DNA from: a virus
Reading direction: 5' to 3' (one strand)
IMG/VR virus record: IMGVR_UViG_3300045988_161200
Length of the DNA stretch: 64,000 nt
The notes below the pieces were generated by a model. The model ran no database searches. It saw nothing but the letters and a program-made list of their open reading frames with translations, and had not been told where the DNA came from. Below are positions 1 through 64,000 of this stretch, piece by piece. The translations under genes and the position numbers were made by a program. Within the stretch, counting starts at the first letter, position 1; the number at the start of each line of letters is the position of its first letter.

Positions 1-3000
1 ATAATAAATTTAAAAACAAAAATGAATTTATTAAATCAGCAGTACAAAAACAATGCAATTAATGAGCAAACATACAGTGCTCGTATGAAGACTACTCAAA
101 CTCAACTAACTGCTCTTACGACACAAACAGAAACCCTTACTATCAAACAGCGCCTTTTAGCAGGAATTACTAAAACAGTAGCGACAGCGTTCGATATGCT
201 TAAAATGGCAGCAGTAACATTCGCTGTTAGTGGTATTATAGCACTTATTACCGAAGTTGTCAATAAGCAGAAAGAACTTGCTGAACAGACAAAACAAACA
301 GCAACCGAAGCAAAACAAACATCTACTGAAATATCTAACCTTTACACAAAATATCTTGAACTTAATCAAGCTGTTGTCGATGGAACTGGTAGCAAGGAAG
401 ATTTAAATTCTGCTACAAATGAACTTCTTAAAGCTTTAGGACTTGAAGGAATAGCAGTAGATGAATTAACCTCAAAATATGGTTCTCTCGAAAAAGCTAT
501 TTCTAATGTTACTATTGAATCTCTTAAAAGCACACACGATGATTTAGTTGCAAGCGTAGATGTTTATAAAGATGAGCTTTTAAAAATCGGACAAAGTATT
601 TGGGACGGAAATCAATTTAAAACAGCCAATTACAAGATTGAACCCAATAAATTTGATACAGAAATTGATAAAATTATTTCTGCTTTCAAGGATATTGATA
701 ATCTTGAAATCTTTAAAGATGTTGGTTTGTCTAAAAATGATAATGTAACAAACGCAGTGTTCAATCTGTTGGGCGATACAAGCACGGTCGAAGGCATCAA
801 GCAAAATTATGAAACCTTAATGGAAATGCAAGATGCTTTGGTTTCTAAATTTGGTTCTCAAAAAGCAGGAGAATTAAAAATATATCAAGAAATCAATTCT
901 CGTCTTAATGAACTCAAAACAGCTTATGAAAACTATACAGATGAAATAACAGCTTTAAATCAAAATGCTGCTAAAACTGCTGTCCTTGAAAGTCTTAAAG
1001 GTAAAGAGTTGCCAAAGACACAAGAGGAATTTAAACAGTTTTATAACGCTCTGATTTCTGAGGCAACAACAGCTGGAACAGAAATCAGAAATCAATTCGT
1101 TGGTTCCGAAGACGACATTAAAAATAGCATTAAGTCTGCTCTTGAAGGAATGTCTATTTTTGATGAGTTTACAGCAGAGCCGATCCCAGTTGAAGTAGAA
1201 GTATTCCCTACTGTAACAACTAATGTATCTGCCTTAAAACAAAGCTTAAATACCGTCAAGGAGAAGATCGAAGATACTTTTAAGAATACAAATATCTTTG
1301 ATGAAGCTATTCAGTCTATTCAAGATGGTAAGGCTATTGATTTTAGTGATGTTATGTCAATGGTTAATCTTGATAGCTCTCTTGCTGATAAATTTGTTAA
1401 GACAGCTGATGGCTATACTATTGCTATAAAAGATTTAACACAGTCTCGTTATGAGTATATCAAATCTACGAAAGATAGTATTCAGGCAGATATTGATAGT
1501 GCAAAATCATCAATTAGTACAGCTGAGGAAAACATAAATACTTATCAAAAAGAGTCAGAATTGCTTACAGAAGCGGCTAAACATAACAGTGATGCAGCTA
1601 ATCGTAAAAAAGAACTTGATAACGCTATTGCGACAGAACGACAAAATATCGAAGATGCGAATAACGTAATTACTCAAAACACATTGCTCTTAGATGAGTG
1701 TGGTGGAGCAGCAGACAACTTCGCTTCTACTGTAGATAATGTGTCTAAGAGAGTAAAACTTATAGCCACTGCAATGAAAGATATGAATGAGAACGGATAT
1801 ATTTCCTCATCTACATATGCCGAATTGCAGGAAATGGGTGGTAACTTTACTGAATGTCTTGAAGTTCAGAACGGTAAGCTTGTAGTTAATATTAAGAAGC
1901 TTAAAGAACTTGAAACACAGGAATATAAAAATAAAATTTCTGCTAAAGAACTTCTTATTGCAAGACTACAGCTTATAAATGAATCAAGAAGTGCAAGTGG
2001 ATTAGATACTTCCTTTATTGATGAACAGATATCCAATTTACAGACTGAAATTGCTGGCTATAAGACAATTATTGACGAAATCGAAGCTGCAAAGCCTAAT
2101 GATAGTGATAAACCTAAATCAGTACAAGATTTTGAAACTGAACTTGCTCGTAGACAGCACGAAATCAATATGGGGCGTATGCAAGAAGATGAAGCTTATT
2201 ATGATTGGCTTTTATCTGCTGCACACACTGCCTATGACGGGCTTGCTGATTATCAAGATGAACTCTGGAAGCACGAGGAAGAAGTTTACAAGTGGAGGCA
2301 GGAGCAAGAGCAAAAGCTTTTTGATCAGAAAATTGACAACCTTGAAAAGCTTGCTGATAAGGCTCTTGACAAAAATGTTGACAACAACGGCAATGAACTG
2401 ACTGTTACAGCAAACTTTGACTATGCCCGTGACCAGATAAACAAGGCTATTGCCGAGACACAGGCAAGAATTAACGGTATCAAAAACGGAACTATAAGCG
2501 GTGACAATGACGACATTGAAACGCTTATAGATGACCTTGACAGTCTTTATGACAAGCTCACTGATATCAATGAAAAGGAAATCGAATCTGAAAAGGACTA
2601 TATCAGTGAACTTAAAGACGATTATTCCGATATGATGGATGAGCGTATTAATAAGGTCGATGAACTTTCTGATAAGATTGAAAAGAGCTATGACAAACAA
2701 ATAGATGCCCTTGAAAAAATCAAAGATACAGAAGACAGAATCAAGAAAATCAAAGATGCTCAACTTGAAGTCAAAGAAAAAGAAAAGGCTCTTGATGATG
2801 CTAAACGTGAAGATGCTAAGAATAGCTATGTTTACTTTGATGGTGCTGGAATGTCTGTTCAGACATCGACTGAAAATCAGCAGAAAGCTCAACAAGAACT
2901 TGAAGAGAGCAGAAAAGACCTTGAAGAAGCTTATCGTGAAGAAGAAATCAATGTTCTCAAAGAGCAGAAAGAAGCTGCTACAACTTATTACGATAACGTA

Positions 3001-3861
3001 AAGGATAATCTTGAAAAACAGAAAGCACAGGGTGAAAAGACCTATGAAGCTGTTGAAAAGATTTATGAACAGCTTGGTGGTGACAAGAAACAGACTTCTT
3101 CTAATACTGGACTTCTTAGAAGGCTTTTATTTTCAGGCAATATATCTAAGGCAATGTCTGAATTGTCTGATACTGAACGCCAGAAAGCTATTGATACAGG
3201 TGTTGTCAAGGTACAGCCTAACGGTGATTATACTTTTGATTATTCTGCCTTTGCGAAATATTCAAGTACAGTAGATAATAACACGCTTGCTACACAGGAT
3301 TTGACTTCTATTCTTAAAGAGGTAGTTACTCAGGCTGATACTAATAATAAGGATAAGACTGATAATTCTATGGTTGTAGGTGGCTTTAATCTTGTTGCTG
3401 ATCCCAAGACAGGCAAACTTACTAAGAAGCAAGTTATGGTCAATGGTGAAGTTGTTGAGGGATTAGGTCACAAGGTTAATGCTACTTCTAAGGAAGAATG
3501 GCAGGAACATAATAACAGCGAAAAGACAAAAAAGGGAAGCTTTGCTGGTTATGACACGTTTTTTGATTTTATGATGGCTGTTAATGCTGGTAAAGTGGAT
3601 ATTAGTCCTCTTACTAATGCGTTTAAAAGTGACTATAATCCTATTGTTGACAAGATGAATAAGTCTATGAGTGATACCATTAACAATGTTTCTAACAGCA
3701 ATGTTAATAACGTAAATAACAAACCTGTTGTAAATCTTACTGTAAATGTTGAAGGCAGTGCTGATAAAAAGACTATTGCAGAATTTAGAAATGTGGTTAC
3801 TAAAGAAATTGGCACTGCTTTTGATGAATTTGGAAAAGCAGTACGCAATGCTAAAGTTTAA
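1..3861 (+). CDS. Tail tape measure protein (5' end probably outside the window)
   Basis: ORF 22..3861 (1279 aa) stays open back to base 1. Very long E/K/D/A-rich coiled-coil-like sequence with a hydrophobic helix (AAVTFAVSGIIALITEV). Lies upstream of tail and fibre genes. Confidence 0.8.
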   Translation: MINLKTKMNLLNQQYKNNAINEQTYSARMKTTQTQLTALTTQTETLTIKQRLLAGITKTVATAFDMLKMAAVTFAVSGIIALITEVVNKQKELAEQTKQTATEAKQTSTEISNLYTKYLELNQAVVDGTGSKEDLNSATNELLKALGLEGIAVDELTSKYGSLEKAISNVTIESLKSTHDDLVASVDVYKDELLKIGQSIWDGNQFKTANYKIEPNKFDTEIDKIISAFKDIDNLEIFKDVGLSKNDNVTNAVFNLLGDTSTVEGIKQNYETLMEMQDALVSKFGSQKAGELKIYQEINSRLNELKTAYENYTDEITALNQNAAKTAVLESLKGKELPKTQEEFKQFYNALISEATTAGTEIRNQFVGSEDDIKNSIKSALEGMSIFDEFTAEPIPVEVEVFPTVTTNVSALKQSLNTVKEKIEDTFKNTNIFDEAIQSIQDGKAIDFSDVMSMVNLDSSLADKFVKTADGYTIAIKDLTQSRYEYIKSTKDSIQADIDSAKSSISTAEENINTYQKESELLTEAAKHNSDAANRKKELDNAIATERQNIEDANNVITQNTLLLDECGGAADNFASTVDNVSKRVKLIATAMKDMNENGYISSSTYAELQEMGGNFTECLEVQNGKLVVNIKKLKELETQEYKNKISAKELLIARLQLINESRSASGLDTSFIDEQISNLQTEIAGYKTIIDEIEAAKPNDSDKPKSVQDFETELARRQHEINMGRMQEDEAYYDWLLSAAHTAYDGLADYQDELWKHEEEVYKWRQEQEQKLFDQKIDNLEKLADKALDKNVDNNGNELTVTANFDYARDQINKAIAETQARINGIKNGTISGDNDDIETLIDDLDSLYDKLTDINEKEIESEKDYISELKDDYSDMMDERINKVDELSDKIEKSYDKQIDALEKIKDTEDRIKKIKDAQLEVKEKEKALDDAKREDAKNSYVYFDGAGMSVQTSTENQQKAQQELEESRKDLEEAYREEEINVLKEQKEAATTYYDNVKDNLEKQKAQGEKTYEAVEKIYEQLGGDKKQTSSNTGLLRRLLFSGNISKAMSELSDTERQKAIDTGVVKVQPNGDYTFDYSAFAKYSSTVDNNTLATQDLTSILKEVVTQADTNNKDKTDNSMVVGGFNLVADPKTGKLTKKQVMVNGEVVEGLGHKVNATSKEEWQEHNNSEKTKKGSFAGYDTFFDFMMAVNAGKVDISPLTNAFKSDYNPIVDKMNKSMSDTINNVSNSNVNNVNNKPVVNLTVNVEGSADKKTIAEFRNVVTKEIGTAFDEFGKAVRNAKV

Positions 3862-3903
3862 ACACTTTTGATGTTTGACTTTTGTATAAAAATATAGTAA
3901 AAT

Positions 3904-3943
3904 AGAGCGTGAAGATAAGGTTCACGCTCTATTGTTTATTTTT
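3904..3943. terminator. Bidirectional intrinsic terminator between tape measure (+) and TIR gene (-)
   Basis: Perfect 10-bp stem AGAGCGTGAA (3904-3913) / TTCACGCTCT (3921-3930) with a 7-nt loop. T-rich tract follows on both strands. Confidence 0.7.
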
Positions 3944-3947
3944 ATGC

Positions 3948-4376
3948 TTAAAGTGAATAAGTTCTTATTGCAGAAACAATACTATCCGTGTACCAATTTA
4001 CAGTTGTAGTTGCAACGGAGCTAACTTCTGTTGGCATATTTACATTTCCACGAGGTTTGATTGCAATGATAGGTTTTCCCATTGCTACTGCGCAATCTAA
4101 TTCATACTGCATCCATTCACGATTATTATAGTACATTCCCGATATAACTAAAACACAATTTACAGGTCTGATTTTTCTTAAAATAGCATCTTTAATTTGT
4201 GTTTTATTGGTAACGGAAGTACCATCTAAATTTATAAGAGGATTGTCTTTTGGAGCTGAATAATTATAATACTTAAAATTAGGAGCTTCTTCTAATAAAT
4301 CATTTAAGTGAATGTAATCATCGCCGTATTTCCAAGCATGACTAATAAATAAATGGTATGGCTTTAACTCTGGCAT
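3948..4376 (-). CDS. TIR-like domain protein (ThsB / DUF1863 type)
   Basis: Read from the internal ATG at 4376 (MPELKPYHLFISHAW...). Motifs FISHAW, NCVLVISG, REWMQYELDCA and GKPIIAI match the MTH538/ThsB TIR-like pattern. The 46-codon 5' extension in the ORF track looks non-coding. Confidence 0.75.
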   Translation of the reverse strand: MPELKPYHLFISHAWKYGDDYIHLNDLLEEAPNFKYYNYSAPKDNPLINLDGTSVTNKTQIKDAILRKIRPVNCVLVISGMYYNNREWMQYELDCAVAMGKPIIAIKPRGNVNMPTEVSSVATTTVNWYTDSIVSAIRTYSL

Positions 4377-4433
4377 ATAAACTACAACCTTTCTAAAATA
4401 AAAATTTAAACAATTCCATAAGGAGGAATTATT

Positions 4434-4634
4434 TTGAATACTAATGTAAAAAAATATCGTAAGAAGCCTGTTGTAATTGAGGCATATCAAACTGACAAGG
4501 AAATTGTTATCCACACATTAGAGGGTGATATGATAGCATCTGTTGGGGATTATATTATCACGGGTGTGAATGGAGAACAATACCCTTGCAAACCTGATAT
4601 CTTTGAAAAGACTTACGAATCTGTAGAAGATTGA
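4434..4634 (+). CDS. Small conserved phage protein (PGDYG-like signature)
   Basis: AAGGAGG lies 7 nt before a TTG start. Signature [10 protein letters not shown]...TLEGDM...[25 protein letters not shown] recalls a widespread small phage protein family. 3' end overlaps the SLATT gene 3' end by 22 nt. Confidence 0.6.
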
Positions 4635-5122
4635 CTTACTTTGCTTTGCCATGTTGAAAATTCTTTAGTAAAATACTGCTCACAATTACTAACTAAGGTA
4701 TCAAATGCCACGTCTGAGTTGTTAGAATTGTAGGGCGGTATTTTATTTATAAATTTTGAAGCTTCACTTTTCAGCATCTCGCAATTCATGCGATATTGAA
4801 CCCATAAGTCTTTAAAGGTGTTTATATTTATTATATAGGTGATTACCGAGACGGCTGAACCAGCAATGGCAATTAATATTTTAACTAATGGTTTTTCTTC
4901 AAAAAGTGTTAATATTGGAATTGAAGAAGATATTATAACAGATATGACAGATAAAACTTTGTAGTATTTTTGATTATGTTTTGCTTTTTTATCATACCAT
5001 TGTATTTGGTCAAGCAATCTGTTCTTTAAATATCTTTGTTGTTTTTCAGTGTATTCACTGTAATCTATCGGAAGGTCTATTATGTAGTTTTCATTTGATT
5101 TTTTACACATTTTATGCTCCAT
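4613..5122 (-). CDS. SLATT / DUF4231-type two-TM effector-like protein
   Basis: N-terminal helix ([17 protein letters not shown]), two adjacent TM helices ([19 protein letters not shown]; [19 protein letters not shown]), then [22 protein letters not shown]. This is the typical DUF4231/SLATT layout. Confidence 0.7.
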
Positions 5123-5242
5123 TTTTCACCGTAACGAGTTGTATTGTATAAGTATATTGTATGCTATATTAAGAATAATTTCAAGTGAAATTTTGTATAT
5201 TACGGCAAATTCCATAATATTAACAAGTTTTAGCAAAATATA

Positions 5243-5270
5243 TTGTTGATAAACAACAAAAGCATATAGT
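5243..5270 (+). promoter_or_regulatory. Candidate internal promoter restarting the late operon; contains a short palindrome
   Basis: TTGTTG-16 nt-TATAGT. TTGTTG(5243-5248)/CAACAA(5254-5259) form an inverted repeat. Sits upstream of the 5310 gene and after the terminator at 3904. Confidence 0.3.
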
Positions 5271-5309
5271 TGAAATATAGACTATTAAGAATATAAGGAA
5301 AGGATTGTT

Positions 5310-5783
5310 ATGGATTACAAAAGACAAATTTTAAATTGCGCCAACGAACTTATACATAAAAACAATTCACAAATTGACAAATCTAATTTTGATAAAACCT
5401 ACATTGGTAAAGTAATAGGCTCCATAAAAGACGATAATGAAAAAGTAGTACGTTGGCAGATATTCGCAAACGCTTCTACTTTTAATGTGCTTGCTGAGAA
5501 CTGTAATGTTGTTGCAGTAGGTCAGCGTGTGAGAATGTTTATACCCAGTAATCAGAGAGATATGGTTTATGCAGAGGTTATAACCGACTATGAGTTTAAC
5601 CACCCATCGAAAGCTGTATATGATTCCGAGAAATGCACGGTAACGGAGACTTGGCTGTTATCTGACAAGACAGAAGAGACAAGGGTATTTACTCTGACTG
5701 TCAAGGATAAGGGCGGTTCATCGGAAGAAGTCACAGCGATCACTTTCCCCGATGGTAGTGTTATGAGCTTGGAGGGATTTTGA
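5310..5783 (+). CDS. Hypothetical protein (tail-region orphan)
   Basis: 157-aa ORF with an AAGGAAAGG RBS. Stop overlaps the start of the next gene (ATGA). No recognisable motif. Confidence 0.6.
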   Translation: MDYKRQILNCANELIHKNNSQIDKSNFDKTYIGKVIGSIKDDNEKVVRWQIFANASTFNVLAENCNVVAVGQRVRMFIPSNQRDMVYAEVITDYEFNHPSKAVYDSEKCTVTETWLLSDKTEETRVFTLTVKDKGGSSEEVTAITFPDGSVMSLEGF

Positions 5784-7741
5784 TGGACGTTAAGGAGACT
5801 TTGACAAGATGGTCAAGGGCGTACATGGAGCCGAGTTTGTTTTATGTGCCAGCGAAGAAGAATGATGAATATTACAATATCACATTTCATATGATGGTGG
5901 ATTATTTTGACACAGTTGATGAAAAGATATTGACGAATATGACTATTAAACAAATGTTTGAAAAATACGAAGAAAATGTGACCACTGATAAGAATAATAT
6001 CCAATATGGCTCTATTGGTCAAAATTGTAATACTGAAAGTATTTTCTTTGTTGCGTATGATGAGAATGGAAACATAGCAGATTGCTCTCTTTGGCGTGAT
6101 TTTTTCTCTGTCGCTGAAGCAACTTCAACGGAAGAAAAAAATGGATATACATTAGATACGTATTCTGTGACCAAAATACCTGAATTGTATAGAATATTGT
6201 TTATTGCTAAGAATATTACTGGTGTTAATGTTCTTAATACAGTTTTTGAAGATATGTCACATCAAATTAACTGTTTATATATCTTAGCTTCTGGTGATAT
6301 TTACAGATTTATGTTCGATTATTATGATAATGAAACTAAAAAATGGGTATATAAAACCATAAAGGTTGGAAAATATAACTACGCTACGGACAAGTTTAAA
6401 ATTGAAGATGAAGATACATATTACACTTTTGGGTTTAATAACGCATCATATAATTGGTTAACTTTTAATAAAATCCCTAATAATTTTAATTATTATCATG
6501 CTCCATATAAGGACTGGTATAATAATTCTACCGTCCCTACATTAAGATTAAAAAAAGGCACTTATATTATAAAGCAAATAGTGGCTTCAACAGGCTGCGA
6601 AATCATGAAGCCCATTACAGTAGTTGTTAATGAGGATAAGACAATATATTATAAGACTACTATTAATGGTGCAATAATGAGGTCTGAGTCTATAGATTGT
6701 CAAGACGGCTACCATGAATTATACTCAGTAAATAATAGTGGGGAGAGAGACAAATGGTTTTTAGACGAGAGTTCAACACAAGGCGGCTGGGAGATAATTA
6801 ACTACACTTATAGATTATCGGATAATGCTTTATTAGTAAAACAAAAATGTTGTAATGCTACTAGCGATAATATAACTAGTATTCCAGCCGAGTACATGAT
6901 ATCTACTGGTGATAAACTTCCTATCTTCATTTATTATGGAGGAAAAATAAAGAAATTCTATATAACAGCTGGAGCCTATAATGAAAAACATCCTGACCAT
7001 CCCCTAGATTACCCAGATAATACTATTATAGGGAGGATGTACAGCACTCCTTTTTATTATAAAAGACCTTTAACTGTGGAAGAAATAAATAAAATGGGAA
7101 TTAAAGCACCAGATGATAGTCGCAGAGGAACAAATGTTGGTTCGGGGTCAACATATTTTTATGATTTAAAATATATGTATTTTGATTACACCACCCAGTA
7201 TTCAGAAGGACATTCATACGACGACCATTGCAACGAATATGATATTTTAACAAATGAGCCGACTGCGGGAGAAATAGCAGCAGCTATAAATAAAAAAGAA
7301 CCTCTTGAATGGTATGAAACTTATATTAAAGAAGGTGAAGCAAAAGAGTTTATAAAAGATGGTGGGCACTTGAAATATTATGTTACATATAAAGGTGGAA
7401 TAGCCTATTATATGTATGATTATCATGGACTTAATTTCCAACAAAAACTTTTAAATAACGTTACTTCACCATTTTGGGATGAGTCAGTAATAAATACCGT
7501 GTTAGATTATTATAAATCAGAAGATGCAGATATAGAGAATATGTCAAAATATTTGAATATGTCAGTTTGTTGTTACGATTTAATATATTCTGATGAAACG
7601 AAGACGAGTATTACTCAATACAAAAACTATCATACAATGCTTTCTTCAGAAGTAAAGCAAGACCCTGATTGGAATGAGGAAAAATTCAACAAATTCCAGA
7701 CTGAAATGCGTCATAAGCTATATGAAGAACAACTTAAATAA
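5780..7741 (+). CDS. Hypothetical 653-aa Y/N-rich protein, possibly structural
   Basis: Long uninterrupted ORF translationally coupled to the previous gene. Function is suggested by position only. Confidence 0.65.
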   Translation: MMDVKETLTRWSRAYMEPSLFYVPAKKNDEYYNITFHMMVDYFDTVDEKILTNMTIKQMFEKYEENVTTDKNNIQYGSIGQNCNTESIFFVAYDENGNIADCSLWRDFFSVAEATSTEEKNGYTLDTYSVTKIPELYRILFIAKNITGVNVLNTVFEDMSHQINCLYILASGDIYRFMFDYYDNETKKWVYKTIKVGKYNYATDKFKIEDEDTYYTFGFNNASYNWLTFNKIPNNFNYYHAPYKDWYNNSTVPTLRLKKGTYIIKQIVASTGCEIMKPITVVVNEDKTIYYKTTINGAIMRSESIDCQDGYHELYSVNNSGERDKWFLDESSTQGGWEIINYTYRLSDNALLVKQKCCNATSDNITSIPAEYMISTGDKLPIFIYYGGKIKKFYITAGAYNEKHPDHPLDYPDNTIIGRMYSTPFYYKRPLTVEEINKMGIKAPDDSRRGTNVGSGSTYFYDLKYMYFDYTTQYSEGHSYDDHCNEYDILTNEPTAGEIAAAINKKEPLEWYETYIKEGEAKEFIKDGGHLKYYVTYKGGIAYYMYDYHGLNFQQKLLNNVTSPFWDESVINTVLDYYKSEDADIENMSKYLNMSVCCYDLIYSDETKTSITQYKNYHTMLSSEVKQDPDWNEEKFNKFQTEMRHKLYEEQLK

Positions 7742-7757
7742 AGGACGGTGAATAAAA

Positions 7758-8288
7758 ATGAAATTTAATGGAATTGAAATTTGGGACGATACTGGTCTTT
7801 GTTTTTACACTGATGTTGAAATCAGCGAAGACAATACTCATAATAGGGCAGTTGATGTTAAAGTCCCAAAGAATAACAAATTTCCTTATGTTATCCGAGA
7901 TGGCGAAGCTTCATATTGGACTGGCACAATAAATGGATTATGGCTTGATAATTCAGAGGGAGCTTGTAAAGAAGACTTCAATCTTGATACATCTACGGCT
8001 TGGATAGTTGCCCTTGCAGAGTGGTTACATAACGGAAAGCCTAAGAAGTTAAAACTTTCCGAGGATTGGATAATGACGGTTGAGATTCAGTCAGAGGTAC
8101 AATTAAATTGCGAAACTTCAGTAGATGTGGCATACAATAACAAATTGTCTTGTGGCTGGGTTCAGACGGAAGAACGTTATACATCGGATAATATAAAACT
8201 TTTACACTGTCCTAAATGCAATACTACCGTTATACCCACTGCGGTATATTGCCAGAAATGTGGCACTAAGTTGGTGAATAGTGTATGA
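7758..8288 (+). CDS. Distal-tail-protein-like (Dit-like) protein with C-terminal zinc ribbon
   Basis: MKFNGIEIWDDTGL..., PYVIRDGEASYW and LAEWLHNGKPKKLKLSEDW resemble siphovirus tail-component N-domains. C-terminus is CPKCNTTVIPTAVYCQKCGTKL. Confidence 0.45.
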   Translation: MKFNGIEIWDDTGLCFYTDVEISEDNTHNRAVDVKVPKNNKFPYVIRDGEASYWTGTINGLWLDNSEGACKEDFNLDTSTAWIVALAEWLHNGKPKKLKLSEDWIMTVEIQSEVQLNCETSVDVAYNNKLSCGWVQTEERYTSDNIKLLHCPKCNTTVIPTAVYCQKCGTKLVNSV

Positions 8289-10033
8289 GTGTTGTAGAAA
8301 ATTTTAATTTACATTATGATATTGCCCAGCCTGTCAAAGAAAACTATTTCAATCCCAAAGAATATAATTCCAATGTTATAACTCACGTTATATTCAGGGC
8401 GTATCAATATAGTTCTGATATTGTAAATAGTGCAAAATATGAGGACTTCTCCCCTAATGTTGTGGATTGGTCTTATTCTGCAAGTGTAGATGATGAATCA
8501 CGTCAAAGTGCAAATGTGACACTTCATGTTCCTAAAAACAGTAAAATGTGGTTTATGCGAAGAGAACATTTACAATATGCAGGTTATGATGGTGAATTAG
8601 GTTCTTTTATCAACGTAGGTTGGAATCCTGTAATGTACCGCTTGATGTGTGATTTTGAATTGCCTGACGGAACTAAGAACCGAGTTGATTTTGGCTTCTT
8701 TATTCCTACAGATGATAAATATGACTATGATGCGACTACAAGCACATTCACAATGTCTTTGATTGGTTGTTCTGGAAGTTTTAAGTCTGAATATGGCGGT
8801 AGCCTTGTTACATCAAGGATAGGATATCTCGAAACGGACAAAGAGGGAAATCAAAGAGAAGTAGGATTTCCTTTAGGTATTCATATTGCAAATGATACAC
8901 CTATTACATCTGATTTTATACGTCAGTTTGTTGAAAAGAATAATACGTTTTTTAGACAGAACAATTCGGAAGTTCCTGTTAAAAACATTTACATAGATGG
9001 CTTAGATTTCTACGATACGGTAAAGTATTATGAATTTGAAGAGGGCAGTTCTGTCAGTGATATTTTAAATAGTATTCTTGAAGATAGTATGCAGAATTAC
9101 ACATACTGGATAGACGAAAAGGATAATCTAAGAATACAAAAGAAGTCTCCCCTATTATATGGGGATTTACTTATGCACTATAGGGATTATAGCAGACTGA
9201 TTATTAGCGAAGGAACAAGCTATACTGACAGTGATACTATAAGCTATGCAGAAGTCTATGGCAAAGATGGAAAATATTATGGATATTGCGATTGGGCTAT
9301 GTATAACTTCGATGTTATTAGAAGTAAAGTGTTTAATTGTTCCGAGCTTGATACTGATGAAAAATGCAGAAACAGAGCAAGATGGGAATGTTACAAAGGT
9401 CTATACGGACATGAGACCTTTGACATAACTCTCGTGGGTATTTACATTACTCAGTTTCAATATCCCTCTATTGTTGTTGGCAGAAGCATTGAGTATACGA
9501 CTATGAACGGTGATACCAATGTTTATACTATTAAAAGCATAGGTTATTCAAATCACGAATGGACTTTGGGATTATCTATTTACAGACCTTATTATACTGA
9601 TGAAAAGACGGATTTATCTTCTGAGACAAGAAACAAGTATATGCTTGAAAAACCAGTTATCTTCAAACATGAAATTGACGGTAATAAGATTAAGTTATAT
9701 GTAAAATCCAAGGATATAGGAATATCTCTTGTAAAGTTATATATGAGAGCTAATTTTATTGGAGAAAGCGTTGATACCGATGGAACAGCTAATCTTGAGT
9801 GGCTTGATGAAGGTGCTTATAAGGTAATTACTTATACTATTCCAGAAGATAATCAGACTTATTTATTTAGTGTACAGTTATATAATCCTCAATATGAAAT
9901 GTCCTTATTGAGCAACACTTATATTGTAGATATTGGAACAGTTGATGATAAATATTATAAGACTAATGATGGTAAGTATATTGAAGTTATTAAAAATCAC
10001 AAGACTGAATTGTTAGAAAGGGCGGTGGAGTAA
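8285..10033 (+). CDS. Tail-associated / baseplate structural protein (Tal-like by position)
   Basis: 582-aa ORF coupled to the Dit-like gene (ATGA overlap) and followed by fibre genes. No catalytic motif seen. Confidence 0.5.
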   Translation: MSVVENFNLHYDIAQPVKENYFNPKEYNSNVITHVIFRAYQYSSDIVNSAKYEDFSPNVVDWSYSASVDDESRQSANVTLHVPKNSKMWFMRREHLQYAGYDGELGSFINVGWNPVMYRLMCDFELPDGTKNRVDFGFFIPTDDKYDYDATTSTFTMSLIGCSGSFKSEYGGSLVTSRIGYLETDKEGNQREVGFPLGIHIANDTPITSDFIRQFVEKNNTFFRQNNSEVPVKNIYIDGLDFYDTVKYYEFEEGSSVSDILNSILEDSMQNYTYWIDEKDNLRIQKKSPLLYGDLLMHYRDYSRLIISEGTSYTDSDTISYAEVYGKDGKYYGYCDWAMYNFDVIRSKVFNCSELDTDEKCRNRARWECYKGLYGHETFDITLVGIYITQFQYPSIVVGRSIEYTTMNGDTNVYTIKSIGYSNHEWTLGLSIYRPYYTDEKTDLSSETRNKYMLEKPVIFKHEIDGNKIKLYVKSKDIGISLVKLYMRANFIGESVDTDGTANLEWLDEGAYKVITYTIPEDNQTYLFSVQLYNPQYEMSLLSNTYIVDIGTVDDKYYKTNDGKYIEVIKNHKTELLERAVE

Positions 10034-10146
10034 TGGCATATATTTACGATTTAGACCCTATTACAAGTTTAAATGATGCAGATGTGTTTATTTTGAATAC
10101 AACTAATCACGTTGATAAAAAAAATCAGCTGGCACGTATTAACTAA
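10033..10146 (+). CDS. N-terminal segment of the tail fibre, out of frame with the main ORF
   Basis: TAATG overlap with the upstream stop. MAYIYDLDPITSLNDADVFILNTTNHVDKK... is a typical fibre N-terminus. The frame changes at the A8 run at 10117-10124. Confidence 0.55.
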   Translation: MAYIYDLDPITSLNDADVFILNTTNHVDKKNQLARIN

Positions 10147-11323
10147 TCAAATGCTGGACAAGGTACATAGTCATGCAAATATGCAAATTCTTGATAAATT
10201 CGGTACGAATAGTGAAGGGAAATTAACATGGGATAATGTAACTGTAGGTAGTGATTATACTTTACCTATTGCTACAGATTCAGTATTGGGTGGCGTTAAG
10301 CCCGATGGCAATACAATAACCATCGATGAAGATGGTACTATCCACGGTGCAACAACCTACACGCTTCCAACAGCAAGCACTACAGTCCTTGGCGGTGTTA
10401 AAGTCGATGGCACAACTATTACCATTGACAGTGATGGCGTTATAAAGGGCAGTGAAGCACAGCCTTATACATTGCCTGTAGCAACCACTACGATTTTGGG
10501 CGGTGTCAAGCCAGACGGTGAGACTATTAAGGTCAGCCCCGAGGGAGTAATTACCTGTATTAACGATAGTGCTATCCCAAGCTGGGTTGCAAATACGGCA
10601 TATGTTGTTGATAATCTTGTCGTTTACGGCACAATTATTTATCAATGTACCGAAGCTCACACATCAGGAACTGAGTTTGAGGCTACTCATTGGACTGCAT
10701 TAACGGGTCAGCAGGGTGAAAAGGGTGACAAGGGTGTTGACGGTGTCTCCCCTACTGCAAAAGTTACACAGACCGACTTGGGAGCTACCATAACTGTGAC
10801 TGATGCTAACGGAACTACTACTGCCAATATATCTAACGGTACATCTGCTATGCTGTCGGTATCACAGACTGAAACAGGTTGTACGGTAACTGCGACTGAC
10901 GGCTCTGGAACGACTACTGCTACTATTACCAATGGTACAAACGGTACTAATGGAGATGACGGAAAATCGGCGTATGCTATAGCAGTCGAAGAGGGTTTTA
11001 GCGGTGATGAGGCTGCTTGGCTCAACAGCCTGAAAGGTATAACGACCGTAACGTCAAGCGCTGTAAATTTGACGGGAACGTTAACAGCTGATGGCTGGTC
11101 TGACACTGCTCCTTACACTCAGACTGTTACCGTAACTGGTTTAGCTGAGGACGGATATCCTATTCTGGATTTAATTACATCAGCAGATACGACAACGGGA
11201 ATTGATGAGAACAAGCAGTGGGCGTACATAACAAAGGCAACAACTGCTGAAAATACACTGACAGTAAAATGCTATGAGAAAAAGCCTACTATTGCTTTGA
11301 ATTTCGTTATAAAGGTGGTGTAA
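10112..11323 (+). CDS. Tail fibre protein (repeat-containing, with a collagen-like segment)
   Basis: Three repeats of YTLP.A...LGGVK.DG.TI. Gly-X-Y stretch GQQGEKGDKGVDG. An A7 tract would join it in frame to 10033..10146. Confidence 0.75.
   Translation: MIKKISWHVLTNQMLDKVHSHANMQILDKFGTNSEGKLTWDNVTVGSDYTLPIATDSVLGGVKPDGNTITIDEDGTIHGATTYTLPTASTTVLGGVKVDGTTITIDSDGVIKGSEAQPYTLPVATTTILGGVKPDGETIKVSPEGVITCINDSAIPSWVANTAYVVDNLVVYGTIIYQCTEAHTSGTEFEATHWTALTGQQGEKGDKGVDGVSPTAKVTQTDLGATITVTDANGTTTANISNGTSAMLSVSQTETGCTVTATDGSGTTTATITNGTNGTNGDDGKSAYAIAVEEGFSGDEAAWLNSLKGITTVTSSAVNLTGTLTADGWSDTAPYTQTVTVTGLAEDGYPILDLITSADTTTGIDENKQWAYITKATTAENTLTVKCYEKKPTIALNFVIKVV
10256..10556 (+). repeat. Three tandem ~33-36-aa intragenic repeats in the fibre gene
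   Basis: YTLPIATDSVLGGVKPDGNTITIDEDGTIHG / YTLPTASTTVLGGVKVDGTTITIDSDGVIKG / YTLPVATTTILGGVKPDGETIKVSPEGVITC. Confidence 0.85.
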
Positions 11324-11325
11324 AC

Positions 11326-12072
11326 ATGGCTGATTGTTTTATTACACGAAGAGGATATGGAAGTGGTGGGGGAAGTTCTATTACTACTGTAACTCCTGAA
11401 AAATTAGGATACGTTTCTGATGCTATTTTGTTTTTTGACGGTCGATACAATTCCCCCTCTAAACATATATCTAACGGGTCATACTGGATTGATTTAGTGG
11501 AAAACATTTTGGCACAAAGAAATAATATCAATAGCGGAACAGATTTGATTAATAACGATTACTATATTAAGCAAACAGGTGTAGCTTCATCATTTAAAAT
11601 TCCAAACAATTTTAATTTTGACACTTTTACTATTGAAGTGTTTATTGAAATTATTAGCGATGGTGGTACTGGAGAGAATGATATTTTTGATAACTACAAA
11701 TTTGCTGGATTTGGAATATATACTGAGAACAACAAACTTTGTGCATCAATACATAATAATAGCAATTATTCAATTATTAAAACGGATTACACACTGAACA
11801 CAGAATATCTAATAACCATTACTTATGATGGACAAGTATTTTCTTTTTATCTTAATGGCATATTAGTTAATACAGCAGAAGTGTCTAATTATAAAAAAAC
11901 AACAAAGTATCCTTATTTGGGAAGTTACGATGGAAATAATTGTGCTTCAGGAACTTATAATTATTATCGTTTTGGAGTTTATAACAGAGCTTTAACTACT
12001 ACTGAAATCACTCAAAACTACAATAAAGACGTATATAGATATGTCGATGGTAACACTGACAATATAAACTGA
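11326..12072 (+). CDS. LamG / concanavalin-A-like lectin domain protein (fibre-associated)
   Basis: FTIEVFIE..., FYLNGILVNT and YRFGVYNRALTTTEITQNY are typical of a LamG jelly-roll C-terminus. Confidence 0.6.
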   Translation: MADCFITRRGYGSGGGSSITTVTPEKLGYVSDAILFFDGRYNSPSKHISNGSYWIDLVENILAQRNNINSGTDLINNDYYIKQTGVASSFKIPNNFNFDTFTIEVFIEIISDGGTGENDIFDNYKFAGFGIYTENNKLCASIHNNSNYSIIKTDYTLNTEYLITITYDGQVFSFYLNGILVNTAEVSNYKKTTKYPYLGSYDGNNCASGTYNYYRFGVYNRALTTTEITQNYNKDVYRYVDGNTDNIN

Positions 12073-12083
12073 GGTGATATACC

Positions 12084-12434
12084 ATGAAGAAGAGCAAAAT
12101 GGAATTTTCTAAGAAATGGCTTATAGGCTGTATTTGCGTTAGCCTATTCTTTACGTTGGCTTCATACGTTCTGGCGTGGTTCGACAAGAACGCCGTAGAA
12201 ACACTTAGCATAACGATCATTGAGACACTGTGGGGAACTTCCGCAGTGTCCTTTATATTTTATGCGGGACTTAACGGCGTGAGAGCTTATACCGGCAGCA
12301 AGTGGGGTATTCCAACAGATGAGATGGACAAGGCAATTACAGATGAAGAGCCGGAAGAGATAAACTATTCAAACCGATATGACACCGATGATATGTCGGT
12401 GGAAGATATTTTAGACGAATATGACAGGCGGTGA
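12084..12434 (+). CDS. Two-TM membrane protein with acidic tail (holin-like by position)
   Basis: TM helices WLIGCICVSLFFTLASYVLAW and LWGTSAVSFIFYAGL. Acidic C-terminus. Lies directly upstream of the endolysin. Confidence 0.45.
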   Translation: MKKSKMEFSKKWLIGCICVSLFFTLASYVLAWFDKNAVETLSITIIETLWGTSAVSFIFYAGLNGVRAYTGSKWGIPTDEMDKAITDEEPEEINYSNRYDTDDMSVEDILDEYDRR

Positions 12435-13656
12435 TTACATGGAATTGATTGCAAAAGGTGCAGATATCTCTAAACACAATGGAAACATTGACTGGAACAG
12501 AGTTAAGAAGACCGAGGTTAACTTTGTGATTATCAGAGCTGGATTTGGCTTTAACACGGTTGACCCGATGTTTAAGACCTACATTGAAAATGCTATAAAA
12601 TGCGGAATTGATATCGGGATATACTGGTTTAGCTATGCAGGAAGTGTGGCTGATGCGAAAAAGGAAGCAGAGTTCTGTCTCAAGACAATATCGCCCTACA
12701 GAAAGAGCATAAATTATCCTGTGTTTTTCGACTGGGAGAACGGCAGCTACAACTACGTAAAGCGAACATACGGTATAACGCCTACTAAAAAGCTTGTGTC
12801 TGATATGGCTGTAGAATTTATGGACACTATCGGACAGGCTGGATACAAGGTTGGCAACTACAACAGTGTAAGCTACTTGAATACATTTTTCGATGACAGA
12901 GTTAAAGAAAACTATGATACTTGGGTAGCTCACGTAAGAGATGCTAACGGTAATCCTCTGGAAAAGACAAGCTACAAAGGCAAGTATGTTATTCATCAGT
13001 ATTCATGGGTCGGACGACCGAGTGGTTTCTCCTCTAAGACCGATATGGATTACTGTTATAAGGATTATACCGGTAAGGGTACAGCTACAAAAACTGAGAC
13101 GGTTAAATCGTCAAAGTATGTTGTTCCCGATAATATCACATTTAAAGTGCCGACATTTAAGAATGTGATAACGACTTATCCGCTGAAGACTTATGGCGAA
13201 ACCAAGATTTCTGACCATTTCAAGGTCAAGGAGTTTACCAGTAAATTCGGCAATAAGGTCTATTCGGATAAAGTTAAGATACATAACAAACTGATTGAAA
13301 TTCTGGAGGCTCTGTATGCCAAACTGGACTGCTCGATGATTATAGTCAACAGTGGTTACAGGACTGCGGAGCACGACAAAGCGGTCAGTGGCAATGGGTC
13401 GGGATATCATGTTCTCGGAAGAGCGGCGGATATTATCTGCTATGACAAAAACAAAAAGATAATCGACGCTAAGACCGTATGCATAACGCTGGAAGAGATG
13501 GGTGGAATATACGGTATAGGGTATATCAACAACAGAGCTGTCCATGTGGATACGAGACCCAAGGCTTCTCAGTGGTATGGCGACGAAACCAAACGTGGAG
13601 CACCCAGTATCACGAAGCTTGGATACAAGTCTTTCCGTGATTATTTCAAGATGTAA
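12421..13656 (+). CDS. Endolysin: GH25 muramidase plus C-terminal M15-type peptidase
   Basis: KGADISKHNGNIDWNRVK..NFVIIRAGFG..GIYWFSYA..FFDWE is GH25-like. SGYRTAEHDKA..GYHVLGRAADI..VHVD is the M15 zinc peptidase pattern. The true start may be ATG 12439. Confidence 0.85.
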   Translation: MTGGDYMELIAKGADISKHNGNIDWNRVKKTEVNFVIIRAGFGFNTVDPMFKTYIENAIKCGIDIGIYWFSYAGSVADAKKEAEFCLKTISPYRKSINYPVFFDWENGSYNYVKRTYGITPTKKLVSDMAVEFMDTIGQAGYKVGNYNSVSYLNTFFDDRVKENYDTWVAHVRDANGNPLEKTSYKGKYVIHQYSWVGRPSGFSSKTDMDYCYKDYTGKGTATKTETVKSSKYVVPDNITFKVPTFKNVITTYPLKTYGETKISDHFKVKEFTSKFGNKVYSDKVKIHNKLIEILEALYAKLDCSMIIVNSGYRTAEHDKAVSGNGSGYHVLGRAADIICYDKNKKIIDAKTVCITLEEMGGIYGIGYINNRAVHVDTRPKASQWYGDETKRGAPSITKLGYKSFRDYFKM

Positions 13657-13674
13657 CAGAAAGGAAGTTTTATT

Positions 13675-14019
13675 ATGACAATCGACATTACAACTATCAT
13701 TGAGCTGGTTATTGCCCTGCTCGGCACAATTATTACTGTTATTGTAATACCTTGGATCAAGACTAAGTTGAACAATGAGCAGTGGAACACTCTTAATGAG
13801 TATGCGATCGTATTTGTAAAGGCTGCAGAAATGCTCTTCAATGGAACAAATCTTGGCAAGGATAAGAAGAAGTGGGTAATTGAGAAGCTCACTGCAATCG
13901 CAGAGGAACATAATCTGAAGTTCTCGGCAGATGCAATAGAGGCTGCTATTGAAAATGCGGTCAAGAATATGAACGACATACTGGAGATCACGGACTATAA
14001 GCCTGAAATCTCGGAATGA
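13675..14019 (+). CDS. Holin, LL-H-like family
   Basis: N-terminal TM (IIELVIALLGTIITVIVIPWI), then NEYAIVFVKAAE...GKDKKKWVIEKL, characteristic of LL-H holins. Confidence 0.65.
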   Translation: MTIDITTIIELVIALLGTIITVIVIPWIKTKLNNEQWNTLNEYAIVFVKAAEMLFNGTNLGKDKKKWVIEKLTAIAEEHNLKFSADAIEAAIENAVKNMNDILEITDYKPEISE

Positions 14020-14447
14020 GGTGGGATATGGAAAGCCTCAATTTAGATACTATCGCTACATACTGCGGAAGTGTCTCAACTATCATTGCTTTAGTTGTTC
14101 TTATTGTAAAGCCTATTCGTACAAAATTTGTCACGTGGATAACCAAGACAAGTGATCGGGACGGTATCAATGCTAAGATTGATAACCTTACAGAACTTGT
14201 ACAGAAACAGATTGAACAGAACGAGGAAATTAATACTGAACTCAAAAAGCAGAGTCTCGCTTTGCAGTGTACTTTAAGGAACAGCATTCTTATTATATAT
14301 AATTCAAGAATGAAAGCAGGATATATAACCTTGTATGAAAAAGAAAACCTTGCAAAGTTATATTCTAATTACACCTCACTTGGGGGCAATTCATTTGTGC
14401 ATAACTGTTATGATGAACTTAACGAATTGCCTGTAAAGAATGATTAA
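14016..14447 (+). CDS. Membrane-anchored protein of the lysis cassette
   Basis: ATGA overlap with the holin. Single N-terminal TM (VSTIIALVVLIV). Function unknown. Confidence 0.5.
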   Translation: MRWDMESLNLDTIATYCGSVSTIIALVVLIVKPIRTKFVTWITKTSDRDGINAKIDNLTELVQKQIEQNEEINTELKKQSLALQCTLRNSILIIYNSRMKAGYITLYEKENLAKLYSNYTSLGGNSFVHNCYDELNELPVKND

Positions 14448-14457
14448 TTACATATAC

Positions 14458-14494
14458 AAGACTGCTGTACTTATTGTATAGCAGTCTTATTTTA
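14458..14494 (+). terminator. Intrinsic terminator after the lysis cassette
   Basis: Stem AAGACTGCT (14458-14466) / AGCAGTCTT (14480-14488) followed by ATTTTAT. Confidence 0.65.
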
Positions 14495-14511
14495 TAGAAA
14501 GGATTGATAAA

Positions 14512-14748
14512 ATGGCTGGTATAAAAAGTAAATACGGCAATGATTATAATACCCCCGTTAGCGAGTATGTCTTGACCGACAAAACCGAAATAGCCGATCT
14601 CCCTACAACCACGTCCGATGCAAAGGGTAAGTTTGCTGACGATGTAAACTTTAAAAACCACCCTGCAATCGGTTCGGTAGCACAGGTAATCGACAGCACT
14701 GGGCTTGCTGTTTATATGCTTTCGAGTTCGGGCTGGGTAGAAATATGA
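14512..14748 (+). CDS. Hypothetical protein
   Basis: 78-aa ORF with an AAAGGA RBS; first gene of the second fibre cluster. Confidence 0.5.
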   Translation: MAGIKSKYGNDYNTPVSEYVLTDKTEIADLPTTTSDAKGKFADDVNFKNHPAIGSVAQVIDSTGLAVYMLSSSGWVEI

Positions 14749-14778
14749 TAATCAACAATAAGAAAGGAAGGTGACACT

Positions 14779-15702
14779 ATGGATATAGTAACTTATGGCG
14801 TACTCTCTAAGAGAATCAATGGCATTTTAAGCGGAGTTAAGTCCACTGAAATCCAAGGCACAAGTTTGATTTTCAACTTTACAGACGGAACTTCTCAGAC
14901 TATGACATTTCCAATTCCTGCGGACGGTAAAGATGGCGCAAATGGTATTTCTATTGTAGGATTAGAAATTACCCCAACTAATCATTTAATAGGCACTTTT
15001 TCTGACGGTTCTGTTGTCGATGCGGGTCTAATAACAACGATAAGAGGTGAACGTGGTTATACAGGCACCGCAGGTAAAGACGGCAAGGACGGTATCGACG
15101 GTGCCGATGGTGTAGATGGTATCTCTCCTACTGTTACTATTACAGAAGCTACAGGCAGACACACTGTATCTATTACCGATAAAGATGGTGTAAAATCATT
15201 TGTCGTCAAAGATGGCTCTGCTCTTGACACCTCAGCTTTTTATGATAAGGAAGAGGTAGATACAAAATTATCTACAAAAGCAGATATAACTGATATACCT
15301 GTAAATTTATCAGCTTTTAATAACGATAGCGATTTTATTACTAACACTGTAAGTAATTTAGTTAATTACTACACAAAATTTGATACATATACTCAAGCGG
15401 AAGTAAATCAGCTTGTTTCTAATATCAATAAGCTTACATCTAAAATTGTAGATGAATTACCAACAACTGATATAAGTCCAAGTACAATTTATCTTATCAA
15501 ACAGCCTGATAGCAATGTATATATGCAGTATATGTATATAGATAATGGGTTTGCAGAATTAGGTAGCACTCAAATGGATTTGACGGATTATGTGACTTCA
15601 CAAAAACTGACTGAGGAACTTATTAAAAAAGCCGACAAGACTGAAATACCCGAAGTTCCTCAAAAGGAAACTACAAATATAGACTTTGCGACAGAGTTTT
15701 AA
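14779..15702 (+). CDS. Collagen-like tail fibre / minor structural protein
   Basis: Gly-X-Y run GERGYTGTAGKDGKDGIDGADGVDG followed by ISPTVTI, as in the 10112 fibre. RBS is GAAAGGAAGGTG. Confidence 0.7.
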   Translation: MDIVTYGVLSKRINGILSGVKSTEIQGTSLIFNFTDGTSQTMTFPIPADGKDGANGISIVGLEITPTNHLIGTFSDGSVVDAGLITTIRGERGYTGTAGKDGKDGIDGADGVDGISPTVTITEATGRHTVSITDKDGVKSFVVKDGSALDTSAFYDKEEVDTKLSTKADITDIPVNLSAFNNDSDFITNTVSNLVNYYTKFDTYTQAEVNQLVSNINKLTSKIVDELPTTDISPSTIYLIKQPDSNVYMQYMYIDNGFAELGSTQMDLTDYVTSQKLTEELIKKADKTEIPEVPQKETTNIDFATEF

Positions 15703-15861
15703 AGAGGTGCGATATTTATTAAATTTGTTGAAAACCAACTTATACCCATAAGAGTAACTTCAAGAAGCATTAAGGCTTACGAACCGTTAGGATATGATAT
15801 TCCGAAAAAGTCAAATGGGCATTATGATCTTGATGAATACATATATGTAAAAGCTGAAGAT

Positions 15862-16875
15862 GTGTGTTATAAAACATCGTCTGTTAAAATCCAAGTATAT
15901 TGTGAATGCTGTGGAAATATTAAAACAATGCACCCGTCAAATTATTATGATGGATTGACAAATGATAAATATTATTGTTATTCCTGTAAAAGAATTCTTT
16001 TCCGTTCAAAGGAAAATAGTCCTCGTTGGAATCCGAATATATCACAAGCCAAAAGGATAAAAGAGAGAGACTGTCTTGAAAATATATTATTTACAAAAAA
16101 TGTATTGTGTAGAGATAATTATATTTGTCAAAAGTGCGGAAGCAAAGCGGACGTTGTGCATCATCTTGACGGATATAATTGGTGCATTGACAGAAGATTT
16201 GACGAAACCAATGGAGTATCTTTATGTAAAACTTGTCACAAAAATTTTCATGCTATGTATGGCTATGGGAATAACACAGAAAATCAATTCTTTGAATGGT
16301 TTGGCAGACCACTTGTTCTATCTAAAAATACAAAAGAAGTAGTTGAAGCTAAACCTATGATTTGTATAGAGAACGGGATAATATTACCTGCAAAAGAAAT
16401 GGCGAATAAGTTAAATCTAAATAGTTTTATTAAACTTTATGATATATGCAATCATAAAGCCTTGACGATAGACAACTATCACTTTATGTATTACGCAGAA
16501 TATCTTAATTTACCAAATAGATGTATTTCTAACATAATTGAATTTATACAGTTTTCATATTACATAACAATGTATATGAATAACAAAACAAAAACAGATA
16601 AACTTGTTATAGATATTATGTCTGGATGTATTTATTTTGGAGTAAAGGATGCTGAGAAGAAATGCGGAATATATAATGTCTCTGCTTGTTGTAGGCACAA
16701 GCAAAGGAGTTGTTTTAATAAGGCAACAAATAAGAAATATGTTTTTATATATTTTAGCGACTTTTTAAAGCTTTCTGGCGAAGAACAACTACAAATAATT
16801 AGCAAAAACAAGGAATCGTGGTTTTATGATTCCTTGTTTTATTTAGCAAACAAAGAAGGTGTTTTATTTGGATAA
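15862..16875 (+). CDS. HNH homing endonuclease with C-terminal DNA-binding modules
   Basis: HNH core CQKCGSKADVVHHLDGYNW...NGVSLCKTCHKNFH. The frame is open from 15703 with no ATG/GTG/TTG, so the real N-terminus probably lies upstream (see findings). Confidence 0.75.
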   Translation: MCYKTSSVKIQVYCECCGNIKTMHPSNYYDGLTNDKYYCYSCKRILFRSKENSPRWNPNISQAKRIKERDCLENILFTKNVLCRDNYICQKCGSKADVVHHLDGYNWCIDRRFDETNGVSLCKTCHKNFHAMYGYGNNTENQFFEWFGRPLVLSKNTKEVVEAKPMICIENGIILPAKEMANKLNLNSFIKLYDICNHKALTIDNYHFMYYAEYLNLPNRCISNIIEFIQFSYYITMYMNNKTKTDKLVIDIMSGCIYFGVKDAEKKCGIYNVSACCRHKQRSCFNKATNKKYVFIYFSDFLKLSGEEQLQIISKNKESWFYDSLFYLANKEGVLFG

Positions 16876-17713
16876 ATATATTGACAAACAATATTTAATC
16901 GCTAATCTTAAAGCGTTTAAAAATCAAATTCTTGATCCTAAGTATGCAAGTTTAGGCGAAGACGGAAAAATATCTAAAGCAGTTGTCCCTTCTCTTTCGG
17001 CGGCGGAAGTAGGTGCGCTTCCAGAAGATACTGAAATCCCTATTTTCACCAATAAAGCAGTTCTCGATAAAATCAGCGAAGAGAAGGTTGAGAGCTGGGA
17101 CGAAGCAGTAACCTCCGCACATACTCACGATAATAAAATCGTTCTTGATAAGTTTACAGAGTCTGATGAGGGTGAAGTCCTTTATAAAGGTAAACAAATA
17201 GCAAGCGGTAATCTCTGGAATGGTACTAAGGAAGAGTTTGATACTATTGAGAATAAAGACCCAGATACTACTTATGTGATTACTGATGATAAAGATGATG
17301 AAGTGTCACTCAGTGATTTAGTAATCGACGATAGTTCTACTACATCTGAAAAAAAGTCTTGGTCTGTGAAGAAGATAAATGATACTGTTGTTTTGAAAAA
17401 TACTGGAATATTATATAAAAACGCTCCGACATCTTCAGGAATGACAACCTTTACATTAGATATATCCTCTTTAGGACTGACCCACGGCATATATCATTTT
17501 AAATGTTATATAGTAGGTAATGGCAATGTCGCTCATTGTGCTGAAGGCAGTATTGGACAATATGATGGTAGTTATTATATATCTATTGATTATAAATCAT
17601 CTCACATTTCCAGTATCATTATAAACGGAACAACAATTACAGTCACAACTTCTACAGCTCATTATAATCTTAGTTTTTCTATTCAATCAATATATAATTG
17701 GGCAGAATCATAA
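16859..17713 (+). CDS. Tail fibre-like structural protein
   Basis: LDKYIDKQYL..., SAAEVGALPEDTEIP and AHTHDNKIVLDKF are fibre-type motifs. The start may be TTG 16868, about 9 nt after GAAGG. Confidence 0.6.
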   Translation: MFYLDKYIDKQYLIANLKAFKNQILDPKYASLGEDGKISKAVVPSLSAAEVGALPEDTEIPIFTNKAVLDKISEEKVESWDEAVTSAHTHDNKIVLDKFTESDEGEVLYKGKQIASGNLWNGTKEEFDTIENKDPDTTYVITDDKDDEVSLSDLVIDDSSTTSEKKSWSVKKINDTVVLKNTGILYKNAPTSSGMTTFTLDISSLGLTHGIYHFKCYIVGNGNVAHCAEGSIGQYDGSYYISIDYKSSHISSIIINGTTITVTTSTAHYNLSFSIQSIYNWAES

Positions 17714-17733
17714 AAAAAGGAGAGTGAAACAAT

Positions 17734-19584
17734 ATGTCAATATATCAAGGCGACCAGAAAGTCGCAAATAATATAACTATCGAAAACGCTTCATATTCTG
17801 TGCCTATTGGTACAATTATCAGTTATGCCTCCACTACTCTCCCTATAGGTTTCTTGCTTTGTGATGGCTCGGAGATATCAAAGACTGACTACGCTGATTT
17901 ATATATTGTTATTGGCAACAAGTTCGGCACAGCTACAGATACTACGAAGTTTAAGCTCCCTGATTTGAGAGATAGATTTATTCAGGGTGCTAATGGTAAT
18001 TTAGGTGCAAGTAAAGACGCTGGACTTCCGAACATTACTGGTACATTTTATCACGATACAAATGCAAAAGCTGGACTATCGGGCGCATTTGCATCATATG
18101 AAAGTACAGGTCGGCAAAATTTAGCGAACGACCCACCAACAAATTCTGGTCTAATAACATTTGATGCTTCAAAATCAAACTCAATCTACGGTAACTCAAA
18201 TACAGTCCAGCCGCCCTCTGTTTGTTTAACATTTATCATAAAAGCAGAGAAAATCAGCGACCAGTATGCGGCAGAAGAAATAGGAAAAATAGAGGACAGT
18301 GTTAGTGAACTAAGGGAAGATATAGATAATCAATATGGTGGAAAGTGGATTTTTAAAAAAACAAATCCAGCCAATTATTTATATCCTATGATTGATTGGA
18401 AAACCGAGAACTATAATTTTACTGTAGACGATACATACTATATCAAACCGTTCTTTTTTTCGTCAGATAAATTTAAGTCAACTGGTAATGGTATAGCTGT
18501 ATATGGCTATACCTCGCCTTCTGAGTATGAAAAATTATTTAATTTAAATTCGATTGGCGAAAGTAATATATTCACATTAACTAAATCATATGTTAAATTA
18601 CGAATTGTATTTACATTAACAAATGCTGATACTAATGCTTTTGATTTTGGCGTATATTTTACAAAGCTTAATGATGCGTTAATATCCCATACAATAGATC
18701 TGGAAAATAAAGTAGCACATTTAAGTAATAAAAAAAGAAATAATGTACTTATTCTCGGAGACAGTTACAGTGCTATGGGAACGTGGATTGAAAAACTAAA
18801 CAACAAAATATCGTTGGGAACTATTGTTAATCTTGCTGTTGGTAGTGCAAGATTAAAGGATAAATATGGAGATAGGACAGCATATCCGTATAGCAACAGA
18901 CCTTCATATGCCGCCGAATGGAACAGTAATCAAAATACTTTTGCTTGTCAGATTGAAAAACTGAAAAGACTAATGGTGGGAACGGATTTAGATGTTGGAG
19001 AAATCAAATTATACAAATCATCTACAGAGTATCCATCTATAATTTTTGTTGAAGGTGGCAAGAACGATGCGAAAGATACAAGCACCGATAATTATATAGA
19101 TGCTATTTATTCCGTACAGCATGGTTATTACAAACGTAAAACAACAGATTCTACTGCGGTGGAAAGCAATGTAAAAATACCTACACCCTATACCGATACA
19201 GACAGAACAAATTTTGCAGGAGCAATGCGATATATTTATGGTGCTTTACATAATATATTCCCTGAAGCTATGATTTTCTTTTTCACTCCATCTGGTATCA
19301 ATTATGCCTTGGACGGGCTACATTATGTTGAAAAATCAAATCAAATAAAAAAAGCCGCTGAATTACTTTGCACGCCAATTATTGACTGGGCATCAAACGG
19401 TAGATTAACATATGCCGATAATGTTGTAACAGGTGATGGAACGGTAGATAATCCATATATCGGATCTGTTGCCAGCGATTATACATTGGATTCAATTCAC
19501 CCAAATGACAAAGGCGCTGATTATCTTGCTGATGAAGTTGCAAAAATATTAGTTGCTTATAATTTAGCAAGCTATTTAAGCTGA
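17734..19584 (+). CDS. Tail fibre with phage tail-collar domain and C-terminal SGNH/GDSL hydrolase
   Basis: Tail collar: PIGTIISYAS..LPIGFLLCDGSEISKTDYADLY..FKLPDLRDRFIQG. SGNH blocks: ILGDSYS, GGKNDA, DSIHPNDKG. Confidence 0.8.
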   Translation: MSIYQGDQKVANNITIENASYSVPIGTIISYASTTLPIGFLLCDGSEISKTDYADLYIVIGNKFGTATDTTKFKLPDLRDRFIQGANGNLGASKDAGLPNITGTFYHDTNAKAGLSGAFASYESTGRQNLANDPPTNSGLITFDASKSNSIYGNSNTVQPPSVCLTFIIKAEKISDQYAAEEIGKIEDSVSELREDIDNQYGGKWIFKKTNPANYLYPMIDWKTENYNFTVDDTYYIKPFFFSSDKFKSTGNGIAVYGYTSPSEYEKLFNLNSIGESNIFTLTKSYVKLRIVFTLTNADTNAFDFGVYFTKLNDALISHTIDLENKVAHLSNKKRNNVLILGDSYSAMGTWIEKLNNKISLGTIVNLAVGSARLKDKYGDRTAYPYSNRPSYAAEWNSNQNTFACQIEKLKRLMVGTDLDVGEIKLYKSSTEYPSIIFVEGGKNDAKDTSTDNYIDAIYSVQHGYYKRKTTDSTAVESNVKIPTPYTDTDRTNFAGAMRYIYGALHNIFPEAMIFFFTPSGINYALDGLHYVEKSNQIKKAAELLCTPIIDWASNGRLTYADNVVTGDGTVDNPYIGSVASDYTLDSIHPNDKGADYLADEVAKILVAYNLASYLS

Positions 19585-19604
19585 TTAACCAAGGAGAAAT
19601 AAAA

Positions 19605-19823
19605 ATGTCAATGAACATCAAAACATATGTATGCGCCATTATCGGCGCAATAGGTAGGGCTGTTTCGGCAGCCTTGGGCGGCTGGAAAATTGCAAAATGC
19701 TATGAATTTTCGTTGATAGGGCTGCCTGCACCGTATGACATGACCGAACTAAACGCCAAGCGGCAGGCGGTAAGAAATTTGACATTCCTGTGGTTAGGAA
19801 AGAGTAGCAGCAGATGGGGGTAA
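19605..19823 (+). pseudogene. Possible holin N-terminal remnant fused to unrelated sequence
   Basis: AAGGAG RBS. MSMNIKTYVCAIIGAIGRAVSAALGGW resembles the start of Firmicutes phage holins; similarity ends after GGW. The region is visibly GC-richer than its flanks. Confidence 0.3.
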
Positions 19824-19830
19824 TTCTCAA

Positions 19831-20175
19831 ATGATAGTATATAAAAACAAATGGTTTATTATCAATATGGAACACCCAGATACAGACTGGCTCGGAGATG
19901 CCGATTGGGTTGTTCCAGATGATTCGGAACTTGGTAAGAAAATAGTATCCTATGCACCTAATTTTGATCTTATAATCAAGAACGGCAAGCTTATTGATGT
20001 TAAAAGGGGGTAAGATTACTAAGGAAGAGCTTGATGGTATCAAGGAAGATAAAATTGCACAGTCTAAAAAACGCTGTCGAGTTGGCTTGCAAATCATCCG
20101 TATCTGTACAGCGATGGCAAGCATTACAGCTGTACCGAGGAAAAGCAGTCACTCCTGAATAGGAACTTGAGATGA
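19831..20175 (+). pseudogene. Twice-frameshifted fibre-associated gene (DUF4376-like)
   Basis: ORF 19831..20013 continues as ITKEELDGIKEDKIAQSKK after the A4G5 run (20002-20010), then as TLSSWLANHPYLYSDGKHYSCTEEKQSLLN after the A6 run (20066-20071). Confidence 0.45.
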
Positions 20176-20240
20176 TGGATACGCCGCCCATCTAAATATT
20201 ACGTCAGAACAGAGGTAATAAACCTGTTTATAATAAATTA

Positions 20241-20277
20241 TGGGATAGTAGAATAAAATCTGCTATCCCATTTTTTT
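20241..20277 (+). terminator. Strong intrinsic terminator ending the plus-strand arm
   Basis: Stem TGGGATAG (20241-20248) / CTATCCCA (20263-20270) followed by T7. Confidence 0.75.
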
Positions 20278-20293
20278 ACGATTTACGATTATT

Positions 20294-20875
20294 TTATTTC
20301 CCAGCAAAGGGGCTAATGTCTGCTAAGAAGACATATCGTTTTCCTCCTCCATCTTCGCCCATGCACTGTTCAATATCTTTTTTCCTGCGAATACACTCAT
20401 TTTTATTATTAGAGTATTCACAAAGGGTTTTATAGTTAAATTTCATCTCCTCTGAAGTGTTCGATATTCGAGTATAAGCCGTTTCATCACGATTTAAAAT
20501 AAATTCATCATTCTCAAGTAGAGAGTTTAGGAAATGATTCTGAATAACATATTCAGGGGCAAGTGTTTCAAAACACTTGTAAACATCTTCTTGTGCCATC
20601 CTTTCTAAGCGCTCATACATTTTTATTTCTTCAAGTAGCAAAACATATTTTGGCAACAACTGTACAAAGGCGTTCTCCGTGACGTGCATCAGTCGCTCTA
20701 TACTCGTGTTTAAAGCTTTTGATAACTTGAGCATTGTCAAAACATCAACATTGGTTAAGTCATTGAGTTCTTCAAGCTCCGCAAGCCTTTCGGGGGTTAT
20801 TTTTGCTTTTTCGGCTGCTTCTTCTAAGGAAAAATCATTACACTCTCTAATTTCCTTGATTAAATTTCTTTTCAT
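20294..20875 (-). CDS. XRE-family HTH transcriptional regulator (candidate repressor)
   Basis: GAGGAGGA RBS before ATG 20875. HTH segment FSLEEAAEKAKITPERLAELEELNDLTNVDVLTMLKLSKALNTSIERL. About 120 aa of C-terminal domain are unassigned. Confidence 0.8.
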   Translation of the reverse strand: MKRNLIKEIRECNDFSLEEAAEKAKITPERLAELEELNDLTNVDVLTMLKLSKALNTSIERLMHVTENAFVQLLPKYVLLLEEIKMYERLERMAQEDVYKCFETLAPEYVIQNHFLNSLLENDEFILNRDETAYTRISNTSEEMKFNYKTLCEYSNNKNECIRRKKDIEQCMGEDGGGKRYVFLADISPFAGK

Positions 20876-20886
20876 TTTTGTCCTCC

Positions 20887-21912
20887 TCAAATTTTATGAA
20901 TCGTAGTAATCGCATTATTTGAATCGCCACCTACAAATATAGGGGCAGTCCATTTTAACACCAATTTTCTACTACCGTCTGATTGAGAACCGATCCAGTA
21001 GTGATGCCAGTGTCCTCGGCGAGTGTGAGGATGAGGACTACTATGTGAACCGTGAGTTCTAATCCTGTCATTATTCGCTGTTTCTGTTTGAGCTTTTTGA
21101 ACATTGTGGGCATATTTTACACCCACATCCCAAGATCGTATTTCTCTATATACGTCTTTGGGCTTATTGCCAGATGGTTTTCGGGTTATTTTTTTCTGCT
21201 GTGCATTCTCTTCAATTTCAGCATTTTCAGCACATATATATAATACCAACTGAAAGCGTTTAGCAATTTCGTCAAAAAACCATTTGGCAATATCTTCGGA
21301 GAATAAATCTAAATCCATAGCCGAAAACATCTCGGTTATCTTGTCGCCATATTTTTCGGCATTTTTAATGGCTAAATCTAAACCATCATTTATGCCGTCT
21401 AATATGGTATATCCATCTTTGAGATGTACCCAAGTGTTAAGAATTTTTATTATACCGTCAATAGTTTTTTTGATGATACAAAAACGTAATTCCATATGAA
21501 ATGTATTCATATCATGCTCAAAGAATGTAAAAAATCCTTCATCGTTTCCTGTGCTAATGTACACACAAGGAAACGGTATTTGATATAATATGTCTATTGG
21601 CATTATTATATCATCACTTTGAGCATACAGAGTTTCTTTCAGTTCTTCGGAAAAGGAATAAATCTCTTTGTATTGCCGCCAGCTGGAAAGAGCTGCCAGC
21701 AAAGCTGCGGTATTCAAATCGGTATCGTGATATTTTTCAATCATGATCCCCTGCGCACCTCCTAACGGACAAAAACACAGATTATTCCAATCAGGAAGGT
21801 CTTTGCCTTTTCCTTCACGGACATAATCAATCCACTCCCAACAGCCAGGATGGGTCTTTTCAAAGTCTTTAACAAGCTCTAACGGCAGTGGCAAAGACTG
21901 TTTACGTTTCAT
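20887..21912 (-). CDS. Hypothetical protein with His-rich basic C-terminal motif
   Basis: Start taken at ATG 21912 (AAAGGAGAG RBS, ATGAAACGTAA overlap with the upstream stop). C-terminal HGSHSSPHPHTRRGHWHHYWIGS...RKLVLKWTAPIFVG. No family assigned. Confidence 0.6.
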   Translation of the reverse strand: MKRKQSLPLPLELVKDFEKTHPGCWEWIDYVREGKGKDLPDWNNLCFCPLGGAQGIMIEKYHDTDLNTAALLAALSSWRQYKEIYSFSEELKETLYAQSDDIIMPIDILYQIPFPCVYISTGNDEGFFTFFEHDMNTFHMELRFCIIKKTIDGIIKILNTWVHLKDGYTILDGINDGLDLAIKNAEKYGDKITEMFSAMDLDLFSEDIAKWFFDEIAKRFQLVLYICAENAEIEENAQQKKITRKPSGNKPKDVYREIRSWDVGVKYAHNVQKAQTETANNDRIRTHGSHSSPHPHTRRGHWHHYWIGSQSDGSRKLVLKWTAPIFVGGDSNNAITTIHKI

Positions 21913-22381
21913 TAGTGGAACTCTCCTTTTCGTTAAATACCTCTTTTTTGAAATATTCAAAAGCTTCTCTGTTTTCCCTGTGATCTATCCAGAATTTTGC
22001 ATTGTCCTTAGTAACGGTAACGTCCAAAATTTTTTGTATTACTTCAAGGCAAGCTTTCGCATTTTCCTCATCTTTTGAGTGTTCTGCAATAGCTTTATTG
22101 GCTTTGTCTCTGAAGGGATATATATCGTTATTCAAAAACTGTGCTGCTATCTGATATGCCCATCTAATTTGTTTCTCTGTACCCTCTGTTATAAACAGAC
22201 CAATGTCGTTACAGTTTTTTACATATTCTTTATGCTGTTCATCTAATGATTTTCTGTAACATTCTGAGCAAATTCCATATTTCTCCAGCCACTCTATTCT
22301 TCTTTTTCGCTCAGTTTCTTTTTTAAATAACTGTATGGTCTCCGTGTGTCCGCAGCTAAAATGTACATCATATTTTGCCAT
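21902..22381 (-). CDS. Hypothetical zinc-ribbon protein
   Basis: Start taken at ATG 22381 (GAGGGG RBS), downstream of the promoter. MAKYDVHFSCGHTETIQL...GICSECY. Confidence 0.6.
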   Translation of the reverse strand: MAKYDVHFSCGHTETIQLFKKETERKRRIEWLEKYGICSECYRKSLDEQHKEYVKNCNDIGLFITEGTEKQIRWAYQIAAQFLNNDIYPFRDKANKAIAEHSKDEENAKACLEVIQKILDVTVTKDNAKFWIDHRENREAFEYFKKEVFNEKESSTNET

Positions 22382-22411
22382 AGTTTCAACCCCTCGTTTT
22401 ATAGTATTTAT

Positions 22412-22440
22412 ATTATACACCTTTTGGATGATTTTGTCGA
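22412..22440 (-). promoter_or_regulatory. Sigma-70-like promoter for the 22381-20294 operon
   Basis: Minus strand reads TCGACA-17 nt-TATAAT, about 25 nt upstream of ATG 22381. Confidence 0.5.
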
Positions 22441-22499
22441 GTGTTTTTTGGATTATCGGATAAAAAAGAACAAACCTGATGTGAGTCTGTTCCTTGTCA

Positions 22500-24254
22500 T
22501 CATATGCCCGTTTGAACAGTAAAGGTTATTTTGCGACAATGCCCTATATGTCTCATATCAGGATGGATAAAGCTCCATTGTTGTTTGGTAGTCATCTTCT
22601 TAGTGATGTTACCCGAACAACAATGATGTTTGTCTCGAATACAAGTATAGTTATTACTCTCACCGGTTTTTAATTTTATCTCGATTTTCATACATTCTTC
22701 GTTTCGAGGAATTATTGTTATCCTATCTACTACTGTTGTAACTATTTCGTCCACCTCTTCTTTTGTCATAATTCTGTCTGGATGATACATTTCCTTAAAA
22801 TACTTCTCAATTTTTTCAAGCTCTTTGGCATAGGCTTCTGAAGAACAATTTCTTTTTTCAATAGCAGAGACTTCTTCTTCTAATTCGTTAATGAGAATGT
22901 TGGAAGCATCATTTCTTTCCTTAAATTCTTTTTTGGTAATGATATCTTCAGTATACGCATCAAGAAGTTTTTCTCTCTTTGCTTTTTCCTTTTCTATCTT
23001 TGCTTTAAGAGCATTGAGTTCACGTTGATTTTCGGACGATGTATCTGTTTCACGATAAATTTTCAAAAAGGTTGCAACATAGTCGTCAATGTTTTCAGCG
23101 ATGTTTTTAAAATGTTCTGATAGCATTTGATATATGTCCGATTCGAGAATTGCAAATGAAGCGCAAGCTCCCGCTCCAAAACGACGTTTTTCACTGCATA
23201 TCCATTGATATATAGGTGTTCCCTTTGAAACACTATTAGAGTAGCTTGTGCGCCAATATGCCTTGTCGTCTGCACCGCACCAGATTTTTCCAGATAAGGC
23301 GCTTCTATCTTTGAATGATCTTGAATGACTCTTTACTACTGCGCTTCTTTCACGAAAAATTTTATTGCACTTATCCCACAGTTCTTCACTGACTATAGCT
23401 GGAACTATTTCTCCAGTTTCGTCTTTGTATACAATCCATTCGTTTTCAGGCAAGAAGCGTTGTTCTTTAGTGCGATAGTCAATAATCTTTACTTTGTTAC
23501 CGCAATAATAACCTTTGTATTTGGGATTTTGTATAATTCCCGAAATAGTGTTATGGTGTAACCGGGTACCATTTCTACTACGATACCCTTTATTATACAG
23601 AATATCTTCTAACTTTCTTACGCTATAAGCTCCAGTAGCATATCTATCAAAGATTAATCGAATCATTTCAGCTTCTTTTTCATTGATAACAAGCTTACAA
23701 TTATCTTTATCGTACCCATAGATACGATTATTACCCATAACAGTTCCATTTTCAATAGAACGCTTATGCCCCCAACGAACACGCTCAGAAAGTTTACGAA
23801 CCTCATCAGCTGCAATACTTGACATTATAGTCAAACGTAGTTCACTGTCTGTATCAATGGTGCAGATATTATCATTCTGAAAGAAAACTCCAACACCAGC
23901 ACGAAGAAGTTCACGAGTGTAAACCAAACTATCAACTGTATTACGGGCAAAACGACTGACCTCTTTGGTGAGAACGAGGTCGAATCTTCCAGCTTTCCCA
24001 TCTTCTATCATTTGTATAAAGTTTGTACGATTGATTGCATTTTCTCCTCTAATACGATCAATATATCCCTCGACATATGTCCAGTTTTTATTAGATTTAA
24101 TAAAGTCGGTAAAATATGTTATCTGGTTCTCAATAGAGTTTTCTTGTTCTTCTCTGGTCGTTGAAACACGAGCATAAAAGGTCACTCTGAGTTTTAAATC
24201 AAAGATTGTTTTTTGCTCATATTTCATTCGATTGGCGGTTTCGTATATATCCAT
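22500..24254 (-). CDS. Large serine recombinase (integrase)
   Basis: Resolvase catalytic domain FYARVSTTREEQENSIENQ...LVLTKEVSRFARNT, recombinase domain, then a Cys-rich zinc/coiled-coil region. GGAGGG RBS. Confidence 0.9.
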   Translation of the reverse strand: MDIYETANRMKYEQKTIFDLKLRVTFYARVSTTREEQENSIENQITYFTDFIKSNKNWTYVEGYIDRIRGENAINRTNFIQMIEDGKAGRFDLVLTKEVSRFARNTVDSLVYTRELLRAGVGVFFQNDNICTIDTDSELRLTIMSSIAADEVRKLSERVRWGHKRSIENGTVMGNNRIYGYDKDNCKLVINEKEAEMIRLIFDRYATGAYSVRKLEDILYNKGYRSRNGTRLHHNTISGIIQNPKYKGYYCGNKVKIIDYRTKEQRFLPENEWIVYKDETGEIVPAIVSEELWDKCNKIFRERSAVVKSHSRSFKDRSALSGKIWCGADDKAYWRTSYSNSVSKGTPIYQWICSEKRRFGAGACASFAILESDIYQMLSEHFKNIAENIDDYVATFLKIYRETDTSSENQRELNALKAKIEKEKAKREKLLDAYTEDIITKKEFKERNDASNILINELEEEVSAIEKRNCSSEAYAKELEKIEKYFKEMYHPDRIMTKEEVDEIVTTVVDRITIIPRNEECMKIEIKLKTGESNNYTCIRDKHHCCSGNITKKMTTKQQWSFIHPDMRHIGHCRKITFTVQTGI

Positions 24255-24287
24255 TTTTACCCTCCGTTATGCAATGATTATATGTTA

Positions 24288-24316
24288 ATGATACCATACC
24301 AATAGAGATATGTCAA
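24288..24316 (-). promoter_or_regulatory. Sigma-70-like promoter upstream of the integrase
   Basis: Minus strand reads TTGACA-17 nt-(TGG)TATCAT, ending about 34 nt before ATG 24254. Confidence 0.5.
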
Positions 24317-24322
24317 GGCGTA

Positions 24323-24463
24323 TTAGGTGGATATTTTTTCAATAGCTGCAATCATTTTATTGCATTTTGTTAAGTCAATTTTCTTTTGTTTAAATAAGAT
24401 CATTGTCCATGCTTTTAATGTTGCCTTTTTTATATATAATTTATCTGCTTTGTCTCGTGCCAT
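24323..24463 (-). CDS. Small 46-aa protein upstream of the integrase (not in the ORF track)
   Basis: AGGAGGTG lies 6 nt before the ATG. MARDKADKLYIKKATLKAWTMILFKQKKIDLTKCNKMIAAIEKIST. Function unknown (RDF or regulator candidate by position only). Confidence 0.45.
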   Translation of the reverse strand: MARDKADKLYIKKATLKAWTMILFKQKKIDLTKCNKMIAAIEKIST

Positions 24464-24534
24464 ATATACACCTCCTGAAATAGTTTTCTCTTAATGGATG
24501 GAAATTATTCCATATTATGTATTTATATAATAGC

Positions 24535-24559
24535 GGCGCTCCCTTTTATTGAGAGCGCC
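24535..24559 (-). terminator. GC-rich hairpin just downstream of dUTPase
   Basis: GGCGCTC (24535-24541) / GAGCGCC (24553-24559) with an 11-nt loop. The downstream U-tract is weak. Confidence 0.35.
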
Positions 24560-24565
24560 AACTTA

Positions 24566-25069
24566 TTACTTACCACTACTTCCTAATGCACCCATTCCCC
24601 TATCAGATGCTATTTCTTTAAGTTCATTATATGTAAGTTCTTCAACCTTAACCTTTGGAACAGGAACTACAAGAACCTGTGCTATTGCTTTTTCATAGGG
24701 ATAAATAGTATAACCACTTGTGTTTTTCATAAATATATAATCGGCATCTTTTTTAACAATAGCTATCTTTTTATTTGTTGTATTGGTAATGGGAACAAAC
24801 CACTCGTTACGGTAGCCACTGTCGATTACACCACACCTCTGAGCAATACCCTTACTACCTGTTGACCCTCTCTCTTTGAGAATAAAACAATAATCTGCAT
24901 CGCACGCAGAAGCAATGCCTGTTGGTATCAATGTAGTTGTATGTGGGTCAATGATAATAAAATCATCTTCAAAGTCAGCATAGATATCAAATCCTGCGTC
25001 CTCGTCTCTCTTTGTGGGTATAATTGCTGTGGGTCTTACCCTTGCAAATTTAACTGTTGTGTTCATCAT
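24566..25069 (-). CDS. dut: dUTP diphosphatase (trimeric dUTPase)
   Basis: Motifs DAGFDIYA, GVIDSGYRNEW and RGMGALGSSGK. Confidence 0.85.
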   Translation of the reverse strand: MMNTTVKFARVRPTAIIPTKRDEDAGFDIYADFEDDFIIIDPHTTTLIPTGIASACDADYCFILKERGSTGSKGIAQRCGVIDSGYRNEWFVPITNTTNKKIAIVKKDADYIFMKNTSGYTIYPYEKAIAQVLVVPVPKVKVEELTYNELKEIASDRGMGALGSSGK

Positions 25070-25203
25070 ATATGCTCCTTTATTTTAATTTTTCTTTTAA
25101 AAATAAGCCCATACTCTGGCTTTGATATATGTCTTATCTTTTATAAATTTATTACGCATCTAGATGAGAATACCAATTATACCAGTTATGATATAATAAA
25201 TCA

Positions 25204-26289
25204 TCATATATAGCCTCTTACTTTCTTTATATTTTTCTTAATACTTTCAATAACATAATTGACTTCTTCATCTGTAAGTGTATCGTCCCAAGATAATCTT
25301 ATACTATTGTATATATATTCCTTGGGTGTTCCTATGGCTTTTAAAACGTGTGACGGCTCTAAGCTTGCTGAATTACAAGCTGAACCCGATGACACACAAA
25401 TACCGTCCATATCTAGGAGGAGCATAAGGCTTTCTGATTCTACATTATTAAAAGCTACATTAAGCGTTGATGATATGGAATGAGTTACATTTGTATTGAA
25501 ATAAACATCTTGCCAAAACGAAAAAGCATCAACAAATTTGTTCTGTATTTCTCTGCAACGTTTATCTCTTTCGGAAGAAAAATTATAGAGTTCAGCAGCT
25601 TTACCAATACCTACAATAGATGCTACATTTTCTGTCCCTGCCCTATGATTGGTTTCCTGCTGACCACCATAAAGCATAGGTTTAAACTTGTCGGGTCCTT
25701 TTATGTACAGTATACCTATGCCTTTCGGACTATGGAATTTATGACCACTAAGACTTAGAAAATCACAGTCAAGTTCTTTAACGTCTATTGGGACGTGATT
25801 GAAAGCTTGAGTTCCGTCAGAATGAAACAAAACCCCCATTTCGTGAGATATTTTTGCCATATCTGCAATGTCATATATCTGTCCAATTTCGTTATTGACA
25901 AACATATGGGAGACCAAATCGGCAGAATATCTAAAGATATCATTGGTGAGAGGTGCAAAGGTTCTCATTTCTGTCGTATGTGGTCTTTTAAGTATTGAAT
26001 GATGTTCATATGGTGAACAAAGTATACTCTTAAAGTTTGAACACACCCAATTATTGCTCTCTGTAGCTCCTGATGTAAAAAATATCTGATTAGGTTCTGC
26101 GTTAATAGCCTTTGCAATTTGGTTTCTCGCTGTTTCTACAGCTTTGTGTGCTGTTCTGCCGAGAGAATATAACGATGATGGATTACCATACTGTTCTGTA
26201 AGATACGGCATCATAGCATCAAGAACTGGCTTGGTTATTAGGGTAGTAGCGGCGTTATCAAGATAAATTGGTTTGTTAATAGTTATCAC
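25204..26289 (-). CDS. Cysteine desulfurase (NifS/IscS-like, class V aminotransferase)
   Basis: YLDNAATT; PLP-lysine motif SGHKFHSPKGIGILY; active-site SSGSACNS. Confidence 0.85.
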   Translation of the reverse strand: MITINKPIYLDNAATTLITKPVLDAMMPYLTEQYGNPSSLYSLGRTAHKAVETARNQIAKAINAEPNQIFFTSGATESNNWVCSNFKSILCSPYEHHSILKRPHTTEMRTFAPLTNDIFRYSADLVSHMFVNNEIGQIYDIADMAKISHEMGVLFHSDGTQAFNHVPIDVKELDCDFLSLSGHKFHSPKGIGILYIKGPDKFKPMLYGGQQETNHRAGTENVASIVGIGKAAELYNFSSERDKRCREIQNKFVDAFSFWQDVYFNTNVTHSISSTLNVAFNNVESESLMLLLDMDGICVSSGSACNSASLEPSHVLKAIGTPKEYIYNSIRLSWDDTLTDEEVNYVIESIKKNIKKVRGYI

Positions 26290-26516
26290 TCCCTCATAAG
26301 TTTATATAAATCGGTTGGATTATCGGCTTTGTGTTTAGTTTTTATAATTGTATCGTTTGTAACTTCATACAAGTAATAAACATCTCTGAGTACAGTAGAT
26401 GTTATGTAGTATTTTGGTTTACCATCAATTTTATAGGTTAAGCAGACAGTTTCACCTTTACTGAATGGTGATTTGATGTTTTCTGTCTCGGTTTCTGTTT
26501 TCTTAGGTCTTGGCAT
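26286..26516 (-). CDS. Hypothetical protein
   Basis: 76-aa ORF with an AAAGGAGGG RBS. Its stop overlaps the desulfurase start. Confidence 0.55.
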   Translation of the reverse strand: MPRPKKTETETENIKSPFSKGETVCLTYKIDGKPKYYITSTVLRDVYYLYEVTNDTIIKTKHKADNPTDLYKLMRE

Positions 26517-26530
26517 TTCGCCCTCCTTTT

Positions 26531-26568
26531 AGGCTCTTGTCTTTAATTTTGGCAAGAGCCTATTTTTT
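26531..26568 (+). terminator. Hairpin with T-tract oriented against the local minus-strand operon
   Basis: AGGCTCTTG (26531-26539) / CAAGAGCCT (26553-26561) followed by TATTTTTT on the plus strand. Confidence 0.4.
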
Positions 26569-26581
26569 ACGGTTTTTAGAT

Positions 26582-27073
26582 TTAGTCACAATAAAGGACT
26601 ACTTTGTTTTGTTTAAGGGATTCTTGAACGTCAATGACACGTTGATTTGAGCTTCCTCGCCAAGCCAATGAAATATCTCTTTTATCGTGCAAATATGCTC
26701 CGTCAACTACTATATGTAGTGTTTTTAGAATGTCAAAACACAATATATAGTTCCATTCATACCCTGTATATAACCATTGCTTGATAGTTGGAAATCTATC
26801 ATATACTTCTTGCGAAATTTTAGCAACAGTGTCTATATTTTTAGGATCAAGAGGGTGTCCACCCGAAAAAGTTAGCCGAGAGATATAAGGCTTGTCAAGT
26901 GCTTCAAGAATTTCCTGCATTGTATCCTCTGTAAAGGGTTGCCCTGCATTAAAATCCCAAGTTTGAGGATTATGACAGCCGTGGCAATGGCAGTTGCACC
27001 CTGATACCCAGAGTACAACCCCTATGCCTGTGCCGTTAGCAGTATCACACTTACTGATTTTTATGTAATTCAT
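26582..27073 (-). CDS. nrdG: Anaerobic ribonucleotide reductase activating protein
   Basis: Radical-SAM cluster motif GCNCHCHGCHNPQTW. Small size. Coupled to nrdD. Confidence 0.85.
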   Translation of the reverse strand: MNYIKISKCDTANGTGIGVVLWVSGCNCHCHGCHNPQTWDFNAGQPFTEDTMQEILEALDKPYISRLTFSGGHPLDPKNIDTVAKISQEVYDRFPTIKQWLYTGYEWNYILCFDILKTLHIVVDGAYLHDKRDISLAWRGSSNQRVIDVQESLKQNKVVLYCD

Positions 27074-29265
27074 TCGTCATCGCCAAGATGTATAACTCTT
27101 TCTTTTATTTCTTGAGTTCGCCCTGCGTTCCAAAAATTACTTCCTATATAACCGCAAGTACGACGTGCTACATTAAGCTTCTTTTCGTCTCTATTACCAC
27201 AATTAGGGCATTCCCATACAAGTTTACCTGTTTTCTTATCTTCAATAATCTGTATCTCGCCATCAAATCCGCACACCTGACAATAATCAGATTTTGTGTT
27301 AAGTTCAGCATACATTATATGGTCATAGATAAACTTGATTACTTCAAGCACAGCTTCAATATTATTGCTCAAATTAGATGTCTCCACATAAGATATTGCC
27401 CCTCCTGTTGAAAGAGACTGAAATTCAGATTCTATAGAAAGCTTTGTGAAAGCATCAATAGGTTCTGTGACGTGTATATGATAACTATTGGTTATGTAAT
27501 TCTTATCAGTTACACCCTTTATAATACCGAAACGCTTCTGGAGGCACTTTGCAAACTTATACGTAGTTGATTCTAAGGGCGTGCCATAAATTGAAAAGCC
27601 AAGATTAAGTTCTCTATCCCATTCCTTGCACTTATCATTCATATACTGCATTATCTTCTTGCCAATATCCCGACCTGTTTTTTCAGTAAGTTTATAGCCA
27701 GTCAAAGCATAAACACATTCCCACAGACCTGCATAACCAAGAGAAATACTTGAATAACCACCTGTAAGGTATTTATCAATTACTTCACCCTTTTTAAGTC
27801 TTGTTAATGCTCCATACTGCCAAAGGATAGGTGCAACATCTGATGGTGTACCTTTAAGCCTTTCATATCTACAAATCAATGCTCTATGACAAAGTTCAAG
27901 ACGTTCATCAAATATCTTCCAAAATTCTGTCATTATATCATTTGGGCTATTCTTTTTTGCTGTAAGTGCAACATCAACAAGATTAATTGTTACAACACCT
28001 TTATTAAATCTGCCATAGAATTTATAATTTCCGTTTTCATCTTTCCACGGTGAAAGGAAGCTTCTACATCCCATACTTGTAAAGCAATGACCGTCTTTAA
28101 GCTGCTTCATTACCTTTTCACTAATGTAATCTGGAACAAGCCTTTTTGCAGTACACTTTGCAGCAAGTTTGGTAAGATAATAATAAGGTGAGTTCTCGTG
28201 GATATTATCTTCTTCAAGGACATAAATAAGTTTCGGAAAAGCAGGTGTTATCCAAACGCCTACTTCATTCTTAACTCCCTGATAACGCTGTTTAAGCACT
28301 TCTTCAATAATCAGAGCAAGGTCGTGTTTTGTTTGCTTATCTTGTACTTCCCCCAAATATATAAATATGGTTACGAATGGGGACTGACCATTTGTTGTCA
28401 TAAGAGTTACTATCTGATACTGAATCGTTTGAACACCACGTTTAACCTCATCAAGAACACGATTTTCAACTATCCTATCAATTGTATAATTATCAAGTCC
28501 CATTGTCTTACCATTTACAAGATTAACCTCATCTTCTACCTGCTTTCTTATTTTCTTTCTTGAAATATCAACAAAGGGAGCAAGAGCTGATAAGGAAATA
28601 CTCTGACCACCATACTGATTACTTGCTACTTGTGCAATAATTTGTGTTGTAATAGTACAAGCAGTTGCAAAGCTATGAGGCTTTTCAATCATTGTGCCTG
28701 AAATTACTGTTCCGTTCTGAAGCATATTACCAAGATTTACAAGGCAACAATTCGACATATGTTGAACGAAATAGTCAGAGTCGTGGAAATGGATAAGTCC
28801 ATTATTATGTGCCTTAACAATATCATCGGGAAGAAGAACTCTATTTGTCAAATCCTTTGAAACCGTGCCAGCCATATAATCTCTCTGTGTAGGAAGTAAT
28901 GTAGGATTTTTGTTTGAATTTTCTTCTTTAACTTCTTCGTTAGCACAGTCAATGAGTGAAAGAATAGTATCATCAGTATTATTCATTGTTCTTGCTAACA
29001 TTCTTTTATATCTATATGTAATATAAGCCTTTGCAACTATACCATCATATTCAATAAGAGCATTTTCAACAACGTCCTGTATCTGTTCAACGGTAATTTC
29101 ACCCATAAAATATATCTTATTTAAAACAAAATCAGTTATTGTTTCGGCATCTGTCTGATTTGTCTTATAATCAGGATAGACTTCTTCATAAGCTTTCAAC
29201 ACTGCATTACAAATCTTATTCTTATCAAATGGAACTTTCTCCCCATTTCTTTTTATAACTATCAT
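27070..29265 (-). CDS. nrdD: Anaerobic (class III) ribonucleoside-triphosphate reductase
   Basis: N-terminal ATP-cone (VIKRNGEKVPFDKNKI), C-terminal zinc site CQVCGF...CPNCGN, glycyl-radical motif RRTCGYIG. Confidence 0.9.
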   Translation of the reverse strand: MIVIKRNGEKVPFDKNKICNAVLKAYEEVYPDYKTNQTDAETITDFVLNKIYFMGEITVEQIQDVVENALIEYDGIVAKAYITYRYKRMLARTMNNTDDTILSLIDCANEEVKEENSNKNPTLLPTQRDYMAGTVSKDLTNRVLLPDDIVKAHNNGLIHFHDSDYFVQHMSNCCLVNLGNMLQNGTVISGTMIEKPHSFATACTITTQIIAQVASNQYGGQSISLSALAPFVDISRKKIRKQVEDEVNLVNGKTMGLDNYTIDRIVENRVLDEVKRGVQTIQYQIVTLMTTNGQSPFVTIFIYLGEVQDKQTKHDLALIIEEVLKQRYQGVKNEVGVWITPAFPKLIYVLEEDNIHENSPYYYLTKLAAKCTAKRLVPDYISEKVMKQLKDGHCFTSMGCRSFLSPWKDENGNYKFYGRFNKGVVTINLVDVALTAKKNSPNDIMTEFWKIFDERLELCHRALICRYERLKGTPSDVAPILWQYGALTRLKKGEVIDKYLTGGYSSISLGYAGLWECVYALTGYKLTEKTGRDIGKKIMQYMNDKCKEWDRELNLGFSIYGTPLESTTYKFAKCLQKRFGIIKGVTDKNYITNSYHIHVTEPIDAFTKLSIESEFQSLSTGGAISYVETSNLSNNIEAVLEVIKFIYDHIMYAELNTKSDYCQVCGFDGEIQIIEDKKTGKLVWECPNCGNRDEKKLNVARRTCGYIGSNFWNAGRTQEIKERVIHLGDDE

Positions 29266-29798
29266 TTAATCACCCTTTCAATCTCAGACCAGTCTTTGCA
29301 TCTGCATACAGAATGTTCTTCATCGTTGTAATTTCTATTCCAAGGATAATCAAGTACAATCTTGTTGTATTTACCACCTACGAGGTTATCATAACAATCA
29401 TCAATAAGAACATCTATTCCATTGAGTAACTGTTTCTTTTGAATACAAATAAGTCTCTTGCGAATATTCAGAAATGGAAGTATTCTCTGCAACCAATTAG
29501 CCTTTTTAAGCATATTTGCAGGCTCGGTAGATGTTACAATATAAATTGTATGACCTAAATCGTTCCACTTTTTAAGCACATCTACACAGCCGTCAATTAC
29601 AGAAATTCCTTTCCATACTCTTTTATCAGTGAAAAGCTTATAGAAATTATCTTTACACTCAGGCTTAACAAAGTTTTCGATGTAGTAATCAGTAATATCA
29701 TCTGGTGTAAGATTGTCATTATAGTCTTCGTTATAGACTTTAAGAACGCTCTCGGTGAGATTGTTTAGGACATTATCACAGTCAACACCTATAATCAC
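29262..29798 (-). CDS. 5'(3')-deoxyribonucleotidase (HAD, NT5C-like)
   Basis: DxD motif IIGVDCDNVLNNL; later IYIVTS and LIDD. GTG start overlaps the upstream stop. Confidence 0.7.
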   Translation of the reverse strand: MIIGVDCDNVLNNLTESVLKVYNEDYNDNLTPDDITDYYIENFVKPECKDNFYKLFTDKRVWKGISVIDGCVDVLKKWNDLGHTIYIVTSTEPANMLKKANWLQRILPFLNIRKRLICIQKKQLLNGIDVLIDDCYDNLVGGKYNKIVLDYPWNRNYNDEEHSVCRCKDWSEIERVIK

Positions 29799-30337
29799 TT
29801 TATCACGTCCTTTATATTTATCACGTCCTTTATATTTATCACGTCCTTTATAAAGTCTATCGTGTTATTTCTAAGGTCATCAAGAGAACCTGTGTTCTGA
29901 ACAATATAATCATACTCATAATTCTCTGCTACTGCCTTGTCTGCCGAATTATCGGCTGTAATTGTCTTATTGGATTTAACAAATACTGTCTTTGCATTAA
30001 GTGCCTGTTTCAGACGTTCAATCTTCTTAGGTTCTCTGCAATCAATGAACAGCCAATCTCCTTCCAGCCAGTTCTGATGAAAGTTATCAGCGATATTAAG
30101 ACAATCCTTAAAAGGAATATCATTATACTCTTCAAGAGCATTATTTACATCACAAAGGAGTTTTCTAAGTTTATTTGACTTGTCCTTAATGTTAATGCCC
30201 TTACTTTCAAGCATATCACTTGTAAAGTCCACATAAGAGTAATGAACAACATCAATACCGTATTCATTTATGTATTTTACAAACGTATCTTTGCCAGATG
30301 TATGTACACCATTAAGAATAAATATTCTTTTACTCAA
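29795..30337 (-). CDS. P-loop kinase-like protein (dNMP-kinase-like) with repeat tail
   Basis: Walker A-like ILNGVHTSGKDTF. C-terminus is IKDVINIKDVINIKDVIK. Confidence 0.5.
   Translation of the reverse strand: MSKRIFILNGVHTSGKDTFVKYINEYGIDVVHYSYVDFTSDMLESKGINIKDKSNKLRKLLCDVNNALEEYNDIPFKDCLNIADNFHQNWLEGDWLFIDCREPKKIERLKQALNAKTVFVKSNKTITADNSADKAVAENYEYDYIVQNTGSLDDLRNNTIDFIKDVINIKDVINIKDVIK
29801..29854. repeat. 18-bp tandem repeat, three copies, in frame
   Basis: TATCACGTCCTTTATATT occurs at 29801, 29819 and 29837 (last copy differs at its end). It encodes the (I/N)IKDV repeats at the 3' end of the kinase-like gene. Confidence 0.9.
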
Positions 30338-31007
30338 TCATTATCATCTCCTCTAATCTTTTATGTTTACCACAACTCTTATTTTCAGGACAGAATGAAA
30401 TCTTGTTAATTTCACATTTAGGAACGCAATAAGGCACAAGTTCAGGGCAAACCTCAATTACACATTGCTTCATTTCCTGTGCGAGTTCTCTTATTTCCCA
30501 CTGCGCTCGTGTACAAAGTCTTTCATTAAAGAAGTGCATTAGATTTCTAAAATCAAAAGAACAGTCAATAACTGTACAACAAGCATTAGGTAATATCATT
30601 CTTGCATCTTCAGCAGGCACACCCATTGAAATCAGATCGTTATAAGATGTTTGAATACGTCCTATGATATTTTCATAAATGGTATCTGCTGATTTATTAT
30701 TGGCAATAGTATTAGGGGTTACATATTTAAAGCCATCTTCAATACAATATCTTTGACTTCTTACTTCAAATTTTCCTGTCCTGTGACGTGTTATCTGTGC
30801 AAGTAAAGCTCTTGAAACACCCTCAATGTGGAAATGAAACTGAGCAAATTCCATTACTGACAGATGCCCTGAATTATAGCACTGTTTCACGATCTTGCCA
30901 GTAGATGAAGGATTACTGTCATAACAGTTACTTGCAGCAGACTCCATTGCAAGAATAGGTTCATTCGTGTATCTTACAAGTTCTACTTTCAATCCTCTAC
31001 CCTCCAC
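30330..31007 (-). CDS. thyX: FAD-dependent thymidylate synthase ThyX
   Basis: ThyX signature ITRHRTGKFEVRSQRY. The start may be TTG 30992, which overlaps the upstream TGA. Confidence 0.85.
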   Translation of the reverse strand: MEGRGLKVELVRYTNEPILAMESAASNCYDSNPSSTGKIVKQCYNSGHLSVMEFAQFHFHIEGVSRALLAQITRHRTGKFEVRSQRYCIEDGFKYVTPNTIANNKSADTIYENIIGRIQTSYNDLISMGVPAEDARMILPNACCTVIDCSFDFRNLMHFFNERLCTRAQWEIRELAQEMKQCVIEVCPELVPYCVPKCEINKISFCPENKSCGKHKRLEEMIMIE

Positions 31008-31258
31008 TTATCAAACTGACTAAGTATCTTACTCATTACTTCGCTACTCTTATCTGACTTGATTTCTACCTCTACAGGTTCGCTCAGATTAAGGGAAAGA
31101 ATACCCATCGTAATAAACTTGCCGTGCTGAACACTTATATCTGTACCTTTAGGACAGCTACTTGCTACTCTGACAAATTCTTTTACATCCTTAACAGTTA
31201 CAAGATTTACTAAAAAAACAGCCACACTCATATTTATACTTTCAATTTTATCGCTCAT
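30989..31258 (-). CDS. Hypothetical protein
   Basis: Start taken at ATG 31258 after AAAGGAAGTGA. 89 aa, no clear motif. Confidence 0.5.
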   Translation of the reverse strand: MSDKIESINMSVAVFLVNLVTVKDVKEFVRVASSCPKGTDISVQHGKFITMGILSLNLSEPVEVEIKSDKSSEVMSKILSQFDKWRVED

Positions 31259-31272
31259 TTTATCACTTCCTT

Positions 31273-31473
31273 TCAATTTAACAGCGGATCAAAATATCTT
31301 GTCTTACGTTTATCAAGAATACTCATATAATATTCGGTTTCCTCATTAGTTGCTTTATGTACTTTAGTAGGTGCTTCTGAGTTAATTAGCTCATACTCCT
31401 TAGTCATCTTATTCATATAATGTCTAAAATGCTTTAAACACCTCGCATTTCTATCCCACTGTGCTTCGGTCAT
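31273..31473 (-). CDS. Hypothetical protein
   Basis: 66-aa ORF with an ATGA overlap with the upstream gene. Confidence 0.5.
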   Translation of the reverse strand: MTEAQWDRNARCLKHFRHYMNKMTKEYELINSEAPTKVHKATNEETEYYMSILDKRKTRYFDPLLN

Positions 31474-32150
31474 TCTTCTGTTTCAATCCTTTCTATAGAT
31501 TTTATATTTCCCTTTAAATAATCAAAATAGCTTACTGTTCCTAATCTTCTCGGTACTTTAGGTAAAACATCCGTGTCAACTATAAATTCAAGCACGTTAC
31601 CACTAAAGAAGATGCCGTTTTCATCATAAATAGGTGTGTACTGATTGAAATAATCTGTGTGTATATCCTGCTTAATATCCCCTATTATGACTGTTATTTC
31701 ATTATCTGTATCAAGAGTTATTTTGAATCTGTCCCCAACATTCTCGGCATAATATGTTCCCATTGCAACTATGTAATCATCACCTATTCTGCGAAAACCG
31801 TCTTCATCAGTCCAAGCAAACTGTTGAAGTTCATACTGAGCAGAAGTTTTATCAGTAATACAACGATAATCCATATAGGTTTTAAACTCAGTATTGCAAG
31901 TTGGAATATCTAATGTTTCTATTGGTATCTCCATAGGGACTTCATAATATGTATTAGTAATGTTGCTTGATTTAGCAAGATTTTCAGCGGTGTATGTTAT
32001 ACTTGAATTTTTGCTTTTCATATTATTATTTACTTCTATTTCGTTTAAAGCAGAAGTTAAAGAATAAAAACCGATTGCCTGAACGATAATACTTAAAGCC
32101 ATAAAACCTGTCAGGGTGGACGTACCCTTTGTTTTTCTCTCATTATACAT
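31470..32150 (-). CDS. Membrane-anchored hypothetical protein
   Basis: N-terminal TM (GFMALSIIVQAIGFY), then a ~170-aa extracytoplasmic-looking domain. Confidence 0.55.
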   Translation of the reverse strand: MYNERKTKGTSTLTGFMALSIIVQAIGFYSLTSALNEIEVNNNMKSKNSSITYTAENLAKSSNITNTYYEVPMEIPIETLDIPTCNTEFKTYMDYRCITDKTSAQYELQQFAWTDEDGFRRIGDDYIVAMGTYYAENVGDRFKITLDTDNEITVIIGDIKQDIHTDYFNQYTPIYDENGIFFSGNVLEFIVDTDVLPKVPRRLGTVSYFDYLKGNIKSIERIETEE

Positions 32151-32168
32151 TATTCACGTTTCCTTTCA

Positions 32169-32390
32169 TTAATCACTTTCTATGTAATCTTCTAATTTAA
32201 TTTTAGGCACTGTTGAAATAAGACAATCTTGGCAAATTTGTTCTCCATCATATTCAAACAGCTCTTCTGTCTCATCTTCACACTCATCACAATAAAAATG
32301 AGGAACATTTCTGTTTCTGCAAGTGCTTCCTCGACAATGTAATGCGCAATCGCAACAATCGTTTTCAAATTTTATCATTCGTTTCATCAC
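32169..32390 (-). CDS. Cys-rich small protein
   Basis: 73 aa with several CxxC pairs (CCDCALHC, CDEC, CQDC). First gene after the promoter at 32412. Confidence 0.5.
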   Translation of the reverse strand: MMKRMIKFENDCCDCALHCRGSTCRNRNVPHFYCDECEDETEELFEYDGEQICQDCLISTVPKIKLEDYIESD

Positions 32391-32411
32391 CTCCTTAATT
32401 ATGATACTATT

Positions 32412-32439
32412 ATTATACCACTTTGAGAAATTCTGTCAA
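32412..32439 (-). promoter_or_regulatory. Consensus sigma-70 promoter with extended -10
   Basis: Minus strand reads TTGACA-16 nt-(TGG)TATAAT. Confidence 0.6.
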
Positions 32440-32460
32440 GTGATTTTTAATGCGTTTTTT

Positions 32461-32476
32461 ATTATTTACTTATAAT
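32461..32476 (-). promoter_or_regulatory. Palindromic 16-mer (candidate operator), copy 1
   Basis: Minus strand reads ATTATAAGTAAATAAT followed by A6, 22 nt upstream of the -35. Arms ATTAT/ATAAT are inverted repeats. Confidence 0.4.
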
Positions 32477-32493
32477 TTAACAAAAGAAAAATT

Positions 32494-33273
32494 TTATCTA
32501 TCCATATTTTTAATTCTATACTTAGCTACATCAGCCCAAAACCAATTTTCAAATTCTCCCTTACGGTCACAAATACCATTGTCTATACCTATGTAATTCC
32601 TATTTTCAAGTTGAGCAGCTTTCAAAATAGAACCTGAACCACAACAAAAATCAACTACCAAATCACCCTCGTTTGTATATGTACGAATTGCATACCTGCA
32701 AAGTTCAATAGTTTTCTGTGTAGGATGTAGAGAACATTTTTGTTTGTCGGTGGCAAATTTCCAAATGCTTGTTGGATAACGCTCTGTACTATCATAAGTA
32801 GTTAAGCCAAAGTCTCCATAGTTAGAAGTTTGAATACAATTTATTTTACTTTCAGCTTTACTCACTTTACGTTTATGCCCTGTTGTTTTCTGCGGATTAT
32901 AAGTAGGTAGCTTATTGTAGAAAACCATTATATCTTCATGTGTTCTCAAAGGTATTTTCTTTGCATTGAGATGACCCGTAGGTGTAGTTTTCTCCCAAAT
33001 GATATTATATTTGTGCATTTTCTCATTAGACAACATCATCTTAGCTGTAAATTTGTCTTGTCCGAAGAATAGGACTATACCGTTGTCTTTTAGTGTTCTT
33101 TCTATCTGCCTCCACATTGGTTCAGGTGGAATAATATTATCCCACTTGTTTTTTGCAGTCACTCCGTATGGTAAGTCAACAAAGTACATATTAACAGATT
33201 CATCAGGGATCTGTTTAAGTCCCTCGATACAGTCCATATTATAGACATTATTTATCTCAAGCGTTTTTATCAA
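32494..33273 (-). CDS. DNA methyltransferase (N4/N6 type, motif IV before motif I)
   Basis: Motif IV FVDLPYG near the N-terminus. AdoMet motif VVDFCCGSGS near the C-terminus. Confidence 0.85.
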   Translation of the reverse strand: MIKTLEINNVYNMDCIEGLKQIPDESVNMYFVDLPYGVTAKNKWDNIIPPEPMWRQIERTLKDNGIVLFFGQDKFTAKMMLSNEKMHKYNIIWEKTTPTGHLNAKKIPLRTHEDIMVFYNKLPTYNPQKTTGHKRKVSKAESKINCIQTSNYGDFGLTTYDSTERYPTSIWKFATDKQKCSLHPTQKTIELCRYAIRTYTNEGDLVVDFCCGSGSILKAAQLENRNYIGIDNGICDRKGEFENWFWADVAKYRIKNMDR

Positions 33274-33316
33274 CTCCTTTTATACAATAAAAGTGGATTT
33301 TTATTGCACAATTTCA

Positions 33317-33742
33317 TTAAAACATTTCACCTTTATAATTAAATATTGGCATAGTAATAAAATCGTAAGTTTTCAATTCATCTAATTCATTAAGGTTTGT
33401 CCAACATCCCTCATGAATCATCAAATTAGAATTATTGCCGAGATGAACAACTACGCAGGGAATGCCTTTTGCATAAGCATACCCACATTCCCACGCTGTT
33501 CCAGAGTCGGAATAACCACCGTGATAAAGCATTACCATTACATCAGATTTATCAATCTCGATACTGTCCATTTCAAATATTGATTTTGACCATTCTTTTG
33601 TACCTACTTCAAAGGTTCGATTTTCATGTTCTCTGGGTGAAAATACATCAAAACCTCTTTCTCTTAAAATTTGTTCTGCTGTAGTGACAGCGTTAATTTC
33701 ATTCTTGTTGAAAAATGGAGAAGCTAAATAAATTTTCATCAT
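33317..33742 (-). CDS. Nucleoside 2-deoxyribosyltransferase family protein
   Basis: KIYLASPFFN ... DSGTAWECGYAYAKGIP ... NLMI, the family pattern including the catalytic Glu context. Confidence 0.8.
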   Translation of the reverse strand: MMKIYLASPFFNKNEINAVTTAEQILRERGFDVFSPREHENRTFEVGTKEWSKSIFEMDSIEIDKSDVMVMLYHGGYSDSGTAWECGYAYAKGIPCVVVHLGNNSNLMIHEGCWTNLNELDELKTYDFITMPIFNYKGEMF

Positions 33743-33753
33743 TAATCATCCTT

Positions 33754-34116
33754 TCAGTTATCGCCTGTTATAGCAATTACTTTCTTCCAATAAGGTTTAT
33801 ACTTACTTAACTCCTTGGTTACCAAAGCATTAAATTCTTCGTCAGATAGATTGTCGTATTCTTCACAGTCTGCTAAGTAATCTGATAGAGCATTTTCAAA
33901 ATCATCTCTATCGTTATATAAATAGTCATCGCCAAACGGTAATGCACAATCAAGAATTTCATCAATACAGAAATGAATATCTGAGCAGTATGTATATCCA
34001 TAATCGTCTGAAACTGCATCATGTCCTACAAGAACCACAATGGGCAGGTCTGGATTTTCTGCGATAAGTTGTTTTAATTCGTCTGAACTTTTTGATAAAT
34101 TTAAGGGGTGTATCAT
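33754..34116 (-). CDS. Highly acidic hypothetical protein
   Basis: 120 aa with 27 D/E against 8 K/R by my count. No recognisable motif. Confidence 0.55.
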   Translation of the reverse strand: MIHPLNLSKSSDELKQLIAENPDLPIVVLVGHDAVSDDYGYTYCSDIHFCIDEILDCALPFGDDYLYNDRDDFENALSDYLADCEEYDNLSDEEFNALVTKELSKYKPYWKKVIAITGDN

Positions 34117-34128
34117 TTTATATTCTCC

Positions 34129-35205
34129 TTATACATTTTTTGTCCTCCATATATCACTTATCTCCTGATTATACTCAAAATCACTATTTACTGAATACCC
34201 TGTCAACCATTTTATAAGCCTATAATCAGATATTCTTAAGGATACATCTGTTTCTATTACAATACCCTCTATTCGCTTACAATTCTCACTCGGATAATTA
34301 CATTTTCCTGTCTTATACAACATACATTCATACTGCGCTTCATACTTCATTCTATACTCAAAAGGTAACTCTACCTCTCTATACATATGCTTCGCTTTAC
34401 GGCATTTCTCATTCATAAGGCATTTATTGCACTCTACCTCGTCTGGTCTGTAATAATGACAGTTATAATCCCTATCCTTATTATGTACATAAGATAGCAT
34501 ACATGATGTTTTATGAAATAATATTACAGAATTTTTATTCGCTTCTTCTCTTATTATCCTTTCTACTTCCTCTGATATAGGCTTCTTATGCCCAAATTCA
34601 TACCCCTCATATGGCTTTAAGTCTATATTATTTTCTTTCCAATACTCTACTACCTCTGGCTTACCCTGTAATCCACTATAACTTACACACATATTATACT
34701 TCTTTGCTATCTCCATTACCTTTGCTATTGTTTCTCTGTCATCATTTATTCCACAGCATATAGGTCTGAACTCAATAGAATATTTATAATTATACTTTCG
34801 ATTCTTGGTTTGTTCCAAATTACTTATAAATCTTTCCCAACTACCACCATCATATTTGTAATTCTTACCAAACGTTGAAAATGCTATATGCAAATCTAAA
34901 TTAAATGGTATATCAGGAAATTTTGAAAAATCACCTTTTGTTATTATTACTACTATACCCTTATGTCCTGCTTCTTCTAATCTATGTAAATATTCTACTG
35001 TCTTATCTACCTGTAATAAAGGGTCGCCATATGTGAGATTTATTGCTACTGGTATATTCTTAAATATAGGATTTATGTCGGTTGGTAATATGTCATACTC
35101 TACCTGCTTACAACCACCCTCTATTGCTCTACAATAACTACAATTAAAACAAGTCTTTAATGTTCTACCTAATGTATAAAATGATTTCTCAATATTTGTA
35201 CACAT
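34129..35205 (-). CDS. Fe-S enzyme, radical-SAM-like with a non-canonical cysteine motif
   Basis: N-terminal CFNCSYCRAIEGGC (CX2CX2CX6C) instead of CX3CX2C. INLTYGDPLL is typical of radical-SAM barrels. Further Cys clusters near the C-terminus (CNKCLMNEKC, CMLYKTGKCNYPSENC). Confidence 0.5.
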   Translation of the reverse strand: MCTNIEKSFYTLGRTLKTCFNCSYCRAIEGGCKQVEYDILPTDINPIFKNIPVAINLTYGDPLLQVDKTVEYLHRLEEAGHKGIVVIITKGDFSKFPDIPFNLDLHIAFSTFGKNYKYDGGSWERFISNLEQTKNRKYNYKYSIEFRPICCGINDDRETIAKVMEIAKKYNMCVSYSGLQGKPEVVEYWKENNIDLKPYEGYEFGHKKPISEEVERIIREEANKNSVILFHKTSCMLSYVHNKDRDYNCHYYRPDEVECNKCLMNEKCRKAKHMYREVELPFEYRMKYEAQYECMLYKTGKCNYPSENCKRIEGIVIETDVSLRISDYRLIKWLTGYSVNSDFEYNQEISDIWRTKNV

Positions 35206-35206
35206 T

Positions 35207-35803
35207 TTACTTCCTTCCCAATTTGTCCTGTGCTTCTTCTATTCTTTCTTTAGCTATCTCAAAATAATTTTCATCAAGTTCAATACCAATAAATTTACGA
35301 TTAAGTTGTTTGGCTGCAACTCCACAAGCGCCAACACCCATAAATGGGTCAATAACGGTATCGTTCTCATTTGATGAATTTTCAATCAAAATTTTGCACA
35401 AATCAACAGGCTTTTCGGTATCGTGAATATTTTTACCATTTTCGTCTTTAGTCTTTTTATTTGCAACAGATAATATATCTGATGTGCCACAATTATTTAT
35501 TTTTACTCCTGCGCCTTTGCGAAGAAACAATATGTATTCAAACTGGTTCATATAAAATTGACCCATTATTTTATTTCCCTTATCCCATATCAAGGACTTA
35601 ATGAAATGGAAACCACCACCTGTTTCTTCATCACTCCATTCATCAATGACTTTAAGAAAATGTGTAAGATTCTTATGATTGGTCATTATGTAGCAATGTC
35701 CTGTTTCTTTAAGTATCTTATAAAATTTTGGTAGATAATCCTCTATCTCGATATTATTATGTTCAAAGACTTGTCCTTTTCGATTTATCTTTTTCTGCAA
35801 CAT
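35207..35803 (-). CDS. DNA methyltransferase (N4/N6 type), C-terminal part lacking motif IV
   Basis: Contains TEKPVDL and AdoMet motif VIDPFMGVGACG. The reading frame upstream of the listed ATG reads PPPYKVTARGNAGNSGG. Confidence 0.8.
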   Translation of the reverse strand: MLQKKINRKGQVFEHNNIEIEDYLPKFYKILKETGHCYIMTNHKNLTHFLKVIDEWSDEETGGGFHFIKSLIWDKGNKIMGQFYMNQFEYILFLRKGAGVKINNCGTSDILSVANKKTKDENGKNIHDTEKPVDLCKILIENSSNENDTVIDPFMGVGACGVAAKQLNRKFIGIELDENYFEIAKERIEEAQDKLGRK

Positions 35804-35835
35804 ACCACCTGAATTACCAGCGTTTCCTCTTGCAG

Positions 35836-35961
35836 TTACCTTGTAAGGGGGGGGTCAGTAAATATCATATCTACCATTTTGTTTTTGCCTATCATACAAT
35901 CTAAAACATCTAATGCGTTTTCATTAAATATGATGCTATTATCGAATTTGTTATAATTCAA
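35836..35961 (-). CDS. N-terminal fragment of the same methyltransferase, in another frame
   Basis: AGGAAG RBS plus TTG 35961. NYNKFDNSIIFNENALDVLDCMIGKNKMVDMIFTDPP, then out of frame. Together with 35207..35803 it would make a complete DPPY enzyme. Confidence 0.6.
   Translation of the reverse strand: MNYNKFDNSIIFNENALDVLDCMIGKNKMVDMIFTDPPLTR
35847..35854. repeat. G8/C8 homopolymer tract inside the DPPY codons
   Basis: Plus strand reads TAAGGGGGGGGTCAG. Six residues would give GAC CCC CCT TAC (DPPY). Nine would give DPPPY in frame. Eight is out of frame. Confidence 0.9.
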
Positions 35962-36009
35962 ATTTTAACACTTCCTTTCAATTTACAATAAAACGAGTCA
36001 TTTATATTA

Positions 36010-36624
36010 TTACTTTATTACATCTCTTATATCTTGACCATCAATTTCATTACCGATGCTATCCCATCCTTTACAAGTAGTTCTTGCAAATAATTCTACC
36101 CTCGGAACATCACCGCAAAGCTCAACTATTTTGTCTCGAATATGTTCAGGCTTTTTGCTATGAGACATTACCCTGTCTTCTACTAACTGTGTCATAAATA
36201 TATTCCATTCATCATCTGTCATTTCTTCACGGACGATCTGATGAACACTCCTTGATAATCTATGAGGTTTACCCTTTGTGCCAAGTAAACATATTTCAGA
36301 ATTAGCTCTCGTCCAATAACCACATCCCCAAAAATCAGTATCAGATTTTTTGTTTTTCTTTACCCAATTAAAAGCACAAGTTTTATATGTAAAGCCCCAA
36401 CGTTCTATTGTTTCTATACCTTCTTTAAGAAGCGGAAATGTGACCCAAAGGAACAAAATGCAATCATCTGCTGTAATATTTTGTACAGGTAAGTTGTAAA
36501 TATCATTTATCTTCATTGTAGGATAATGATTTTCAGCCGATTTCTTTTCTTTACCCTTTTCAGAGTAAGTTTTAAAAAGCCACGGAGGGTCGGCATAAAC
36601 TATATTATATTTTCTTGTTATCAT
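36010..36624 (-). CDS. MT-A70 family N6-adenine DNA methyltransferase
   Basis: IVYADPPWLFKTY (DPPW motif), with length and layout typical of phage MT-A70 enzymes. Confidence 0.85.
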   Translation of the reverse strand: MITRKYNIVYADPPWLFKTYSEKGKEKKSAENHYPTMKINDIYNLPVQNITADDCILFLWVTFPLLKEGIETIERWGFTYKTCAFNWVKKNKKSDTDFWGCGYWTRANSEICLLGTKGKPHRLSRSVHQIVREEMTDDEWNIFMTQLVEDRVMSHSKKPEHIRDKIVELCGDVPRVELFARTTCKGWDSIGNEIDGQDIRDVIK

Positions 36625-36714
36625 TTTTACTTCCTTTCATCAAATACTGTTTTCATTGTATAATTTTGACTACATATAGTAATATTTTGAGTATAAAGTA
36701 CCATATATAGTATC

Positions 36715-36891
36715 TTAAATTTCGTTAACCACTTCAAATTGAACTGAGCCATCAACATAATCATCTGCTTCAAGAACAATATCACTATCGTAATACTTAT
36801 CCTTTACCTTTTGAATTGCCTCCTCTGAAGTTTCAGCTTCAATTTCAAGTCTACTTGTAAGTAACTCTGATACCTGTATTATATATTTCAT
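36715..36891 (-). CDS. Small DpnD/PcfM-like protein (not in the ORF track)
   Basis: 58 aa with an AAGGA RBS. MKYIIQVSELLTSRLEIEAETSEEAIQKVKDKYYDSDIVLEADDYVDGSVQFEVVNEI matches the DpnD/PcfM-like pattern as I recall it. Confidence 0.5.
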   Translation of the reverse strand: MKYIIQVSELLTSRLEIEAETSEEAIQKVKDKYYDSDIVLEADDYVDGSVQFEVVNEI

Positions 36892-36906
36892 TTTTATCCT
36901 TTTATA

Positions 36907-37560
36907 TTATGTATTTATCCACCCGATAACAGGTGCGTTATTATAATTGCCTACTTCCCAGACAAACCAAGCGTAGCACTTTGCAGATGACATTCTTTTT
37001 TCTGTTCCATCTTTATTGTAAAGAGTATTACCGTCTTTATCTTTTGCACTGAAATCACCGTTCATTCCACAAAGTAGTCTGTTAGCAGCTACCCACACTC
37101 TTACAGGTGGTCTTGTCTTAAAAAGTCTTATTCTTTTATCACTTTCAAGGAATTGTATCGGAAGAAATAGTGCAAGTTTCTTACCGCTTTCAAGCAAGTC
37201 AAGCGAATGTTCCGTCCACTCTAATGCTGTTGAATAGGGTGGATTAGTAACTATATTGTCAGCAAGAGATTTATTGCATTTGAAGAAATCAACATCACCT
37301 TCTCCATAACCTCTATCAACTAAGTCCGTGCTTACAACATCATAGCCAGCTTTAATCATAGACTCTGACAAATGACCCTCACCACAACAATTTTCCCAGA
37401 TAGAGCCATTAAATTTTTCTACTTTCATCAGTTCTTCAATGGCTTTAGGCTCAGTAGCATAATAATCGTGTTCAGCTCTATCGTGGTTGGTGTGATTACT
37501 TGCACCGAGCGTAACGAATGTTGTTTTCTTATTGCCTGTCCAATCTTTATTATCACTCAA
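36907..37560 (-). CDS. N6-adenine DNA methyltransferase (NPPY type)
   Basis: AdoMet motif WENCCGEGHL and catalytic IVTNPPYS. Confidence 0.8.
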   Translation of the reverse strand: MSDNKDWTGNKKTTFVTLGASNHTNHDRAEHDYYATEPKAIEELMKVEKFNGSIWENCCGEGHLSESMIKAGYDVVSTDLVDRGYGEGDVDFFKCNKSLADNIVTNPPYSTALEWTEHSLDLLESGKKLALFLPIQFLESDKRIRLFKTRPPVRVWVAANRLLCGMNGDFSAKDKDGNTLYNKDGTEKRMSSAKCYAWFVWEVGNYNNAPVIGWINT

Positions 37561-37579
37561 ATTTTAACATCTCCTTACT

Positions 37580-38443
37580 TTAATAGTTTGTTATCAGCAC
37601 TTCTATATCTTTGGTTTCTCGGTCTTTCTTGTGATAATTACAATTTAGATAGTCTCCAGATAAATAGTGAATATTATATTTATCTTTCCAAGCATCTAAA
37701 AATTCATTATTATATTTTAAGTTATTTGATAAAGCCCACCTTGCTCCCTGTTCGTCCAATCTATCCAGTAATTCGTAAAGTTTCTTTTCGTGTTCAGCAG
37801 TCCAACCCTCGAAGCCACGTTTCCCATCATTGTAATTACCAACAGAATTAAAATAAGGTGGGTCAAAATATATCAGATCGTTCTCGTTAAAGTCTGAAAA
37901 ATCAAAATTGAAAGCGTTTTTAGACGATACTATTATAGGGTCTTTATTCTCAAATCTCTGTTTTAAAGCAAGTAAGTCCTGTCTTTGCCTGTCAGAAAAA
38001 TAACTGCGATTTTTACCGAAACTACTATTATATTCGTGCTTGTTATTAAAACGGAACTGATGATTAAATGAATGGCACATCAAAGTATATAGTGTAATCC
38101 AATCTTTTCTGCCATTATTATAACTATCATGAAGTCTTTCAAAGCCTTCCTTATTTATCATACTCAAATCGTATTCTGAAATAATGTTTTCAATCTGCTT
38201 GATTATTTCATTATAAGACGTTGAGAACAATCCCGACACAATACTTGAAACATAAGGATTTATGTCGTTATATATGTAATAGTCTGCTTCTGTATTCATT
38301 AAAACCGTTCCTGAACCGCCGAAAGCATCTACAAACATTGAAATCTTTTTAGGAAACAAAGGTATAAGCTGCTTGATTAGACGATATTTATTACCTACAT
38401 AATTTATAGGTGATTTTATGTATTCCTGATTTATTTTTAACAT
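37580..38443 (-). CDS. dam: Dam-family (D12 class) DNA adenine methyltransferase
   Basis: PINYVGNKYRLIKQL, FVDAFGGSGTV, LIYFDPPYFNS. Confidence 0.9.
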   Translation of the reverse strand: MLKINQEYIKSPINYVGNKYRLIKQLIPLFPKKISMFVDAFGGSGTVLMNTEADYYIYNDINPYVSSIVSGLFSTSYNEIIKQIENIISEYDLSMINKEGFERLHDSYNNGRKDWITLYTLMCHSFNHQFRFNNKHEYNSSFGKNRSYFSDRQRQDLLALKQRFENKDPIIVSSKNAFNFDFSDFNENDLIYFDPPYFNSVGNYNDGKRGFEGWTAEHEKKLYELLDRLDEQGARWALSNNLKYNNEFLDAWKDKYNIHYLSGDYLNCNYHKKDRETKDIEVLITNY

Positions 38444-38480
38444 CTCCTTCTGCCAATAAAATTTTTGTTTTATAAAGTTT

Positions 38481-38843
38481 TTAATTATTTAATATTTTTG
38501 CCACTTCAACAAGAATATCAAAAATAGCTTGAGGTAGATATGCAATAAAACGATACTCTAAATCGTTAATATCTTTCGAGTAATCTAAAATAATACCATT
38601 TATATCCCCATTATTATTAAAGACACACTTAAAATAATCTGAATAATTATATATAGTGTTAATTACTTGAACTTTTGAATTTAGAAAAATGACATCTATT
38701 CCTTGACTATTAGCCATATGTTGTGCGCAAATACCACATCTGCCTAAATTATTTAAAGACACATAGGATTTACCTCTTTTGATTTGTTCTGCTAATATTG
38801 TAGCAATAATATATTCTGTTCCTACAAAATTGGTCATTTTCAA
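38481..38843 (-). CDS. Hypothetical protein
   Basis: 120-aa ORF (probable start ATG 38837). It has GRCGICAQH, but no confident family assignment. Confidence 0.5.
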   Translation of the reverse strand: MKMTNFVGTEYIIATILAEQIKRGKSYVSLNNLGRCGICAQHMANSQGIDVIFLNSKVQVINTIYNYSDYFKCVFNNNGDINGIILDYSKDINDLEYRFIAYLPQAIFDILVEVAKILNN

Positions 38844-38932
38844 TTAACCTCGTTAATATTATCATTTTTTGTACTTTTAGCTAAAAGTATCTTAGCAAGA
38901 GTTTTTACATTAGAAACAGACATATCATTCAT
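38840..38932 (-). CDS. Possible 30-aa micro-ORF
   Basis: TAATG coupling to the upstream stop, and its own stop overlaps the next start region. MNDMSVSNVKTLAKILLAKSTKNDNINEVN. Confidence 0.3.
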   Translation of the reverse strand: MNDMSVSNVKTLAKILLAKSTKNDNINEVN

Positions 38933-39177
38933 TATTGCTCCTGCAAAATAAAGATTAAATAAAAAATATAGTCTATTTCGTCATTGGACACCTGAAATTT
39001 CTCATATTTCATAACCAAATCATTGAACTTATGTATTGCTTCATCAATATGGTTGAGACGAATTATCTTACTGACAAATTCTTTGCAAGGCTCTTCACCT
39101 TCTAAATCTCCGCCATAATGTTCAATTTTATAGCACACATCTTTATGTATGCAATTATTACAAATCATTCTTATCAC
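38932..39177 (-). CDS. Hypothetical protein
   Basis: 81-aa ORF with N-terminal CNNCIHKDVC. Confidence 0.5.
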   Translation of the reverse strand: MIRMICNNCIHKDVCYKIEHYGGDLEGEEPCKEFVSKIIRLNHIDEAIHKFNDLVMKYEKFQVSNDEIDYIFYLIFILQEQ

Positions 39178-39178
39178 C

Positions 39179-39622
39179 TCACTTCACGCAGACCAGTATT
39201 TCAACATCGGTATCGGCAAATACTTCTTCGATGATTGTCTTCACTTTATCCCATTGCAGGCGGTCTAATCCACAACCGATTCTTGGCATTGCGAATTTTA
39301 CATTTTCATCACTCGTTATTCCCTCACAACGCAAAATTTTAGCATCTTCAAGAGCCATTCTCATCGTTTTATAGGTAGGCTTTTGCCAATACTTTTCTTT
39401 TGTAACGAGACTAAGCTCAACGTCCCAACCTGTTGCGTGAGATACTAAGCAATCCCCTACTTCTACATTTTGATATTTTCTTTGAAGTTGTGCTTTTACT
39501 CCTCGTCTTGCAAACTCCTTAGCTATTCCTGCACCCATTGCAAGATCTGCGCTGATGCAGTGAACAAGAATGTAATCCGTTGGAACTGTAAATAAGTCTC
39601 GCTGTTCTTCTCTGATTATCAT
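39179..39622 (-). CDS. Macro domain protein (TARG1/OARD1-like ADP-ribose hydrolase family)
   Basis: DLFTVPTDYILVHCISADLAMGAGIAKEF ... LVTKEKYWQKPTY ... MPRIGCGLDRLQWDKV. Confidence 0.8.
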   Translation of the reverse strand: MIIREEQRDLFTVPTDYILVHCISADLAMGAGIAKEFARRGVKAQLQRKYQNVEVGDCLVSHATGWDVELSLVTKEKYWQKPTYKTMRMALEDAKILRCEGITSDENVKFAMPRIGCGLDRLQWDKVKTIIEEVFADTDVEILVCVK

Positions 39623-39687
39623 TTATGTGTTATCTCCTTTCCAGTTTCCGTTAGGACACTTTAATTTAAATTTTAATTGTATTTTAA

Positions 39688-39716
39688 TATACATTTTCCA
39701 ATATCTGTGTTATAAT
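39688..39716 (+). promoter_or_regulatory. Candidate promoter for the plus-strand membrane gene
   Basis: TATACA-17 nt spacer (ending in TGT)-TATAAT, an extended -10 about 32 nt upstream of ATG 39748. Confidence 0.45.
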
Positions 39717-39747
39717 TAAATCATTGACAAATGAAAGGAAGATTGTA

Positions 39748-40335
39748 ATGTCAACCGAAGCAGAAAAAGATATTAAAAAAATTAAAAGCAAACTAAAATC
39801 TTACATACCTAAAAATAAGAGCGATATGTTTCGATTAAGCTTATCTCTCTTTATAGTAGGAATGTTTTTTGGGATAATAGAAATATTGACAAAAGTAGAT
39901 TCATTTGCTATAACCATTATTACGTCTATTTGTATGATATCTGCGATATTTTGTTTTCCATACGCTGACAAAACCAAAATTATGGACGGAATAGCAAATT
40001 TTTTATCTTATATGGGTTATACCTTTATTACTGCGCTCGCAACAATTTATTGGCTTGCTGATTTATCAAACGAAGAAATCACTATTTGGCTTTCCATCGT
40101 GACATCTATACTATTAGTTATCTTCTTCTACATAACGTTTTCTCCTTTATTTAAAGTAATTTCTATGATTGTCAATACAATTAAAACAAATGCTGCCAAA
40201 AATCACAATGGTAGCATTATCACTATGTTTAAGTGTTTTTTCACTGGTGCTGGTATAGTGACAGCCTTTTTAATTGCTTTACTTACTATCGCCAAAACTG
40301 CTCTTGAAATTTTTGAAATGATTCCAAAATCTTAA
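39748..40335 (+). CDS. Multi-pass membrane protein, lone plus-strand gene in the minus arm
   Basis: AAAGGAAG RBS before ATG 39748. Lys-rich N-terminus followed by about five hydrophobic helices. Confidence 0.65.
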   Translation: MSTEAEKDIKKIKSKLKSYIPKNKSDMFRLSLSLFIVGMFFGIIEILTKVDSFAITIITSICMISAIFCFPYADKTKIMDGIANFLSYMGYTFITALATIYWLADLSNEEITIWLSIVTSILLVIFFYITFSPLFKVISMIVNTIKTNAAKNHNGSIITMFKCFFTGAGIVTAFLIALLTIAKTALEIFEMIPKS

Positions 40336-40475
40336 TATAATTTTCAACTTTACAATAAAACTGTGATTTAGTTATTCTTTTTATCAAGGCAATCTTTAAG
40401 TTCATTCATCGCTTCTTTGCCATAGGAAATGTTACGATCAAATGACTCTTCTGGAAATACACCTATCTTTTTGTA

Positions 40476-40817
40476 TTAAACAATTTTTCGCAACTGCTCT
40501 GGTAAGCTCAACAAAGCGTCATTAGCTTCTCTGTTCAACTCTTTTGAGTGCTTCAATAAGCGATCAGCTTCACAGCGTTTATTTCTTATGTTGCGAATTA
40601 TATCGGCAAAGATGAGTATATTTGCATCACGATAGGGTTTTATGGCGGTGCGATAATCACGTTGTTCTGGGCATCCACAACAAATGCTGGAATCAAAACA
40701 ATGCGAACACGGACTGATTGGAATTGTTTGCTTTAACAACTTCAAATCGTCATCGGAAAATGTGTATATGGTTTGTTCTTTCACGTTAATCACCCTTTTC
40801 ATTCCACACATAATCAA
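40476..40817 (-). CDS. Hypothetical Cys-rich protein
   Basis: 113-aa ORF with CSHCFDSSICCGCPE. Confidence 0.55.
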   Translation of the reverse strand: MIMCGMKRVINVKEQTIYTFSDDDLKLLKQTIPISPCSHCFDSSICCGCPEQRDYRTAIKPYRDANILIFADIIRNIRNKRCEADRLLKHSKELNREANDALLSLPEQLRKIV

Positions 40818-40839
40818 TAAACTTATTAAAATTCATTGA

Positions 40840-41274
40840 TTATAATTTATTGTTCTGTTTTTCTAATATTTCAAGTGCTTCTTTCTCAGTAATTAACCCT
40901 AAAGATATTGCTCCTAAAACAGGTTCACCTTTAAATGTATTATCATATAAATACTTCCAATGATACCCATTGGCAGACTTTAATCTGCCTTTCGCACAAG
41001 AGCAAATATCAGCGTAGTTGATTTTTAATTCTATCGAAGCTAATTTTGCATAGCTCCATATTTTAATTAAGTTGTCATATTTATCAAGTTGAAGAGTTAT
41101 TAAAGCTCTTGGATTTTTCTCTCCTGACTGAATATCTTTATGTGCTTCACTTTGCATTTTTCTTTGTTCTTCTGACCAATGAGTGCCATAGCGTGGATGG
41201 TTTTCCCCTGATATGGTTTTACTTAATTTTTCTCTACTTTCTTTTGACCAGATTCTATTTTTTATTTCTTTCAA
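40840..41274 (-). CDS. C-terminal half of an HNH homing endonuclease (NUMOD3-type repeats plus DNA-binding module)
   Basis: IWSKESREKLSKTISGENHPRYGTHWSEEQRKM... The listed start is a TTG inside the overlap with 41255..41713. Confidence 0.6.
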   Translation of the reverse strand: MKEIKNRIWSKESREKLSKTISGENHPRYGTHWSEEQRKMQSEAHKDIQSGEKNPRALITLQLDKYDNLIKIWSYAKLASIELKINYADICSCAKGRLKSANGYHWKYLYDNTFKGEPVLGAISLGLITEKEALEILEKQNNKL

Positions 41275-41713
41275 CCATTGCCAAATGTCCTTCTTCAGTA
41301 ACGTGCTTACGTTTTCCTTTTATAGCATCGCTTATTTTTCTACGATGTTCGTCTGTGAAAGGTTTTCCTGTGAGTAATTTGCTATACGCCTTTTTAGCTT
41401 CTTCGTATTCTTCTGGTGCAAGCACATCTGTTTGGCTTGTACGATTTTCAATCATATTCGACATACACCACCAAGCATAAACCAATCCGTCTACATTAGG
41501 ATTTTCTATAGCTAAAAGTTTATGAGCTATAAAATGTTCTCGTGCAAACAAATCAATTAAATTGTTTTCATCATTTGTACCACCCAAACATCTTGGTATT
41601 ATATGGTGTCTTTCGTGATATTCATCGCCACAATTAAATCTTCCACGAGTATCAATTATATTTTGTATAAATTTGTTGTATGTAATTTGTTCAAAGTTAT
41701 TTATTATTAGCAC
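41255..41713 (-). CDS. N-terminal half of an HNH homing endonuclease
   Basis: HNH core YHERHHIIPRCLGGTNDENNLIDLFAREHFIAH, then NUMOD3-like PFTDEHRRKISDAIKGK. Ends at the A6 run (41258-41263). Confidence 0.7.
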   Translation of the reverse strand: MLIINNFEQITYNKFIQNIIDTRGRFNCGDEYHERHHIIPRCLGGTNDENNLIDLFAREHFIAHKLLAIENPNVDGLVYAWWCMSNMIENRTSQTDVLAPEEYEEAKKAYSKLLTGKPFTDEHRRKISDAIKGKRKHVTEEGHLAMVERNKK

Positions 41714-41725
41714 TACCTTTCATTT

Positions 41726-41944
41726 TTAAGACCAACAATTATCAATAAATTTATCCCAAGCAAACATCACCTGATTATATACGTCAATCTTGGCTTCGCT
41801 TTTATAAACCTGATCGTCAATATGATATTTTGCAAAACCCAGCCAATCAAAATTCATCTCATTGGTAACTTCAAGCTTTTCACCTTCGGGATTTCTGCTT
41901 TCCGCACCATGGATAGAGAAATACCCGATTATCTTCAGTAAGTT
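41726..41944 (-). CDS. Open frame without a start codon; likely C-terminal part of the 41880..42140 gene
   Basis: 72 codons open in the +1 frame: ...ESRNPEGEKLEVTNEMNFDWLGFAKYHIDDQVYKSEAKIDVYNQVMFAWDKFIDNCWS. It overlaps the 3' end of the upstream ORF. Confidence 0.4.
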   Translation of the reverse strand, partial: NLLKIIGYFSIHGAESRNPEGEKLEVTNEMNFDWLGFAKYHIDDQVYKSEAKIDVYNQVMFAWDKFIDNCWS

Positions 41945-42140
41945 TCACAACAAGTCCCCATTCAGTTTTGCCACCATAATAGTAAAACAATTCTTTTCTT
42001 ACTGCCTCGGCAAACTCAGCTTTATCCTTTATTGTTCTGATATGTTTACCAAAATATTTAGCAAAACTGCCATGCTTGAAAATATTGAACGCTTCAATCT
42101 CATGCTTATTGATATTGTAATGATACACAAACCATTCCAT
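41880..42140 (-). CDS. Hypothetical phage protein (N-terminal part)
   Basis: MEWFVYHYNINKHEIEAFNIFKHGSF...YYYGGKTEWGLVV...YPWCG, then an early stop. Confidence 0.55.
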   Translation of the reverse strand: MEWFVYHYNINKHEIEAFNIFKHGSFAKYFGKHIRTIKDKAEFAEAVRKELFYYYGGKTEWGLVVKLTEDNRVFLYPWCGKQKSRR

Positions 42141-42361
42141 TAAGCTTCACCATCCTTGAGTATAACGGGATTCATCTGAGTTACGTTTCTGCCGTATTTT
42201 ATTGGCGCATATTCTATGATTTTGCCATAGTGCCCGGCATATCTGTCGGCATTATTCCCTGAATGATAAACTTTTAGGTGTCCATTGTAGCCGATTATCT
42301 TCTTACGTTCAGGATCAAACACGAAAAACATATGGTCGCCTGCATGGTATCCTCTGCTCAT
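42140..42361 (-). CDS. Hypothetical protein
   Basis: 73-aa ORF adjoining the next gene. Confidence 0.5.
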   Translation of the reverse strand: MSRGYHAGDHMFFVFDPERKKIIGYNGHLKVYHSGNNADRYAGHYGKIIEYAPIKYGRNVTQMNPVILKDGEA

Positions 42362-42390
42362 TGAAATTCCTCTCTTTCGCCGATATTTAC

Positions 42391-42645
42391 TTATTCGTCT
42401 TCGTATTCATCATCGTCGTCATAATTATCATCGAAATCATCATCACCGAAGAATACGTTGTAAATCCTACCGTCCATCTCAAAAGATGTTTCAGAATCGC
42501 TGAGACAAGACCAGTCAAGCTTCTGACCACAATATGGACAGTATTCAAAATCACGGTCTGAGATGTCGCAATCACATCTTCCGCAAGTTATTGATTCAGG
42601 ATCAAATGGTGCCCTCTTACTCCAAGGCGTGTCTTTATCAAACAT
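42391..42645 (-). CDS. Zinc-ribbon protein with poly-acidic tail
   Basis: CGRCDCD...CPYCGQKL, then GDDDFDDNYDDDDEYEDE. Preferred over the overlapping frame 42387..42575. Confidence 0.55.
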   Translation of the reverse strand: MFDKDTPWSKRAPFDPESITCGRCDCDISDRDFEYCPYCGQKLDWSCLSDSETSFEMDGRIYNVFFGDDDFDDNYDDDDEYEDE

Positions 42646-42679
42646 TTTTATTCCTCCTGTTCCTGCTTATTATCTTCAC

Positions 42680-43231
42680 TCATGATATGTTTTCTTTCAT
42701 TTTTATCAAAGCAATAAGAAACCAAAATACAGATAAGCCTATGGAAGTGTAGAATAGCCTCATAGACCACTGAATAAGTACAACTTTGTTGTCGTTTGTG
42801 CGTTTTACCTCAGATTGCACTTTTTCAATTAGTGCAACGTATTGTAAATCCTTCGCCGCATCCGATTTTATGGTTTCATAGTGCCTCTGTATAAAATCGC
42901 TCGTCTCTTTTATGCTAACAAAGTCGTTACGCTTTTCTCTTTTTTGCGCCATAGTTGCCAGAATTAGACTTGCCAAAAGTAGTGCAGTAATTGTAGAAAA
43001 AGCTAAGAGCAAGAAGCCGTATGTAAGAGGATATTTGTATTCTACTGCGATAGCAGCTACCATAAATAAAGCAGCAGATGTAAACGAAAACGCTGTCTGC
43101 ATTTGCGTACTCTGTTGGATAAGTGAATCCTCTCTGCGAAGTTCAGCTTCATAAATTGTCTGCGCAATTTGACGAATATGATTGCTTAATTCCTTCTGCT
43201 CGTCAGCATTCGGAAAGTTCTCCTCACCCAT
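42680..43231 (-). CDS. Three-TM membrane protein
   Basis: Soluble N-helix, two adjacent TM helices, a ~70-aa helical segment, then a C-terminal TM. This topology resembles membrane effectors of signalling defence systems (resemblance only). Confidence 0.55.
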   Translation of the reverse strand: MGEENFPNADEQKELSNHIRQIAQTIYEAELRREDSLIQQSTQMQTAFSFTSAALFMVAAIAVEYKYPLTYGFLLLAFSTITALLLASLILATMAQKREKRNDFVSIKETSDFIQRHYETIKSDAAKDLQYVALIEKVQSEVKRTNDNKVVLIQWSMRLFYTSIGLSVFWFLIALIKMKENIS

Positions 43232-43246
43232 ATATATTCCTCCTGT

Positions 43247-43561
43247 TTAATCATTAGTCATCTTTGCTCCGCAGTTGGGGCAATATGGAGATTTTTGCTG
43301 CTCATATTCGTGCGACCACCCACCTGTACCGCCTATGTCTTTCAGGAGTGTTTTATTGTCGCAAACTGAACAGCGAAAACGCCCACCACGATTATACCAA
43401 CGCCCGTGACGGACAGGCGCAACGTCTACGACGGGCAGTTTGTATATAGCGCTACCAATAACATCAACAGCACCGCTGTGAGAACCAAGTGTACCGTCGT
43501 GCGTACAGCCGTAATCGTCAATTATTTTCATAACAGCTTCACGCTTTATATACTCAGCCAT
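43247..43561 (-). CDS. Zinc-ribbon protein, paralog family member 1
   Basis: VDVAPVRHGRW...RCSVCDNK...YCPNCGAKM. Confidence 0.6.
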   Translation of the reverse strand: MAEYIKREAVMKIIDDYGCTHDGTLGSHSGAVDVIGSAIYKLPVVDVAPVRHGRWYNRGGRFRCSVCDNKTLLKDIGGTGGWSHEYEQQKSPYCPNCGAKMTND

Positions 43562-43563
43562 TA

Positions 43564-43995
43564 TCAGCCCTCCTCAGTTATAGTGTCACAGTCAAACATA
43601 ACGTTACAGCCTCTTTGTTTGAGCATTTCGCCGATAATTATGAGATGACAAAGATTTTCGTCCACACAGAAGCATAACAGAGCTATGTTCTCACCTGCCT
43701 TGTCATACTGTTCAAGCCGATTGAGCCATTCTTTCGCAGTTTCATTGTTTTTGATTTCGTTAATGAATGCAGGCTTGTACACATTATCAAACGTTTCCTG
43801 ATTCCAACAGCCCTGTTTTTTCCAGCCAAGATAAGACCAGAACAGATTGCAGCTCGGACTAAGGTCCGGAACGTGCATAGCGTCATTAAGAATGCTGCTG
43901 TGAGTTCTTTCGAGAGATGCGATACTGCGTACAATGAGAAATGTCCTATCGTAGTCAGCTTTATGCCAATGTTTTATGTTTGTGCATCTAATCAT
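43564..43995 (-). CDS. DUF488 (YeaO-like) family protein
   Basis: Start taken at ATG 43995 (AGAGGA RBS). DLSPSCNLFWSY...W..ETFDNVYKPAFINEI...IALLCFC..ENLCH. Confidence 0.6.
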   Translation of the reverse strand: MIRCTNIKHWHKADYDRTFLIVRSIASLERTHSSILNDAMHVPDLSPSCNLFWSYLGWKKQGCWNQETFDNVYKPAFINEIKNNETAKEWLNRLEQYDKAGENIALLCFCVDENLCHLIIIGEMLKQRGCNVMFDCDTITEEG

Positions 43996-44047
43996 TTTAA
44001 AATCCTCTTCTCTGTTACTTTCATAAATCGTACTTCCTTTCGCATTG

Positions 44048-44614
44048 TCAGCCCTCCTCAACATAGCACCAACTTTGCGGCGGTCTTTTTAAAGGTTTAA
44101 ACCCGTCAACACCACAATACTCCACACCGTATTCTTCAAGCTGATAATATTCACAGTTATAACAGTCTGTTTCGCCATTCTCTTTGCATTTTGTTGTAAA
44201 CTCGCTAAGTTTTTTCGGCTCGTCATAAATTTTGAGGTCGGATATGTGCCAACCGTTTCCTTTTTTATCGTTGAGGTAATGTTGTAATTGATTAATATTA
44301 AGGCAAGTTTCGGCTGTAATACATACATCTGGGTGTTGAATGAGTTGATTGACACGTATATATGTCATTACAGGATCATCAATGATATCAATCGTGTCAA
44401 TTCTATCACATACAAACTCGCCTATGACTTTAGTATCAAGTTGCACATTTTTATCAAGCCTTATCCAACCTTTTGGAGCTTTACAGCAATAAATATAGCA
44501 CTTAAACGGCGTTTCAAGCTTTGGCTTTGTCTTGCGAACTTCAATGGTCTTATAGCGGTTTGCGATGAGTTCACACCATCTCGGCTTGACACTTATTAGA
44601 ACTGCTTTACTCAT
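44048..44614 (-). CDS. ASCH domain protein
   Basis: Start taken at ATG 44614 (GGAGG RBS, ATGAGTAA overlap). AVLISVKPRWCELIANRYKTIEVRKTKPK. Confidence 0.6.
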   Translation of the reverse strand: MSKAVLISVKPRWCELIANRYKTIEVRKTKPKLETPFKCYIYCCKAPKGWIRLDKNVQLDTKVIGEFVCDRIDTIDIIDDPVMTYIRVNQLIQHPDVCITAETCLNINQLQHYLNDKKGNGWHISDLKIYDEPKKLSEFTTKCKENGETDCYNCEYYQLEEYGVEYCGVDGFKPLKRPPQSWCYVEEG

Positions 44615-44987
44615 TTTCATCACCTCCGTCCATCTTTGCCCCACAGTTCGGGCAGTATTTAGAGCCAGCATACACATATGGGCTGAACCGCTTGTCGATC
44701 GGCAGATTGTTATTAACACTATGGCACAAGCTACATTCCCATGCACCTAAACCCCAGTCATGCCCGTTTTGATTATATACCCAATGCCCATGCTTCACTG
44801 GTGCAACATCAACATTTGTGACTTCAAAACAAGTTTTAAGCCACTCTTTTACATTAGCTAAACAGTATGATCCATATCCAATATGCCATTCGTTGTCCGA
44901 TAGATCGTAATACTCAATTAAATAATATGGTTTATCAACGTTGCCTCTAACGATTATGTTAGGATTTACTGCTTTAATTTTATCCAT
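44607..44987 (-). CDS. Zinc-ribbon protein, paralog family member 2
   Basis: Start taken at ATG 44987. VDVAPVKHGHW...CSLCHS...YCPNCGAKM. Confidence 0.6.
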   Translation of the reverse strand: MDKIKAVNPNIIVRGNVDKPYYLIEYYDLSDNEWHIGYGSYCLANVKEWLKTCFEVTNVDVAPVKHGHWVYNQNGHDWGLGAWECSLCHSVNNNLPIDKRFSPYVYAGSKYCPNCGAKMDGGDENE

Positions 44988-45168
44988 TGTTATTTTCCTC
45001 ACTTCCTTTATCCATTTTAGCTCCGCAGTTCGGACAGAAATTAAAATCATTACCCCACACAATTACTCCGCACTCTGAACATTTGTATTTCTTTGAAATC
45101 CAATGCCCGTGCTTTACGGGTGAAACGTTGGCGGTTGGTGCATTATCAGTCAAGTCGTATTCAGCCAT
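44980..45168 (-). CDS. Zinc-ribbon protein, paralog family member 3
   Basis: ANVSPVKHGHW..KCSECG...FCPNCGAKM. Confidence 0.6.
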   Translation of the reverse strand: MAEYDLTDNAPTANVSPVKHGHWISKKYKCSECGVIVWGNDFNFCPNCGAKMDKGSEENNNG

Positions 45169-45424
45169 TATCTATCTTCGTCCTTTCTTCTACAACATTT
45201 AAACCATCAATCGCATACCCGCCAGACTTTCCCTCAAGTAGTACAACGATTGTTCCGCAACAATTCCACGGATTTGAACGTACTGTCCAAGTTTTGCCCT
45301 TGTCTTTTTCGCTTACAGAATAATTGTTGTTCATAATAACCCTGTCGCCTATTTTGATATTATTCATAGCAAGTACCCCACAATACATACTGTCAAAAAG
45401 ACTTAATACATTCAGTTTTATCAC
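45161..45424 (-). CDS. Hypothetical small protein (start uncertain)
   Basis: 87-aa ORF. The conserved-looking part starts at MNNIKIGDRV. No well-spaced RBS/start pair found. Confidence 0.45.
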   Translation of the reverse strand: MIKLNVLSLFDSMYCGVLAMNNIKIGDRVIMNNNYSVSEKDKGKTWTVRSNPWNCCGTIVVLLEGKSGGYAIDGLNVVEERTKIDNG

Positions 45425-45438
45425 TCCTATCTTATTAT

Positions 45439-45666
45439 TTACTTATCATTATTGTTGTTAGTCCACACAGATTCTGTATTTTCATTACCTAAAGCATCAT
45501 TTAGTAATCTCTTCAAATGCTTCACGGCTTTATCTATTTCCTTAAAAATTTTCACCTCATCTTCTAAAGACTTACCATGAAGATGAAAAATCAGATCACC
45601 ATAAGCCCACTGTAATGACGTATAACTCTTACCAAATTCAGAATCATCAGAAATTGAATCAAGCAT
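45439..45666 (-). CDS. Hypothetical protein (possibly the 3' part of one gene with 45591..45803)
   Basis: 75-aa ORF whose ATG lies within an A-run. Overlaps the upstream ORF by 76 nt. Confidence 0.5.
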   Translation of the reverse strand: MLDSISDDSEFGKSYTSLQWAYGDLIFHLHGKSLEDEVKIFKEIDKAVKHLKRLLNDALGNENTESVWTNNNNDK

Positions 45667-45803
45667 TTTTTATAATCGTTACAGAAACCTTCTAATCTCT
45701 CCTTTGGAATAAGTGGTTCAAGTATCCTATTCTCTAATTTTGAACCATCGCCATAGACTGTAAAATCCCATTCCTGTTTGTTATTTTCTTTGTTATTGTT
45801 CAT
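45591..45803 (-). CDS. Hypothetical protein (possibly the 5' part of one gene with 45439..45666)
   Basis: 70-aa ORF. After ...NDYKK the sequence becomes hydrophobic and low-complexity, suggesting it is out of frame. Confidence 0.4.
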   Translation of the reverse strand: MNNNKENNKQEWDFTVYGDGSKLENRILEPLIPKERLEGFCNDYKKCLIQFLMILNLVRVIRHYSGLMVI

Positions 45804-45848
45804 CTTTATATCCTCGCTTAATTTATGATAAAAGCAATTTTTATTGTT

Positions 45849-46214
45849 TTACTCAATTCCATATTCTTTGAAAAACTCTGGTATATCCAGCCATTCGTCT
45901 TTCATAAGATTTCCTATCTTTGTAATAGACCTACCCAAACCATTTGAAACTACTCTTATGTACTTACCTTTACAATCTTCCCACTTACTTACATCAACAA
46001 CTTTCATAATTCGTGTAATTAAATCCATACTATAAGCACAACATTGACGTTTCTTTGTATTCTTATTATATTCATCTAAAGCATATCCACCTATAACACA
46101 AGCTGTTCCATCGGAAATATCAACGGCAATACCAAATGTAAGAATGCCGTGGTCTTCGTAATAAATTGATACATTTTTAATCTGTGCATTAAGAATTTCT
46201 GGTGTGTTATTCAT
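45849..46214 (-). CDS. Hypothetical protein
   Basis: 121-aa ORF coupled to the upstream phosphoesterase gene. Confidence 0.55.
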   Translation of the reverse strand: MNNTPEILNAQIKNVSIYYEDHGILTFGIAVDISDGTACVIGGYALDEYNKNTKKRQCCAYSMDLITRIMKVVDVSKWEDCKGKYIRVVSNGLGRSITKIGNLMKDEWLDIPEFFKEYGIE

Positions 46215-46758
46215 TTTTATCTTCCTTTCTTAACTGTTCCAAAGTAACAGGTGTATAATTATGAAGCATACAGCCTACATTATAACACTCATAACTAAAT
46301 CCTTTACTCTTCATTATTTTTGCATATTCCTGAAAAGGTCTTGTGTCACGTCCTGCATGAATATGACCATACAGATGAATATATCCATAATCGGCATTTA
46401 TCCAATGAGCAATAGGATAATGACAAAGAACAAGGTGTTCACCGTTATCTTTGATTACATCATAATCTTTAATCCACTCAAAATATTTGTTATGCTCTGT
46501 AGAAATTCTATCGTGATTGCCTTTTATAAGGAATTTTGTACCTTTGAGTCTTGGCATTATTTCAGGAATTAATCTATTATCCCAGAACATATCACCAAGA
46601 ACATAAACCAAATCACCTTTTGAAACAACACTGTTCCAATTTTGTATCATTGTTTCGTGCATATCATCAAGTGACTTAAATGGTCTGCTGTCAAAATCAA
46701 TACATTTTTGATGACCAAAATGTAAGTCTGATATATAAAATTTGCTTATTTTTATCAC
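46207..46758 (-). CDS. Calcineurin-like metallophosphoesterase
   Basis: Motifs ISDLHFGH, LGDMFWD, KGNHDR, LYGHIHAG. Confidence 0.8.
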   Translation of the reverse strand: MIKISKFYISDLHFGHQKCIDFDSRPFKSLDDMHETMIQNWNSVVSKGDLVYVLGDMFWDNRLIPEIMPRLKGTKFLIKGNHDRISTEHNKYFEWIKDYDVIKDNGEHLVLCHYPIAHWINADYGYIHLYGHIHAGRDTRPFQEYAKIMKSKGFSYECYNVGCMLHNYTPVTLEQLRKEDKNE

Positions 46759-46809
46759 CTCCTCACATACAATAAAAAATCTGTTTTGTGATAGTTCAAT
46801 GATTCTGTC

Positions 46810-46841
46810 TTTAGTCTAAAATAATTCCATTTTAGACTAAA
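46810..46841. other. Perfect 13-bp hairpin
   Basis: TTTAGTCTAAAAT (46810-46822), loop AATTCC, ATTTTAGACTAAA (46829-46841). Lies between two minus-strand genes. No U-tract on the minus strand. Confidence 0.8.
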
Positions 46842-46865
46842 ACTTATCACGAAATTTCACTTTCA

Positions 46866-47096
46866 TCATAACTCAATATGACAATTTGATACATCTTCTT
46901 TCTTATAACTCCATTTGTGCGGATTTATACGGTTACGATGTATCAGTGCATATCGTAGAACACTATGCTGTAAGCAATTAACCATTTTGTCAATTTCTTC
47001 TAAATCGTCAGTAACTGCAATGCGATTTAATTCACCATCAATCATATCTCTGAGATTACGTTGTTCATTGCACTGTTCCTGATTTACATAAAGCAT
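46866..47096 (-). CDS. Hypothetical protein
   Basis: 76-aa ORF. Confidence 0.5.
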   Translation of the reverse strand: MLYVNQEQCNEQRNLRDMIDGELNRIAVTDDLEEIDKMVNCLQHSVLRYALIHRNRINPHKWSYKKEDVSNCHIEL

Positions 47097-47108
47097 ATTA
47101 TTATCTCC

Positions 47109-48026
47109 TTATCTTTCACTTGCAATATTTCTTGCTAATTTCATAGCGATGCCATTAGCAACCTTGCCGAAATTATCAATCTGCTTTACTATTTCAGGCT
47201 CTTCCTTAACACAATCCTCGTAAACAGCCTTAGTCAAGTTCTTTGTAATAATAGGCATTTCCTCTAAAGACCAATTCTCAGGGAGAATATCTTCGTCAAC
47301 AAACTTATTAAGAAGTTTCCTTACTCTTGCTTCTGTAACAATAGTTTCAGCAAGTTTCTGGATTTCTTCTCTCTTTTTCATCATTGCAGGGTCAACAACC
47401 TTTGCTTCTTTATGAGTATGTGTTTCCTGAAATTTTTCAGCCACAATCTTGATGTAAAACGGCTGACGGGTATTAGGATTGTTAAGCATTGTCTGATTTT
47501 TAATTACAATTCCTTCACCGTATTCACCGCCAAGGTCAGTCTTACCTACAAAACTCATACAATGTCCCCAAGAGATAAATTTACCCTCATAAAATGTAGG
47601 AACATAAGTAAGATTAAGTTTGCTTACAATAGCCTGAACTGTACTCTGAGGAAGATACTTTTCTGTATTAGTATCATACACGTCATAACAATAAGTATGA
47701 TTATAACGCTCTTCTGGATAAGACAGAGTATGAGGCACAAGCCATTCCATAAATAATACAAGGTTGTCGCCGAGAACAGATTTTATGAGTTCCTTATTGA
47801 GCGTCTGCGACCACTCATAAAATCCTCTGAGATTATTGCCAACGCCAAGAATATTCTTTCTTGACTGGGCAACTATCGTATCAGTTTCAGAATCATATCT
47901 GATAGCTGCATTACAGCCATCAATCTTTTCTTGAATAACTATGTAATCACCAACGCTAAAACCGTTAGCATACTCAGGTTTAATCCTCTGAATATCCATA
48001 AACTTCTTATGTATCATTTTTAACAT
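47109..48026 (-). CDS. RNA ligase (Rnl2-like nucleotidyltransferase)
   Basis: Motif I QEKIDGCNA, then FMEWL, EGIVIKN, YIKIVAEKF. About 300 aa, as in RNA_ligase-family enzymes. Confidence 0.7.
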   Translation of the reverse strand: MLKMIHKKFMDIQRIKPEYANGFSVGDYIVIQEKIDGCNAAIRYDSETDTIVAQSRKNILGVGNNLRGFYEWSQTLNKELIKSVLGDNLVLFMEWLVPHTLSYPEERYNHTYCYDVYDTNTEKYLPQSTVQAIVSKLNLTYVPTFYEGKFISWGHCMSFVGKTDLGGEYGEGIVIKNQTMLNNPNTRQPFYIKIVAEKFQETHTHKEAKVVDPAMMKKREEIQKLAETIVTEARVRKLLNKFVDEDILPENWSLEEMPIITKNLTKAVYEDCVKEEPEIVKQIDNFGKVANGIAMKLARNIASER

Positions 48027-48089
48027 CTCCTTTAATTTTTAAGCCTAAGTCTTCTATGTAATTTGGAAGCATTTTATCACCACTTTGAC

Positions 48090-48410
48090 TTAATGTATAA
48101 ATAATGTGTGACCTGTTTCTTTGTCTTCTAAAGTAAAATCATCAATATTAGGTATGGATTTATATTCCCACCACTCACTACCATCATATTCATGACGTTC
48201 AAGCCAAAACTCCTTACCTACAACAACAAGAGCGGTGTTTATTTCTTCTAATCCATAGCCATCATCATAAATAATGTTTTCGGCTCTTCTTATAAATTCT
48301 TCTGGAGAGATGCGTAGCTGATGAAAACAGTCAGCAACAAAAATAATATCATCAAATGTTTTATTGTATTTCTCTAATACTTCTTTTGTTTCTTGTAAAA
48401 AATTAATCAT
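48090..48410 (-). CDS. Hypothetical protein
   Basis: 106-aa ORF. Confidence 0.5.
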   Translation of the reverse strand: MINFLQETKEVLEKYNKTFDDIIFVADCFHQLRISPEEFIRRAENIIYDDGYGLEEINTALVVVGKEFWLERHEYDGSEWWEYKSIPNIDDFTLEDKETGHTLFIH

Positions 48411-48433
48411 TTTATCATCACCAAACCAATCTT

Positions 48434-48769
48434 TTATTGTATATTATTAATCTCTTCAAAAGTATTTGTCTCTGGGTTATACCGATAAGGTAATCCATTT
48501 GGTGCATAATATGGAGTTGGTGTTGTTGCGTAATCCAAACTAAATGTTCCATTCCACCAATACACGATTCTTGTGGAGCTATCATAATATATGCAACTAC
48601 TATAAATTGAAGTTGATGGAATTAGAATTAAATTACCGCTTCCAAATGTTACATTTGATAATTCTTCACTATTTTCAACATTTACTAAAATGGTATTGTC
48701 ATTTGAACAACCAGATAAAGTAGTCAAAACAAATATACTTGCGATTATTGCAATTAATTTATTCCTCAT
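48434..48769 (-). CDS. Lipoprotein
   Basis: Signal peptide plus lipobox: MRNKLIAIIASIFVLTTLSGC. Confidence 0.65.
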   Translation of the reverse strand: MRNKLIAIIASIFVLTTLSGCSNDNTILVNVENSEELSNVTFGSGNLILIPSTSIYSSCIYYDSSTRIVYWWNGTFSLDYATTPTPYYAPNGLPYRYNPETNTFEEINNIQ

Positions 48770-48796
48770 AATTTTACCCTCTCTATTATAAAATTA

Positions 48797-49561
48797 TTAA
48801 TCCTTTGAAAGTCTATAAAGATATCTGCCATCCCCTCCTTCTCGTGTTAATGCTAAACTCATATTACTATAATAGTTTTTAGTAAACCATTTGTCCAGCA
48901 TTTTAATCTCAACATCTTCTTGTTCATAAATATCATTTGAAATTTTATTAAAATGTATTCGCATCTCATATCTTGGAGAAGTATTAGTTCCATAGTCATA
49001 AAGAATTACATTGTTTACAATGTTATATCTTTTAAGAAACCAAATTTTAGAGCCGTGCCAAAGTTTGGTTGAAAAATTCTTCCACCAATTTTTAATAAAT
49101 TCCTGTATGTTGTATGCTCGTTCTCTCAAATAATATAAAAAATATGAGCCTTCATAATATTGACCGCCATATCCGTCCATTGCAAAAGATACAAATGGAT
49201 GATTTTTAATTGTTTTTAACATTGGTAACAAAGGATATAACCAAGGATTATTTGATTTAACTTCAGACAACTCAAATTCTTGTAAAAAGAAACTTCTTGA
49301 TGGCTTAAACTTGTCGATATTTAAGGTGTGCTGACAAAAAAATTGAACCGCAGGAGTTTTCTCATCTCCATTATTATTTTCATTCGTATCAACCCACATA
49401 CCAAATTGCCAATTATGCAACCCTTTAATGTTAAAAGATACAACTGAATTTTCACCCATATCAAATACAAAATATGAGTTTTTATAATTGATATTTATAG
49501 GTTCAAAATGATTATCCCTAAGATAAGTAAAAATCTTCTCAGAAGCCTCTTTGTTTGTCAT
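48797..49561 (-). CDS. Hypothetical protein
   Basis: Start taken at ATG 49561 after AAGGGTGA. 254 aa. Confidence 0.55.
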   Translation of the reverse strand: MTNKEASEKIFTYLRDNHFEPININYKNSYFVFDMGENSVVSFNIKGLHNWQFGMWVDTNENNNGDEKTPAVQFFCQHTLNIDKFKPSRSFFLQEFELSEVKSNNPWLYPLLPMLKTIKNHPFVSFAMDGYGGQYYEGSYFLYYLRERAYNIQEFIKNWWKNFSTKLWHGSKIWFLKRYNIVNNVILYDYGTNTSPRYEMRIHFNKISNDIYEQEDVEIKMLDKWFTKNYYSNMSLALTREGGDGRYLYRLSKD

Positions 49562-49565
49562 ATAA

Positions 49566-49892
49566 TTATTCACCCTTTCTATCCTCAATCCAAGCCATAA
49601 ACTCATTAACCGTAGTTTTCTGAATGTCTTTTACCATATTATCATAGTCGAAACAGGAGATAAAGAGAGTAACAACATTTATAGCAGGAATAGCAAAATA
49701 TACATACATAGAAATACCAGCCCAATATTTTGAGTTTTTAATATTATATTTTTCAAACTCATCGGATAAACATTTGAACTTAGCAAACCTTTTGAGATTA
49801 AGATATACTTCTTTAGTAATACGATTCATATAAACCACATTAGCTATAAAGATTATTACATTTACTATTACTGCAAATATTATTACTCTCAT
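49566..49892 (-). CDS. Small membrane protein
   Basis: Hydrophobic N-terminus (VIIFAVIVNVIIFIANVVY) and a second helix (YFAIPAINVVTLFI). Confidence 0.5.
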   Translation of the reverse strand: MRVIIFAVIVNVIIFIANVVYMNRITKEVYLNLKRFAKFKCLSDEFEKYNIKNSKYWAGISMYVYFAIPAINVVTLFISCFDYDNMVKDIQKTTVNEFMAWIEDRKGE

Positions 49893-49911
49893 ATTATTAT
49901 CTCCTCAATAT

Positions 49912-50466
49912 TCACTTTTCAGACCAATCAGCCGGAACTCCATACCTTTCTTCGGCGAGTTTAGTTGCTTCGTAAGCTTCCTTACGTCTGATTGCTTCCA
50001 TACGGATTCTATACTTTTCACGTCTTTTCTTATCACGTTCTGTAAGTCTCTGTTCTTCTGCCTTCTGAATTTCAGCCTTTGCACGAACCTCGGCTTCTCT
50101 CTTAGGCTTAGTAATGAGCCAGTAATCAACTATATCCGAGATATTCTTACCGAGGAACTTCTTTGTTATATGCTTTGCATAACAAGTTGTGAAACCATAA
50201 TAAGCATCTGCCTTGTCAGCAGGACACTCTACTGACTCCTTAGAACCGTCTGCAAAAGTAAGCACCGTTCTTATGTATGTAGTATCATACTTAGTGAACT
50301 GTTCTGCGTGATAGTCTACAACCTTGCAACGCACATCATCTATATTAGAGTTTTTAATCATAAAATTAGGCAACTCAGACATTGCTCCAAACACGAGAGG
50401 TATTGTTGCATCCTCCCTCTTTACCATTACTTCTTTTATAACATTATTAAGGTCTTTGTAAGTCAT
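49912..50466 (-). CDS. Hypothetical protein with K/E/R-rich C-terminus
   Basis: 184-aa ORF with an AAAGGAG RBS. First gene after the promoter at 50541. Confidence 0.55.
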   Translation of the reverse strand: MTYKDLNNVIKEVMVKREDATIPLVFGAMSELPNFMIKNSNIDDVRCKVVDYHAEQFTKYDTTYIRTVLTFADGSKESVECPADKADAYYGFTTCYAKHITKKFLGKNISDIVDYWLITKPKREAEVRAKAEIQKAEEQRLTERDKKRREKYRIRMEAIRRKEAYEATKLAEERYGVPADWSEK

Positions 50467-50510
50467 TCTTATATTCTCCTTTAGTTTATTATATTTTGCG
50501 TAGTCATATT

Positions 50511-50526
50511 ATTATTTACTTATAAT
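50511..50526 (-). promoter_or_regulatory. Palindromic 16-mer (candidate operator), copy 2
   Basis: Minus strand reads ATTATAAGTAAATAAT, about 15 nt downstream of the -10, inside the 5' UTR. Confidence 0.4.
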
Positions 50527-50540
50527 CTGACTACATACTT

Positions 50541-50568
50541 ATTATACCATATATAATAGAAATGTCAA
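50541..50568 (-). promoter_or_regulatory. Consensus sigma-70 promoter with extended -10
   Basis: Minus strand reads TTGACA-16 nt-(TGG)TATAAT. Confidence 0.6.
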
Positions 50569-50599
50569 GTGGTTTTTCAAATTATTTTGCCCATTTTTT

Positions 50600-50615
50600 A
50601 TTACTTACTTATAAT
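50600..50615 (-). promoter_or_regulatory. Palindromic 16-mer (candidate operator), copy 3
   Basis: Minus strand reads ATTATAAGTAAGTAAT followed by A6, 31 nt upstream of the -35. Confidence 0.4.
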
Positions 50616-50617
50616 TA

Positions 50618-51964
50618 TCAACTCATACTGATTTCTGTCTTATCATCTCTAATACGATGTGTCCATACAGGAAATCTTAACCCATAACCTCCGTTATCAT
50701 TTTTGCTGATTTCAAAATACTGAATAGTAGCTATCTTGCCGATTATTTTAGCGGGATTATCCCAAAAATCGACACGTTCCTCCTCTGAGAAACCACTGCC
50801 ACATTCACACTGATAGTGCTTGCTGTTGTAAATAAACTCCACTATGATACCACCAAGCTTATTTACATTTTTACCCGTACCCTCATAAACATCAATGATT
50901 TTTAAATCAGCATCCTGCATAACCTTGACTTTGAGCAGATTATTCGTTCTCTTAAATTCATACATACCATCGTCAAGGTTAATCATTACGCCTTCCTTAT
51001 GATTTTCTCTTGCTTTATTAAGAAATTCCATAATCATAGATTTATCCGCACCGTGATACAAAACTGGAAGTATATTTATATGTGTTATATATGGGAGTGC
51101 AGTTGTAACTAATCTATTCATTTCTTTTATACATTCATCAATGTAATCTAATACATATCTACGGGCACGATATTCTGCTTTACACTTCTGTTTTACAAAT
51201 TCATCATAAGTTAATATATCAAATATGTTATACTTTAAACCACGTTTTTCACCTTTAGTTCTTGCTGTCTTTGTAACTCTCTTATAGTTTTCATCAGATG
51301 AAATGTTTTCGCATTCCATATCTACAAGTTCACCGTCAAAGAAAGCATCTGAAATTCTACAAGTTGTGAAAAGTCGTTTCATATCTTCTTCAATCTCAAC
51401 AAGCCCCTCTATAAGTTGTCCCTGTCGAGAATAAAACTTAATTTCGCCATTATGTATTACAGTAGCTAATCTGAAGCCATCAAGTTTTTCGGTGAGTGTG
51501 AACCGACCCGTAACCTTTTCAGGCTTTTCAAAATATTTGTTAGCTAATTGAATTTCAAATGACGGTACGAAACCATTACCATATACACTATTTACTATCT
51601 TAGCATCTATACCAAGCTTCAGAGACTTCGTCACAAGCTGTTTATAATATTCCTTATATTCTTCAGGCTGTAGACTGATAAAACCTTGCACAATAGCTAT
51701 GTCTGTATCTCTGCCAGTGTTATTGGTCTCAAGATACATCATCATATCTCGCCAAGTCTGAATTGGAGTTGTATCATACTTAACTGGTTTATTAAGCTTT
51801 TTGGTGCTGATTCCTGTTATCACAAACGGATTTAAGAGCCATTTTAATGTATCGGTAAACAAAATGTTTCTTTCATTAGCTTTCAGAATTTCAATCTTTT
51901 CAGTTTTTTTGCTTGTTGACTGGAGCTGATTGAATATTTTGAATACGTTAGTCATCTCATTCAT
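50618..51964 (-). CDS. ATP-dependent DNA ligase
   Basis: Motif I TEKLDGFRLA, FDGELV, EGVMINL, LLKVK. Confidence 0.8.
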   Translation of the reverse strand: MNEMTNVFKIFNQLQSTSKKTEKIEILKANERNILFTDTLKWLLNPFVITGISTKKLNKPVKYDTTPIQTWRDMMMYLETNNTGRDTDIAIVQGFISLQPEEYKEYYKQLVTKSLKLGIDAKIVNSVYGNGFVPSFEIQLANKYFEKPEKVTGRFTLTEKLDGFRLATVIHNGEIKFYSRQGQLIEGLVEIEEDMKRLFTTCRISDAFFDGELVDMECENISSDENYKRVTKTARTKGEKRGLKYNIFDILTYDEFVKQKCKAEYRARRYVLDYIDECIKEMNRLVTTALPYITHINILPVLYHGADKSMIMEFLNKARENHKEGVMINLDDGMYEFKRTNNLLKVKVMQDADLKIIDVYEGTGKNVNKLGGIIVEFIYNSKHYQCECGSGFSEEERVDFWDNPAKIIGKIATIQYFEISKNDNGGYGLRFPVWTHRIRDDKTEISMS

Positions 51965-52595
51965 TTGTAGAATCTCCTTTCAGTTCTTCATCGTAAACAT
52001 CAAAATCAAAAATAAGATGCTTTCTACTTGCAATATAATCACACAGATGAACACATTTCTGAATGTCTGTTTCGGGAATAGGAAGTATATCATCTGAATA
52101 TTTTGATGTATTCCACTTACCCATATGAGAAGCCACTGCGTCAGAAATTGTCAATACTCTTGTACCAAAATAAAGGTCTAAGGCATTAGTCATACAGTTC
52201 ATATTATTCTTATTAACATATTCTGCGTATTTTTCTAAAATAAAGTATTTCATAAGTATAGGATGATTGAAAGCTGTATGATCTTCCCACATACCACACT
52301 TTAACCCATCATGAAGAATGAGTGCCGATGTTACAACATCTTTATCGGCATCATTGAAATTATAAAAATCTGCCCTAAATAAATCCTGTGCCATTGCAAC
52401 AGCAGCTTTAGTGTGTCTGATAAGTCCTCCTTCCCCTATTGTATATGACGGATGATACTTACCACTCGTACTTGCACCAATATGTCTAAAATAATCTGGA
52501 AGGTCATCAAGAACAAAAGCTGTGAAATCTTTAATTTTACTATCCTTGATAAAACTTAATTCTCTTGTAAAATTTTCTGAATTTGTCATATTCAT
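51957..52595 (-). CDS. HD-domain phosphohydrolase
   Basis: GLIRHTKAAV ... ALILHDGLK (H...HD pattern). Confidence 0.6.
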   Translation of the reverse strand: MNMTNSENFTRELSFIKDSKIKDFTAFVLDDLPDYFRHIGASTSGKYHPSYTIGEGGLIRHTKAAVAMAQDLFRADFYNFNDADKDVVTSALILHDGLKCGMWEDHTAFNHPILMKYFILEKYAEYVNKNNMNCMTNALDLYFGTRVLTISDAVASHMGKWNTSKYSDDILPIPETDIQKCVHLCDYIASRKHLIFDFDVYDEELKGDSTNE

Positions 52596-54868
52596 TCTCC
52601 TTCAATTAATAAATTATATAACCAAGTTTGACGTGTAAAATTTTCTTTTTTCTTAATTGCTCTACCGAATGTGTTTAAATCACTAAGCAAATAACATCTT
52701 TCTTTTGCTCTTGTAATTGCTACATATAGTAAATTTGAATTAAGCATAAATGTATGTGAATTTGGTGCAAAAACAATAACAATTCTTGCTTGACCACCTT
52801 GACTCTTATGAATCGAAATTGCATAAGCCAATTTAATGTTAGAAAACTTATCTTTTGGAATATAAATTTTATAATCATCAAAATCAACTATAATACCATT
52901 ATAAGTAATGTCTGAAATAATTCCTATATCTCCATTTGGAATAAGTGTTGTTATATCTTCTTCAGTATTATAATAGTCAGCGTGATTTTCTTGATATATA
53001 AATGACTGATAATCATTTTTACATTGAATAATAGGATCACCTACTCTATATTCAACATCTCCAAAAGAAGTTTTCTTTGTAACGTTAGTATTTATCACTG
53101 ATTGGATTTGATTGTTTATTTTTTCTGTACCATAATCACCTTTGTTTTGAGCTACTACAATTAGAATATCCTTTAAGGGAATATTGTTATCTAAGAGTTT
53201 TTTATACATTTTTATAATGTAATCGACTGCTCGTTCAGGTGCAATAGGAATATAAGTACAACCTTTATCTTCTCCAACCGTCTGAGTACCTGTTACATTC
53301 TGAAAAGTTAATTTACTTTCTCTTATATCCGTGGCTACTGTACTCAAACCACCCTTTCCATAACGAAATACTTTTGAAAGCCATACCGTTGGGACAATAT
53401 TACTATTTAAAATATCGTGTAATACATTTCCACAAGATACTGATGGTATTTGAGCATTATCTCCTATGATTAAAAGCTTTGTCCTGTTGAAATCAATAGA
53501 TTCAAGTAAATGCTTAAATAAAAACACATCTACCATAGAAGTTTCATCAAGAATAACAATATCTTGAGGCAACTTATTCTTTTCATTATAACACCATTCA
53601 TTAGGTGGCATAAATCCTAATCCTCTATGAATAGTGCTTGCCATATGATTGGTATATTTCTGCAATACCTTTGCAGCTCTACCAGTTGGAGCAAGCAAAA
53701 TTGCAGTCAAATTATTATCATAAAGCATATTCATCAATGCTAATACTGAAAAACTTTTACCACTGCCTGCAAATCCTTGTAAGACAGTTATAGTATTTTC
53801 ACATACAAATTTCATAGTTTGCATTTGTTCGTTTGTGAGTGACGAATTGTTTATAACACGATATTTCTCTATATCTACATTCCACTTGTGATTAACCATT
53901 AAAGCATTTTTAAGTGTATCAGCAATATATTTTTCTGTTTCAAATGTATTTGTTTTAGAGATTCTACCCTGTTTCTTATCAAATATTATAGTATCAGATG
54001 AATTGATTGCATCTGCAAGTTTATCCTTTGCTTCAAGGGCATAAGTCAAACATTCTTTTTGAAACTGTTTGATACTCATATAAGTATTTCCGTTATTTTC
54101 ATTTTCATCAAGAACATAAGAGCAACAAGCTTTCATTCTTTCGGCAGATGTTAGAAGATCAAATTTAAAATCTATAATTGGCTTCTCTCCATTTTTTACA
54201 CGTTCTTTAGACAATTCATCTATTCGGAGCAAGAGTGTATCTGCTGTTTTAAACCCTATACCTCCTAATTTACATAAACACTCGTAAGGTTTAGTATAAA
54301 GATTTTCTTTGATTTTTTCAATAGATGGATAGGTGTCATATAATTTTTTTATGATAGAAAAACTAAATACTCCTGAAAATTCATCTACTAATTCTGCAAG
54401 TTTAAAATTTTCAATTACCTTTTTCTTTATCTTGGCAAAGGTAACTTCTTTTATGCCTTTAGTTTTATTCAAATCAATATCATTAAGACGATTATTCATT
54501 ATTCTGTCTATAATATCGGGATATACAGCAAGCAGTGTGCTTGCTTGCTGATAAGTTAATATCTCCTGCAAAAAAGCCCTGCTGTTTTCAAGAGTTACTG
54601 GCTTTTCGCTTCTGATATTTATAACTTTATATCCTATACCATATTTATCTTTTTCTTCATCTGCTTTTATGATATATTCACAGTCAAGATTAAGTTCTTG
54701 TATATCTCCTTTTATTGTAACTGTTCCATATTTAGAGACTGCAATATTAGGGTATTTAAAACTGTCTATAGTACAACCATAGATTTTAAAATTTTCAGAA
54801 TTATAAAGACATCTTATTGGGATTGCTTTAAATTCTTTTATTTTAGTTAATTTTTCAGGACTTCCCAA
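52592..54868 (-). CDS. RecD-like SF1 DNA helicase
   Basis: Walker A GFAGSGKS, Walker B VILDETSMVD, C-terminal AISIHKSQGGQ and LYVAITRAKE. TTG start after GGTGA. Confidence 0.8.
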   Translation of the reverse strand: MGSPEKLTKIKEFKAIPIRCLYNSENFKIYGCTIDSFKYPNIAVSKYGTVTIKGDIQELNLDCEYIIKADEEKDKYGIGYKVINIRSEKPVTLENSRAFLQEILTYQQASTLLAVYPDIIDRIMNNRLNDIDLNKTKGIKEVTFAKIKKKVIENFKLAELVDEFSGVFSFSIIKKLYDTYPSIEKIKENLYTKPYECLCKLGGIGFKTADTLLLRIDELSKERVKNGEKPIIDFKFDLLTSAERMKACCSYVLDENENNGNTYMSIKQFQKECLTYALEAKDKLADAINSSDTIIFDKKQGRISKTNTFETEKYIADTLKNALMVNHKWNVDIEKYRVINNSSLTNEQMQTMKFVCENTITVLQGFAGSGKSFSVLALMNMLYDNNLTAILLAPTGRAAKVLQKYTNHMASTIHRGLGFMPPNEWCYNEKNKLPQDIVILDETSMVDVFLFKHLLESIDFNRTKLLIIGDNAQIPSVSCGNVLHDILNSNIVPTVWLSKVFRYGKGGLSTVATDIRESKLTFQNVTGTQTVGEDKGCTYIPIAPERAVDYIIKMYKKLLDNNIPLKDILIVVAQNKGDYGTEKINNQIQSVINTNVTKKTSFGDVEYRVGDPIIQCKNDYQSFIYQENHADYYNTEEDITTLIPNGDIGIISDITYNGIIVDFDDYKIYIPKDKFSNIKLAYAISIHKSQGGQARIVIVFAPNSHTFMLNSNLLYVAITRAKERCYLLSDLNTFGRAIKKKENFTRQTWLYNLLIEGE

Positions 54869-57800
54869 TGTATCATCACCTTTTCTTTTTCATTTGTTTT
54901 TACCCATTTGCCATCAATTAATTTGCTTTTATATTTATTATCAAACCAAATATTAAGAATGCTGTTTTCTCTAAATGGTATTGAAGCATATTCATTTGCA
55001 GATATTACCTTTGATTTCATAGTTATGCCTGTTTTTAGATGATAAAGCATAACATAAGGCTTGCATTTGTCCTTATAGACTTTCATTTCAAGAACATAAT
55101 ACAAACTCTCTGGAGCTTTGGGATTGGCATAATCTATGTATCCAAGTATTTCCTTTTGATATTGAATAGTTTTTATGAGAGAATTTTTTATGTTAGACAA
55201 AGAATCCCAATACTCATATAATGCTGTATCATAATCAAATTCTCTATATTGCTTTTCAGTTTCCTTAGAATGATTTTTTATTATTTCAGCTATTTCAAAA
55301 GAGACAGAATTTTTACTAAACTGCGTTCTTTCATATAAACTGTCAGTCATTTCAATAAACCTGAGTATTCTTTCATTGTTGCCAAAATCAGAGAAATAAT
55401 TGATTTTTGCCAAGATTTCAATATGACCTTTATTTATAACAGATGATTTTTTTAATGCTTTCCATATATCATAGAAATTATCAAATTTCATCTGACCTAT
55501 TGTATATAGTTCATCTGCTACCTTTTGGCTCAATCCTTTAATTGATAACAATGAGGGATAGATACAATGATTGTTCTGATCTGCTTTAAATCGTCTATTA
55601 TCCTCTCCAAACTTATATTTCCCCTCTTCAATCTTAAAGCCTTCACGCATTTCTTGTTTCAGCAACATTACTTTATCTTTGTTTCCTTTATCAGAATAAT
55701 GCTGCAAAAGAACTTCGTAAAACTCATAGGGATAATGAGCTTTAAGATAAGCACAGTAAAGAGAATCCAATGCCATACAATAAGCATGAGCTGAATTAAA
55801 TCCATATCCACAAGAATCTGAAATGATTTGCCATACTTTATTGCTCATCTCTATAGCAGTGTTTTCATCAACCTTATCATCTGCAATAATTCTTGCCTTA
55901 AATCCATCTATAAACCTGCTTTTTAAAGGTTTAACCTTTTCAGGATGCTTTTTTGCGATAGCTTTGATAATTCCATAACATTCATCAAGAGGAAATCCTG
56001 CATAGTTTAATGTATTCATTGTCTGTTCCTGATAAAGAATAAACGATTGTGGAAATTCAGGTGTCTGCAAAATATTATCAAATGCCTTAATCCCATATTC
56101 AAAATGCTCTCTTGTTTCAAATTTTGAATACATTGATTTAAAAGCTGGACGTATCGCTGCAATAAAAGCTGCTAACTCAGATATATTCTGAGGCTTGAAT
56201 TTCATTGCTTTTTTAGTAGTAGATTGTTTTTCACACTGATTTATTCCAATCGTCAAGCCCGATGAATAAATATTCCATACCTTTTCATCATTTTTTACAA
56301 GCTCGGTAAGTTCATTTACAGTATGATGTTTAATGCCTATTCTTTTGTAAAGATTATTTATTAACAAAACCACATCTACTTTAAGCAGGTCATTTTTGAG
56401 AAATTTATATTTTTCAGCTATTGCACCATCAATTACAGTAGTTATGTATTCTTTCTTTGTAGTATCACTTTTACACTTTATAAGTCCTACTTCAGAACGA
56501 ATATCTCCTTGATATAATAAATATGCGCAAGGTGCTTTCTTTTTATCTGAAATAATTCCCCAATATTTTTTGCTTTGGTCAAGATAATTATGATAATTTT
56601 TATCTACATAATCATAAATATCAATCATATCCTTATCTTCATCGTCAGCATTTTTGTATGCTTCCTCATAATCTCCAATTTGCTTGGAAATGTTATTTGC
56701 TAATTCAGCTTCCATATTCATTGCTCTTGAATACATCTTAAAAGCAGCTTTCTTTTTCAAAGTTCCAAAAGCAATCATAGGGTATGCGTGACCTTTACCG
56801 AGAATTTCTTCTTGCGCTTCCGCAAATATTTCAGGATTGCCACAGTTCAGATCAAGATCGGGAAGTGATCTCGTTTCAAGAATACGGCTTTCAGAAATAA
56901 ATCTTTCAGGATAAAGTTTTATAGGAGACATAAATCTATCTACTTTACTGAATCCACAAAGAGTATTTGTAAAATAGCCAACTCCAGAACCTCTTCCTGT
57001 ATCTGTAATAAGTCCACCCTTTTCAATAGCTCTTTTTACTATCTGATAATCTATCAAAGGATAGTCCACCATTTTTGTTTTTTTATAAACATCAACTTCT
57101 TGCTGAACGCTTGTGATATACTTTTTCTTTTCTTCAACCGAAAAATCTTTTATATATTCTTTAAGTTTTGAAGCAATAAGTTTTGTATAAAGTTTGTTGC
57201 GTTCTTCTTGTGTTTTATCTGGATATATTGTAGGTAGCTTTATATCATCAGTTAAAATTATATCATCAAAAGTTAGACAAATATCAGTATTATCCATAGC
57301 AGTTTGAATTTCTTCTTTGGTAAAAACACCTTGTTCAAGAAATCTCTGCATTATTGTATTGTCATCAGGATAATCCATATACCAGCCTTCTTCATCTTCA
57401 TAAAAGACTTTATTGGCTTCAAGTAGATTTTGTCTATCTTCTGATTGTTCAGGATAAATATAATGGCTATCAAGTCCCACAATTATTTGAATATCATTAT
57501 CATAAGCAATTTTCTTTATCTTTTTATTTAAGGCAATTTGTTGTGGTGTATTATGATACTGAATTTCAAGCATTAAATTACTCTGAAAGTGTTCTTTTAA
57601 TTGTAATACAATTTCTTCAATGTCATCATACTTCCAAAAGGCTATACAAGCTGTTGTAACAAATACATCATTAGATGGTAAAGACAAGAGCAAGTCTAAA
57701 TCAAGGCGAGGTCTAAAATAATATCCTGTTTCATTGGCTTCAGATAGGATTTCGTTAATTGCTCTTCTACCGTTTTCGTTTTTGGCAAGAATAATTATAT

Positions 57801-58047
57801 GACAATTTGTCTTATCTTTTTCAGTCCGATCTTTTACCCAATACGCTTCTGCACCAAATATAAACTTTAAATTGTATTTTTTTGCGAGTTCAAATGTCTG
57901 ATAATAATATCCCTGCCAACCGTGTTCAACACTTGATATTATTTTATGACCTACTTCTACTGCTCTTTTTGCATAATCTTCATTCATTACTGCACTATCT
58001 GCAATATAGATATTACTGTAAGAAGAATGTCTATGATAGTTTTGCAT
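54847..58047 (-). CDS. dnaE: DNA polymerase III alpha subunit (DnaE-like, N-terminal PHP domain)
   Basis: PHP motif HRHSSYSN...SSVEHGW. Fingers motif GYGFNSAHAYCMALDSLYCAYLKAHYP. Confidence 0.85.
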   Translation of the reverse strand: MQNYHRHSSYSNIYIADSAVMNEDYAKRAVEVGHKIISSVEHGWQGYYYQTFELAKKYNLKFIFGAEAYWVKDRTEKDKTNCHIIILAKNENGRRAINEILSEANETGYYFRPRLDLDLLLSLPSNDVFVTTACIAFWKYDDIEEIVLQLKEHFQSNLMLEIQYHNTPQQIALNKKIKKIAYDNDIQIIVGLDSHYIYPEQSEDRQNLLEANKVFYEDEEGWYMDYPDDNTIMQRFLEQGVFTKEEIQTAMDNTDICLTFDDIILTDDIKLPTIYPDKTQEERNKLYTKLIASKLKEYIKDFSVEEKKKYITSVQQEVDVYKKTKMVDYPLIDYQIVKRAIEKGGLITDTGRGSGVGYFTNTLCGFSKVDRFMSPIKLYPERFISESRILETRSLPDLDLNCGNPEIFAEAQEEILGKGHAYPMIAFGTLKKKAAFKMYSRAMNMEAELANNISKQIGDYEEAYKNADDEDKDMIDIYDYVDKNYHNYLDQSKKYWGIISDKKKAPCAYLLYQGDIRSEVGLIKCKSDTTKKEYITTVIDGAIAEKYKFLKNDLLKVDVVLLINNLYKRIGIKHHTVNELTELVKNDEKVWNIYSSGLTIGINQCEKQSTTKKAMKFKPQNISELAAFIAAIRPAFKSMYSKFETREHFEYGIKAFDNILQTPEFPQSFILYQEQTMNTLNYAGFPLDECYGIIKAIAKKHPEKVKPLKSRFIDGFKARIIADDKVDENTAIEMSNKVWQIISDSCGYGFNSAHAYCMALDSLYCAYLKAHYPYEFYEVLLQHYSDKGNKDKVMLLKQEMREGFKIEEGKYKFGEDNRRFKADQNNHCIYPSLLSIKGLSQKVADELYTIGQMKFDNFYDIWKALKKSSVINKGHIEILAKINYFSDFGNNERILRFIEMTDSLYERTQFSKNSVSFEIAEIIKNHSKETEKQYREFDYDTALYEYWDSLSNIKNSLIKTIQYQKEILGYIDYANPKAPESLYYVLEMKVYKDKCKPYVMLYHLKTGITMKSKVISANEYASIPFRENSILNIWFDNKYKSKLIDGKWVKTNEKEKVMIHWEVLKN

Positions 58048-59202
58048 TTATTCACCGCCTAAATCTTTTAACAACTCGGATATTTCATCATCTTCATTAT
58101 GGCTTTCGGTATTAAACATTTCCTTTGATTCAAGATACTCATTAAAAGGTTTATGCACTTCCCTTGAATATCCTGAAAGCACTGCTAAATAATATTCATT
58201 TTTTTCATTTACTTCACTCCAAAAAGTGTGGTCATCTTGTGTATCTTCATACTCCACAGTTTTCTCTCTAATTTCATTTATAGTCTTAATTATATCTGCT
58301 TTAAGAGAATCAATATTCTCCTGTCCTAAAGGAAGATATACATAACAATCACTAATGATTATCTTTTCTTTTATGTCATCAGGAAGATTATCAATAGAAT
58401 TACAAAGGACAATATCATCAATATAATCATCAGGATTATATCCTAACTTCTTTAACCACATTTTAGCAATACTGGAAAGTTTACTGCCAATTTGATTTCT
58501 TTCAATTTGACGTTCTTTCCAAGTTCCGTTTGCTTGTAAATACTTAACATTTACATATTTTAAGAATAAATATCTGATTGAAATATGGTCAAGAGGAATA
58601 TTAATTTTCTGCCTTATTCCCTCTGCATATAAATATAACTGTCCACTTTCCTTTTCAAGTTTCTCTCCTTTATAAATTGTAGATGTCTTGTAGTCAGTAA
58701 TTATTATTCTTTTTTCACCATTTTCATCTTTATAAACTCCACAATTATCTATATATCCCTGAAATATAATATCATCAGTAATTTTGATTGTACAAAACAT
58801 TTCAAGAAGCATATTCAAGTTTGTTGGTTTTGTATGATTTCTAAAGAAATGCCTTATACAGTTCTCATACTTATCAGCAATAACAGAATTTTTATCTTCA
58901 TCATTTCTATCATATTTATATTCAGCAATATTCATAGTCATAAGACTGTCTTCGTATTCTTCTATCATTTGATTCTGGCAAATAGAACCATTATAATACT
59001 TTTCAATAATATCGTGGCAATATCCACCACTTACAGCGTAAATAGAGTCTCGTCTATCTTCTTTTACATTCTTTATGTATTTAAGAAAATAAGAATAATG
59101 GTCAATCTTATATAAGTTATATCTTGACCAAGACCACATAAATGGAACTTTATATTTCTTGCATATTGAATTTAACTCTGCTTTTGTTTTTCTTTCAGCC
59201 AT
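58048..59202 (-). CDS. PD-(D/E)XK nuclease (RecB/Cas4-like exonuclease)
   Basis: GYIDNCGV...IIITDYKTS...ESGQLYLYA (D...D-x-K plus QxxxY). Confidence 0.65.
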   Translation of the reverse strand: MAERKTKAELNSICKKYKVPFMWSWSRYNLYKIDHYSYFLKYIKNVKEDRRDSIYAVSGGYCHDIIEKYYNGSICQNQMIEEYEDSLMTMNIAEYKYDRNDEDKNSVIADKYENCIRHFFRNHTKPTNLNMLLEMFCTIKITDDIIFQGYIDNCGVYKDENGEKRIIITDYKTSTIYKGEKLEKESGQLYLYAEGIRQKINIPLDHISIRYLFLKYVNVKYLQANGTWKERQIERNQIGSKLSSIAKMWLKKLGYNPDDYIDDIVLCNSIDNLPDDIKEKIIISDCYVYLPLGQENIDSLKADIIKTINEIREKTVEYEDTQDDHTFWSEVNEKNEYYLAVLSGYSREVHKPFNEYLESKEMFNTESHNEDDEISELLKDLGGE

Positions 59203-60242
59203 TTCAGCAACTCCTTATGTTCTGTTTCATCATATTTAATTTTATATTTCAGCATAAATTCATATTGTTTATTAGGACGATCAGCAGGACTTTCTTTTTT
59301 ATCTAAAATTCCCCACCTATCATAGATATAATAAACGTTCCTTATGCCATAGAATTTTTCACATTCTTTTCGGACTTCATTTTGGCTAACATCTTTATCA
59401 AAAGCAATTATAATATCAACATTTAGTCCAACAAGAATTTTGACTTGTTCATCAGATAATGTATGCGAGCCTATTGATACGCCTGTACCATCTTTTCGGC
59501 TATATCGTTTTAAAGTTGATTTTTCGCTCTCAAATACTACTACATATCTTTTTTCTTGAATTGTTTGATAATTTTCATAAAGCCCATAAATGTTCATTCC
59601 TTTTGAAAAAGGCTTTATTCCAAAATACTTTGGTATGTCCAGATCGTCATAATTTGGAACTGTTGTCCTGCCAACTATTCCAACATATTGATTCTCACTT
59701 CCACACCAATAATGCCACGGAATAATAATTCGCTTTTTATCATATGAATATCCAATATTGAATCTCTTACAAGCAAAAGGCATTATACCTTCTCTTACCC
59801 AAGTTATATATGGTAGATTGGTATATTCCTTTAAAATGCTATCATCGAAAATTTCAATATCCTTATTTACAACACAATAAGTTCTTTTTACTTTCTTAAA
59901 GACATCAAGAACGTCTATAGTTTTCTGCTTCTGTTTTTCTTTTTTATAACTATAATCTAAATTAAGATATTCGTGAATCGTTCTATTTGCTTTACCAAAT
60001 GAAATATTATTTAACTTCATTATAAGAACAAATATATCTCCGACAAAACTTAAATCAGATGAATTAACTGCCGTAAATAGATTGTCTTTTTTTACTGTTA
60101 CCGCAGTTGGATTTGTCTTATCGGGCAAAGCTGCACGATATTCAGAATGATATTCTTTAATATCGTGACAGCCTACCTTTTCTAAGACAAGCGAAATTTT
60201 GTTATTTTTTATTATATATTCCTTTAATTCGTTTGCATTCAC
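59172..60242 (-). CDS. DNA primase (Toprim type)
   Basis: Toprim-like VVVFESEKSTL and IIAFDKD. Lies between the helicase and the nuclease. GTG start after GGAGTGA. Confidence 0.6.
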   Translation of the reverse strand: MNANELKEYIIKNNKISLVLEKVGCHDIKEYHSEYRAALPDKTNPTAVTVKKDNLFTAVNSSDLSFVGDIFVLIMKLNNISFGKANRTIHEYLNLDYSYKKEKQKQKTIDVLDVFKKVKRTYCVVNKDIEIFDDSILKEYTNLPYITWVREGIMPFACKRFNIGYSYDKKRIIIPWHYWCGSENQYVGIVGRTTVPNYDDLDIPKYFGIKPFSKGMNIYGLYENYQTIQEKRYVVVFESEKSTLKRYSRKDGTGVSIGSHTLSDEQVKILVGLNVDIIIAFDKDVSQNEVRKECEKFYGIRNVYYIYDRWGILDKKESPADRPNKQYEFMLKYKIKYDETEHKELLKWLKEKQKQS

Positions 60243-60257
60243 AAAATTTCACTCCTA

Positions 60258-61766
60258 TTAGAAATCTTGTGTTACATAAGTAATACCAATTTCCTTCATA
60301 ATATTTCTTGACATATCGTGTTCAACAACAATCTGGAACTGATTTGCTGAACCTTCACGATTTTTTACAATAAAGATTATCTGATAATGTTTATCTGGAT
60401 TAAGTTGAACTGGTATTTTACTTTTACCATTCTTACCTTCAAGACGGAAAACCTTTAGTGGATTCTTACCTCCCGATTTTTCATCATCAAACAAATCTCT
60501 TATCATTATATTGGTGCTTGCAACATCGGTTATATTCTTTGCTATACCTGTATTATCTTGTGTATAATATCTTTGCTTTGCTGAACCTTTCGCAAGCTGA
60601 AATGTAATTAAAATATGTACATCTTTATTAGCTTCTTTAATGGTATCTTGAATATCTACCATTGCCTGAGACATCGCCATTGCATTAGCCGAGCTTTCAA
60701 AGACTTTACTTCCTGCATCAGCCTTAAAAGTATCAAGCATAAAATACTTAACACCCATTCCAGCATATTTTTTTATTATTTTAATTGCTGAATCGGTCTT
60801 ATATCTTTGGAAAGGAATAATTGTAATAGTATGATTTTGAGAAATTTCCTTTATCCATCCAGTGCATTTTTTTAGCAAAGTCCATATATCATCTGAATAT
60901 TTACCATTACGAAGTACAAACTTCTGCAAATCTTCTTTAAAAATATTATTTGCACACCAGACAATCATTTCTCTTTGCCATTTGCTAAGACCATCCTCGT
61001 TTACCATTATTACAATCTTTTCGTTATTTTCAATAATACTTGGTAAAGTAGAACTTCTTGCAAAAGTGGACTTACCTACATTTGAAAGACCACCTACAAG
61101 AGTTATATTTCCATGTAGCTGACCTCCTGTTTCGGCTGTAAGCATTGGCATATTGTGATATGGCAAACCTACTGCCTGTCCTTCATTCAAATCGTCAAGT
61201 AATTCATCAATCTTATAATCAAGAGAATAACTATTGACATCCCCATTAATGTTTACAAATGTATGATTAAGAAAAGTTTCAAGTTCTGAATAAATTTCAT
61301 CTGCTGACATATCAGAATAATCAGACAATTTATCAGACACTGGAAAACCATATTTAATTAATCGCAATACAACATTCCACTTATTAAGGTCTTGAATGTA
61401 TCCATCAATATTGTTTACCTTAACATAACTTGTGGCATCAACAATTTTTTGCCAACCGCCATATTCGTCATATTTTTCTTTTAATTTATCGTGCTTTTCA
61501 AGATAAAACCCTACTGTTATTTCATCAAGCGATGGTTTCTTTTCTTTGACAACTATATCGTGTGCAATCTGATAATATACCTTCCACGCATTTTCAGAAA
61601 TATCTTCAAGTTTTACTTCATAATCAAACAGCAATTCGGGGTTTTTATAAAAAATTGAAACAATATTTGCTTCACACGACAATTTATATTCTTTAACCCT
61701 TTTGGCTGCTTTTAATTGTTCTTCTTGAAAAGGCGTAAGTTTAGTTTTTTCCTTACCACAGCTCAT
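60258..61766 (-). CDS. DnaB-like replicative DNA helicase
   Basis: Start taken at ATG 61766 (AAGGA RBS, overlaps the upstream stop). Walker A GGLSNVGKSTF, then a RecA-like core. Confidence 0.7.
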   Translation of the reverse strand: MSCGKEKTKLTPFQEEQLKAAKRVKEYKLSCEANIVSIFYKNPELLFDYEVKLEDISENAWKVYYQIAHDIVVKEKKPSLDEITVGFYLEKHDKLKEKYDEYGGWQKIVDATSYVKVNNIDGYIQDLNKWNVVLRLIKYGFPVSDKLSDYSDMSADEIYSELETFLNHTFVNINGDVNSYSLDYKIDELLDDLNEGQAVGLPYHNMPMLTAETGGQLHGNITLVGGLSNVGKSTFARSSTLPSIIENNEKIVIMVNEDGLSKWQREMIVWCANNIFKEDLQKFVLRNGKYSDDIWTLLKKCTGWIKEISQNHTITIIPFQRYKTDSAIKIIKKYAGMGVKYFMLDTFKADAGSKVFESSANAMAMSQAMVDIQDTIKEANKDVHILITFQLAKGSAKQRYYTQDNTGIAKNITDVASTNIMIRDLFDDEKSGGKNPLKVFRLEGKNGKSKIPVQLNPDKHYQIIFIVKNREGSANQFQIVVEHDMSRNIMKEIGITYVTQDF

Positions 61767-62205
61767 TAAACTTATCCTTTGCTTCTGTTGTTTCTGACTT
61801 ATATTCTGCTTTATCATTTGTATGGCTTTCAAAAGAAAGTTTGTTTATTTCCTGTGTAGCCTTTTCACGTTCTTTCATCTTGATAACAACATTATTTATT
61901 TCTTGCTCAATAAACATCATAATCAGATTTATTTTATGTCGTTCATCAGTGATCTTAGCAGAATTGTTGTAAAAATAATTCTTTATATTAGGACTACACA
62001 ATTTACTTGTTATAAGAATTTGCTCATATGTATAAGAAGCATTGGGGTTTTGACGTTTATTTGATATAAAATTTCCTTCTGCAAGTCCTTTAAATCTCAA
62101 TGCAAGAAACTTTGGAAATTTCATATCAGAAGAATAACCAAGTAATTCATATTTAGCATAATCACATAACATATGCCAATCATTTTTTTCTTTTTCAGTC
62201 ATCAA
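61753..62205 (-). CDS. Hypothetical protein (helicase-loader position)
   Basis: 150-aa ORF immediately upstream of the helicase. No motif recognised. Confidence 0.5.
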   Translation of the reverse strand: MMTEKEKNDWHMLCDYAKYELLGYSSDMKFPKFLALRFKGLAEGNFISNKRQNPNASYTYEQILITSKLCSPNIKNYFYNNSAKITDERHKINLIMMFIEQEINNVVIKMKEREKATQEINKLSFESHTNDKAEYKSETTEAKDKFNELW

Positions 62206-62236
62206 TTCACCGCCTGTACCAAACCTGTACCAAATA

Positions 62237-62265
62237 AGAGGACAGAACTAATTCCTCTGCCCTCT
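62237..62265 (-). terminator. Hairpin downstream of the AAA_24 gene
   Basis: Minus strand: AGAGGGCAGA / TCTGTCCTCT (10 bp, one mismatch) followed by TATTTGG. Confidence 0.4.
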
Positions 62266-62286
62266 TTCTAAACACAAATACAGCTT

Positions 62287-63306
62287 TTATCTTAAAGACT
62301 TTGTAAGATCAAGAAGTTCAGCGAGTATTTCCGGACTTTCTGCTGTCATATTCTTAATATTAAGACCCTTTTCCTTTATAAATGCGTTTATCTGCTTTAC
62401 AGCCGAGGTGTTACCACTAGCCGTAAGTTCCTTCATTAAAGGCTTCCACTCCTCGACAATATCTTCGGCATTATCAGCTTCTGTTGTCATAGCCTTAACG
62501 TCCTTTTCAACACTATCATTGAGGTTTGAAACTGCCTTAATACCATACTTCTTAGTGTCTTCCCAATTCTTTCTCCAAATCTCAAAAGTGATATTTTCAA
62601 GAATGTCTCCACGCTTTGTTACGCCTGTTCTATCCTTAAGTATCTTAGCCTTATAAACAGTTTCCCCATCATCAGTTTCTTCTGTAAAAGTCTGAATAAC
62701 AATATCAAAGTCGTGTTCTGCCTTCTTTGCAAGGTCGGGAATTTCGCCTATCTTTATTTTATCCACATTAAGAGCCTTTTTTTCTGCTTTGGTTGCGTCC
62801 CTTGTTTCGTCCTTCTGATGAGCAGTCACAACACACCATTTGCCCATTTCGGAAAAAAGAATATAAGATGTTGCAAGCTGTTGATTCCATCTCTTGATAT
62901 GCCCCCAGTCACGCTGAGAAATATTTATATCATTAAGGTCAATATCTGTATTACCCTTGTTTCTCTGCTTTCTTGCACGGCTTTCAGCTACCTCATATGC
63001 TGCACTCTGCATATTCTCATACAGTTTTGTACCAGAGTCAATAACTATCGTATCAAACGTCTTGAGCATATCCTCATCGTTAAGCTCATCAAGGGTTTCC
63101 TGCACCTCCTTTTCGGAAACAGTTCTCATAACACCCTTGATATTCTTATTCTTTCCGAGATAATATGTCTGACCATCTTCCGTATCAACAAGGTTAATGT
63201 TAGGGAACGTGCCAACGAAAGTTGATTTGCCAGTACCCTGCTTACCAAACACAAGAACCTTTCCTCCAACATGAGAGAGAACTTCTTCTACATTTTGAAA
63301 TCTCAT
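62287..63306 (-). CDS. AAA_24 / Sak4-like phage ATPase (recombination-associated)
   Basis: VLVFGKQGTGKSTFVGTF, NLVDTEDGQ, and RecA-like core length. Confidence 0.7.
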   Translation of the reverse strand: MRFQNVEEVLSHVGGKVLVFGKQGTGKSTFVGTFPNINLVDTEDGQTYYLGKNKNIKGVMRTVSEKEVQETLDELNDEDMLKTFDTIVIDSGTKLYENMQSAAYEVAESRARKQRNKGNTDIDLNDINISQRDWGHIKRWNQQLATSYILFSEMGKWCVVTAHQKDETRDATKAEKKALNVDKIKIGEIPDLAKKAEHDFDIVIQTFTEETDDGETVYKAKILKDRTGVTKRGDILENITFEIWRKNWEDTKKYGIKAVSNLNDSVEKDVKAMTTEADNAEDIVEEWKPLMKELTASGNTSAVKQINAFIKEKGLNIKNMTAESPEILAELLDLTKSLR

Positions 63307-63328
63307 ATTTAATTACCTCTCTTTCTTA

Positions 63329-64000
63329 TTACAGGTCTTCGAGCATCTTCATGAACTCATCTTCATCATCACTGGAAGAATCCATTTCATTATCTGCACT
63401 ATCATCAGTATTATCACTAGGGTTATCAAGGTCAAGTGTTGCAAGATATGCTTCAAAGAACGAAAGATCATTAGGCTTATATTTCTTAGTATCACGAGAT
63501 GCTGTAGGCTTTCTTGTTTCTCCTTCTCCAACATATGTAATAGCAGGCTTTGTAATAATCATTCTCTTTTCTCTGCTTGTATTTCCAACAGCACACTTAG
63601 CAAGAGCTTCTTCCTCCGTATAAAGACCAAGTTCAATAAGTTCCTTAATATCATCAGGAATATCATCTGCTGTAATATTAACTATTGAACCTCCTTCAAC
63701 AAGATTACCTTCGACAGTAATTTCAATTATCTCATTCTTCTTTGCCTTGTAAAGCTTTGCAATTTGTCTTGCTGTCAGTTCGGGATTTTCATTTATTTCA
63801 AGTTCATATGTAACAGGGATTGTAAAATTCTGCTTGACCTCTATCTTCTTATCGTTAATCTTTGGCTTGCCAATATAATCAATAACATATGCAGAAACAG
63901 GAATTGTATTCTTTGTCTTATCAGGCTTTCCAATGCTTCCATCATCAAGAAGAATTGTTTGTGTAAATGTTGCCTTATACTTATCAGGCTCGCACTTAGA
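63329..64000 (-). CDS. Protein with acidic C-terminal tail, 5' end outside the window
   Basis: The frame is open from base 64000 (224 codons), beyond the 77-aa ORF in the track. Ends in DSSSDDEDEFMKMLEDL, an SSB-like acidic tail. Sits next to the Sak4-like gene. Confidence 0.55.
   Translation of the reverse strand, partial: SKCEPDKYKATFTQTILLDDGSIGKPDKTKNTIPVSAYVIDYIGKPKINDKKIEVKQNFTIPVTYELEINENPELTARQIAKLYKAKKNEIIEITVEGNLVEGGSIVNITADDIPDDIKELIELGLYTEEEALAKCAVGNTSREKRMIITKPAITYVGEGETRKPTASRDTKKYKPNDLSFFEAYLATLDLDNPSDNTDDSADNEMDSSSDDEDEFMKMLEDL

Follow-up and report, generated by a model that had tools for sequence, protein, structure and literature searches.

Within the tail operon of a viral genome, we found an inserted cassette in which a TIR gene and a SLATT gene enclose a third gene, which is conserved and lies on the opposite strand. 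The locus as a whole is best explained as a type VII-like Thoeris defence cassette with a nested antidote, a reading to which we assign roughly even odds (a probability of about 0.5). Its two parts differ in strength. That the TIR and SLATT genes form a type VII-like Thoeris pair is very likely, judging by comparison with validated systems; the role of the enclosed gene as an antagonist or self-immunity factor, serving as both nested antidote and antisense switch, is put forward tentatively. The window analysed is a stretch of 64,000 nucleotides from the IMG/VR virus record IMGVR_UViG_3300045988_161200. The features of the locus are listed in Table 1, where PG denotes the enclosed, PGDYG-like gene; the three genes together are referred to as the triad.

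Table 1. Features of the cassette and its flanks (positions in the window).
Feature	Position	Strand	Details
Tape-measure-like tail gene, outside cassette	22..3861	+	1279 aa; position before distal tail genes
Perfect hairpin, intrinsic-terminator-like	3901..3933	.	13 bp, 7-nt loop; arms 3901-3913/3921-3933, 100% complementary
thsB-like TIR gene, predicted signal-producing enzyme	3948..4376	-	142 aa, single domain; ATG start; ThsB profiles
Possible PG promoter inside thsB coding sequence	4243..4270	+	TTGTCT-16-TATAAT; weak evidence
thsB ribosome-binding site	4388..4394	-	AGAAAGG
PG ribosome-binding site	4420..4426	+	AAGGAGG, 7 nt before TTG start
PG-like gene, PGDYG-like (phrog_419), candidate antidote/counter-signalling protein	4434..4634	+	66 aa, small beta-barrel; TTG start
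Convergent 3' end overlap PG/SLATT	4613..4634	.	22 nt
thsH-like SLATT/DUF4231 gene, predicted two-TM membrane effector	4613..5110	-	165 aa (169 aa from 5122)
Candidate sigma-70-like promoter of the leftward thsH-(antisense PG)-thsB transcript	5156..5184	-	TTGAAA-17-TACAAT
Distal tail gene, downstream flank, outside cassette	5310..5783	+	157 aa

The cassette is an insertion in the tail operon

The TIR and SLATT genes are co-stranded, 236 nt apart, and both run antisense to the flanking tail genes, right after the tape-measure-like gene (whose PHROG tape-measure match is weak, E 3e-4), as the initial annotation had described. That annotation counted two genes; it missed PG, the conserved gene in the gap, which is antisense to the pair and travels with it. 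In the cassette-free sister phages (L184/L185 and L187/L188), only 58-95 bp separate the tape-measure gene from the 157-aa tail gene, and TIR, SLATT and PG are all missing; in L184/L185 the tail gene is 85-86% identical to ours. Since this empty site lacks all three genes, the block of ~1.45 kb is an insertion between the tape-measure and distal-tail genes, in agreement with the earlier view of a phage-borne, inserted cassette. A mobile cassette, spanning about 3895-5309, would have entered the intergenic spacer before the first distal-tail gene.

No direct or inverted repeats that might mark an insertion mechanism were found flanking the cassette, and its GC content is not anomalous (0.31 vs 0.33-0.37 in the flanks). 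The window contains no Rfam families or tRNAs, and megablast of its positions 1-12000 gave no match among GenBank phages. The carrier is probably a large, temperate phage, with relatives of 118-135 kb. Its insertion point, which had seemed a special one, is not particular to the system: the same cassette occurs elsewhere beside integrases, after lysis genes and within other late operons.

The TIR and SLATT genes resemble type VII Thoeris

Profile searches and structure prediction agreed well with the domain assignments made initially. The TIR protein carries the motifs FISHAW, VLVISG, WMQYELD and GKPIIAI, and it matched Pfam ThsB_TIR (49.4 bits, cut-off 21.2; E 6e-13), PADLOC ThsB (E 1e-11) and phrog_6988 (E 1.5e-37). 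Its catalytic glutamate, E92 within WMQYELD, is invariant among 18 homologues. The second protein, first described as a 169-aa DUF4231/SLATT protein, matched DUF4231 (69.6 bits), Pfam SLATT_1 (46.6 bits, cut-off 26.3), NCBIfam SLATT_1 (100.6 bits, cut-off 41) and phrog_7395 (E 1e-30). It has two adjacent hydrophobic segments (residues ~49-71 and ~73-97), and its AF2 model consists of four helices; neither a foldseek search with this model nor PDB sequence searches returned a solved SLATT relative. The second ATG, at 5110, is the more likely start than the first, at 5122, because it is preceded by a GGAG ribosome-binding site and gives the 165-aa length reported by gene callers.

Type VII Thoeris, composed of ThsB and ThsH, is the name under which pairs of TIR and SLATT genes were experimentally validated in December 2025 (Yirmiya et al., bioRxiv 10.64898/2025.12.03.692087), so our pair would be a phage-borne example of a kind already known. 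The same study identified the signal: three TIR and SLATT systems signal via canonical cADPR, and adding cADPR elicits a response from their effectors. The earlier statement that such a module lacked experimental characterisation is thus outdated, whereas its model of a TIR signal generator acting with a SLATT membrane effector matches those experiments. Our pair has two features of type VII, a ThsB TIR with its catalytic glutamate and a SLATT effector with TM helices. As in type VII, a single-domain, ThsB-type TIR and a small SLATT membrane protein are the sole partners, and a phage-triggered cADPR signal would be expected to lead to SLATT oligomerisation.

There are also differences from type VII. 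First, type VII was described as adjacent two-gene operons with no third gene (Yirmiya et al.), while here an antisense gene separates the two genes. Second, the cassette is phage-borne and lies inside a tail operon. Third, identity to the three validated ThsB proteins is low or absent: 28% with Pseudohongiella (E 3e-22), 27% with B. licheniformis (E 9e-7), and no significant match with Alteromonadales. Identity to type IV and type VIII ThsBs is 36%. The TIR nevertheless falls in the same clade and sequence cluster as validated ThsBs, including that of Pseudohongiella, which itself shares 33-42% identity with other family members of both the two-gene and the triad form. Because this clade is common to types IV, VII and VIII and to '3TM' systems, the TIR by itself does not tell which signal is produced. 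The 165-aa SLATT protein would be the ThsH counterpart, judged solely by common domain models. The motifs NYSAP and FISHAWKYG of the TIR subfamily do not occur in part of Table S1 of Yirmiya et al., a result that is uninformative.

The cassette proteins gave no SIR2, SLOG or Macro match and so do not include a type I or type II Thoeris effector (SIR2-SLOG ThsA, TM-Macro), in line with the remark that a SIR2 or macro-type ThsA is lacking. SLATT, the SMODS/SLOG-associated 2TM domain, is reportedly an effector in CBASS and in other systems. CBASS SLATT effectors belong to the same SLATT_1/DUF4231 family and, by prediction, likewise respond to a nucleotide signal by damaging the membrane; here, however, the generator is a TIR rather than a CD-NTase, and the SLATT protein is minimal, 165 aa with no fused sensor domain. 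A full-text literature search returned no paper pairing DUF4231 with TIR. Rst_2TM_1TM_TIR (Rousset 2022) was dropped as a candidate relative: the sole mention of SLATT in that paper is RT-SLATT, and there was no PADLOC match.

An alternative is that the pair does not signal at all. The TIR would then be an NAD+-depleting toxin, with SLATT acting independently as a holin-like or superinfection-exclusion protein, or the two would form a toxin-antitoxin-like addiction module. Among bacterial TIRs, many are indeed NADase effectors, which had to be filtered out in the Thoeris survey; the SLATT protein has no recognisable ligand-binding domain besides its helices, and its PADLOC match to a '4TM effector' is weak. 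Yet the TIR is minimal and of ThsB type, a single domain to which neither a sensor nor an effector is fused, TIR and SLATT are tightly coupled across phyla (small SLATT genes directly adjoin this TIR family in 25 genomes from many phyla), and the three TIR and SLATT systems of Yirmiya et al. do signal, with effectors that respond to added cADPR. We therefore regard a non-signalling pair as very improbable.

A conserved small gene is nested between them

PG matched phrog_419 (E 1.9e-29) and, at the border of significance, Pfam PGDYG (PF14083; 27.1 bits vs a cut-off of 27, over ~30 of 102 model positions). It had no other Pfam match at E<=1 and no PDB sequence match. PG shares the core GDY-I-I-T-G ... 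YPCKPDIF with the PGDYG family and differs from its longer forms in being a short form that lacks their insert. Homologues with 76-98% identity have 19 invariant residues, and the polar residues E30, D39, Y50, C52, K53 and Y61 are invariant. The protein is net acidic (8 K/R vs 12 D/E). Its AF2 model (pLDDT 87.5) matched BFVD PGDYG proteins by foldseek (TM 0.81, E 6e-7). The same model found nothing significant in the PDB; Tad2 structures scored at chance level (E 0.8-2.5, TM 0.37-0.43), and Tudor/SH3-like structures were among the other chance-level neighbours. The PG-like family comprises more than 12,000 clusters at 50% identity, and a full-text search of the literature returned nothing on PGDYG.

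Gene order forces sense and antisense transcripts to overlap

The 90 nt past the TIR stop fold with -23.1 kcal/mol, and the hairpin that they contain is the only terminator-like site within 3600-5600. It had been read as a perfect bidirectional terminator that closes the cassette. The perfect 13-bp stem stands, and a T-run follows it on the + strand; the tail on the - strand is T-rich and weaker. By its terminator-like sequence, the hairpin may end both the leftward thsH-thsB transcript and the + strand tape-measure transcript. That it closes the cassette was an over-reading, as the sister phages, which have no cassette, also carry a hairpin behind the tape-measure gene, though a different one. 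In other triads lying within late operons, unrelated strong hairpins occupy the equivalent place.

Promoter-like sites were clearly enriched upstream of SLATT only, where they lie 40-60 nt before the gene in 25% of 69 triads, compared with 6% of shuffles. Upstream of PG and thsB, the enrichment across 71 triads was weak (14-15% vs 6-7% of shuffles), and the scan for PG itself (14% vs 7% of shuffles) is not conclusive. The gap between SLATT and TIR yielded neither a promoter-like site nor a terminator, and the two genes are presumably co-transcribed in the triad.

The spacer between PG and TIR measures 11-78 bp across 79 non-redundant triads and contains only two back-to-back ribosome-binding sites: AGAAAGG(A), upstream of thsB, recurs in most of these triads, and CCTCC, the complement of the PG site, is present in most triads as well. 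At the other end, PG and SLATT overlap by 4-34 nt, or nearly abut, in most triads. Since the spacer is too short for promoters, sense and antisense transcripts must overlap. Given also the overlap of PG with thsH, thsB can be transcribed only through antisense PG, and PG can be transcribed only from inside antisense thsB and on into antisense thsH.

The triad is recurrent and maintained across diverse contexts

Relatives of the TIR were collected by an alignment-based genome scan; single-sequence peptide patterns gave nothing. The layout in which PG runs against SLATT, with TIR beyond it (SLATT> <PG TIR>), was found in 75 of the 80 viral relatives and in 27 of the 80 genomic ones, with near-constant geometry and in at least two context classes. 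In the contig collection, at least 2974 index blocks contain one particular cassette variant. Prophage cassettes lie in variable hotspots, where they adjoin SIR2, KAP NTPase, Abi_alpha and CAP12-TIR genes.

Exceptions to the layout were informative. One phage-borne locus (L177) has the two-gene form, which rules out PG as a mark of phage-borne copies only. In two others (L239 and L251), the gene upstream of SLATT encodes another type of ThsB, and PG still converges on SLATT with a 2-nt gap; because this convergence is kept, PG is tied to the system and not to a single gene order. In late-operon insertions and in integrase-adjacent prophages, PG points the same way as the lytic genes beside it. 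This does not extend to L239 and L251, whose PG is co-oriented with the integrase, so a 'lytic direction' of PG is not universal.

PG genes are linked to Thoeris sponges by fusion and neighbourhood

PG-like genes are mostly stand-alone phage genes (52 of the 80 best-matching PG loci sampled), co-directional with phage operons, which are often late or lysis operons. The PGs of triads do not form a clade apart from the stand-alone ones; the two are intermixed, and one core sequence occurred in both settings. These observations fit a second explanation of the locus, a plain two-gene, type VII-like Thoeris in whose ancestor an unrelated phage gene was trapped and has since moved along as a block; two-gene forms work elsewhere (Yirmiya et al.), and the phage-borne one noted above lacks PG. 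A passenger, however, would be expected to decay, yet 105 of the 163 TIR loci fetched still have a PG-like gene, including loci whose TIR identity is as low as about 42-50%. Its 19 invariant residues are retained, its convergence on SLATT persists with a different TIR type and gene order, and the arrangement imposes antisense overlap with both defence genes. The fusions and neighbourhoods described next are also hard to see as coincidence, and we consider a trapped passenger rather unlikely.

PG domains are fused to three unrelated, validated families of Thoeris sponges: Tad2, Sequestin and Lockin. Among close relatives of PG, P0305, P0309 and P0354 carry a fused Tad2-like domain and P0266 is fused to Sequestin. 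N-terminal PG-like domains also occur among the Lockin and Sequestin homologues that Tal et al. (bioRxiv 10.1101/2025.07.12.664507) list; the same authors report frequent fusions between sponges. For stand-alone PG genes, 134 same-strand neighbours were collected, in which Sequestin (PF21825) was the commonest Pfam family; Lar anti-restriction, Macro_2 and Sigma70_r4 genes also occurred. PG resembles Tad2 (PF11195), Sequestin and Lockin in being small, widespread in phages and mostly stand-alone, and in being fused to or adjoining members of all three families. In contrast to these likenesses, it has no sequence similarity and no significant structural similarity to them, and it is net acidic. 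By sequence and fold, PG does not belong to Tad1, Tad2, Acb4 (PF13876), Sequestin or Lockin.

Unlike the sponges of Tal et al., PG was not recovered by their pocket-based screen, and its motifs are absent from their table of structure-predicted sponge candidates. It is also encoded inside a defence cassette and not in infecting phages alone. TadIV-1, which is the 92-aa T4 protein vs.3 with no recognisable domain (Tal et al.), was set aside as a PG relative by its published description alone. Tad1 and MoTad2 do not block type VII Thoeris (Yirmiya et al.), and we found no inhibitor of type VII reported in the literature examined.

A third explanation casts PG as a positive or regulatory part of the system, either a sensor or adaptor that makes a phage cue available to the TIR or a nucleic-acid-binding, Tudor/SH3-like regulator of the cassette or of late genes. 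The conserved association, kept also in L239 and L251, agrees with such a role, as do the small beta barrel with its chance-level Tudor/SH3-like neighbours, the zinc-ribbon fusions of some PG relatives, the Sigma70_r4 neighbours of stand-alone loci, and the invariant polar residues, which are of the kind found in a binding or active site. Placement on the opposite strand with a forced antisense overlap would be unusual for a cooperating subunit, however, and two-gene systems defend without PG. Stand-alone copies abound in phages that have neither TIR nor SLATT, and the fusion partners are counter-defence sponges rather than sensors. Overall, a positive or regulatory role appears improbable. 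As a point against the antidote reading, one protein of 3743 aa contains 31 repeats of PG-like modules, which suggests a generic binding fold.

A proposed model of a defence cassette with a nested antidote

Under the reading that we prefer, a defence cassette with a nested antidote, the leftward unit would run from the candidate promoter through the thsH-like SLATT effector and the thsB-like TIR gene to the hairpin. In a lysogen, the TIR would sense an incoming phage and make from NAD+ a signal of the cyclic ADP-ribose type, by analogy with type VII most likely canonical cADPR. A signal of this type would cause the two-TM SLATT protein to oligomerise and breach the membrane, and the infection would be aborted. 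PG would be the antidote of the cassette, transcribed in the lytic direction, which here is also that of the tail operon. Its transcription would interfere with expression of thsH and thsB, and the protein made from it would counteract either the signal or the system, so that the phage would be spared from aborting its own lytic cycle.

BstA/aba of Salmonella phage BTP1 is said to be a prophage abortive-infection system in which an element of its own locus spares the phage's lytic cycle. The analogy with our cassette, a prophage defence with built-in self-immunity, is purely conceptual: the antidote there is a DNA element inside the gene, whereas here it would be a protein-coding antisense gene combined with transcriptional interference.

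Should this reading be correct, Thoeris would protect the lysogen of a temperate phage and would be disarmed via PG when the phage goes through its own lytic cycle, and the nested gene would act doubly, through transcriptional interference and through its protein. Such a module bears on how prophages with abortive-infection systems escape self-killing at induction. A broader and more speculative extension, which we think rather doubtful, is that PG-like proteins (short-form PGDYG, phrog_419) constitute a huge, unrecognised counter-defence family that neutralises TIR-derived ADPR signals, with the triad being a defence-plus-antidote module. [quoted passage not shown] PG is in any case a concrete candidate inhibitor of cADPR-based Thoeris that is cheap to test, and it offers a first testable function for one of the largest 'unknown' phage protein families.

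Taken alone, the pair would be another phage-borne copy of type VII-like Thoeris and would mainly show how common that system is among temperate phages of gut Bacillota. The triad, in contrast, is a recurrent and previously undescribed architecture, a signalling defence built around a conserved phage gene of opposite strand. Strict adjacency of TIR and effector, present in relatives such as L177, is absent in the triad, suggesting that defence-system finders that demand it may miss or mis-score these loci.

A TIR–SLATT pair with a third gene nested between

The initial annotation described a minus-strand pair of genes, encoding a ThsB-type TIR protein and a SLATT/DUF4231 protein and closed by a perfect bidirectional terminator. 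This observation was confirmed: both ORFs lie between 3948 and 5122, both domain calls were upheld, and a perfect hairpin is present. The TIR product (thsB-like gene) matched Pfam ThsB_TIR with 49.4 bits (E 6e-13; cut-off 21.2 bits), PADLOC ThsB (E 1e-11), and phrog_6988 (E 1.5e-37); its match to Pfam TIR_2 fell under threshold. Across an alignment of 18 homologues with 60–84% identity, residues F10–W15 (FISHAW), I78–G80, and E92 of the WMQYELD motif were invariant. The SLATT product (thsH-like gene) matched DUF4231 (69.6 bits), SLATT_1 of both Pfam (46.6 bits) and NCBIfam (100.6 bits, cut-off 41), and phrog_7395 (E 1e-30). It has two hydrophobic segments (about residues 49–71 and 73–97) and a four-helix AF2 model (pLDDT 80), and starting at its second ATG (5110), which has a GGAG ribosome-binding site, it would comprise 165 aa, the length called in relatives.

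The count of two genes did not hold, since it overlooked a PGDYG-like gene, hereafter PG, on the opposite strand between TIR and SLATT. The last 22 nt of PG overlap the SLATT 3' end. Its product matched phrog_419 (E 1.9e-29) and, at threshold level, Pfam PGDYG (27.1 vs 27 bits, 30/102 positions). A word-index search found relatives in at least 8000 clusters at 90% identity, the best 120 of which were 76–98% identical to PG, and an exhaustive profile search recovered 21,325 clusters at 50% identity with E<=1e-3, 12,787 of them with E<=1e-10. The alignment of 51 sequences contains 19 invariant columns. The AF2 model is a small beta barrel of six strands with a C-terminal helix (pLDDT 87.5), whose only significant structural neighbors were other phage PGDYG proteins (BFVD); sequence and structure searches of the PDB returned nothing significant. 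Conservation and the predicted fold indicate that this ORF encodes a real protein.

Features of the cassette and the recombinase gene of its phage
Feature	Position	Strand	Description
Perfect 13-bp hairpin with T-run	3901-3933		
TIR (ThsB-type, 142 aa)	3948-4376	-	Pfam, PADLOC, and PHROG matches
PG	4434-4634	+	66 aa; TTG start; AAGGAGG 7 nt upstream
SLATT protein	4613-5122	-	DUF4231, SLATT_1, and PHROG matches
Large serine recombinase	22500-24254	-	Resolvase + Recombinase + Zn_ribbon_recom

Relation to type VII Thoeris

TIR and SLATT operons were recently validated as type VII Thoeris, composed of ThsB and ThsH (Yirmiya et al., December 2025, bioRxiv 10.64898/2025.12.03.692087). In that study, three systems provided defense, the TIRs produced canonical cADPR only after infection, and added cADPR poisoned cells carrying the system. 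ThsH was modeled as an oligomer spanning the membrane, and neither Tad1 nor MoTad2 inhibited type VII. Neither a third gene nor antisense genes, PGDYG, or copies borne by phages are mentioned in the paper.

We compared the window TIR with the TIR sequences of Yirmiya et al. Table S1. It was 43% identical to a “3TM”-associated TIR, 36% identical to both the type IV ThsB of E. coli 328 and a Pseudomonas type VIII ThsB, and 28% identical (E 3e-22) to the validated type VII ThsB of Pseudohongiella, all of which are members of, or similar to, their cluster 2734565194. The match to B. licheniformis ThsB was marginal (E 9e-7), and the Alteromonadales ThsB was unrelated. The Pseudohongiella ThsB was itself 33–42% identical to family members from two-gene and triad loci (a triad being SLATT, antisense PG, and TIR). 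Based on the effector type and this TIR comparison, the pair is best filed as phage-borne, type VII-like Thoeris, and we consider a Thoeris VII-like defense function likely, the resemblance to ThsH being by domain only. Judging from the effector type only, its signal would be cADPR. That the TIR is instead a non-signaling toxin and the membrane protein acts independently of it seems very improbable.

The domains and general logic of the initial annotation, a TIR signal generator serving a membrane effector, stand; its novelty claim does not, because type VII Thoeris has been validated, and its gene count fails because of PG. The pair alone belongs to an already known kind; together with the conserved, antisense-nested PG it takes a new form and raises a hypothesis that is specific, can be tested, and could prove important.

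Conservation and layout of the triad

We fetched 163 loci with relatives of the window TIR and used the window SLATT and PG to search the six-frame ORFs of each. The order SLATT(+)/PG(-)/TIR(+), with near-constant geometry, was found in 75/80 viral, 27/80 genome, and 3/3 metagenome loci, and was kept down to about 42–50% TIR identity. The genome triads came from Clostridia and Negativicutes, e.g., Veillonella, Megasphaera, and Anaerovibrio, as well as from Thermoanaerobacterium, Peptococcaceae, and one member of Bacteroidota. In 25 further genome loci, drawn from many phyla with archaea among them, SLATT lay directly beside TIR without PG. PG is also not obligatory in phages, as seen from the phage-borne two-gene locus L177. 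In L239 and L251/L252, SLATT is preceded by a ThsB of another type, and PG still converges on SLATT with a 2-nt gap. The conserved core is thus the SLATT/PG convergent pair, and this convergence under another ThsB type ties PG to the system. These loci (L239:2483-4452, L251:2456-3777) carry one or two TIRs of another ThsB-type subfamily on the same strand as SLATT.

Triads occurred in two classes of context. The first is an antisense island in the late operon (the window family, L003, L015, L095, L125, L138, and L153), and the second is the integrase end of prophages. A triad accompanies the PG variant P0185, for which the contig collection lists at least 2974 index blocks; in 8/8 places listed, its triad sat between the prophage integrase and the lysogeny/early region, among variable genes (SIR2_2, KAP NTPase, Abi_alpha, and CAP12-TIR). 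At the prophage integrase ends L164-L171, the triad lay in a variable hotspot from integrase to lysogeny/early region, with SIR2_2, KAP NTPase, Abi_alpha, CAP12-PCTIR TIR, or TPR genes as neighbors depending on the genome.

Among 79 non-redundant triads, the PG–TIR spacer measured 11–78 bp, in most of them largely two back-to-back ribosome-binding sites (CCTCC / AGAAAGGA), and PG usually overlapped the SLATT 3' end by 4–34 nt, a layout in which antisense overlap is forced. The best promoter-like site of the window, TTGAAA-17-TACAAT (5184->5156), lies upstream of SLATT. Such sites were found upstream of SLATT in 25% of triads vs 6% in shuffles, clustering 40–60 nt upstream, and were weakly enriched upstream of TIR or PG. 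The hairpin after TIR is the only terminator-like site in window 3600-5600. The simplest reading of these signals is a single leftward transcript, thsH-(antisense PG)-thsB, and a rightward PG transcript that would start inside antisense thsB and run into antisense thsH. The 7-nt hairpin loop (window 3914-3920) is inverted relative to L008-L010 (read in TIR orientation, the window has CCTTATC and L008 has GATAAGG), with stems otherwise identical, which looks like inversion by recombination within the palindrome.

PG outside the triad and its links to counter-defense

PG is not confined to the system. The best 80 PG loci in IMG/VR comprised 23 triads, 52 stand-alone copies, and five with PG and SLATT lacking a TIR of the window's family, two of these cut by contig ends. 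Stand-alone copies were mostly co-directional inside phage operons, and one copy, 95% identical, sat in an unrelated phage between its tail genes and its lysis genes. PGs from triads and stand-alone loci were intermixed rather than forming separate clades (mean identity 0.72 within and between groups). That PG is a functionless passenger gene in the cassette is somewhat unlikely in our estimate.

Three families of sponges, phage proteins that act against Thoeris signals, have members fused to the PG domain; the three are unrelated to one another and have been validated by experiment. Fusions were found to Tad2-like domains (PF11195; P0305, P0309, and P0354; 4/64 long representatives) and to Sequestin (PF21825; P0266), and N-terminal PG-like domains (74–87 bits against the PG profile) occur in at least five Sequestin and at least four Lockin homologues (Tal et al. 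Tables S1 and S4, bioRxiv 10.1101/2025.07.12.664507). Sequestin itself was discovered through this same kind of fusion evidence (Tal et al.). Among 134 same-strand neighbors of stand-alone PGs, the commonest Pfam family was PF21825 (5), and Lar anti-restriction (3) and Macro_2 (1) genes were also present. By a crude count, 7 Sequestin-like genes were found in 384 kb of PG loci vs 1 in 1.94 Mb of TIR loci. The sponge fusions and the Sequestin, Lar, and Macro_2 neighbors tie PG to counter-defense.

Several further associations were observed. In L199 and L203, stand-alone PG directly follows a DUF4406 (nucleoside 2-deoxyribosyltransferase-like) gene, and L199 has a Sequestin-like gene close to PG. 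DUF551 was the Pfam domain most often fused to close PG relatives (5/64 long representatives); its presence was confirmed individually only in P0395, and a WHRVE..LP motif common to their C-terminal extensions points to it in P0349, P0352, P0385, and P0391. DUF551 may be another counter-defense candidate. In P0256 the short PG form is duplicated in tandem, and giant proteins carry 4–31 tandem PG-like modules (P0255, P0257, P0259, P0267, and P0334), the 3743-aa P0255 having 31 (e.g., TLEGVGTGKKGDWLVTGPQGEKY).

A possible antidote

The cassette may equip the lysogen with abortive infection of a Thoeris VII-like kind, for which the nested PG would be the antidote while the phage runs its own lytic growth. 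PG would work through convergent or antisense transcription, and its protein might also sequester or degrade the signal, or block ThsB or ThsH. In the window, PG points the same way as the tail operon. We regard PG as an antidote to the cassette's own defense only tentatively, with a probability of roughly 0.35. Counted against this role are the net acidic character of PG, the chance-level matches of its model to Tad2 structures, and the absence of its motifs from the Tal et al. table of pocket-predicted candidates, as well as the 31-repeat giant protein, the many stand-alone PGs in late/lysis rather than early regions, and the co-orientation of PG with the integrase in L239/L251. PG could alternatively be a positive or regulatory component of the system, which we judge quite unlikely.

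The cassette as an insertion in a large phage

The cassette is an insertion. An empty site was found in four sister phages, whose 157-aa tail gene is 85–86% (L184/L185) or 59–60% (L187/L188) identical to that of the window. All four have the tape-measure gene, 58–95 bp with its own hairpin, and then the 157-aa tail gene; TIR, SLATT, and PG are all missing. The GC content of the cassette (0.31) is near flank values, and no flanking repeats were found around it.

The window is part of a large phage encoding DNA polymerase III alpha, a RecD-like helicase, NrdD, ligase, a GH25+M15 lysin, and a large serine recombinase, a gene set by which the phage is probably temperate. Near-identical IMG/VR contigs measure 118–135 kb; the recombinase suggests a temperate phage of this size, which fits the occurrence of the TIR protein on contigs up to 554 kb. 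A replication/nucleotide module, all on the minus strand, encodes anaerobic ribonucleotide reductase NrdD, ATP-dependent DNA ligase, RecD-like helicase, DNA polymerase III alpha, and a PD-(D/E)XK nuclease (27070-29265, 50618-51964, 52592-54868, 54847-58047, and 58048-59202). The tail gene after the 157-aa gene (5780-7741, +) is mosaic among relatives, with 653–655 aa in the window and L185; the L184 and L188 versions, at 496–500 aa, differ in their C-terminal part. Finally, GC content rises to 0.44–0.47 at 10200-11400 (about 0.33 nearby), where an ORF (10112-11323, +) encodes a 403-aa product with short PHROG matches to tail-fiber and tail-assembly families; a tail-fiber segment that is rich in repeats, or was gained recently, is one possibility.

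Follow-up and report, generated by a model that had tools for sequence, protein, structure and literature searches.

The window, a 64-kb stretch of DNA, derives from a human-gut temperate phage that is SPbeta-like and ~134 kb in size, and positions 32494-38443 hold an island of nine genes, all on the minus strand and all confirmed at the positions given in the first-pass annotation. Five DNA methyltransferases are detected across the 64 kb and 5/5 lie inside this 6-kb island, a clustering that exceeds chance. The Fe-S, acidic-protein and deoxyribosyltransferase genes are tightly packed, with spacers of 11-12 nt, and at the equivalent place sibling phages also carry an island rich in methylases. 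The island and its surroundings contain the following features.

37580-38443, minus strand: Dam-type D12-class N6-adenine DNA methyltransferase, DPPY at residue 194 (PF02086, E 2.6e-27; phrog_56, E 8e-42)
36907-37560, minus strand: NPPY DNA methyltransferase of the PHROG 799 type, NPPY at residue 106 (phrog_799 "DNA methyltransferase", E 1.4e-59)
36715-36891, minus strand: DpnD/PcfM-like small acidic protein, pI 4.05 (PF14207, E 1e-13)
36010-36624, minus strand: MT-A70 family methyltransferase, DPPW (PF05063, E 8.2e-28; phrog_359, E 7e-78)
35207-35961, minus strand: N6_N4 (beta-class) methyltransferase, frameshift-inactivated, with 41-aa and 198-aa ORFs (PF01555, E 2.3e-30 on the 198-aa part)
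35847-35854, minus strand: poly-C tract (C8) within the DPPY codons of the split methylase (tract length compared between samples)
34129-35205, minus strand: radical-SAM-superfamily Fe-S protein, single-gene cassette (homologues, conserved residues, AF2, Foldseek and hhalign)
33754-34116, minus strand: 120-aa acidic protein, pI 4.05 (phrog_23660, E 6e-11; 276 homologues)
33317-33742, minus strand: nucleoside 2-deoxyribosyltransferase, salvage type, single-gene cassette (PF05014, E 1e-21)
32494-33273, minus strand: N6_N4 methyltransferase, DLPY (PF01555, E 5.1e-27; phrog_67, E 1e-58)
32412-32439, minus strand: perfect sigma-70-type promoter-like site (TTGACA, 16 nt, TG, TATAAT; 12/12 match with extended -10, a pattern match only)
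24566-31007, minus strand: adjacent nucleotide-metabolism module with ThyX, dNMP-kinase-like protein, NT5C 5'-deoxynucleotidase, NrdD, NrdG, NifS-type cysteine desulfurase and dUTPase (Pfam and NCBIfam matches)
25204-26289, minus strand: the NifS-type cysteine desulfurase of this module, SSGSAC catalytic loop (NifS model, 376 bits)

The promoter-like site lies directly downstream of the island and may mark where the next transcription unit begins.

Orphan methyltransferases and mosaic structure of the island

The orphan methyltransferases represent four architectures, namely D12, PHROG-799 NPPY, MT-A70 and N6_N4, the last in two copies. The NPPY enzyme has no match in Pfam or NCBIfam, and the DLPY/DLPF motif of the methylase at 32494-33273 is kept in the homologues checked (3/3). 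Phages use stacks of orphan methyltransferases for anti-restriction. The methyltransferase stack described earlier is supported here and fits such a role, as the profile search finds no restriction-endonuclease domain among the island genes scanned; the stacked enzymes would pre-methylate the phage DNA against host restriction. As in known stacks, different methylase classes adjoin one another in the early/DNA-metabolism region, and the gene content is mosaic across related phages. The island differs from them in the interleaved radical-SAM-like, deoxyribosyltransferase, acidic-protein and DpnD genes and in having one methylase off via a homopolymer frameshift.

The split DPPY methyltransferase of the first-pass annotation is real and can be refined to this frameshift. 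The 41-aa ORF spans 35836-35961 and the 198-aa ORF 35207-35803, the gene being split because the run of eight C within the DPPY codons shifts the frame. Six C in silico gives a single 250-aa ORF with DPPY, and the frame is restored by either C6 or C9. The tract is C8 in the window and in the related sequences L076 and L077, C7 in L078, where it forms the sole indel across 12.7 kb, and C6 in L168-L170, where the methylase gene is intact (the sibling protein, P0391, has 243 aa and 98% identity). Slippage in this tract may turn the one methylase off. In phasevarions, phase-variable methyltransferases are switched via simple-repeat slippage. The phage gene is similar in having a coding-sequence homopolymer that occurs as C6, C7 and C8 in natural samples with flanks otherwise near-identical; it is unlike them in being phage-borne, with the tract placed in the catalytic DPPY codons, and its single on state (C6) and two off states each come from different assemblies, not from one population.

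Alignment of the window with the siblings L168 and L169 reveals a closely related backbone, with 97-98% identity over the MT-A70 and methylase genes and 92-96% from ThyX to NrdD, interrupted by two clean gaps. Both siblings are without 34140-35236, a gene-sized gap at the Fe-S gene, and without 33306-33747, a second gap at the deoxyribosyltransferase gene that is separate from the first. The close relative L006 keeps the block of Fe-S and acidic-protein genes and the block from Dam to DpnD and nothing else of the island, and has no deoxyribosyltransferase despite its Fe-S gene. In L169 a Mom-family gene follows the acidic protein, in the part that holds the deoxyribosyltransferase and DLPY methylase genes in the window, which itself has no Mom gene. 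The similarity to Mom of phage Mu (PF25680) is confined to this L169 gene in the corresponding variable part of the island, the Fe-S protein having no homology to Mom. Its presence means that cargo for non-methyl DNA modification can be accommodated in the island, which bears out one part of the earlier suggestion that the island does more than methylate, whereas the joint pathway attached to that suggestion is unsupported. Within the early/DNA-metabolism arm of the SPbeta-like phage, the region would be an anti-restriction hot-spot that is hypervariable, and two unrelated single-gene cassettes, one for the deoxyribosyltransferase and one for the radical-SAM-clade enzyme, would have been inserted in the methylase island.

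Fold and genomic context of the Fe-S protein

The Fe-S protein has a radical-SAM fold and belongs to an unnamed radical-SAM clade, with the cluster motif shortened to CX2CX2C (C19/C22/C25), and its original description as a non-canonical Fe-S enzyme holds. A YGDPLL motif is present, and seven further conserved cysteines make up a C-terminal extension. In common with the radical-SAM superfamily, the protein has a partial TIM-barrel whose first strand is followed by a three-Cys loop, an aromatic residue preceding the last Cys of this loop, and a GGE-like motif; the differences are the CX2CX2C in place of CX3CX2C, the existence of circularly permuted relatives and the Cys-rich C-terminal extension. 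The AF2 model (pLDDT 85.7) finds its best Foldseek match in the PDB in the PFL-activating enzyme (3C8F/8FO0, E 5e-4), followed by viperin and viral radical-SAM proteins among the other best matches, and the named BFVD matches with a probability of at least about 0.9 are all radical-SAM or Fe-S proteins. With hhalign the protein aligns over its full length with canonical CX3CX2C relatives (99.9% probability, E 2e-33), whose nearest named sequence families are of the PA0069/COG1533 type (E ~1e-8). Through intermediates, the nearest families by sequence are the NCBIfam PA0069 family, "radical SAM mobile pair protein B" and the Rv2578c family. It is a member of none of the named radical-SAM subfamilies, every match being far below cutoff, and no literature on the family was found.

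A neighbour survey of 74 non-redundant Fe-S loci separates 30 cassette from 44 non-cassette loci. The former are chromosomal bacterial cassettes of LysR, Fe-S and HAD-phosphatase genes, in which the HAD partner matches NT5C in 5/20 members (best E 2.8e-6) and additional genes encode PRA-PH/MazG-like proteins (6 loci), HD proteins (3-4), dUTPase and cytidine/dCMP deaminase. Phage Fe-S genes are usually surrounded by nucleotide-metabolism genes. At one phage locus a guanylate kinase gene overlaps the Fe-S gene and NT5C is also present; further phage neighbours are dCMP deaminase, class II RNR, NAMPT with a PRPP-synthetase-like gene, a PurA-like gene, ThyX and an adenylate-kinase-like gene. The co-occurrence of Fe-S and methyltransferase genes that the first-pass annotation had proposed to look for is infrequent, with methylases within 5 kb at 6/44 non-cassette loci, and a deoxyribosyltransferase lies within 5 kb at 3/44; both are raw counts from a small labelling set, many of the 44 loci being without a labelled neighbour. 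The closest phage clade (the window, L006, L005 and L082) has the Fe-S gene always among methylases.

Proposed function of the Fe-S protein

Radical-SAM enzymes are known to pair with nucleotide kinases and phosphohydrolases, as in viperin/CMPK2 and OxsB/OxsA of oxetanocin biosynthesis. The Fe-S genes similarly adjoin genes for phosphate-handling enzymes (HAD/NT5C-like, MazG-like, HD, guanylate kinase and dUTPase), and the protein itself falls outside the sequence families of both viperin and OxsB. Nucleotides are most likely the working target of the family, and a nucleotide-level radical enzyme is our best guess for the Fe-S protein. Such a stand-alone enzyme, with its one-residue-shorter cluster loop (CX2CX-Tyr-C), would bind SAM at the N-terminal cluster and generate a 5'-deoxyadenosyl radical, which would then transform a free (deoxy)nucleotide or nucleoside and not duplex DNA. 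The phosphohydrolases (HAD/NT5C-like, MazG-like, HD and dUTPase) may supply the substrate or clear the product, and the enzyme probably carries two auxiliary Fe-S clusters. The shortened loop counts against a nucleotide-level radical enzyme, as a protein with such a loop may be incapable of SAM cleavage. The complete account, comprising the anti-restriction hot-spot, the two independent cassettes and this enzyme, has about an even chance of being correct.

A stand-alone radical-SAM enzyme that modifies the phage DNA, placing a non-methyl or C-methyl mark as Mom-like anti-restriction cargo, is a possible but unlikely alternative. The Fe-S gene is a self-sufficient single-gene cassette in the variable part of the island, near the place of the L169 Mom-family gene, and this location, together with the constant methylase surroundings in the closest clade, means that DNA-level anti-restriction fits too. 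The canonical relatives show weak similarity to the PA0069/COG1533-type families, which we take to be kin of the DNA-acting spore photoproduct lyase; that lyase, however, is absent from the 50 Foldseek PDB matches listed and from the PDB profile matches. The 30/74 chromosomal cassettes, with their nucleotide phosphohydrolase neighbours, are also without DNA-modification context, few of the other loci have methylases nearby, and the family pI is near neutral (6.3-9.0) and not basic. A precedent for a DNA-acting radical-SAM enzyme is gp53 of phage M6, reported to be a spore photoproduct lyase-like isomerase with a canonical motif that functions in thymidine hypermodification with a 5-hmdU DNA kinase and aGPT-Pplase as partners (PMC8989533). 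The two proteins are alike in being phage-encoded radical-SAM proteins among DNA-modification genes, with PLP-enzyme partners in the sister branch of the Fe-S family. The window phage differs from the M6 system in having ThyX, and neither M6 partner name is found in the gene annotations over 24-62 kb of the window.

It is improbable that radical chemistry has been lost because of the shortened CX2CX2C loop, leaving a redox or structural Fe-S protein without SAM use. The Pfam Radical_SAM match is below threshold (E 0.009, 16.6 bits with the cutoff at 29.5) and canonical spacing is lost subfamily-wide, but the aromatic residue that precedes the third Cys is invariant, as is the GGE-like YGDPLL, and the homology to the canonical CX3CX2C relatives is full-length. 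The shortened motif is moreover conserved in both the N-terminal and the permuted branches, which suggests a functional cluster site.

A protein substrate, with the Fe-S protein acting as a divergent glycyl-radical-enzyme activase or maturase such as a spare NrdD activase, is slightly less probable again. The best structural matches are to the pyruvate formate-lyase activating enzyme, NrdD is encoded on the phage, and the sole NCBIfam matches are to the CutC and HpsG activases; these matches are weak, however, scoring 21 bits where the cutoff is 360, NrdG already adjoins NrdD on the phage, and no glycyl-radical enzyme adjoins the Fe-S gene in the bacterial cassettes. The Cys-rich C-terminal domain also appears to differ from those of the activases.

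Deoxyribosyltransferase, acidic protein and cysteine desulfurase

The deoxyribosyltransferase aligns with the N-deoxyribosyltransferase 6EVS over 136/141 residues (E 1.8e-27), with TAWECG placed on TAWELG, and is by sequence a normal Bacillus-type salvage enzyme, differing in context from 6EVS as a phage-encoded single-gene cassette inside a methylase island. This full-length match to a salvage-type enzyme speaks against one pathway shared with the Fe-S enzyme and the methylases. Functionally it would belong with the neighbouring module (ThyX, dNMP kinase, NT5C, NrdDG and dUTPase), in a salvage route that may lead from dNMP to deoxynucleoside, through base exchange and on to re-phosphorylation. 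P0267, considered as a deoxyribosyltransferase fusion, is more likely TIR-like. The 120-aa acidic protein is widespread without the Fe-S gene and is an independent phage early gene; its structure model is confident and has no fold match in the PDB.

In a reading that builds on the first-pass annotation, the Fe-S enzyme would act jointly with the deoxyribosyltransferase, the acidic protein and the desulfurase to produce a modified base that serves the DNA or the nucleotide pool, for example by sulfur insertion followed by base exchange. This is the least probable reading and very unlikely: the tight packing, the deoxyribosyltransferase neighbours at a few other loci and the permuted sister branch, whose members are fused to class-V PLP cysteine-desulfurase-like proteins or lie next to them (P0163, P0169, L065 and L066), favour it, but the Fe-S and deoxyribosyltransferase genes are separate indels, L006 has only the former of the two, the acidic protein is found alone, the deoxyribosyltransferase closely matches a cellular salvage enzyme and the window NifS has no more than a distant relationship to the fused PLP domains (phmmer E ~1e-5 to 1e-6). 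The cysteine desulfurase reported elsewhere on this arm is indeed present and is, on its sequence features, an ordinary group-I NifS, and its supposed link to the Fe-S gene is weakened by its position, with a single small ORF between it and NrdG but 7.8 kb between it and the Fe-S gene. Most simply, the phage NifS would provide sulfur to both NrdG and the Fe-S enzyme for their Fe-S clusters.

Gene content of the island

The island occupies window 32494-38443 on the minus strand, and gene calls together with family scans confirm the genes listed for it in the first-pass annotation.

Genes of the island (window coordinates)
37580-38443, minus: D12/Dam methyltransferase with DPPY (PF02086, E 2.6e-27)
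36907-37560, minus: methyltransferase with NPPY at residue 106 (phrog_799 'DNA methyltransferase', E 1.4e-59; no Pfam match)
36715-36891, minus: DpnD/PcfM protein (PF14207, E 1e-13)
36010-36624, minus: MT-A70 with DPPW (PF05063, E 8e-28)
35207-35803, minus: N6_N4 methyltransferase, 198-aa ORF (PF01555, E 2.3e-30)
34129-35205, minus: Fe-S protein
33754-34116, minus: acidic protein of 120 aa, pI 4.05
33317-33742, minus: nucleoside 2-deoxyribosyltransferase (PF05014, E 1e-21)
32494-33273, minus: N6_N4 methyltransferase with DLPY (PF01555, E 5e-27)

All five methylases detected across the 64-kb window lie within these 6 kb, and no restriction endonuclease family was matched among the island proteins scanned (Pfam, PHROGs), making this an orphan methyltransferase island in which several methylases occur without an annotated cognate endonuclease. 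The earlier reading of the genes as a methylase stack is thereby supported, and the stack is predicted to protect the phage DNA against host restriction, an ordinary phage strategy. The DLPY/DLPF motif of the last methylase is kept in all three homologues checked.

The 198-aa ORF and a 41-aa ORF are one N6_N4 methylase gene broken by a run of eight cytosines (C8; 35847-35854, minus) within the D-P-P-Y codons. A C6 tract gives a single 250-aa ORF with DPPY and a C9 tract an in-frame DPPPY, with C7 or C8 producing a truncated protein. In a second assembly of this phage the tract is C7, the only indel across 12.7 kb; in sibling phages it is C6, and the methylase, of 243 aa and 98% identical, is intact. 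The gene shares one feature with phase-variable methyltransferases, an in-frame simple repeat differing in length between isolates and setting the frame, intact at C6 and frameshifted at C7 and C8 in independent assemblies. The tract is slippage-prone and a candidate phase-variable switch in a phage methylase, although the length differences may be homopolymer assembly errors. An exact-pattern scan of viral contigs with the poly-C flank returned no match.

Fold and superfamily placement of the Fe-S protein

The main value of the island lies in the Fe-S gene, which marks a conserved, unnamed radical-SAM clade with an unusual cluster motif and circular permutants. The protein has 359 homologous clusters (E <= 1e-3) without a Pfam domain, the sole source name being 'hypothetical protein'. 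Invariant in 24 aligned homologues are C19-x2-C22-x-Tyr-C25 (CX2CX2C), a GGE-like YGDPLLQ motif, C235, C259-x2-C262-x5-C268 and the cysteines C294, C302 and C309. The 358-aa protein is predicted to bind three [4Fe-4S] clusters. The spacing of the first motif is one residue short of the canonical CX3CX2C, which is present in more distant homologues. The Radical_SAM score (PF04055) of 16.6 bits falls below the gathering threshold of 29.5, a threshold passed by the more distant relatives P0138 and L024:8508-9293.

The AF2 model (pLDDT 85.7, pTM 0.87) predicts the partial (β/α)6 TIM-barrel core of the superfamily. Superposition onto the PDB with Foldseek gives PFL-activating enzyme as the best match (E 5e-4, probability 1.00) with viperin and TYW1 further down, and the BFVD matches with a probability of at least about 0.9 are radical-SAM or Fe-S proteins wherever they are named. 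Alignment with hhalign of the family (A1) to its canonical CX3CX2C relatives (A6) extends over 315 columns with a probability of 99.9% and E 2.4e-33, indicating from the profiles homology to bona fide radical-SAM members over the core. By fold and homology the Fe-S protein therefore belongs to the radical-SAM superfamily, lying outside every named subfamily and failing both the canonical motif and the Pfam threshold.

Searches of PDB sequences with the protein and its profile gave nothing useful, and the SPL/COG1533-type PA0069 family did not match the window protein. The canonical relatives match the NCBIfam PA0069, 'mobile pair protein B' and Rv2578c families weakly (about 1e-8) and far below the cutoffs, with 22-35 bits compared with 360 for the PA0069 family, and in the PDB they reach RlmN/Cfr at about 1e-3. 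Spore photoproduct lyase is absent from the 50 Foldseek PDB matches listed and from the PDB profile matches. An assignment as a glycyl-radical-enzyme activase is not supported, with 21 bits against a cutoff of 360 for the CutC-activase; the NrdD of this phage already has NrdG beside it, and the bacterial cassettes described below contain no glycyl-radical enzyme. The pI of the family is near neutral. No homologue is found among 50,697 cultured-phage records, and a literature search on the motif and the family found nothing relevant.

The clade occurs in bacteria (gut Bacilli and candidate phyla) and in both ordinary and jumbo phages. A profile search of 1.8 billion representatives recovered 237 more distant relatives. 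In those of at least 280 residues the cysteine motif is located at either end of the chain.

Motif position in relatives of at least 280 residues
CX2CX2C at the N-terminus: 14
CX2CX2C at the C-terminus (circular permutants): 23
canonical CX3CX2C at the N-terminus: 36
canonical CX3CX2C at the C-terminus: 6

A sister branch (P0154, P0163 and P0169; alignments A2/A3; loci L065-L070) is circularly permuted with its CxxCxYC loop at the C-terminus; viral contigs were scanned for it with the trimmed alignment A3. In P0163 and P0169 this branch is fused to an N-terminal class-V PLP domain resembling SspA/DndA-type cysteine desulfurases, and a gene of the same type adjoins the permuted gene at L065 and L066. 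A second, canonical radical-SAM protein is encoded next door to permuted-branch genes and is fused in P0138, a relative with the N-terminal motif. The MazG fusion P0198 is a distant canonical relative and hence only a weak hint. P0267, considered as a deoxyribosyltransferase/radical-SAM fusion, was rejected as evidence since its domain scores better as TIR-like, and it is likewise a distant canonical relative.

Genomic neighbours and proposed chemistry of the Fe-S family

Viral, genome and metagenome loci were pooled and reduced to one per 90%-identity cluster with a flank of at least 4 kb, leaving 74 loci. Bacterial cassettes with a LysR and/or HAD gene beside the Fe-S gene account for 30 of these and occur, with varying flanks, in MAGs of the small-genome gut Bacilli/Tenericutes type. 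Cassettes with both partners run LysR regulator, Fe-S gene, HAD hydrolase. Of 20 HAD partners, 5 match NT5C, with a best E of 2.8e-6. Six loci additionally carry a PRA-PH/MazG-like pyrophosphohydrolase (E 2.7e-21) and 3-4 loci an HD-domain protein; some copies have a cytidine/dCMP deaminase or a dUTPase overlapping the Fe-S gene. An example of LysR, Fe-S and NT5C-like HAD genes is seen at L002:7004-9757, with about 30 other bacterial loci (L017-L064). P0114 is one of the bacterial orthologues of the window protein.

The remaining 44 loci are mostly phage-like, and within 5 kb a labelled nucleotide-metabolism gene is found at 13 and a deoxyribosyltransferase at 3. One phage-like locus has a guanylate kinase overlapping the Fe-S gene plus NT5C, and a dCMP deaminase lies nearby at one non-cassette locus. 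Other non-cassette neighbours are a class II ribonucleotide reductase, NAMPT with a PRPP-synthetase-like gene, a PurA-like gene, ThyX and an adenylate-kinase-like gene. In other phages the Fe-S gene directly adjoins a short homologue of adenylosuccinate synthetase (PurA/PurZ-like) or NAMPT together with the PRPP-synthetase-like gene (L009:6146-7141 and L014:4904-7963).

The family thus has a consistent genomic tie to nucleotide phosphohydrolases. The enzyme would use a SAM-derived radical to convert a free nucleotide or nucleoside, with the phosphohydrolases feeding or clearing it. The main alternative is that the protein acts at the DNA level in a Mom-like anti-restriction role. In its favour, the Fe-S gene always lies among methylases in the closest clade, and a sibling phage has a Mom gene nearby in the same island. 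Across the 44 non-cassette loci, methylases are located within 5 kb at 6. A phage with a 71% identical Fe-S protein (L001:10001-13145) continues with an RlmN/Cfr-like radical-SAM gene, a MoaA/viperin-like radical-SAM gene and a class-I methyltransferase, with no DNA methylase nearby.

A more far-reaching proposal, which we consider rather improbable as a whole, is that the protein founds a new radical-SAM class, its SAM cluster bound by a CX2CX2C loop and accompanied by two auxiliary clusters, a single self-sufficient gene installing a new modification on deoxynucleotides or DNA that would serve as an anti-restriction device in phages beside methylases and Mom, and as a regulated cassette with a nucleotide phosphatase in small-genome gut Bacilli. 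The family is new within the radical-SAM superfamily and merits experimental follow-up.

Mosaic structure and setting of the island

Comparison with two sibling phages without the Fe-S gene (L168 and L169) shows 97-98% identity over the MT-A70 and N6_N4 methylases and 92-96% from the island end through ThyX, NT5C and NrdD. Each alignment is interrupted between window 35237 and 34139, a gap corresponding exactly to the Fe-S gene, and in these siblings the 120-aa acidic protein comes immediately after the intact methylase. A second jump in L168 (33748 to 33305) removes exactly the deoxyribosyltransferase. Beyond the acidic protein come N6_N4 and D12 methylases in L168, but two small genes and one of the Mom family in L169. 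This Mom-family gene (PF25680; ERR4334159_4439, 6703-7590) takes the position that the deoxyribosyltransferase and the DLPY methylase occupy in the window. The close relative L006, with a 94% identical Fe-S gene, shares only the Dam-to-DpnD and Fe-S plus acidic blocks with the window and is without MT-A70, deoxyribosyltransferase and DLPY methylase.

The island is a mosaic in which the Fe-S and deoxyribosyltransferase genes are independent cassettes, and the separate indels and differing relatives indicate that the tight packing reflects a cargo hot-spot and not a single pathway. It clearly illustrates how SPbeta-like gut phages swap anti-restriction cargo at a recombination hot-spot. The idea of additional chemistry in the first-pass annotation accordingly survives for the Fe-S gene alone; its combined Fe-S/deoxyribosyltransferase/desulfurase pathway is unlikely because the two indels are independent. 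The natural siblings with and without the Fe-S gene are a ready-made comparison: contigs ERZ28567975 scaffold_118 and ERR636398 k127_71909 carry it, and the siblings ERZ28637700 scaffold_8 and ERR4334159_4439 lack it. The gene is therefore an accessible starting point for finding new chemistry of nucleotides or DNA in the human gut virome.

The deoxyribosyltransferase is placed in PF05014 by its sequence (77.7 bits, cutoff 28.8), aligns along its full length with 6EVS, an N-deoxyribosyltransferase of known structure (E 1.8e-27), and retains the D-x-G-T-x-x-E-x-G segment carrying the catalytic Glu (SDSGTAWECGY compared with DDTGTAWELGA in 6EVS). Established enzymology and the neighbouring NT5C, dNMP kinase, ThyX and dUTPase genes would point most simply to deoxynucleoside salvage and pool rebalancing. 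The cysteine desulfurase previously noted on the same arm is real (25204-26289), with the PLP lysine and SSGSAC catalytic loop of the NifS type; a single small ORF separates it from NrdG, and the Fe-S gene is 7.8 kb away. The NifS model scores above DndA (376 and 282 bits, both below cutoff), and the simplest role would be supplying sulfur for Fe-S cluster assembly.

In the annotated window 24-62 kb the desulfurase is present alone, with no Dnd/Ssp partners (DndCDE, SspBCD), and phosphorothioation was rejected for this reason. Thymidine hypermodification (5-hmdU) was rejected since dUMP hydroxymethylase, 5-hmdU DNA kinase and aGPT-Pplase are not annotated in the same region and ThyX is found instead, and the 7-deazaguanine pathway since its defining genes are absent there.

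The acidic-protein family has 276 homologues, found also beside methylases without the Fe-S gene and elsewhere far from both, and an obligate Fe-S partner was rejected because the protein occurs without that gene. Its confident structure model has no fold match in the PDB and so gives no evidence for or against a DNA-mimic role in anti-restriction. PADLOC defence models did not match the Fe-S protein, HAD partner, acidic protein, deoxyribosyltransferase or NPPY methylase.

Over 21 kb the window matches human-gut metagenome contigs of ~134 kb each with 100% identity, and the gene content is SPbeta-like (YorH, DNA polymerase III alpha, RecD2-like helicase, DNA and RNA ligases, PD-(D/E)XK nuclease, large serine recombinase). 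A near-identity DNA search of window 32000-39000 against the 50,697 cultured-phage records gave a 245-bp methylase stretch of a Fusobacterium phage as the sole match. Directly downstream of the island is a nucleotide module composed of ThyX, dNMP-kinase-like, NT5C 5'-deoxynucleotidase, NrdD, NrdG, NifS and dUTPase genes. Between the two, a promoter-like site (32412-32439, minus; pattern match only) with a perfect sigma-70-type TTGACA, 16 nt, TG and TATAAT may start the nucleotide-metabolism transcription unit; it lies upstream of a 73-aa Cys-rich ORF (32169-32390). Just upstream of the island a macro-domain protein (39179-39622, minus; PF01661, E 2.7e-5), kept in the sibling phages, is a possible counter to ADP-ribosylation-based defence, and two adjoining HNH/NUMOD3 homing-endonuclease-like genes (40840-41713, minus) are found 2.4 kb upstream. 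Coding strand and GC-skew sign flip near 20 kb (19600-24300), and this junction holds the large serine recombinase (22500-24254) and an HTH regulator (20294-20890), an arrangement consistent with a temperate phage.

Follow-up and report, generated by a model that had tools for sequence, protein, structure and literature searches.

A length-polymorphic C-run in the catalytic-motif codons of a gut-phage DNA methyltransferase gene as a candidate ON/OFF switch

When the DNA methyltransferase gene of a phage is broken by a single run of eight identical nucleotides, is the break a sequencing error, a site of recoding, the mark of a dispensable gene, or one state of a hypermutable switch? Many gut phages encode methyltransferases, and these enzymes help to determine the hosts that a phage can infect; homopolymer-driven ON/OFF switching of methyltransferases (mod genes, phasevarions) is textbook knowledge in bacteria. 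The question was addressed for one such gene in a window of 64,000 nucleotides (the whole stretch of DNA that was analysed) and for its relatives in a census of public metagenomes comprising ~70 contigs.

The run is G8 on the plus strand of the window and C8 on the minus strand, which is the coding strand (Table 1), and it occupies codons about 35-37 of the methyltransferase, exactly in the DPPY codons where the sequence-only reading had placed it. Across the tract the minus strand reads ...ATG ATA TTT ACT GAC CCC CCC CTT ACA AGG TAA, and past the tract the -1 frame reads ..PPPYKVTARGNAGNSGGMLQKK... (PPPYKVTARG...) on into the 198-aa ORF that was called mechanically. When the frames were recomputed for each tract length, C6 gave DPPY and a single 250-aa ORF, C9 gave DPPPY in frame, and C8 was out of frame with a 41-aa stub whose stop follows DPPLTR, all three as had been proposed; C7 was likewise out of frame, with a 48-aa stub. 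The length of the repeat sets whether a full-length or a shortened product is encoded. The proposal that the 41 codons and the 198-aa ORF are one methyltransferase with the tract as its sole break also held, the repaired protein matching the family PF01555 over its full length. The start MNYNKFDN is common to the intact homologues and the window gene, and intact C6 alleles of 243 aa were found among the relatives.

Table 1. Coordinates of the tract, the methyltransferase gene and the surrounding features in the window.
Feature	Position	Strand	Remarks
Large serine recombinase (integrase)	22500-24254	-	
Methyltransferase island	32494-38443	-	five genes: two PF01555, MT-A70, NPPY protein, Dam/D12
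Second PF01555 N6_N4 methyltransferase of the island	32494..33273	-	
358-aa Cys-rich gene 3' of the methyltransferase	34129..35205	-	ATG 1 nt past the methyltransferase stop (TAAAATG)
Predicted beta-class N6-adenine DNA methyltransferase gene, whole, frameshifted	35207..35961	-	250 aa if the tract were C6
Methyltransferase 3' part, -1 frame	35207..35846	-	..YKVTARGNAGNSGGMLQKK.. to stop; TEKPVDL and motif I DPFMGVGACG
Mechanically called 198-aa ORF	35207-35803	-	part of the methyltransferase 3' portion
Predicted hairpin in minus-strand RNA	35760-35835	-	made by the codons for TARG...GGMLQ
Methyltransferase 5' fragment	35836..35961	-	TTG start 35959-35961, 41 codons to ...MIFTDPPLTR, stop TAA 35836-35838
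C8 homopolymer (G8 on the plus strand)	35847..35854	-	third base of the Asp codon and both Pro codons of motif IV (DPPY); gene out of frame
Putative Shine-Dalgarno sequence AGGAAG	35971..35976	-	9 nt 5' of the TTG start; assigned from sequence
MT-A70 family methyltransferase	36010..36624	-	DPPW = GAC CCT CCG TGG, no tract
217-aa NPPY protein	36907..37560	-	AAT CCA CCC TAT; probable methyltransferase, no Pfam match
D12-class (Dam-like) adenine methyltransferase	37580..38443	-	DPPY = GAC CCA CCT TAT
DnaE-type Pol III alpha replicase	54847-58047	-	

The repaired protein aligned with the complete Pfam profile PF01555 (N6_N4_Mtase; positions 1-221/221, E 1e-34). After repair, DPPY occupies residues 36-39 and DPFMGVGACG lies close to the C-terminus, so that motif IV is N-terminal to motif I, the order of the beta class. 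The nearest solved structures were 5hek, 'adenine specific DNA methyltransferase (DpnA)' (E 6.5e-20), and CcrM (6pbd, E 2.7e-19), which share with the window enzyme the order of motif IV (DPPY) and then motif I (FxGxG) and the full PF01555 match; this likeness is at the family level only and does not allow the target sequence of the methyltransferase to be inferred. NCBIfam scores of the repaired protein were far under the equivalog cut-offs. The DPPY motif and the nearest structures favour m6A over m4C specificity, and the protein is predicted to be an orphan, Type II-like enzyme of the beta class. The protein search returned more than 7000 homologues, and all 129 that were fetched with the motif carried DPPY (DPPPY in 0/129). 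Several close protein matches are C-terminal fragments that begin at the internal Met of the 198-aa ORF of the window.

The window belongs to a large tailed phage, encoding a tail fibre, a DnaB-like helicase, the DnaE-type Pol III alpha replicase, a ligase, NrdD, ThyX and the large serine recombinase; the claim that the gene is phage-borne is thereby borne out, with tail fibre, replication genes and integrase all within the window. Contigs with the window haplotype measure 134-142 kb, and the phage is an uncultured human-gut phage of ~134 kb. The nearest cultured relatives of its polymerase are in Geobacillus and Bacillus siphophages (37-39% amino-acid identity), which points to a Bacillota host as likely. 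The repaired protein was also searched against GTDB genomes, where only relatives of at most 70% identity were found, in Clostridia, Christensenellaceae and other MAGs, a result that gives no host. Megablast of the 4-kb region against cultured and GenBank phages returned only a 245-bp, 76% match to a Fusobacterium phage methyltransferase, which shows that this collection does not contain the phage. Lysogeny is possible, judging from the serine integrase. Some contigs with the sister allele are 246-330 kb long and could be integrated prophages or misassemblies.

The methyltransferase lies in an island of five such genes (Table 1), the gene content of which is mosaic among near-identical phages (window compared with L001, L002, L004 and L131); relatives carry, in exchange, a Mom-like gene (PF25680), a LemA gene, extra Dam or N6_N4 genes, or a DpnD-PcfM gene. 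The island looks like a fast-evolving anti-restriction cassette. Neither the Pfam scans of the neighbours nor the gene tables of the relatives showed any res or hsd domains; what lies next to the gene is further solitary methyltransferases and small unknown genes. Since its ATG lies directly behind the methyltransferase stop, the Cys-rich 358-aa gene may be translationally coupled to the frameshifted gene. This ORF had no Pfam match and resembled glycyl-radical activating enzymes only weakly (E 1e-4); L001-L004 lack it at this position and have a 120-aa gene immediately next to the methyltransferase instead. Its insertion coincides with a differing methyltransferase C-terminus (..EEAQDKLGRK) in the window allele.

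For the analysis of length polymorphism the tract was read from the DNA of 29 close contigs, all of them from human-gut metagenomes and assembled by ENA submitters or by Logan. Lineage A (98-100% identity, ..C(n) T TAC..) is in frame at C6 and contained five C6 alleles (intact), 13 C7 alleles and four C8 alleles in addition to the window. Lineage B (~88% identity, GAC CCC CCC TAT) is in frame at C7 and contained three intact C7 alleles and three broken C6 alleles. Sequences identical over the 757-bp gene with the tract masked were grouped into haplotypes, each of which contained two tract lengths: the C8 of the window and six C7 copies in H1, two C6 and one C7 in H2, and five C7 and three C8 in H3. 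Compared with the independent 134-kb contig L133, the window showed 0 mismatches over 11,950 bp, the sole difference being C8 in the window against C7, and all other homopolymers of at least 5 nt were identical (73/73); the comparison with the 142-kb scaffold L131 over 20.5 kb gave 3 mismatches and the tract. Ordered parsimony on the lineage-A tree (22 sequences) required 8-9 single-base length steps, with a conservative lower bound of ~6, and the alignment of this lineage has 49 variable sites in 765 columns, from which the tract is estimated to be about two orders of magnitude more changeable than the average site. It is by far the most variable site locally. Phage genomes recovered from different individuals can match otherwise and still differ in tract length, the gene being intact in some populations and broken in others. 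What the sequence-only reading had named as speaking against a switch (relatives lacking any repeat with a tract fixed at eight, or a single in-frame length) is not what was found, lineage A carrying C6, C7 and C8 and lineage B carrying C7 and C6.

According to the gene calls, intact forms were present on ~29 contigs and split forms on ~44, counts in which some samples probably appear twice, via both ENA and Logan. In lineage A, OFF alleles outnumber ON alleles by ~2:1. The exact 198-aa product of the window haplotype was present on 14-15 public contigs, all of them OFF, and its ON form (the 250-aa protein) was absent among 15 billion public proteins. The DPPPY (C9) versions of three haplotypes were absent from the same 15 billion proteins; C9 as the natural ON state, considered as a candidate, is unsupported by these searches and by the homologues with the motif. 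A gapped DNA pattern scan of JGI metagenomes gave 28 matches, of which 27 were due to chance and one was real (L033, C7), and the match found by the same type of scan in IMG/VR was due to chance.

Homopolymers are error-prone on certain sequencing platforms, and the C8 of the window is one base off the C7 of its six haplotype-mates. A miscall of a tract that is in truth in frame had been regarded as an equally simple explanation, and on the present data it is extremely improbable. Restoring the frame takes a two-base error (C6) or the never-observed C9, and the 73 other homopolymers within 12 kb are in full agreement. C7 and C8 were found in more than 15 independent assemblies produced by various assemblers, many of them from Illumina data, and C7 is broken as well. 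The Logan contig L132 (run ERR636397) matches the window at 100% over 15,981 bp, C8 included, and this run was obtained on an Illumina HiSeq 2000 (PMC5725903). The exact length of 8 rather than 7 in the window genome comes from one sample; the gene would be broken even if the true length were that of its six haplotype-mates, since C7 is also out of frame. At the level of the assembled sequences, a one-off error is excluded as the explanation of the frameshift. It is also conceivable that the full-length enzyme is made from C7 and C8 templates by programmed ribosomal frameshifting or transcriptional slippage, which would leave the gene functionally ON; C_CCC_CCC is formally slippery, CCC-C is a +1-prone context for tRNA-Pro, and a hairpin begins 11 nt 3' of the tract (dG -17.8 kcal/mol, z -2.4, a fold matched by 3/200 shuffles). 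We consider such recoding, including the -1 ribosomal slippage suggested by the sequence-only reading, highly unlikely. C7 would need a +1 and C8 a -1 shift and both occur within one haplotype, the C6 alleles are in frame and have no need of recoding, and the -1 product DPPPY is the form that none of the homologues with the motif carries. Programmed sites have a fixed length, whereas the run varies from 6 to 8 in near-identical genomes and most relatives lack any run. Both stems of the lineage A hairpin are disrupted in lineage B, which also has the tract; the hairpin is not conserved there and is thus probably incidental.

Whether the run is more than a chance outcome of codon choice was assessed from the composition of the window (34% GC). 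The tract is the only G or C run of at least 6 in the 64 kb, compared with first-order Markov expectations of 2.7 runs of at least 6 and 0.09 of at least 8, and G/C homopolymers thus appear to be avoided in this genome. In the window there are twelve G/C runs of exactly 5, none of 6-7 and one of 8, and A/T runs of 6-8 are frequent (32 A, 72 T). In 30 long ORFs, CCC makes up 10% of the Pro codons and GAC 25% of the Asp codons, CCC-CCY was used in 0/8 other Pro-Pro pairs, and the probability of GAC-CCC-CCY calculated from codon usage is ~0.015 per lineage. The three other (D/N)PP(Y/W) methyltransferases of the window use interrupted codons (Table 1), as do the lineages P0002 and P0004 (GAC CCA CCG/CCT TAT) and ~40 wider relatives with 56-82% identity, which encode DPP as GAY CCA/CCT CCW. 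The uninterrupted C-run is retained in both lineages A and B. A neighbour-joining tree, which is not robust, placed the tract-less P0004 between lineages A and B, so that the C-run would have been either gained twice or kept twice.

The sequences of lineages A and B differ at 144 of ~700 nucleotides (dN 0.083, dS saturated, dN/dS ~0.02), and this strong purifying selection indicates long-standing function of the enzyme. The OFF copies are otherwise intact, which is weak evidence on its own since they are very young. In one close haplotype, P0132/P0127 (contigs of 22.8 kb and 638 bp), the broken 5' end is accompanied by another frameshift towards the 3' end (...ENSTNQQMRMKPLLTHL); this is real decay, and it is the only such sign among the OFF alleles seen. 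A tract-less sister lineage (L005, L006 and L007; GAC CCA CCG TAT) is frameshifted in an A-rich run (CAAAAGAAAAATC), around L005:3025-3045. This frameshift occurred in three samples of one project (SRR13517648, SRR13517649, SRR13517654), the relative L130 being intact, and it is a second, independent way in which the same gene has been switched off.

Length changes occurred in both directions, as contraction in lineage B (C7 to C6) as well as expansion. Most of them can be read as one-way expansion from C6 to C7 to C8, that is, as loss of function, and the signal for reversion from OFF to ON amounts to a parsimony preference of one step (8 steps with C7 at the root, 9 with C6). The lengths C6-C8 are at the short end of the tracts that phase-vary at high rates in bacteria. 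In the Swedish-traveller cohort (PRJEB7369), two adjacent runs yielded the same haplotype with C8 (L132; Logan, ERR636397) and C7 (L039; ENA assembly, ERR636398), and the 35 students of this cohort were sampled both before they travelled and afterwards (PMC5725903). If the two runs were the pair of one person, the dominant tract length would have changed in-host within weeks; near-identical phage genomes also occur in unrelated samples, and sequence identity alone is therefore no proof of the pairing.

We consider it probable that replication slippage in the hypermutable homopolymer switches an orphan anti-restriction methyltransferase between ON and OFF, the copy in the window being OFF. Three of the marks by which a contingency locus is recognised were found here: the repeat lies inside an ORF, its length sets the frame, and the length is polymorphic in otherwise identical genomes. 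Slipped-strand mispairing during replication of the phage DNA would add or remove single C residues. In lineage A the full enzyme would be made from C6, and C7 and C8 would yield the 48-aa and 41-aa stubs that stop soon past DPP, so that phage populations would contain methylating (ON) genomes alongside non-methylating (OFF) ones. In the ON state the phage DNA would be shielded from host restriction enzymes that are blocked by the methylation mark; in the OFF state the phage would escape restriction that depends on methylation (Type IV-like), or would be spared the cost of the enzyme. In that case the tract would be a contingency locus with the logic of bet-hedging, by analogy with the A9 repeat of T2 agt, for which this logic was demonstrated by experiment.

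The same alleles could instead have accumulated at a non-adaptive hotspot, in which a dispensable gene, one of five in the island, happens to contain a C6/C7 run and the OFF forms are young neutral pseudogenes with no selected switching. The excess of OFF copies in lineage A, the four other methyltransferases close by, the second frameshift in P0132/P0127 and the tract-less sister lineage broken in its A-run in three samples would all fit such a hotspot. So would the frequency of poly-C over DPPY in phage methyltransferases at large: in-frame C7 over xTDPPY was found in at least 120 IMG/VR contigs, and a C-run over DPPY can thus arise without selection for switching. The window haplotype was found OFF only, and of the switchable phage-borne methyltransferase proposed earlier it is the phage origin and the length polymorphism in identical backgrounds that stand, not an observed ON state of this haplotype. 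We nevertheless regard the hotspot as rather unlikely. Against it stand the strong purifying selection on the protein across A and B with saturated dS, and the uninterrupted run kept by both lineages where one synonymous change would stabilise it and CCC is rare, in a genome in which G/C runs are otherwise avoided (1 against 2.7 expected). The otherwise intact OFF copies, the presence of ON and OFF forms side by side in identical haplotypes, and contraction in addition to expansion also argue against it. A C-run over DPPY is itself not exotic; what is distinctive at the window tract is the high fraction of OFF alleles and the low-GC setting.

Comparison with known systems helps to place the proposed switch. 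In the phase-variable methyltransferases of bacteria that depend on simple sequence repeats (mod of Haemophilus and Neisseria; poly-G/C of Helicobacter pylori and Campylobacter jejuni), as in the window, a homopolymer inside the ORF sets the frame and tract length differs in otherwise identical genomes. Those genes are chromosomal, whereas the window gene is phage-borne, and their tracts are located towards the 5' end or within a region of repeats, whereas that of the window is short (6-8) and sits in the catalytic DPPY codons. The bacterial phasevarion mod genes are of Type III or Type I, the window enzyme being instead an orphan with no res/hsd partner nearby; the gene is thus distinct from the Type III/I mod genes with res/hsd that constitute phasevarions.

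The comparison is closest with agt of phage T2, which was described as a contingency locus in a preprint by Gomez, Barrick & Waters (2025; PMC12633550). There, +/-1 frameshifts in an A9 homopolymer switch DNA modification off and back on, the threat of TgvAB is traded against McrA/BC, and reversion is ~1000-fold over that of a point mutant; hypermutable tracts are documented in T2/T4 (PMC12633550). Both cases have a homopolymer in a DNA-modification gene of a phage and share the proposed mechanism and logic, but agt encodes a glucosyltransferase and has A9, whereas the gene in the window, from an uncultured gut phage, encodes a methyltransferase and has C6-8. Reversion was measured for agt, whereas the window tract is known from population polymorphism alone and its opposing pressures are hypothetical. 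The polyG tracts of Fletchervirus, a Campylobacter phage (Sorensen et al. 2021, Cell Rep, as cited in PMC12633550 and PMC12823448) are, in the account of the citing papers, likewise hypermutable G/C homopolymers in phage coding sequences with ON/OFF subpopulations; by that account they are G7-11 tracts in receptor-binding protein genes and alter host range, whereas the target in the window is a DNA methyltransferase. A phage-borne methylase gene with a G/C homopolymer is also present in Bordetella phage BPP-1 (Liu et al. 2004 J Bacteriol), where the polyG tract was, according to the citing paper (PMC12633550) through which it is compared here, noted and not studied further. The frameshift in PMC3091744 is the E/E' tail-gene site of P2 and has no bearing on a phage methylase. 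Literature searches returned no account of the gut-phage case and no population census of a phage methyltransferase tract. For the window locus the polymorphism is well supported and its biology is unproven.

A wider reading, which we hold to be possible and put forward tentatively, is that selection maintains the C-run as a device for evolvability. In this widespread human-gut phage it would hedge between hosts whose restriction enzymes the mark blocks and hosts that have methylation-dependent nucleases; the dominant state could flip within a person over weeks, and the DPPY codons would be a recurrent switch point, given the three unrelated IMG/VR phage methyltransferases that are broken alike. 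If true, contingency loci in phage DNA modification would have support from natural populations, beyond that from the laboratory T-even phages, and the census offers a ready natural test case for the recent proposal of such loci. If a homopolymer toggles the methyltransferase, host range and restriction escape would become population-level and rapidly reversible traits, with relevance for virome dynamics and phage therapy. Annotation is affected too, since genes of this kind end up listed as pseudogenes or as a pair of small ORFs.

Alleles outside the window lineages suggest that frameshifts may arise readily at the DPPY codons of phage methyltransferases in general. Clearly broken C8 versions are few: three unrelated IMG/VR methyltransferases have DPPY codons broken by C8 (L135:4755-4770, L142:3507-3522 and L152:1124-1139), and C7 restores them to 465, 428 and 233 aa, respectively, with motif I. 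Two of these enzymes have ParB-like N-terminal domains, and the 233-aa enzyme is encoded on a contig with 29% GC.
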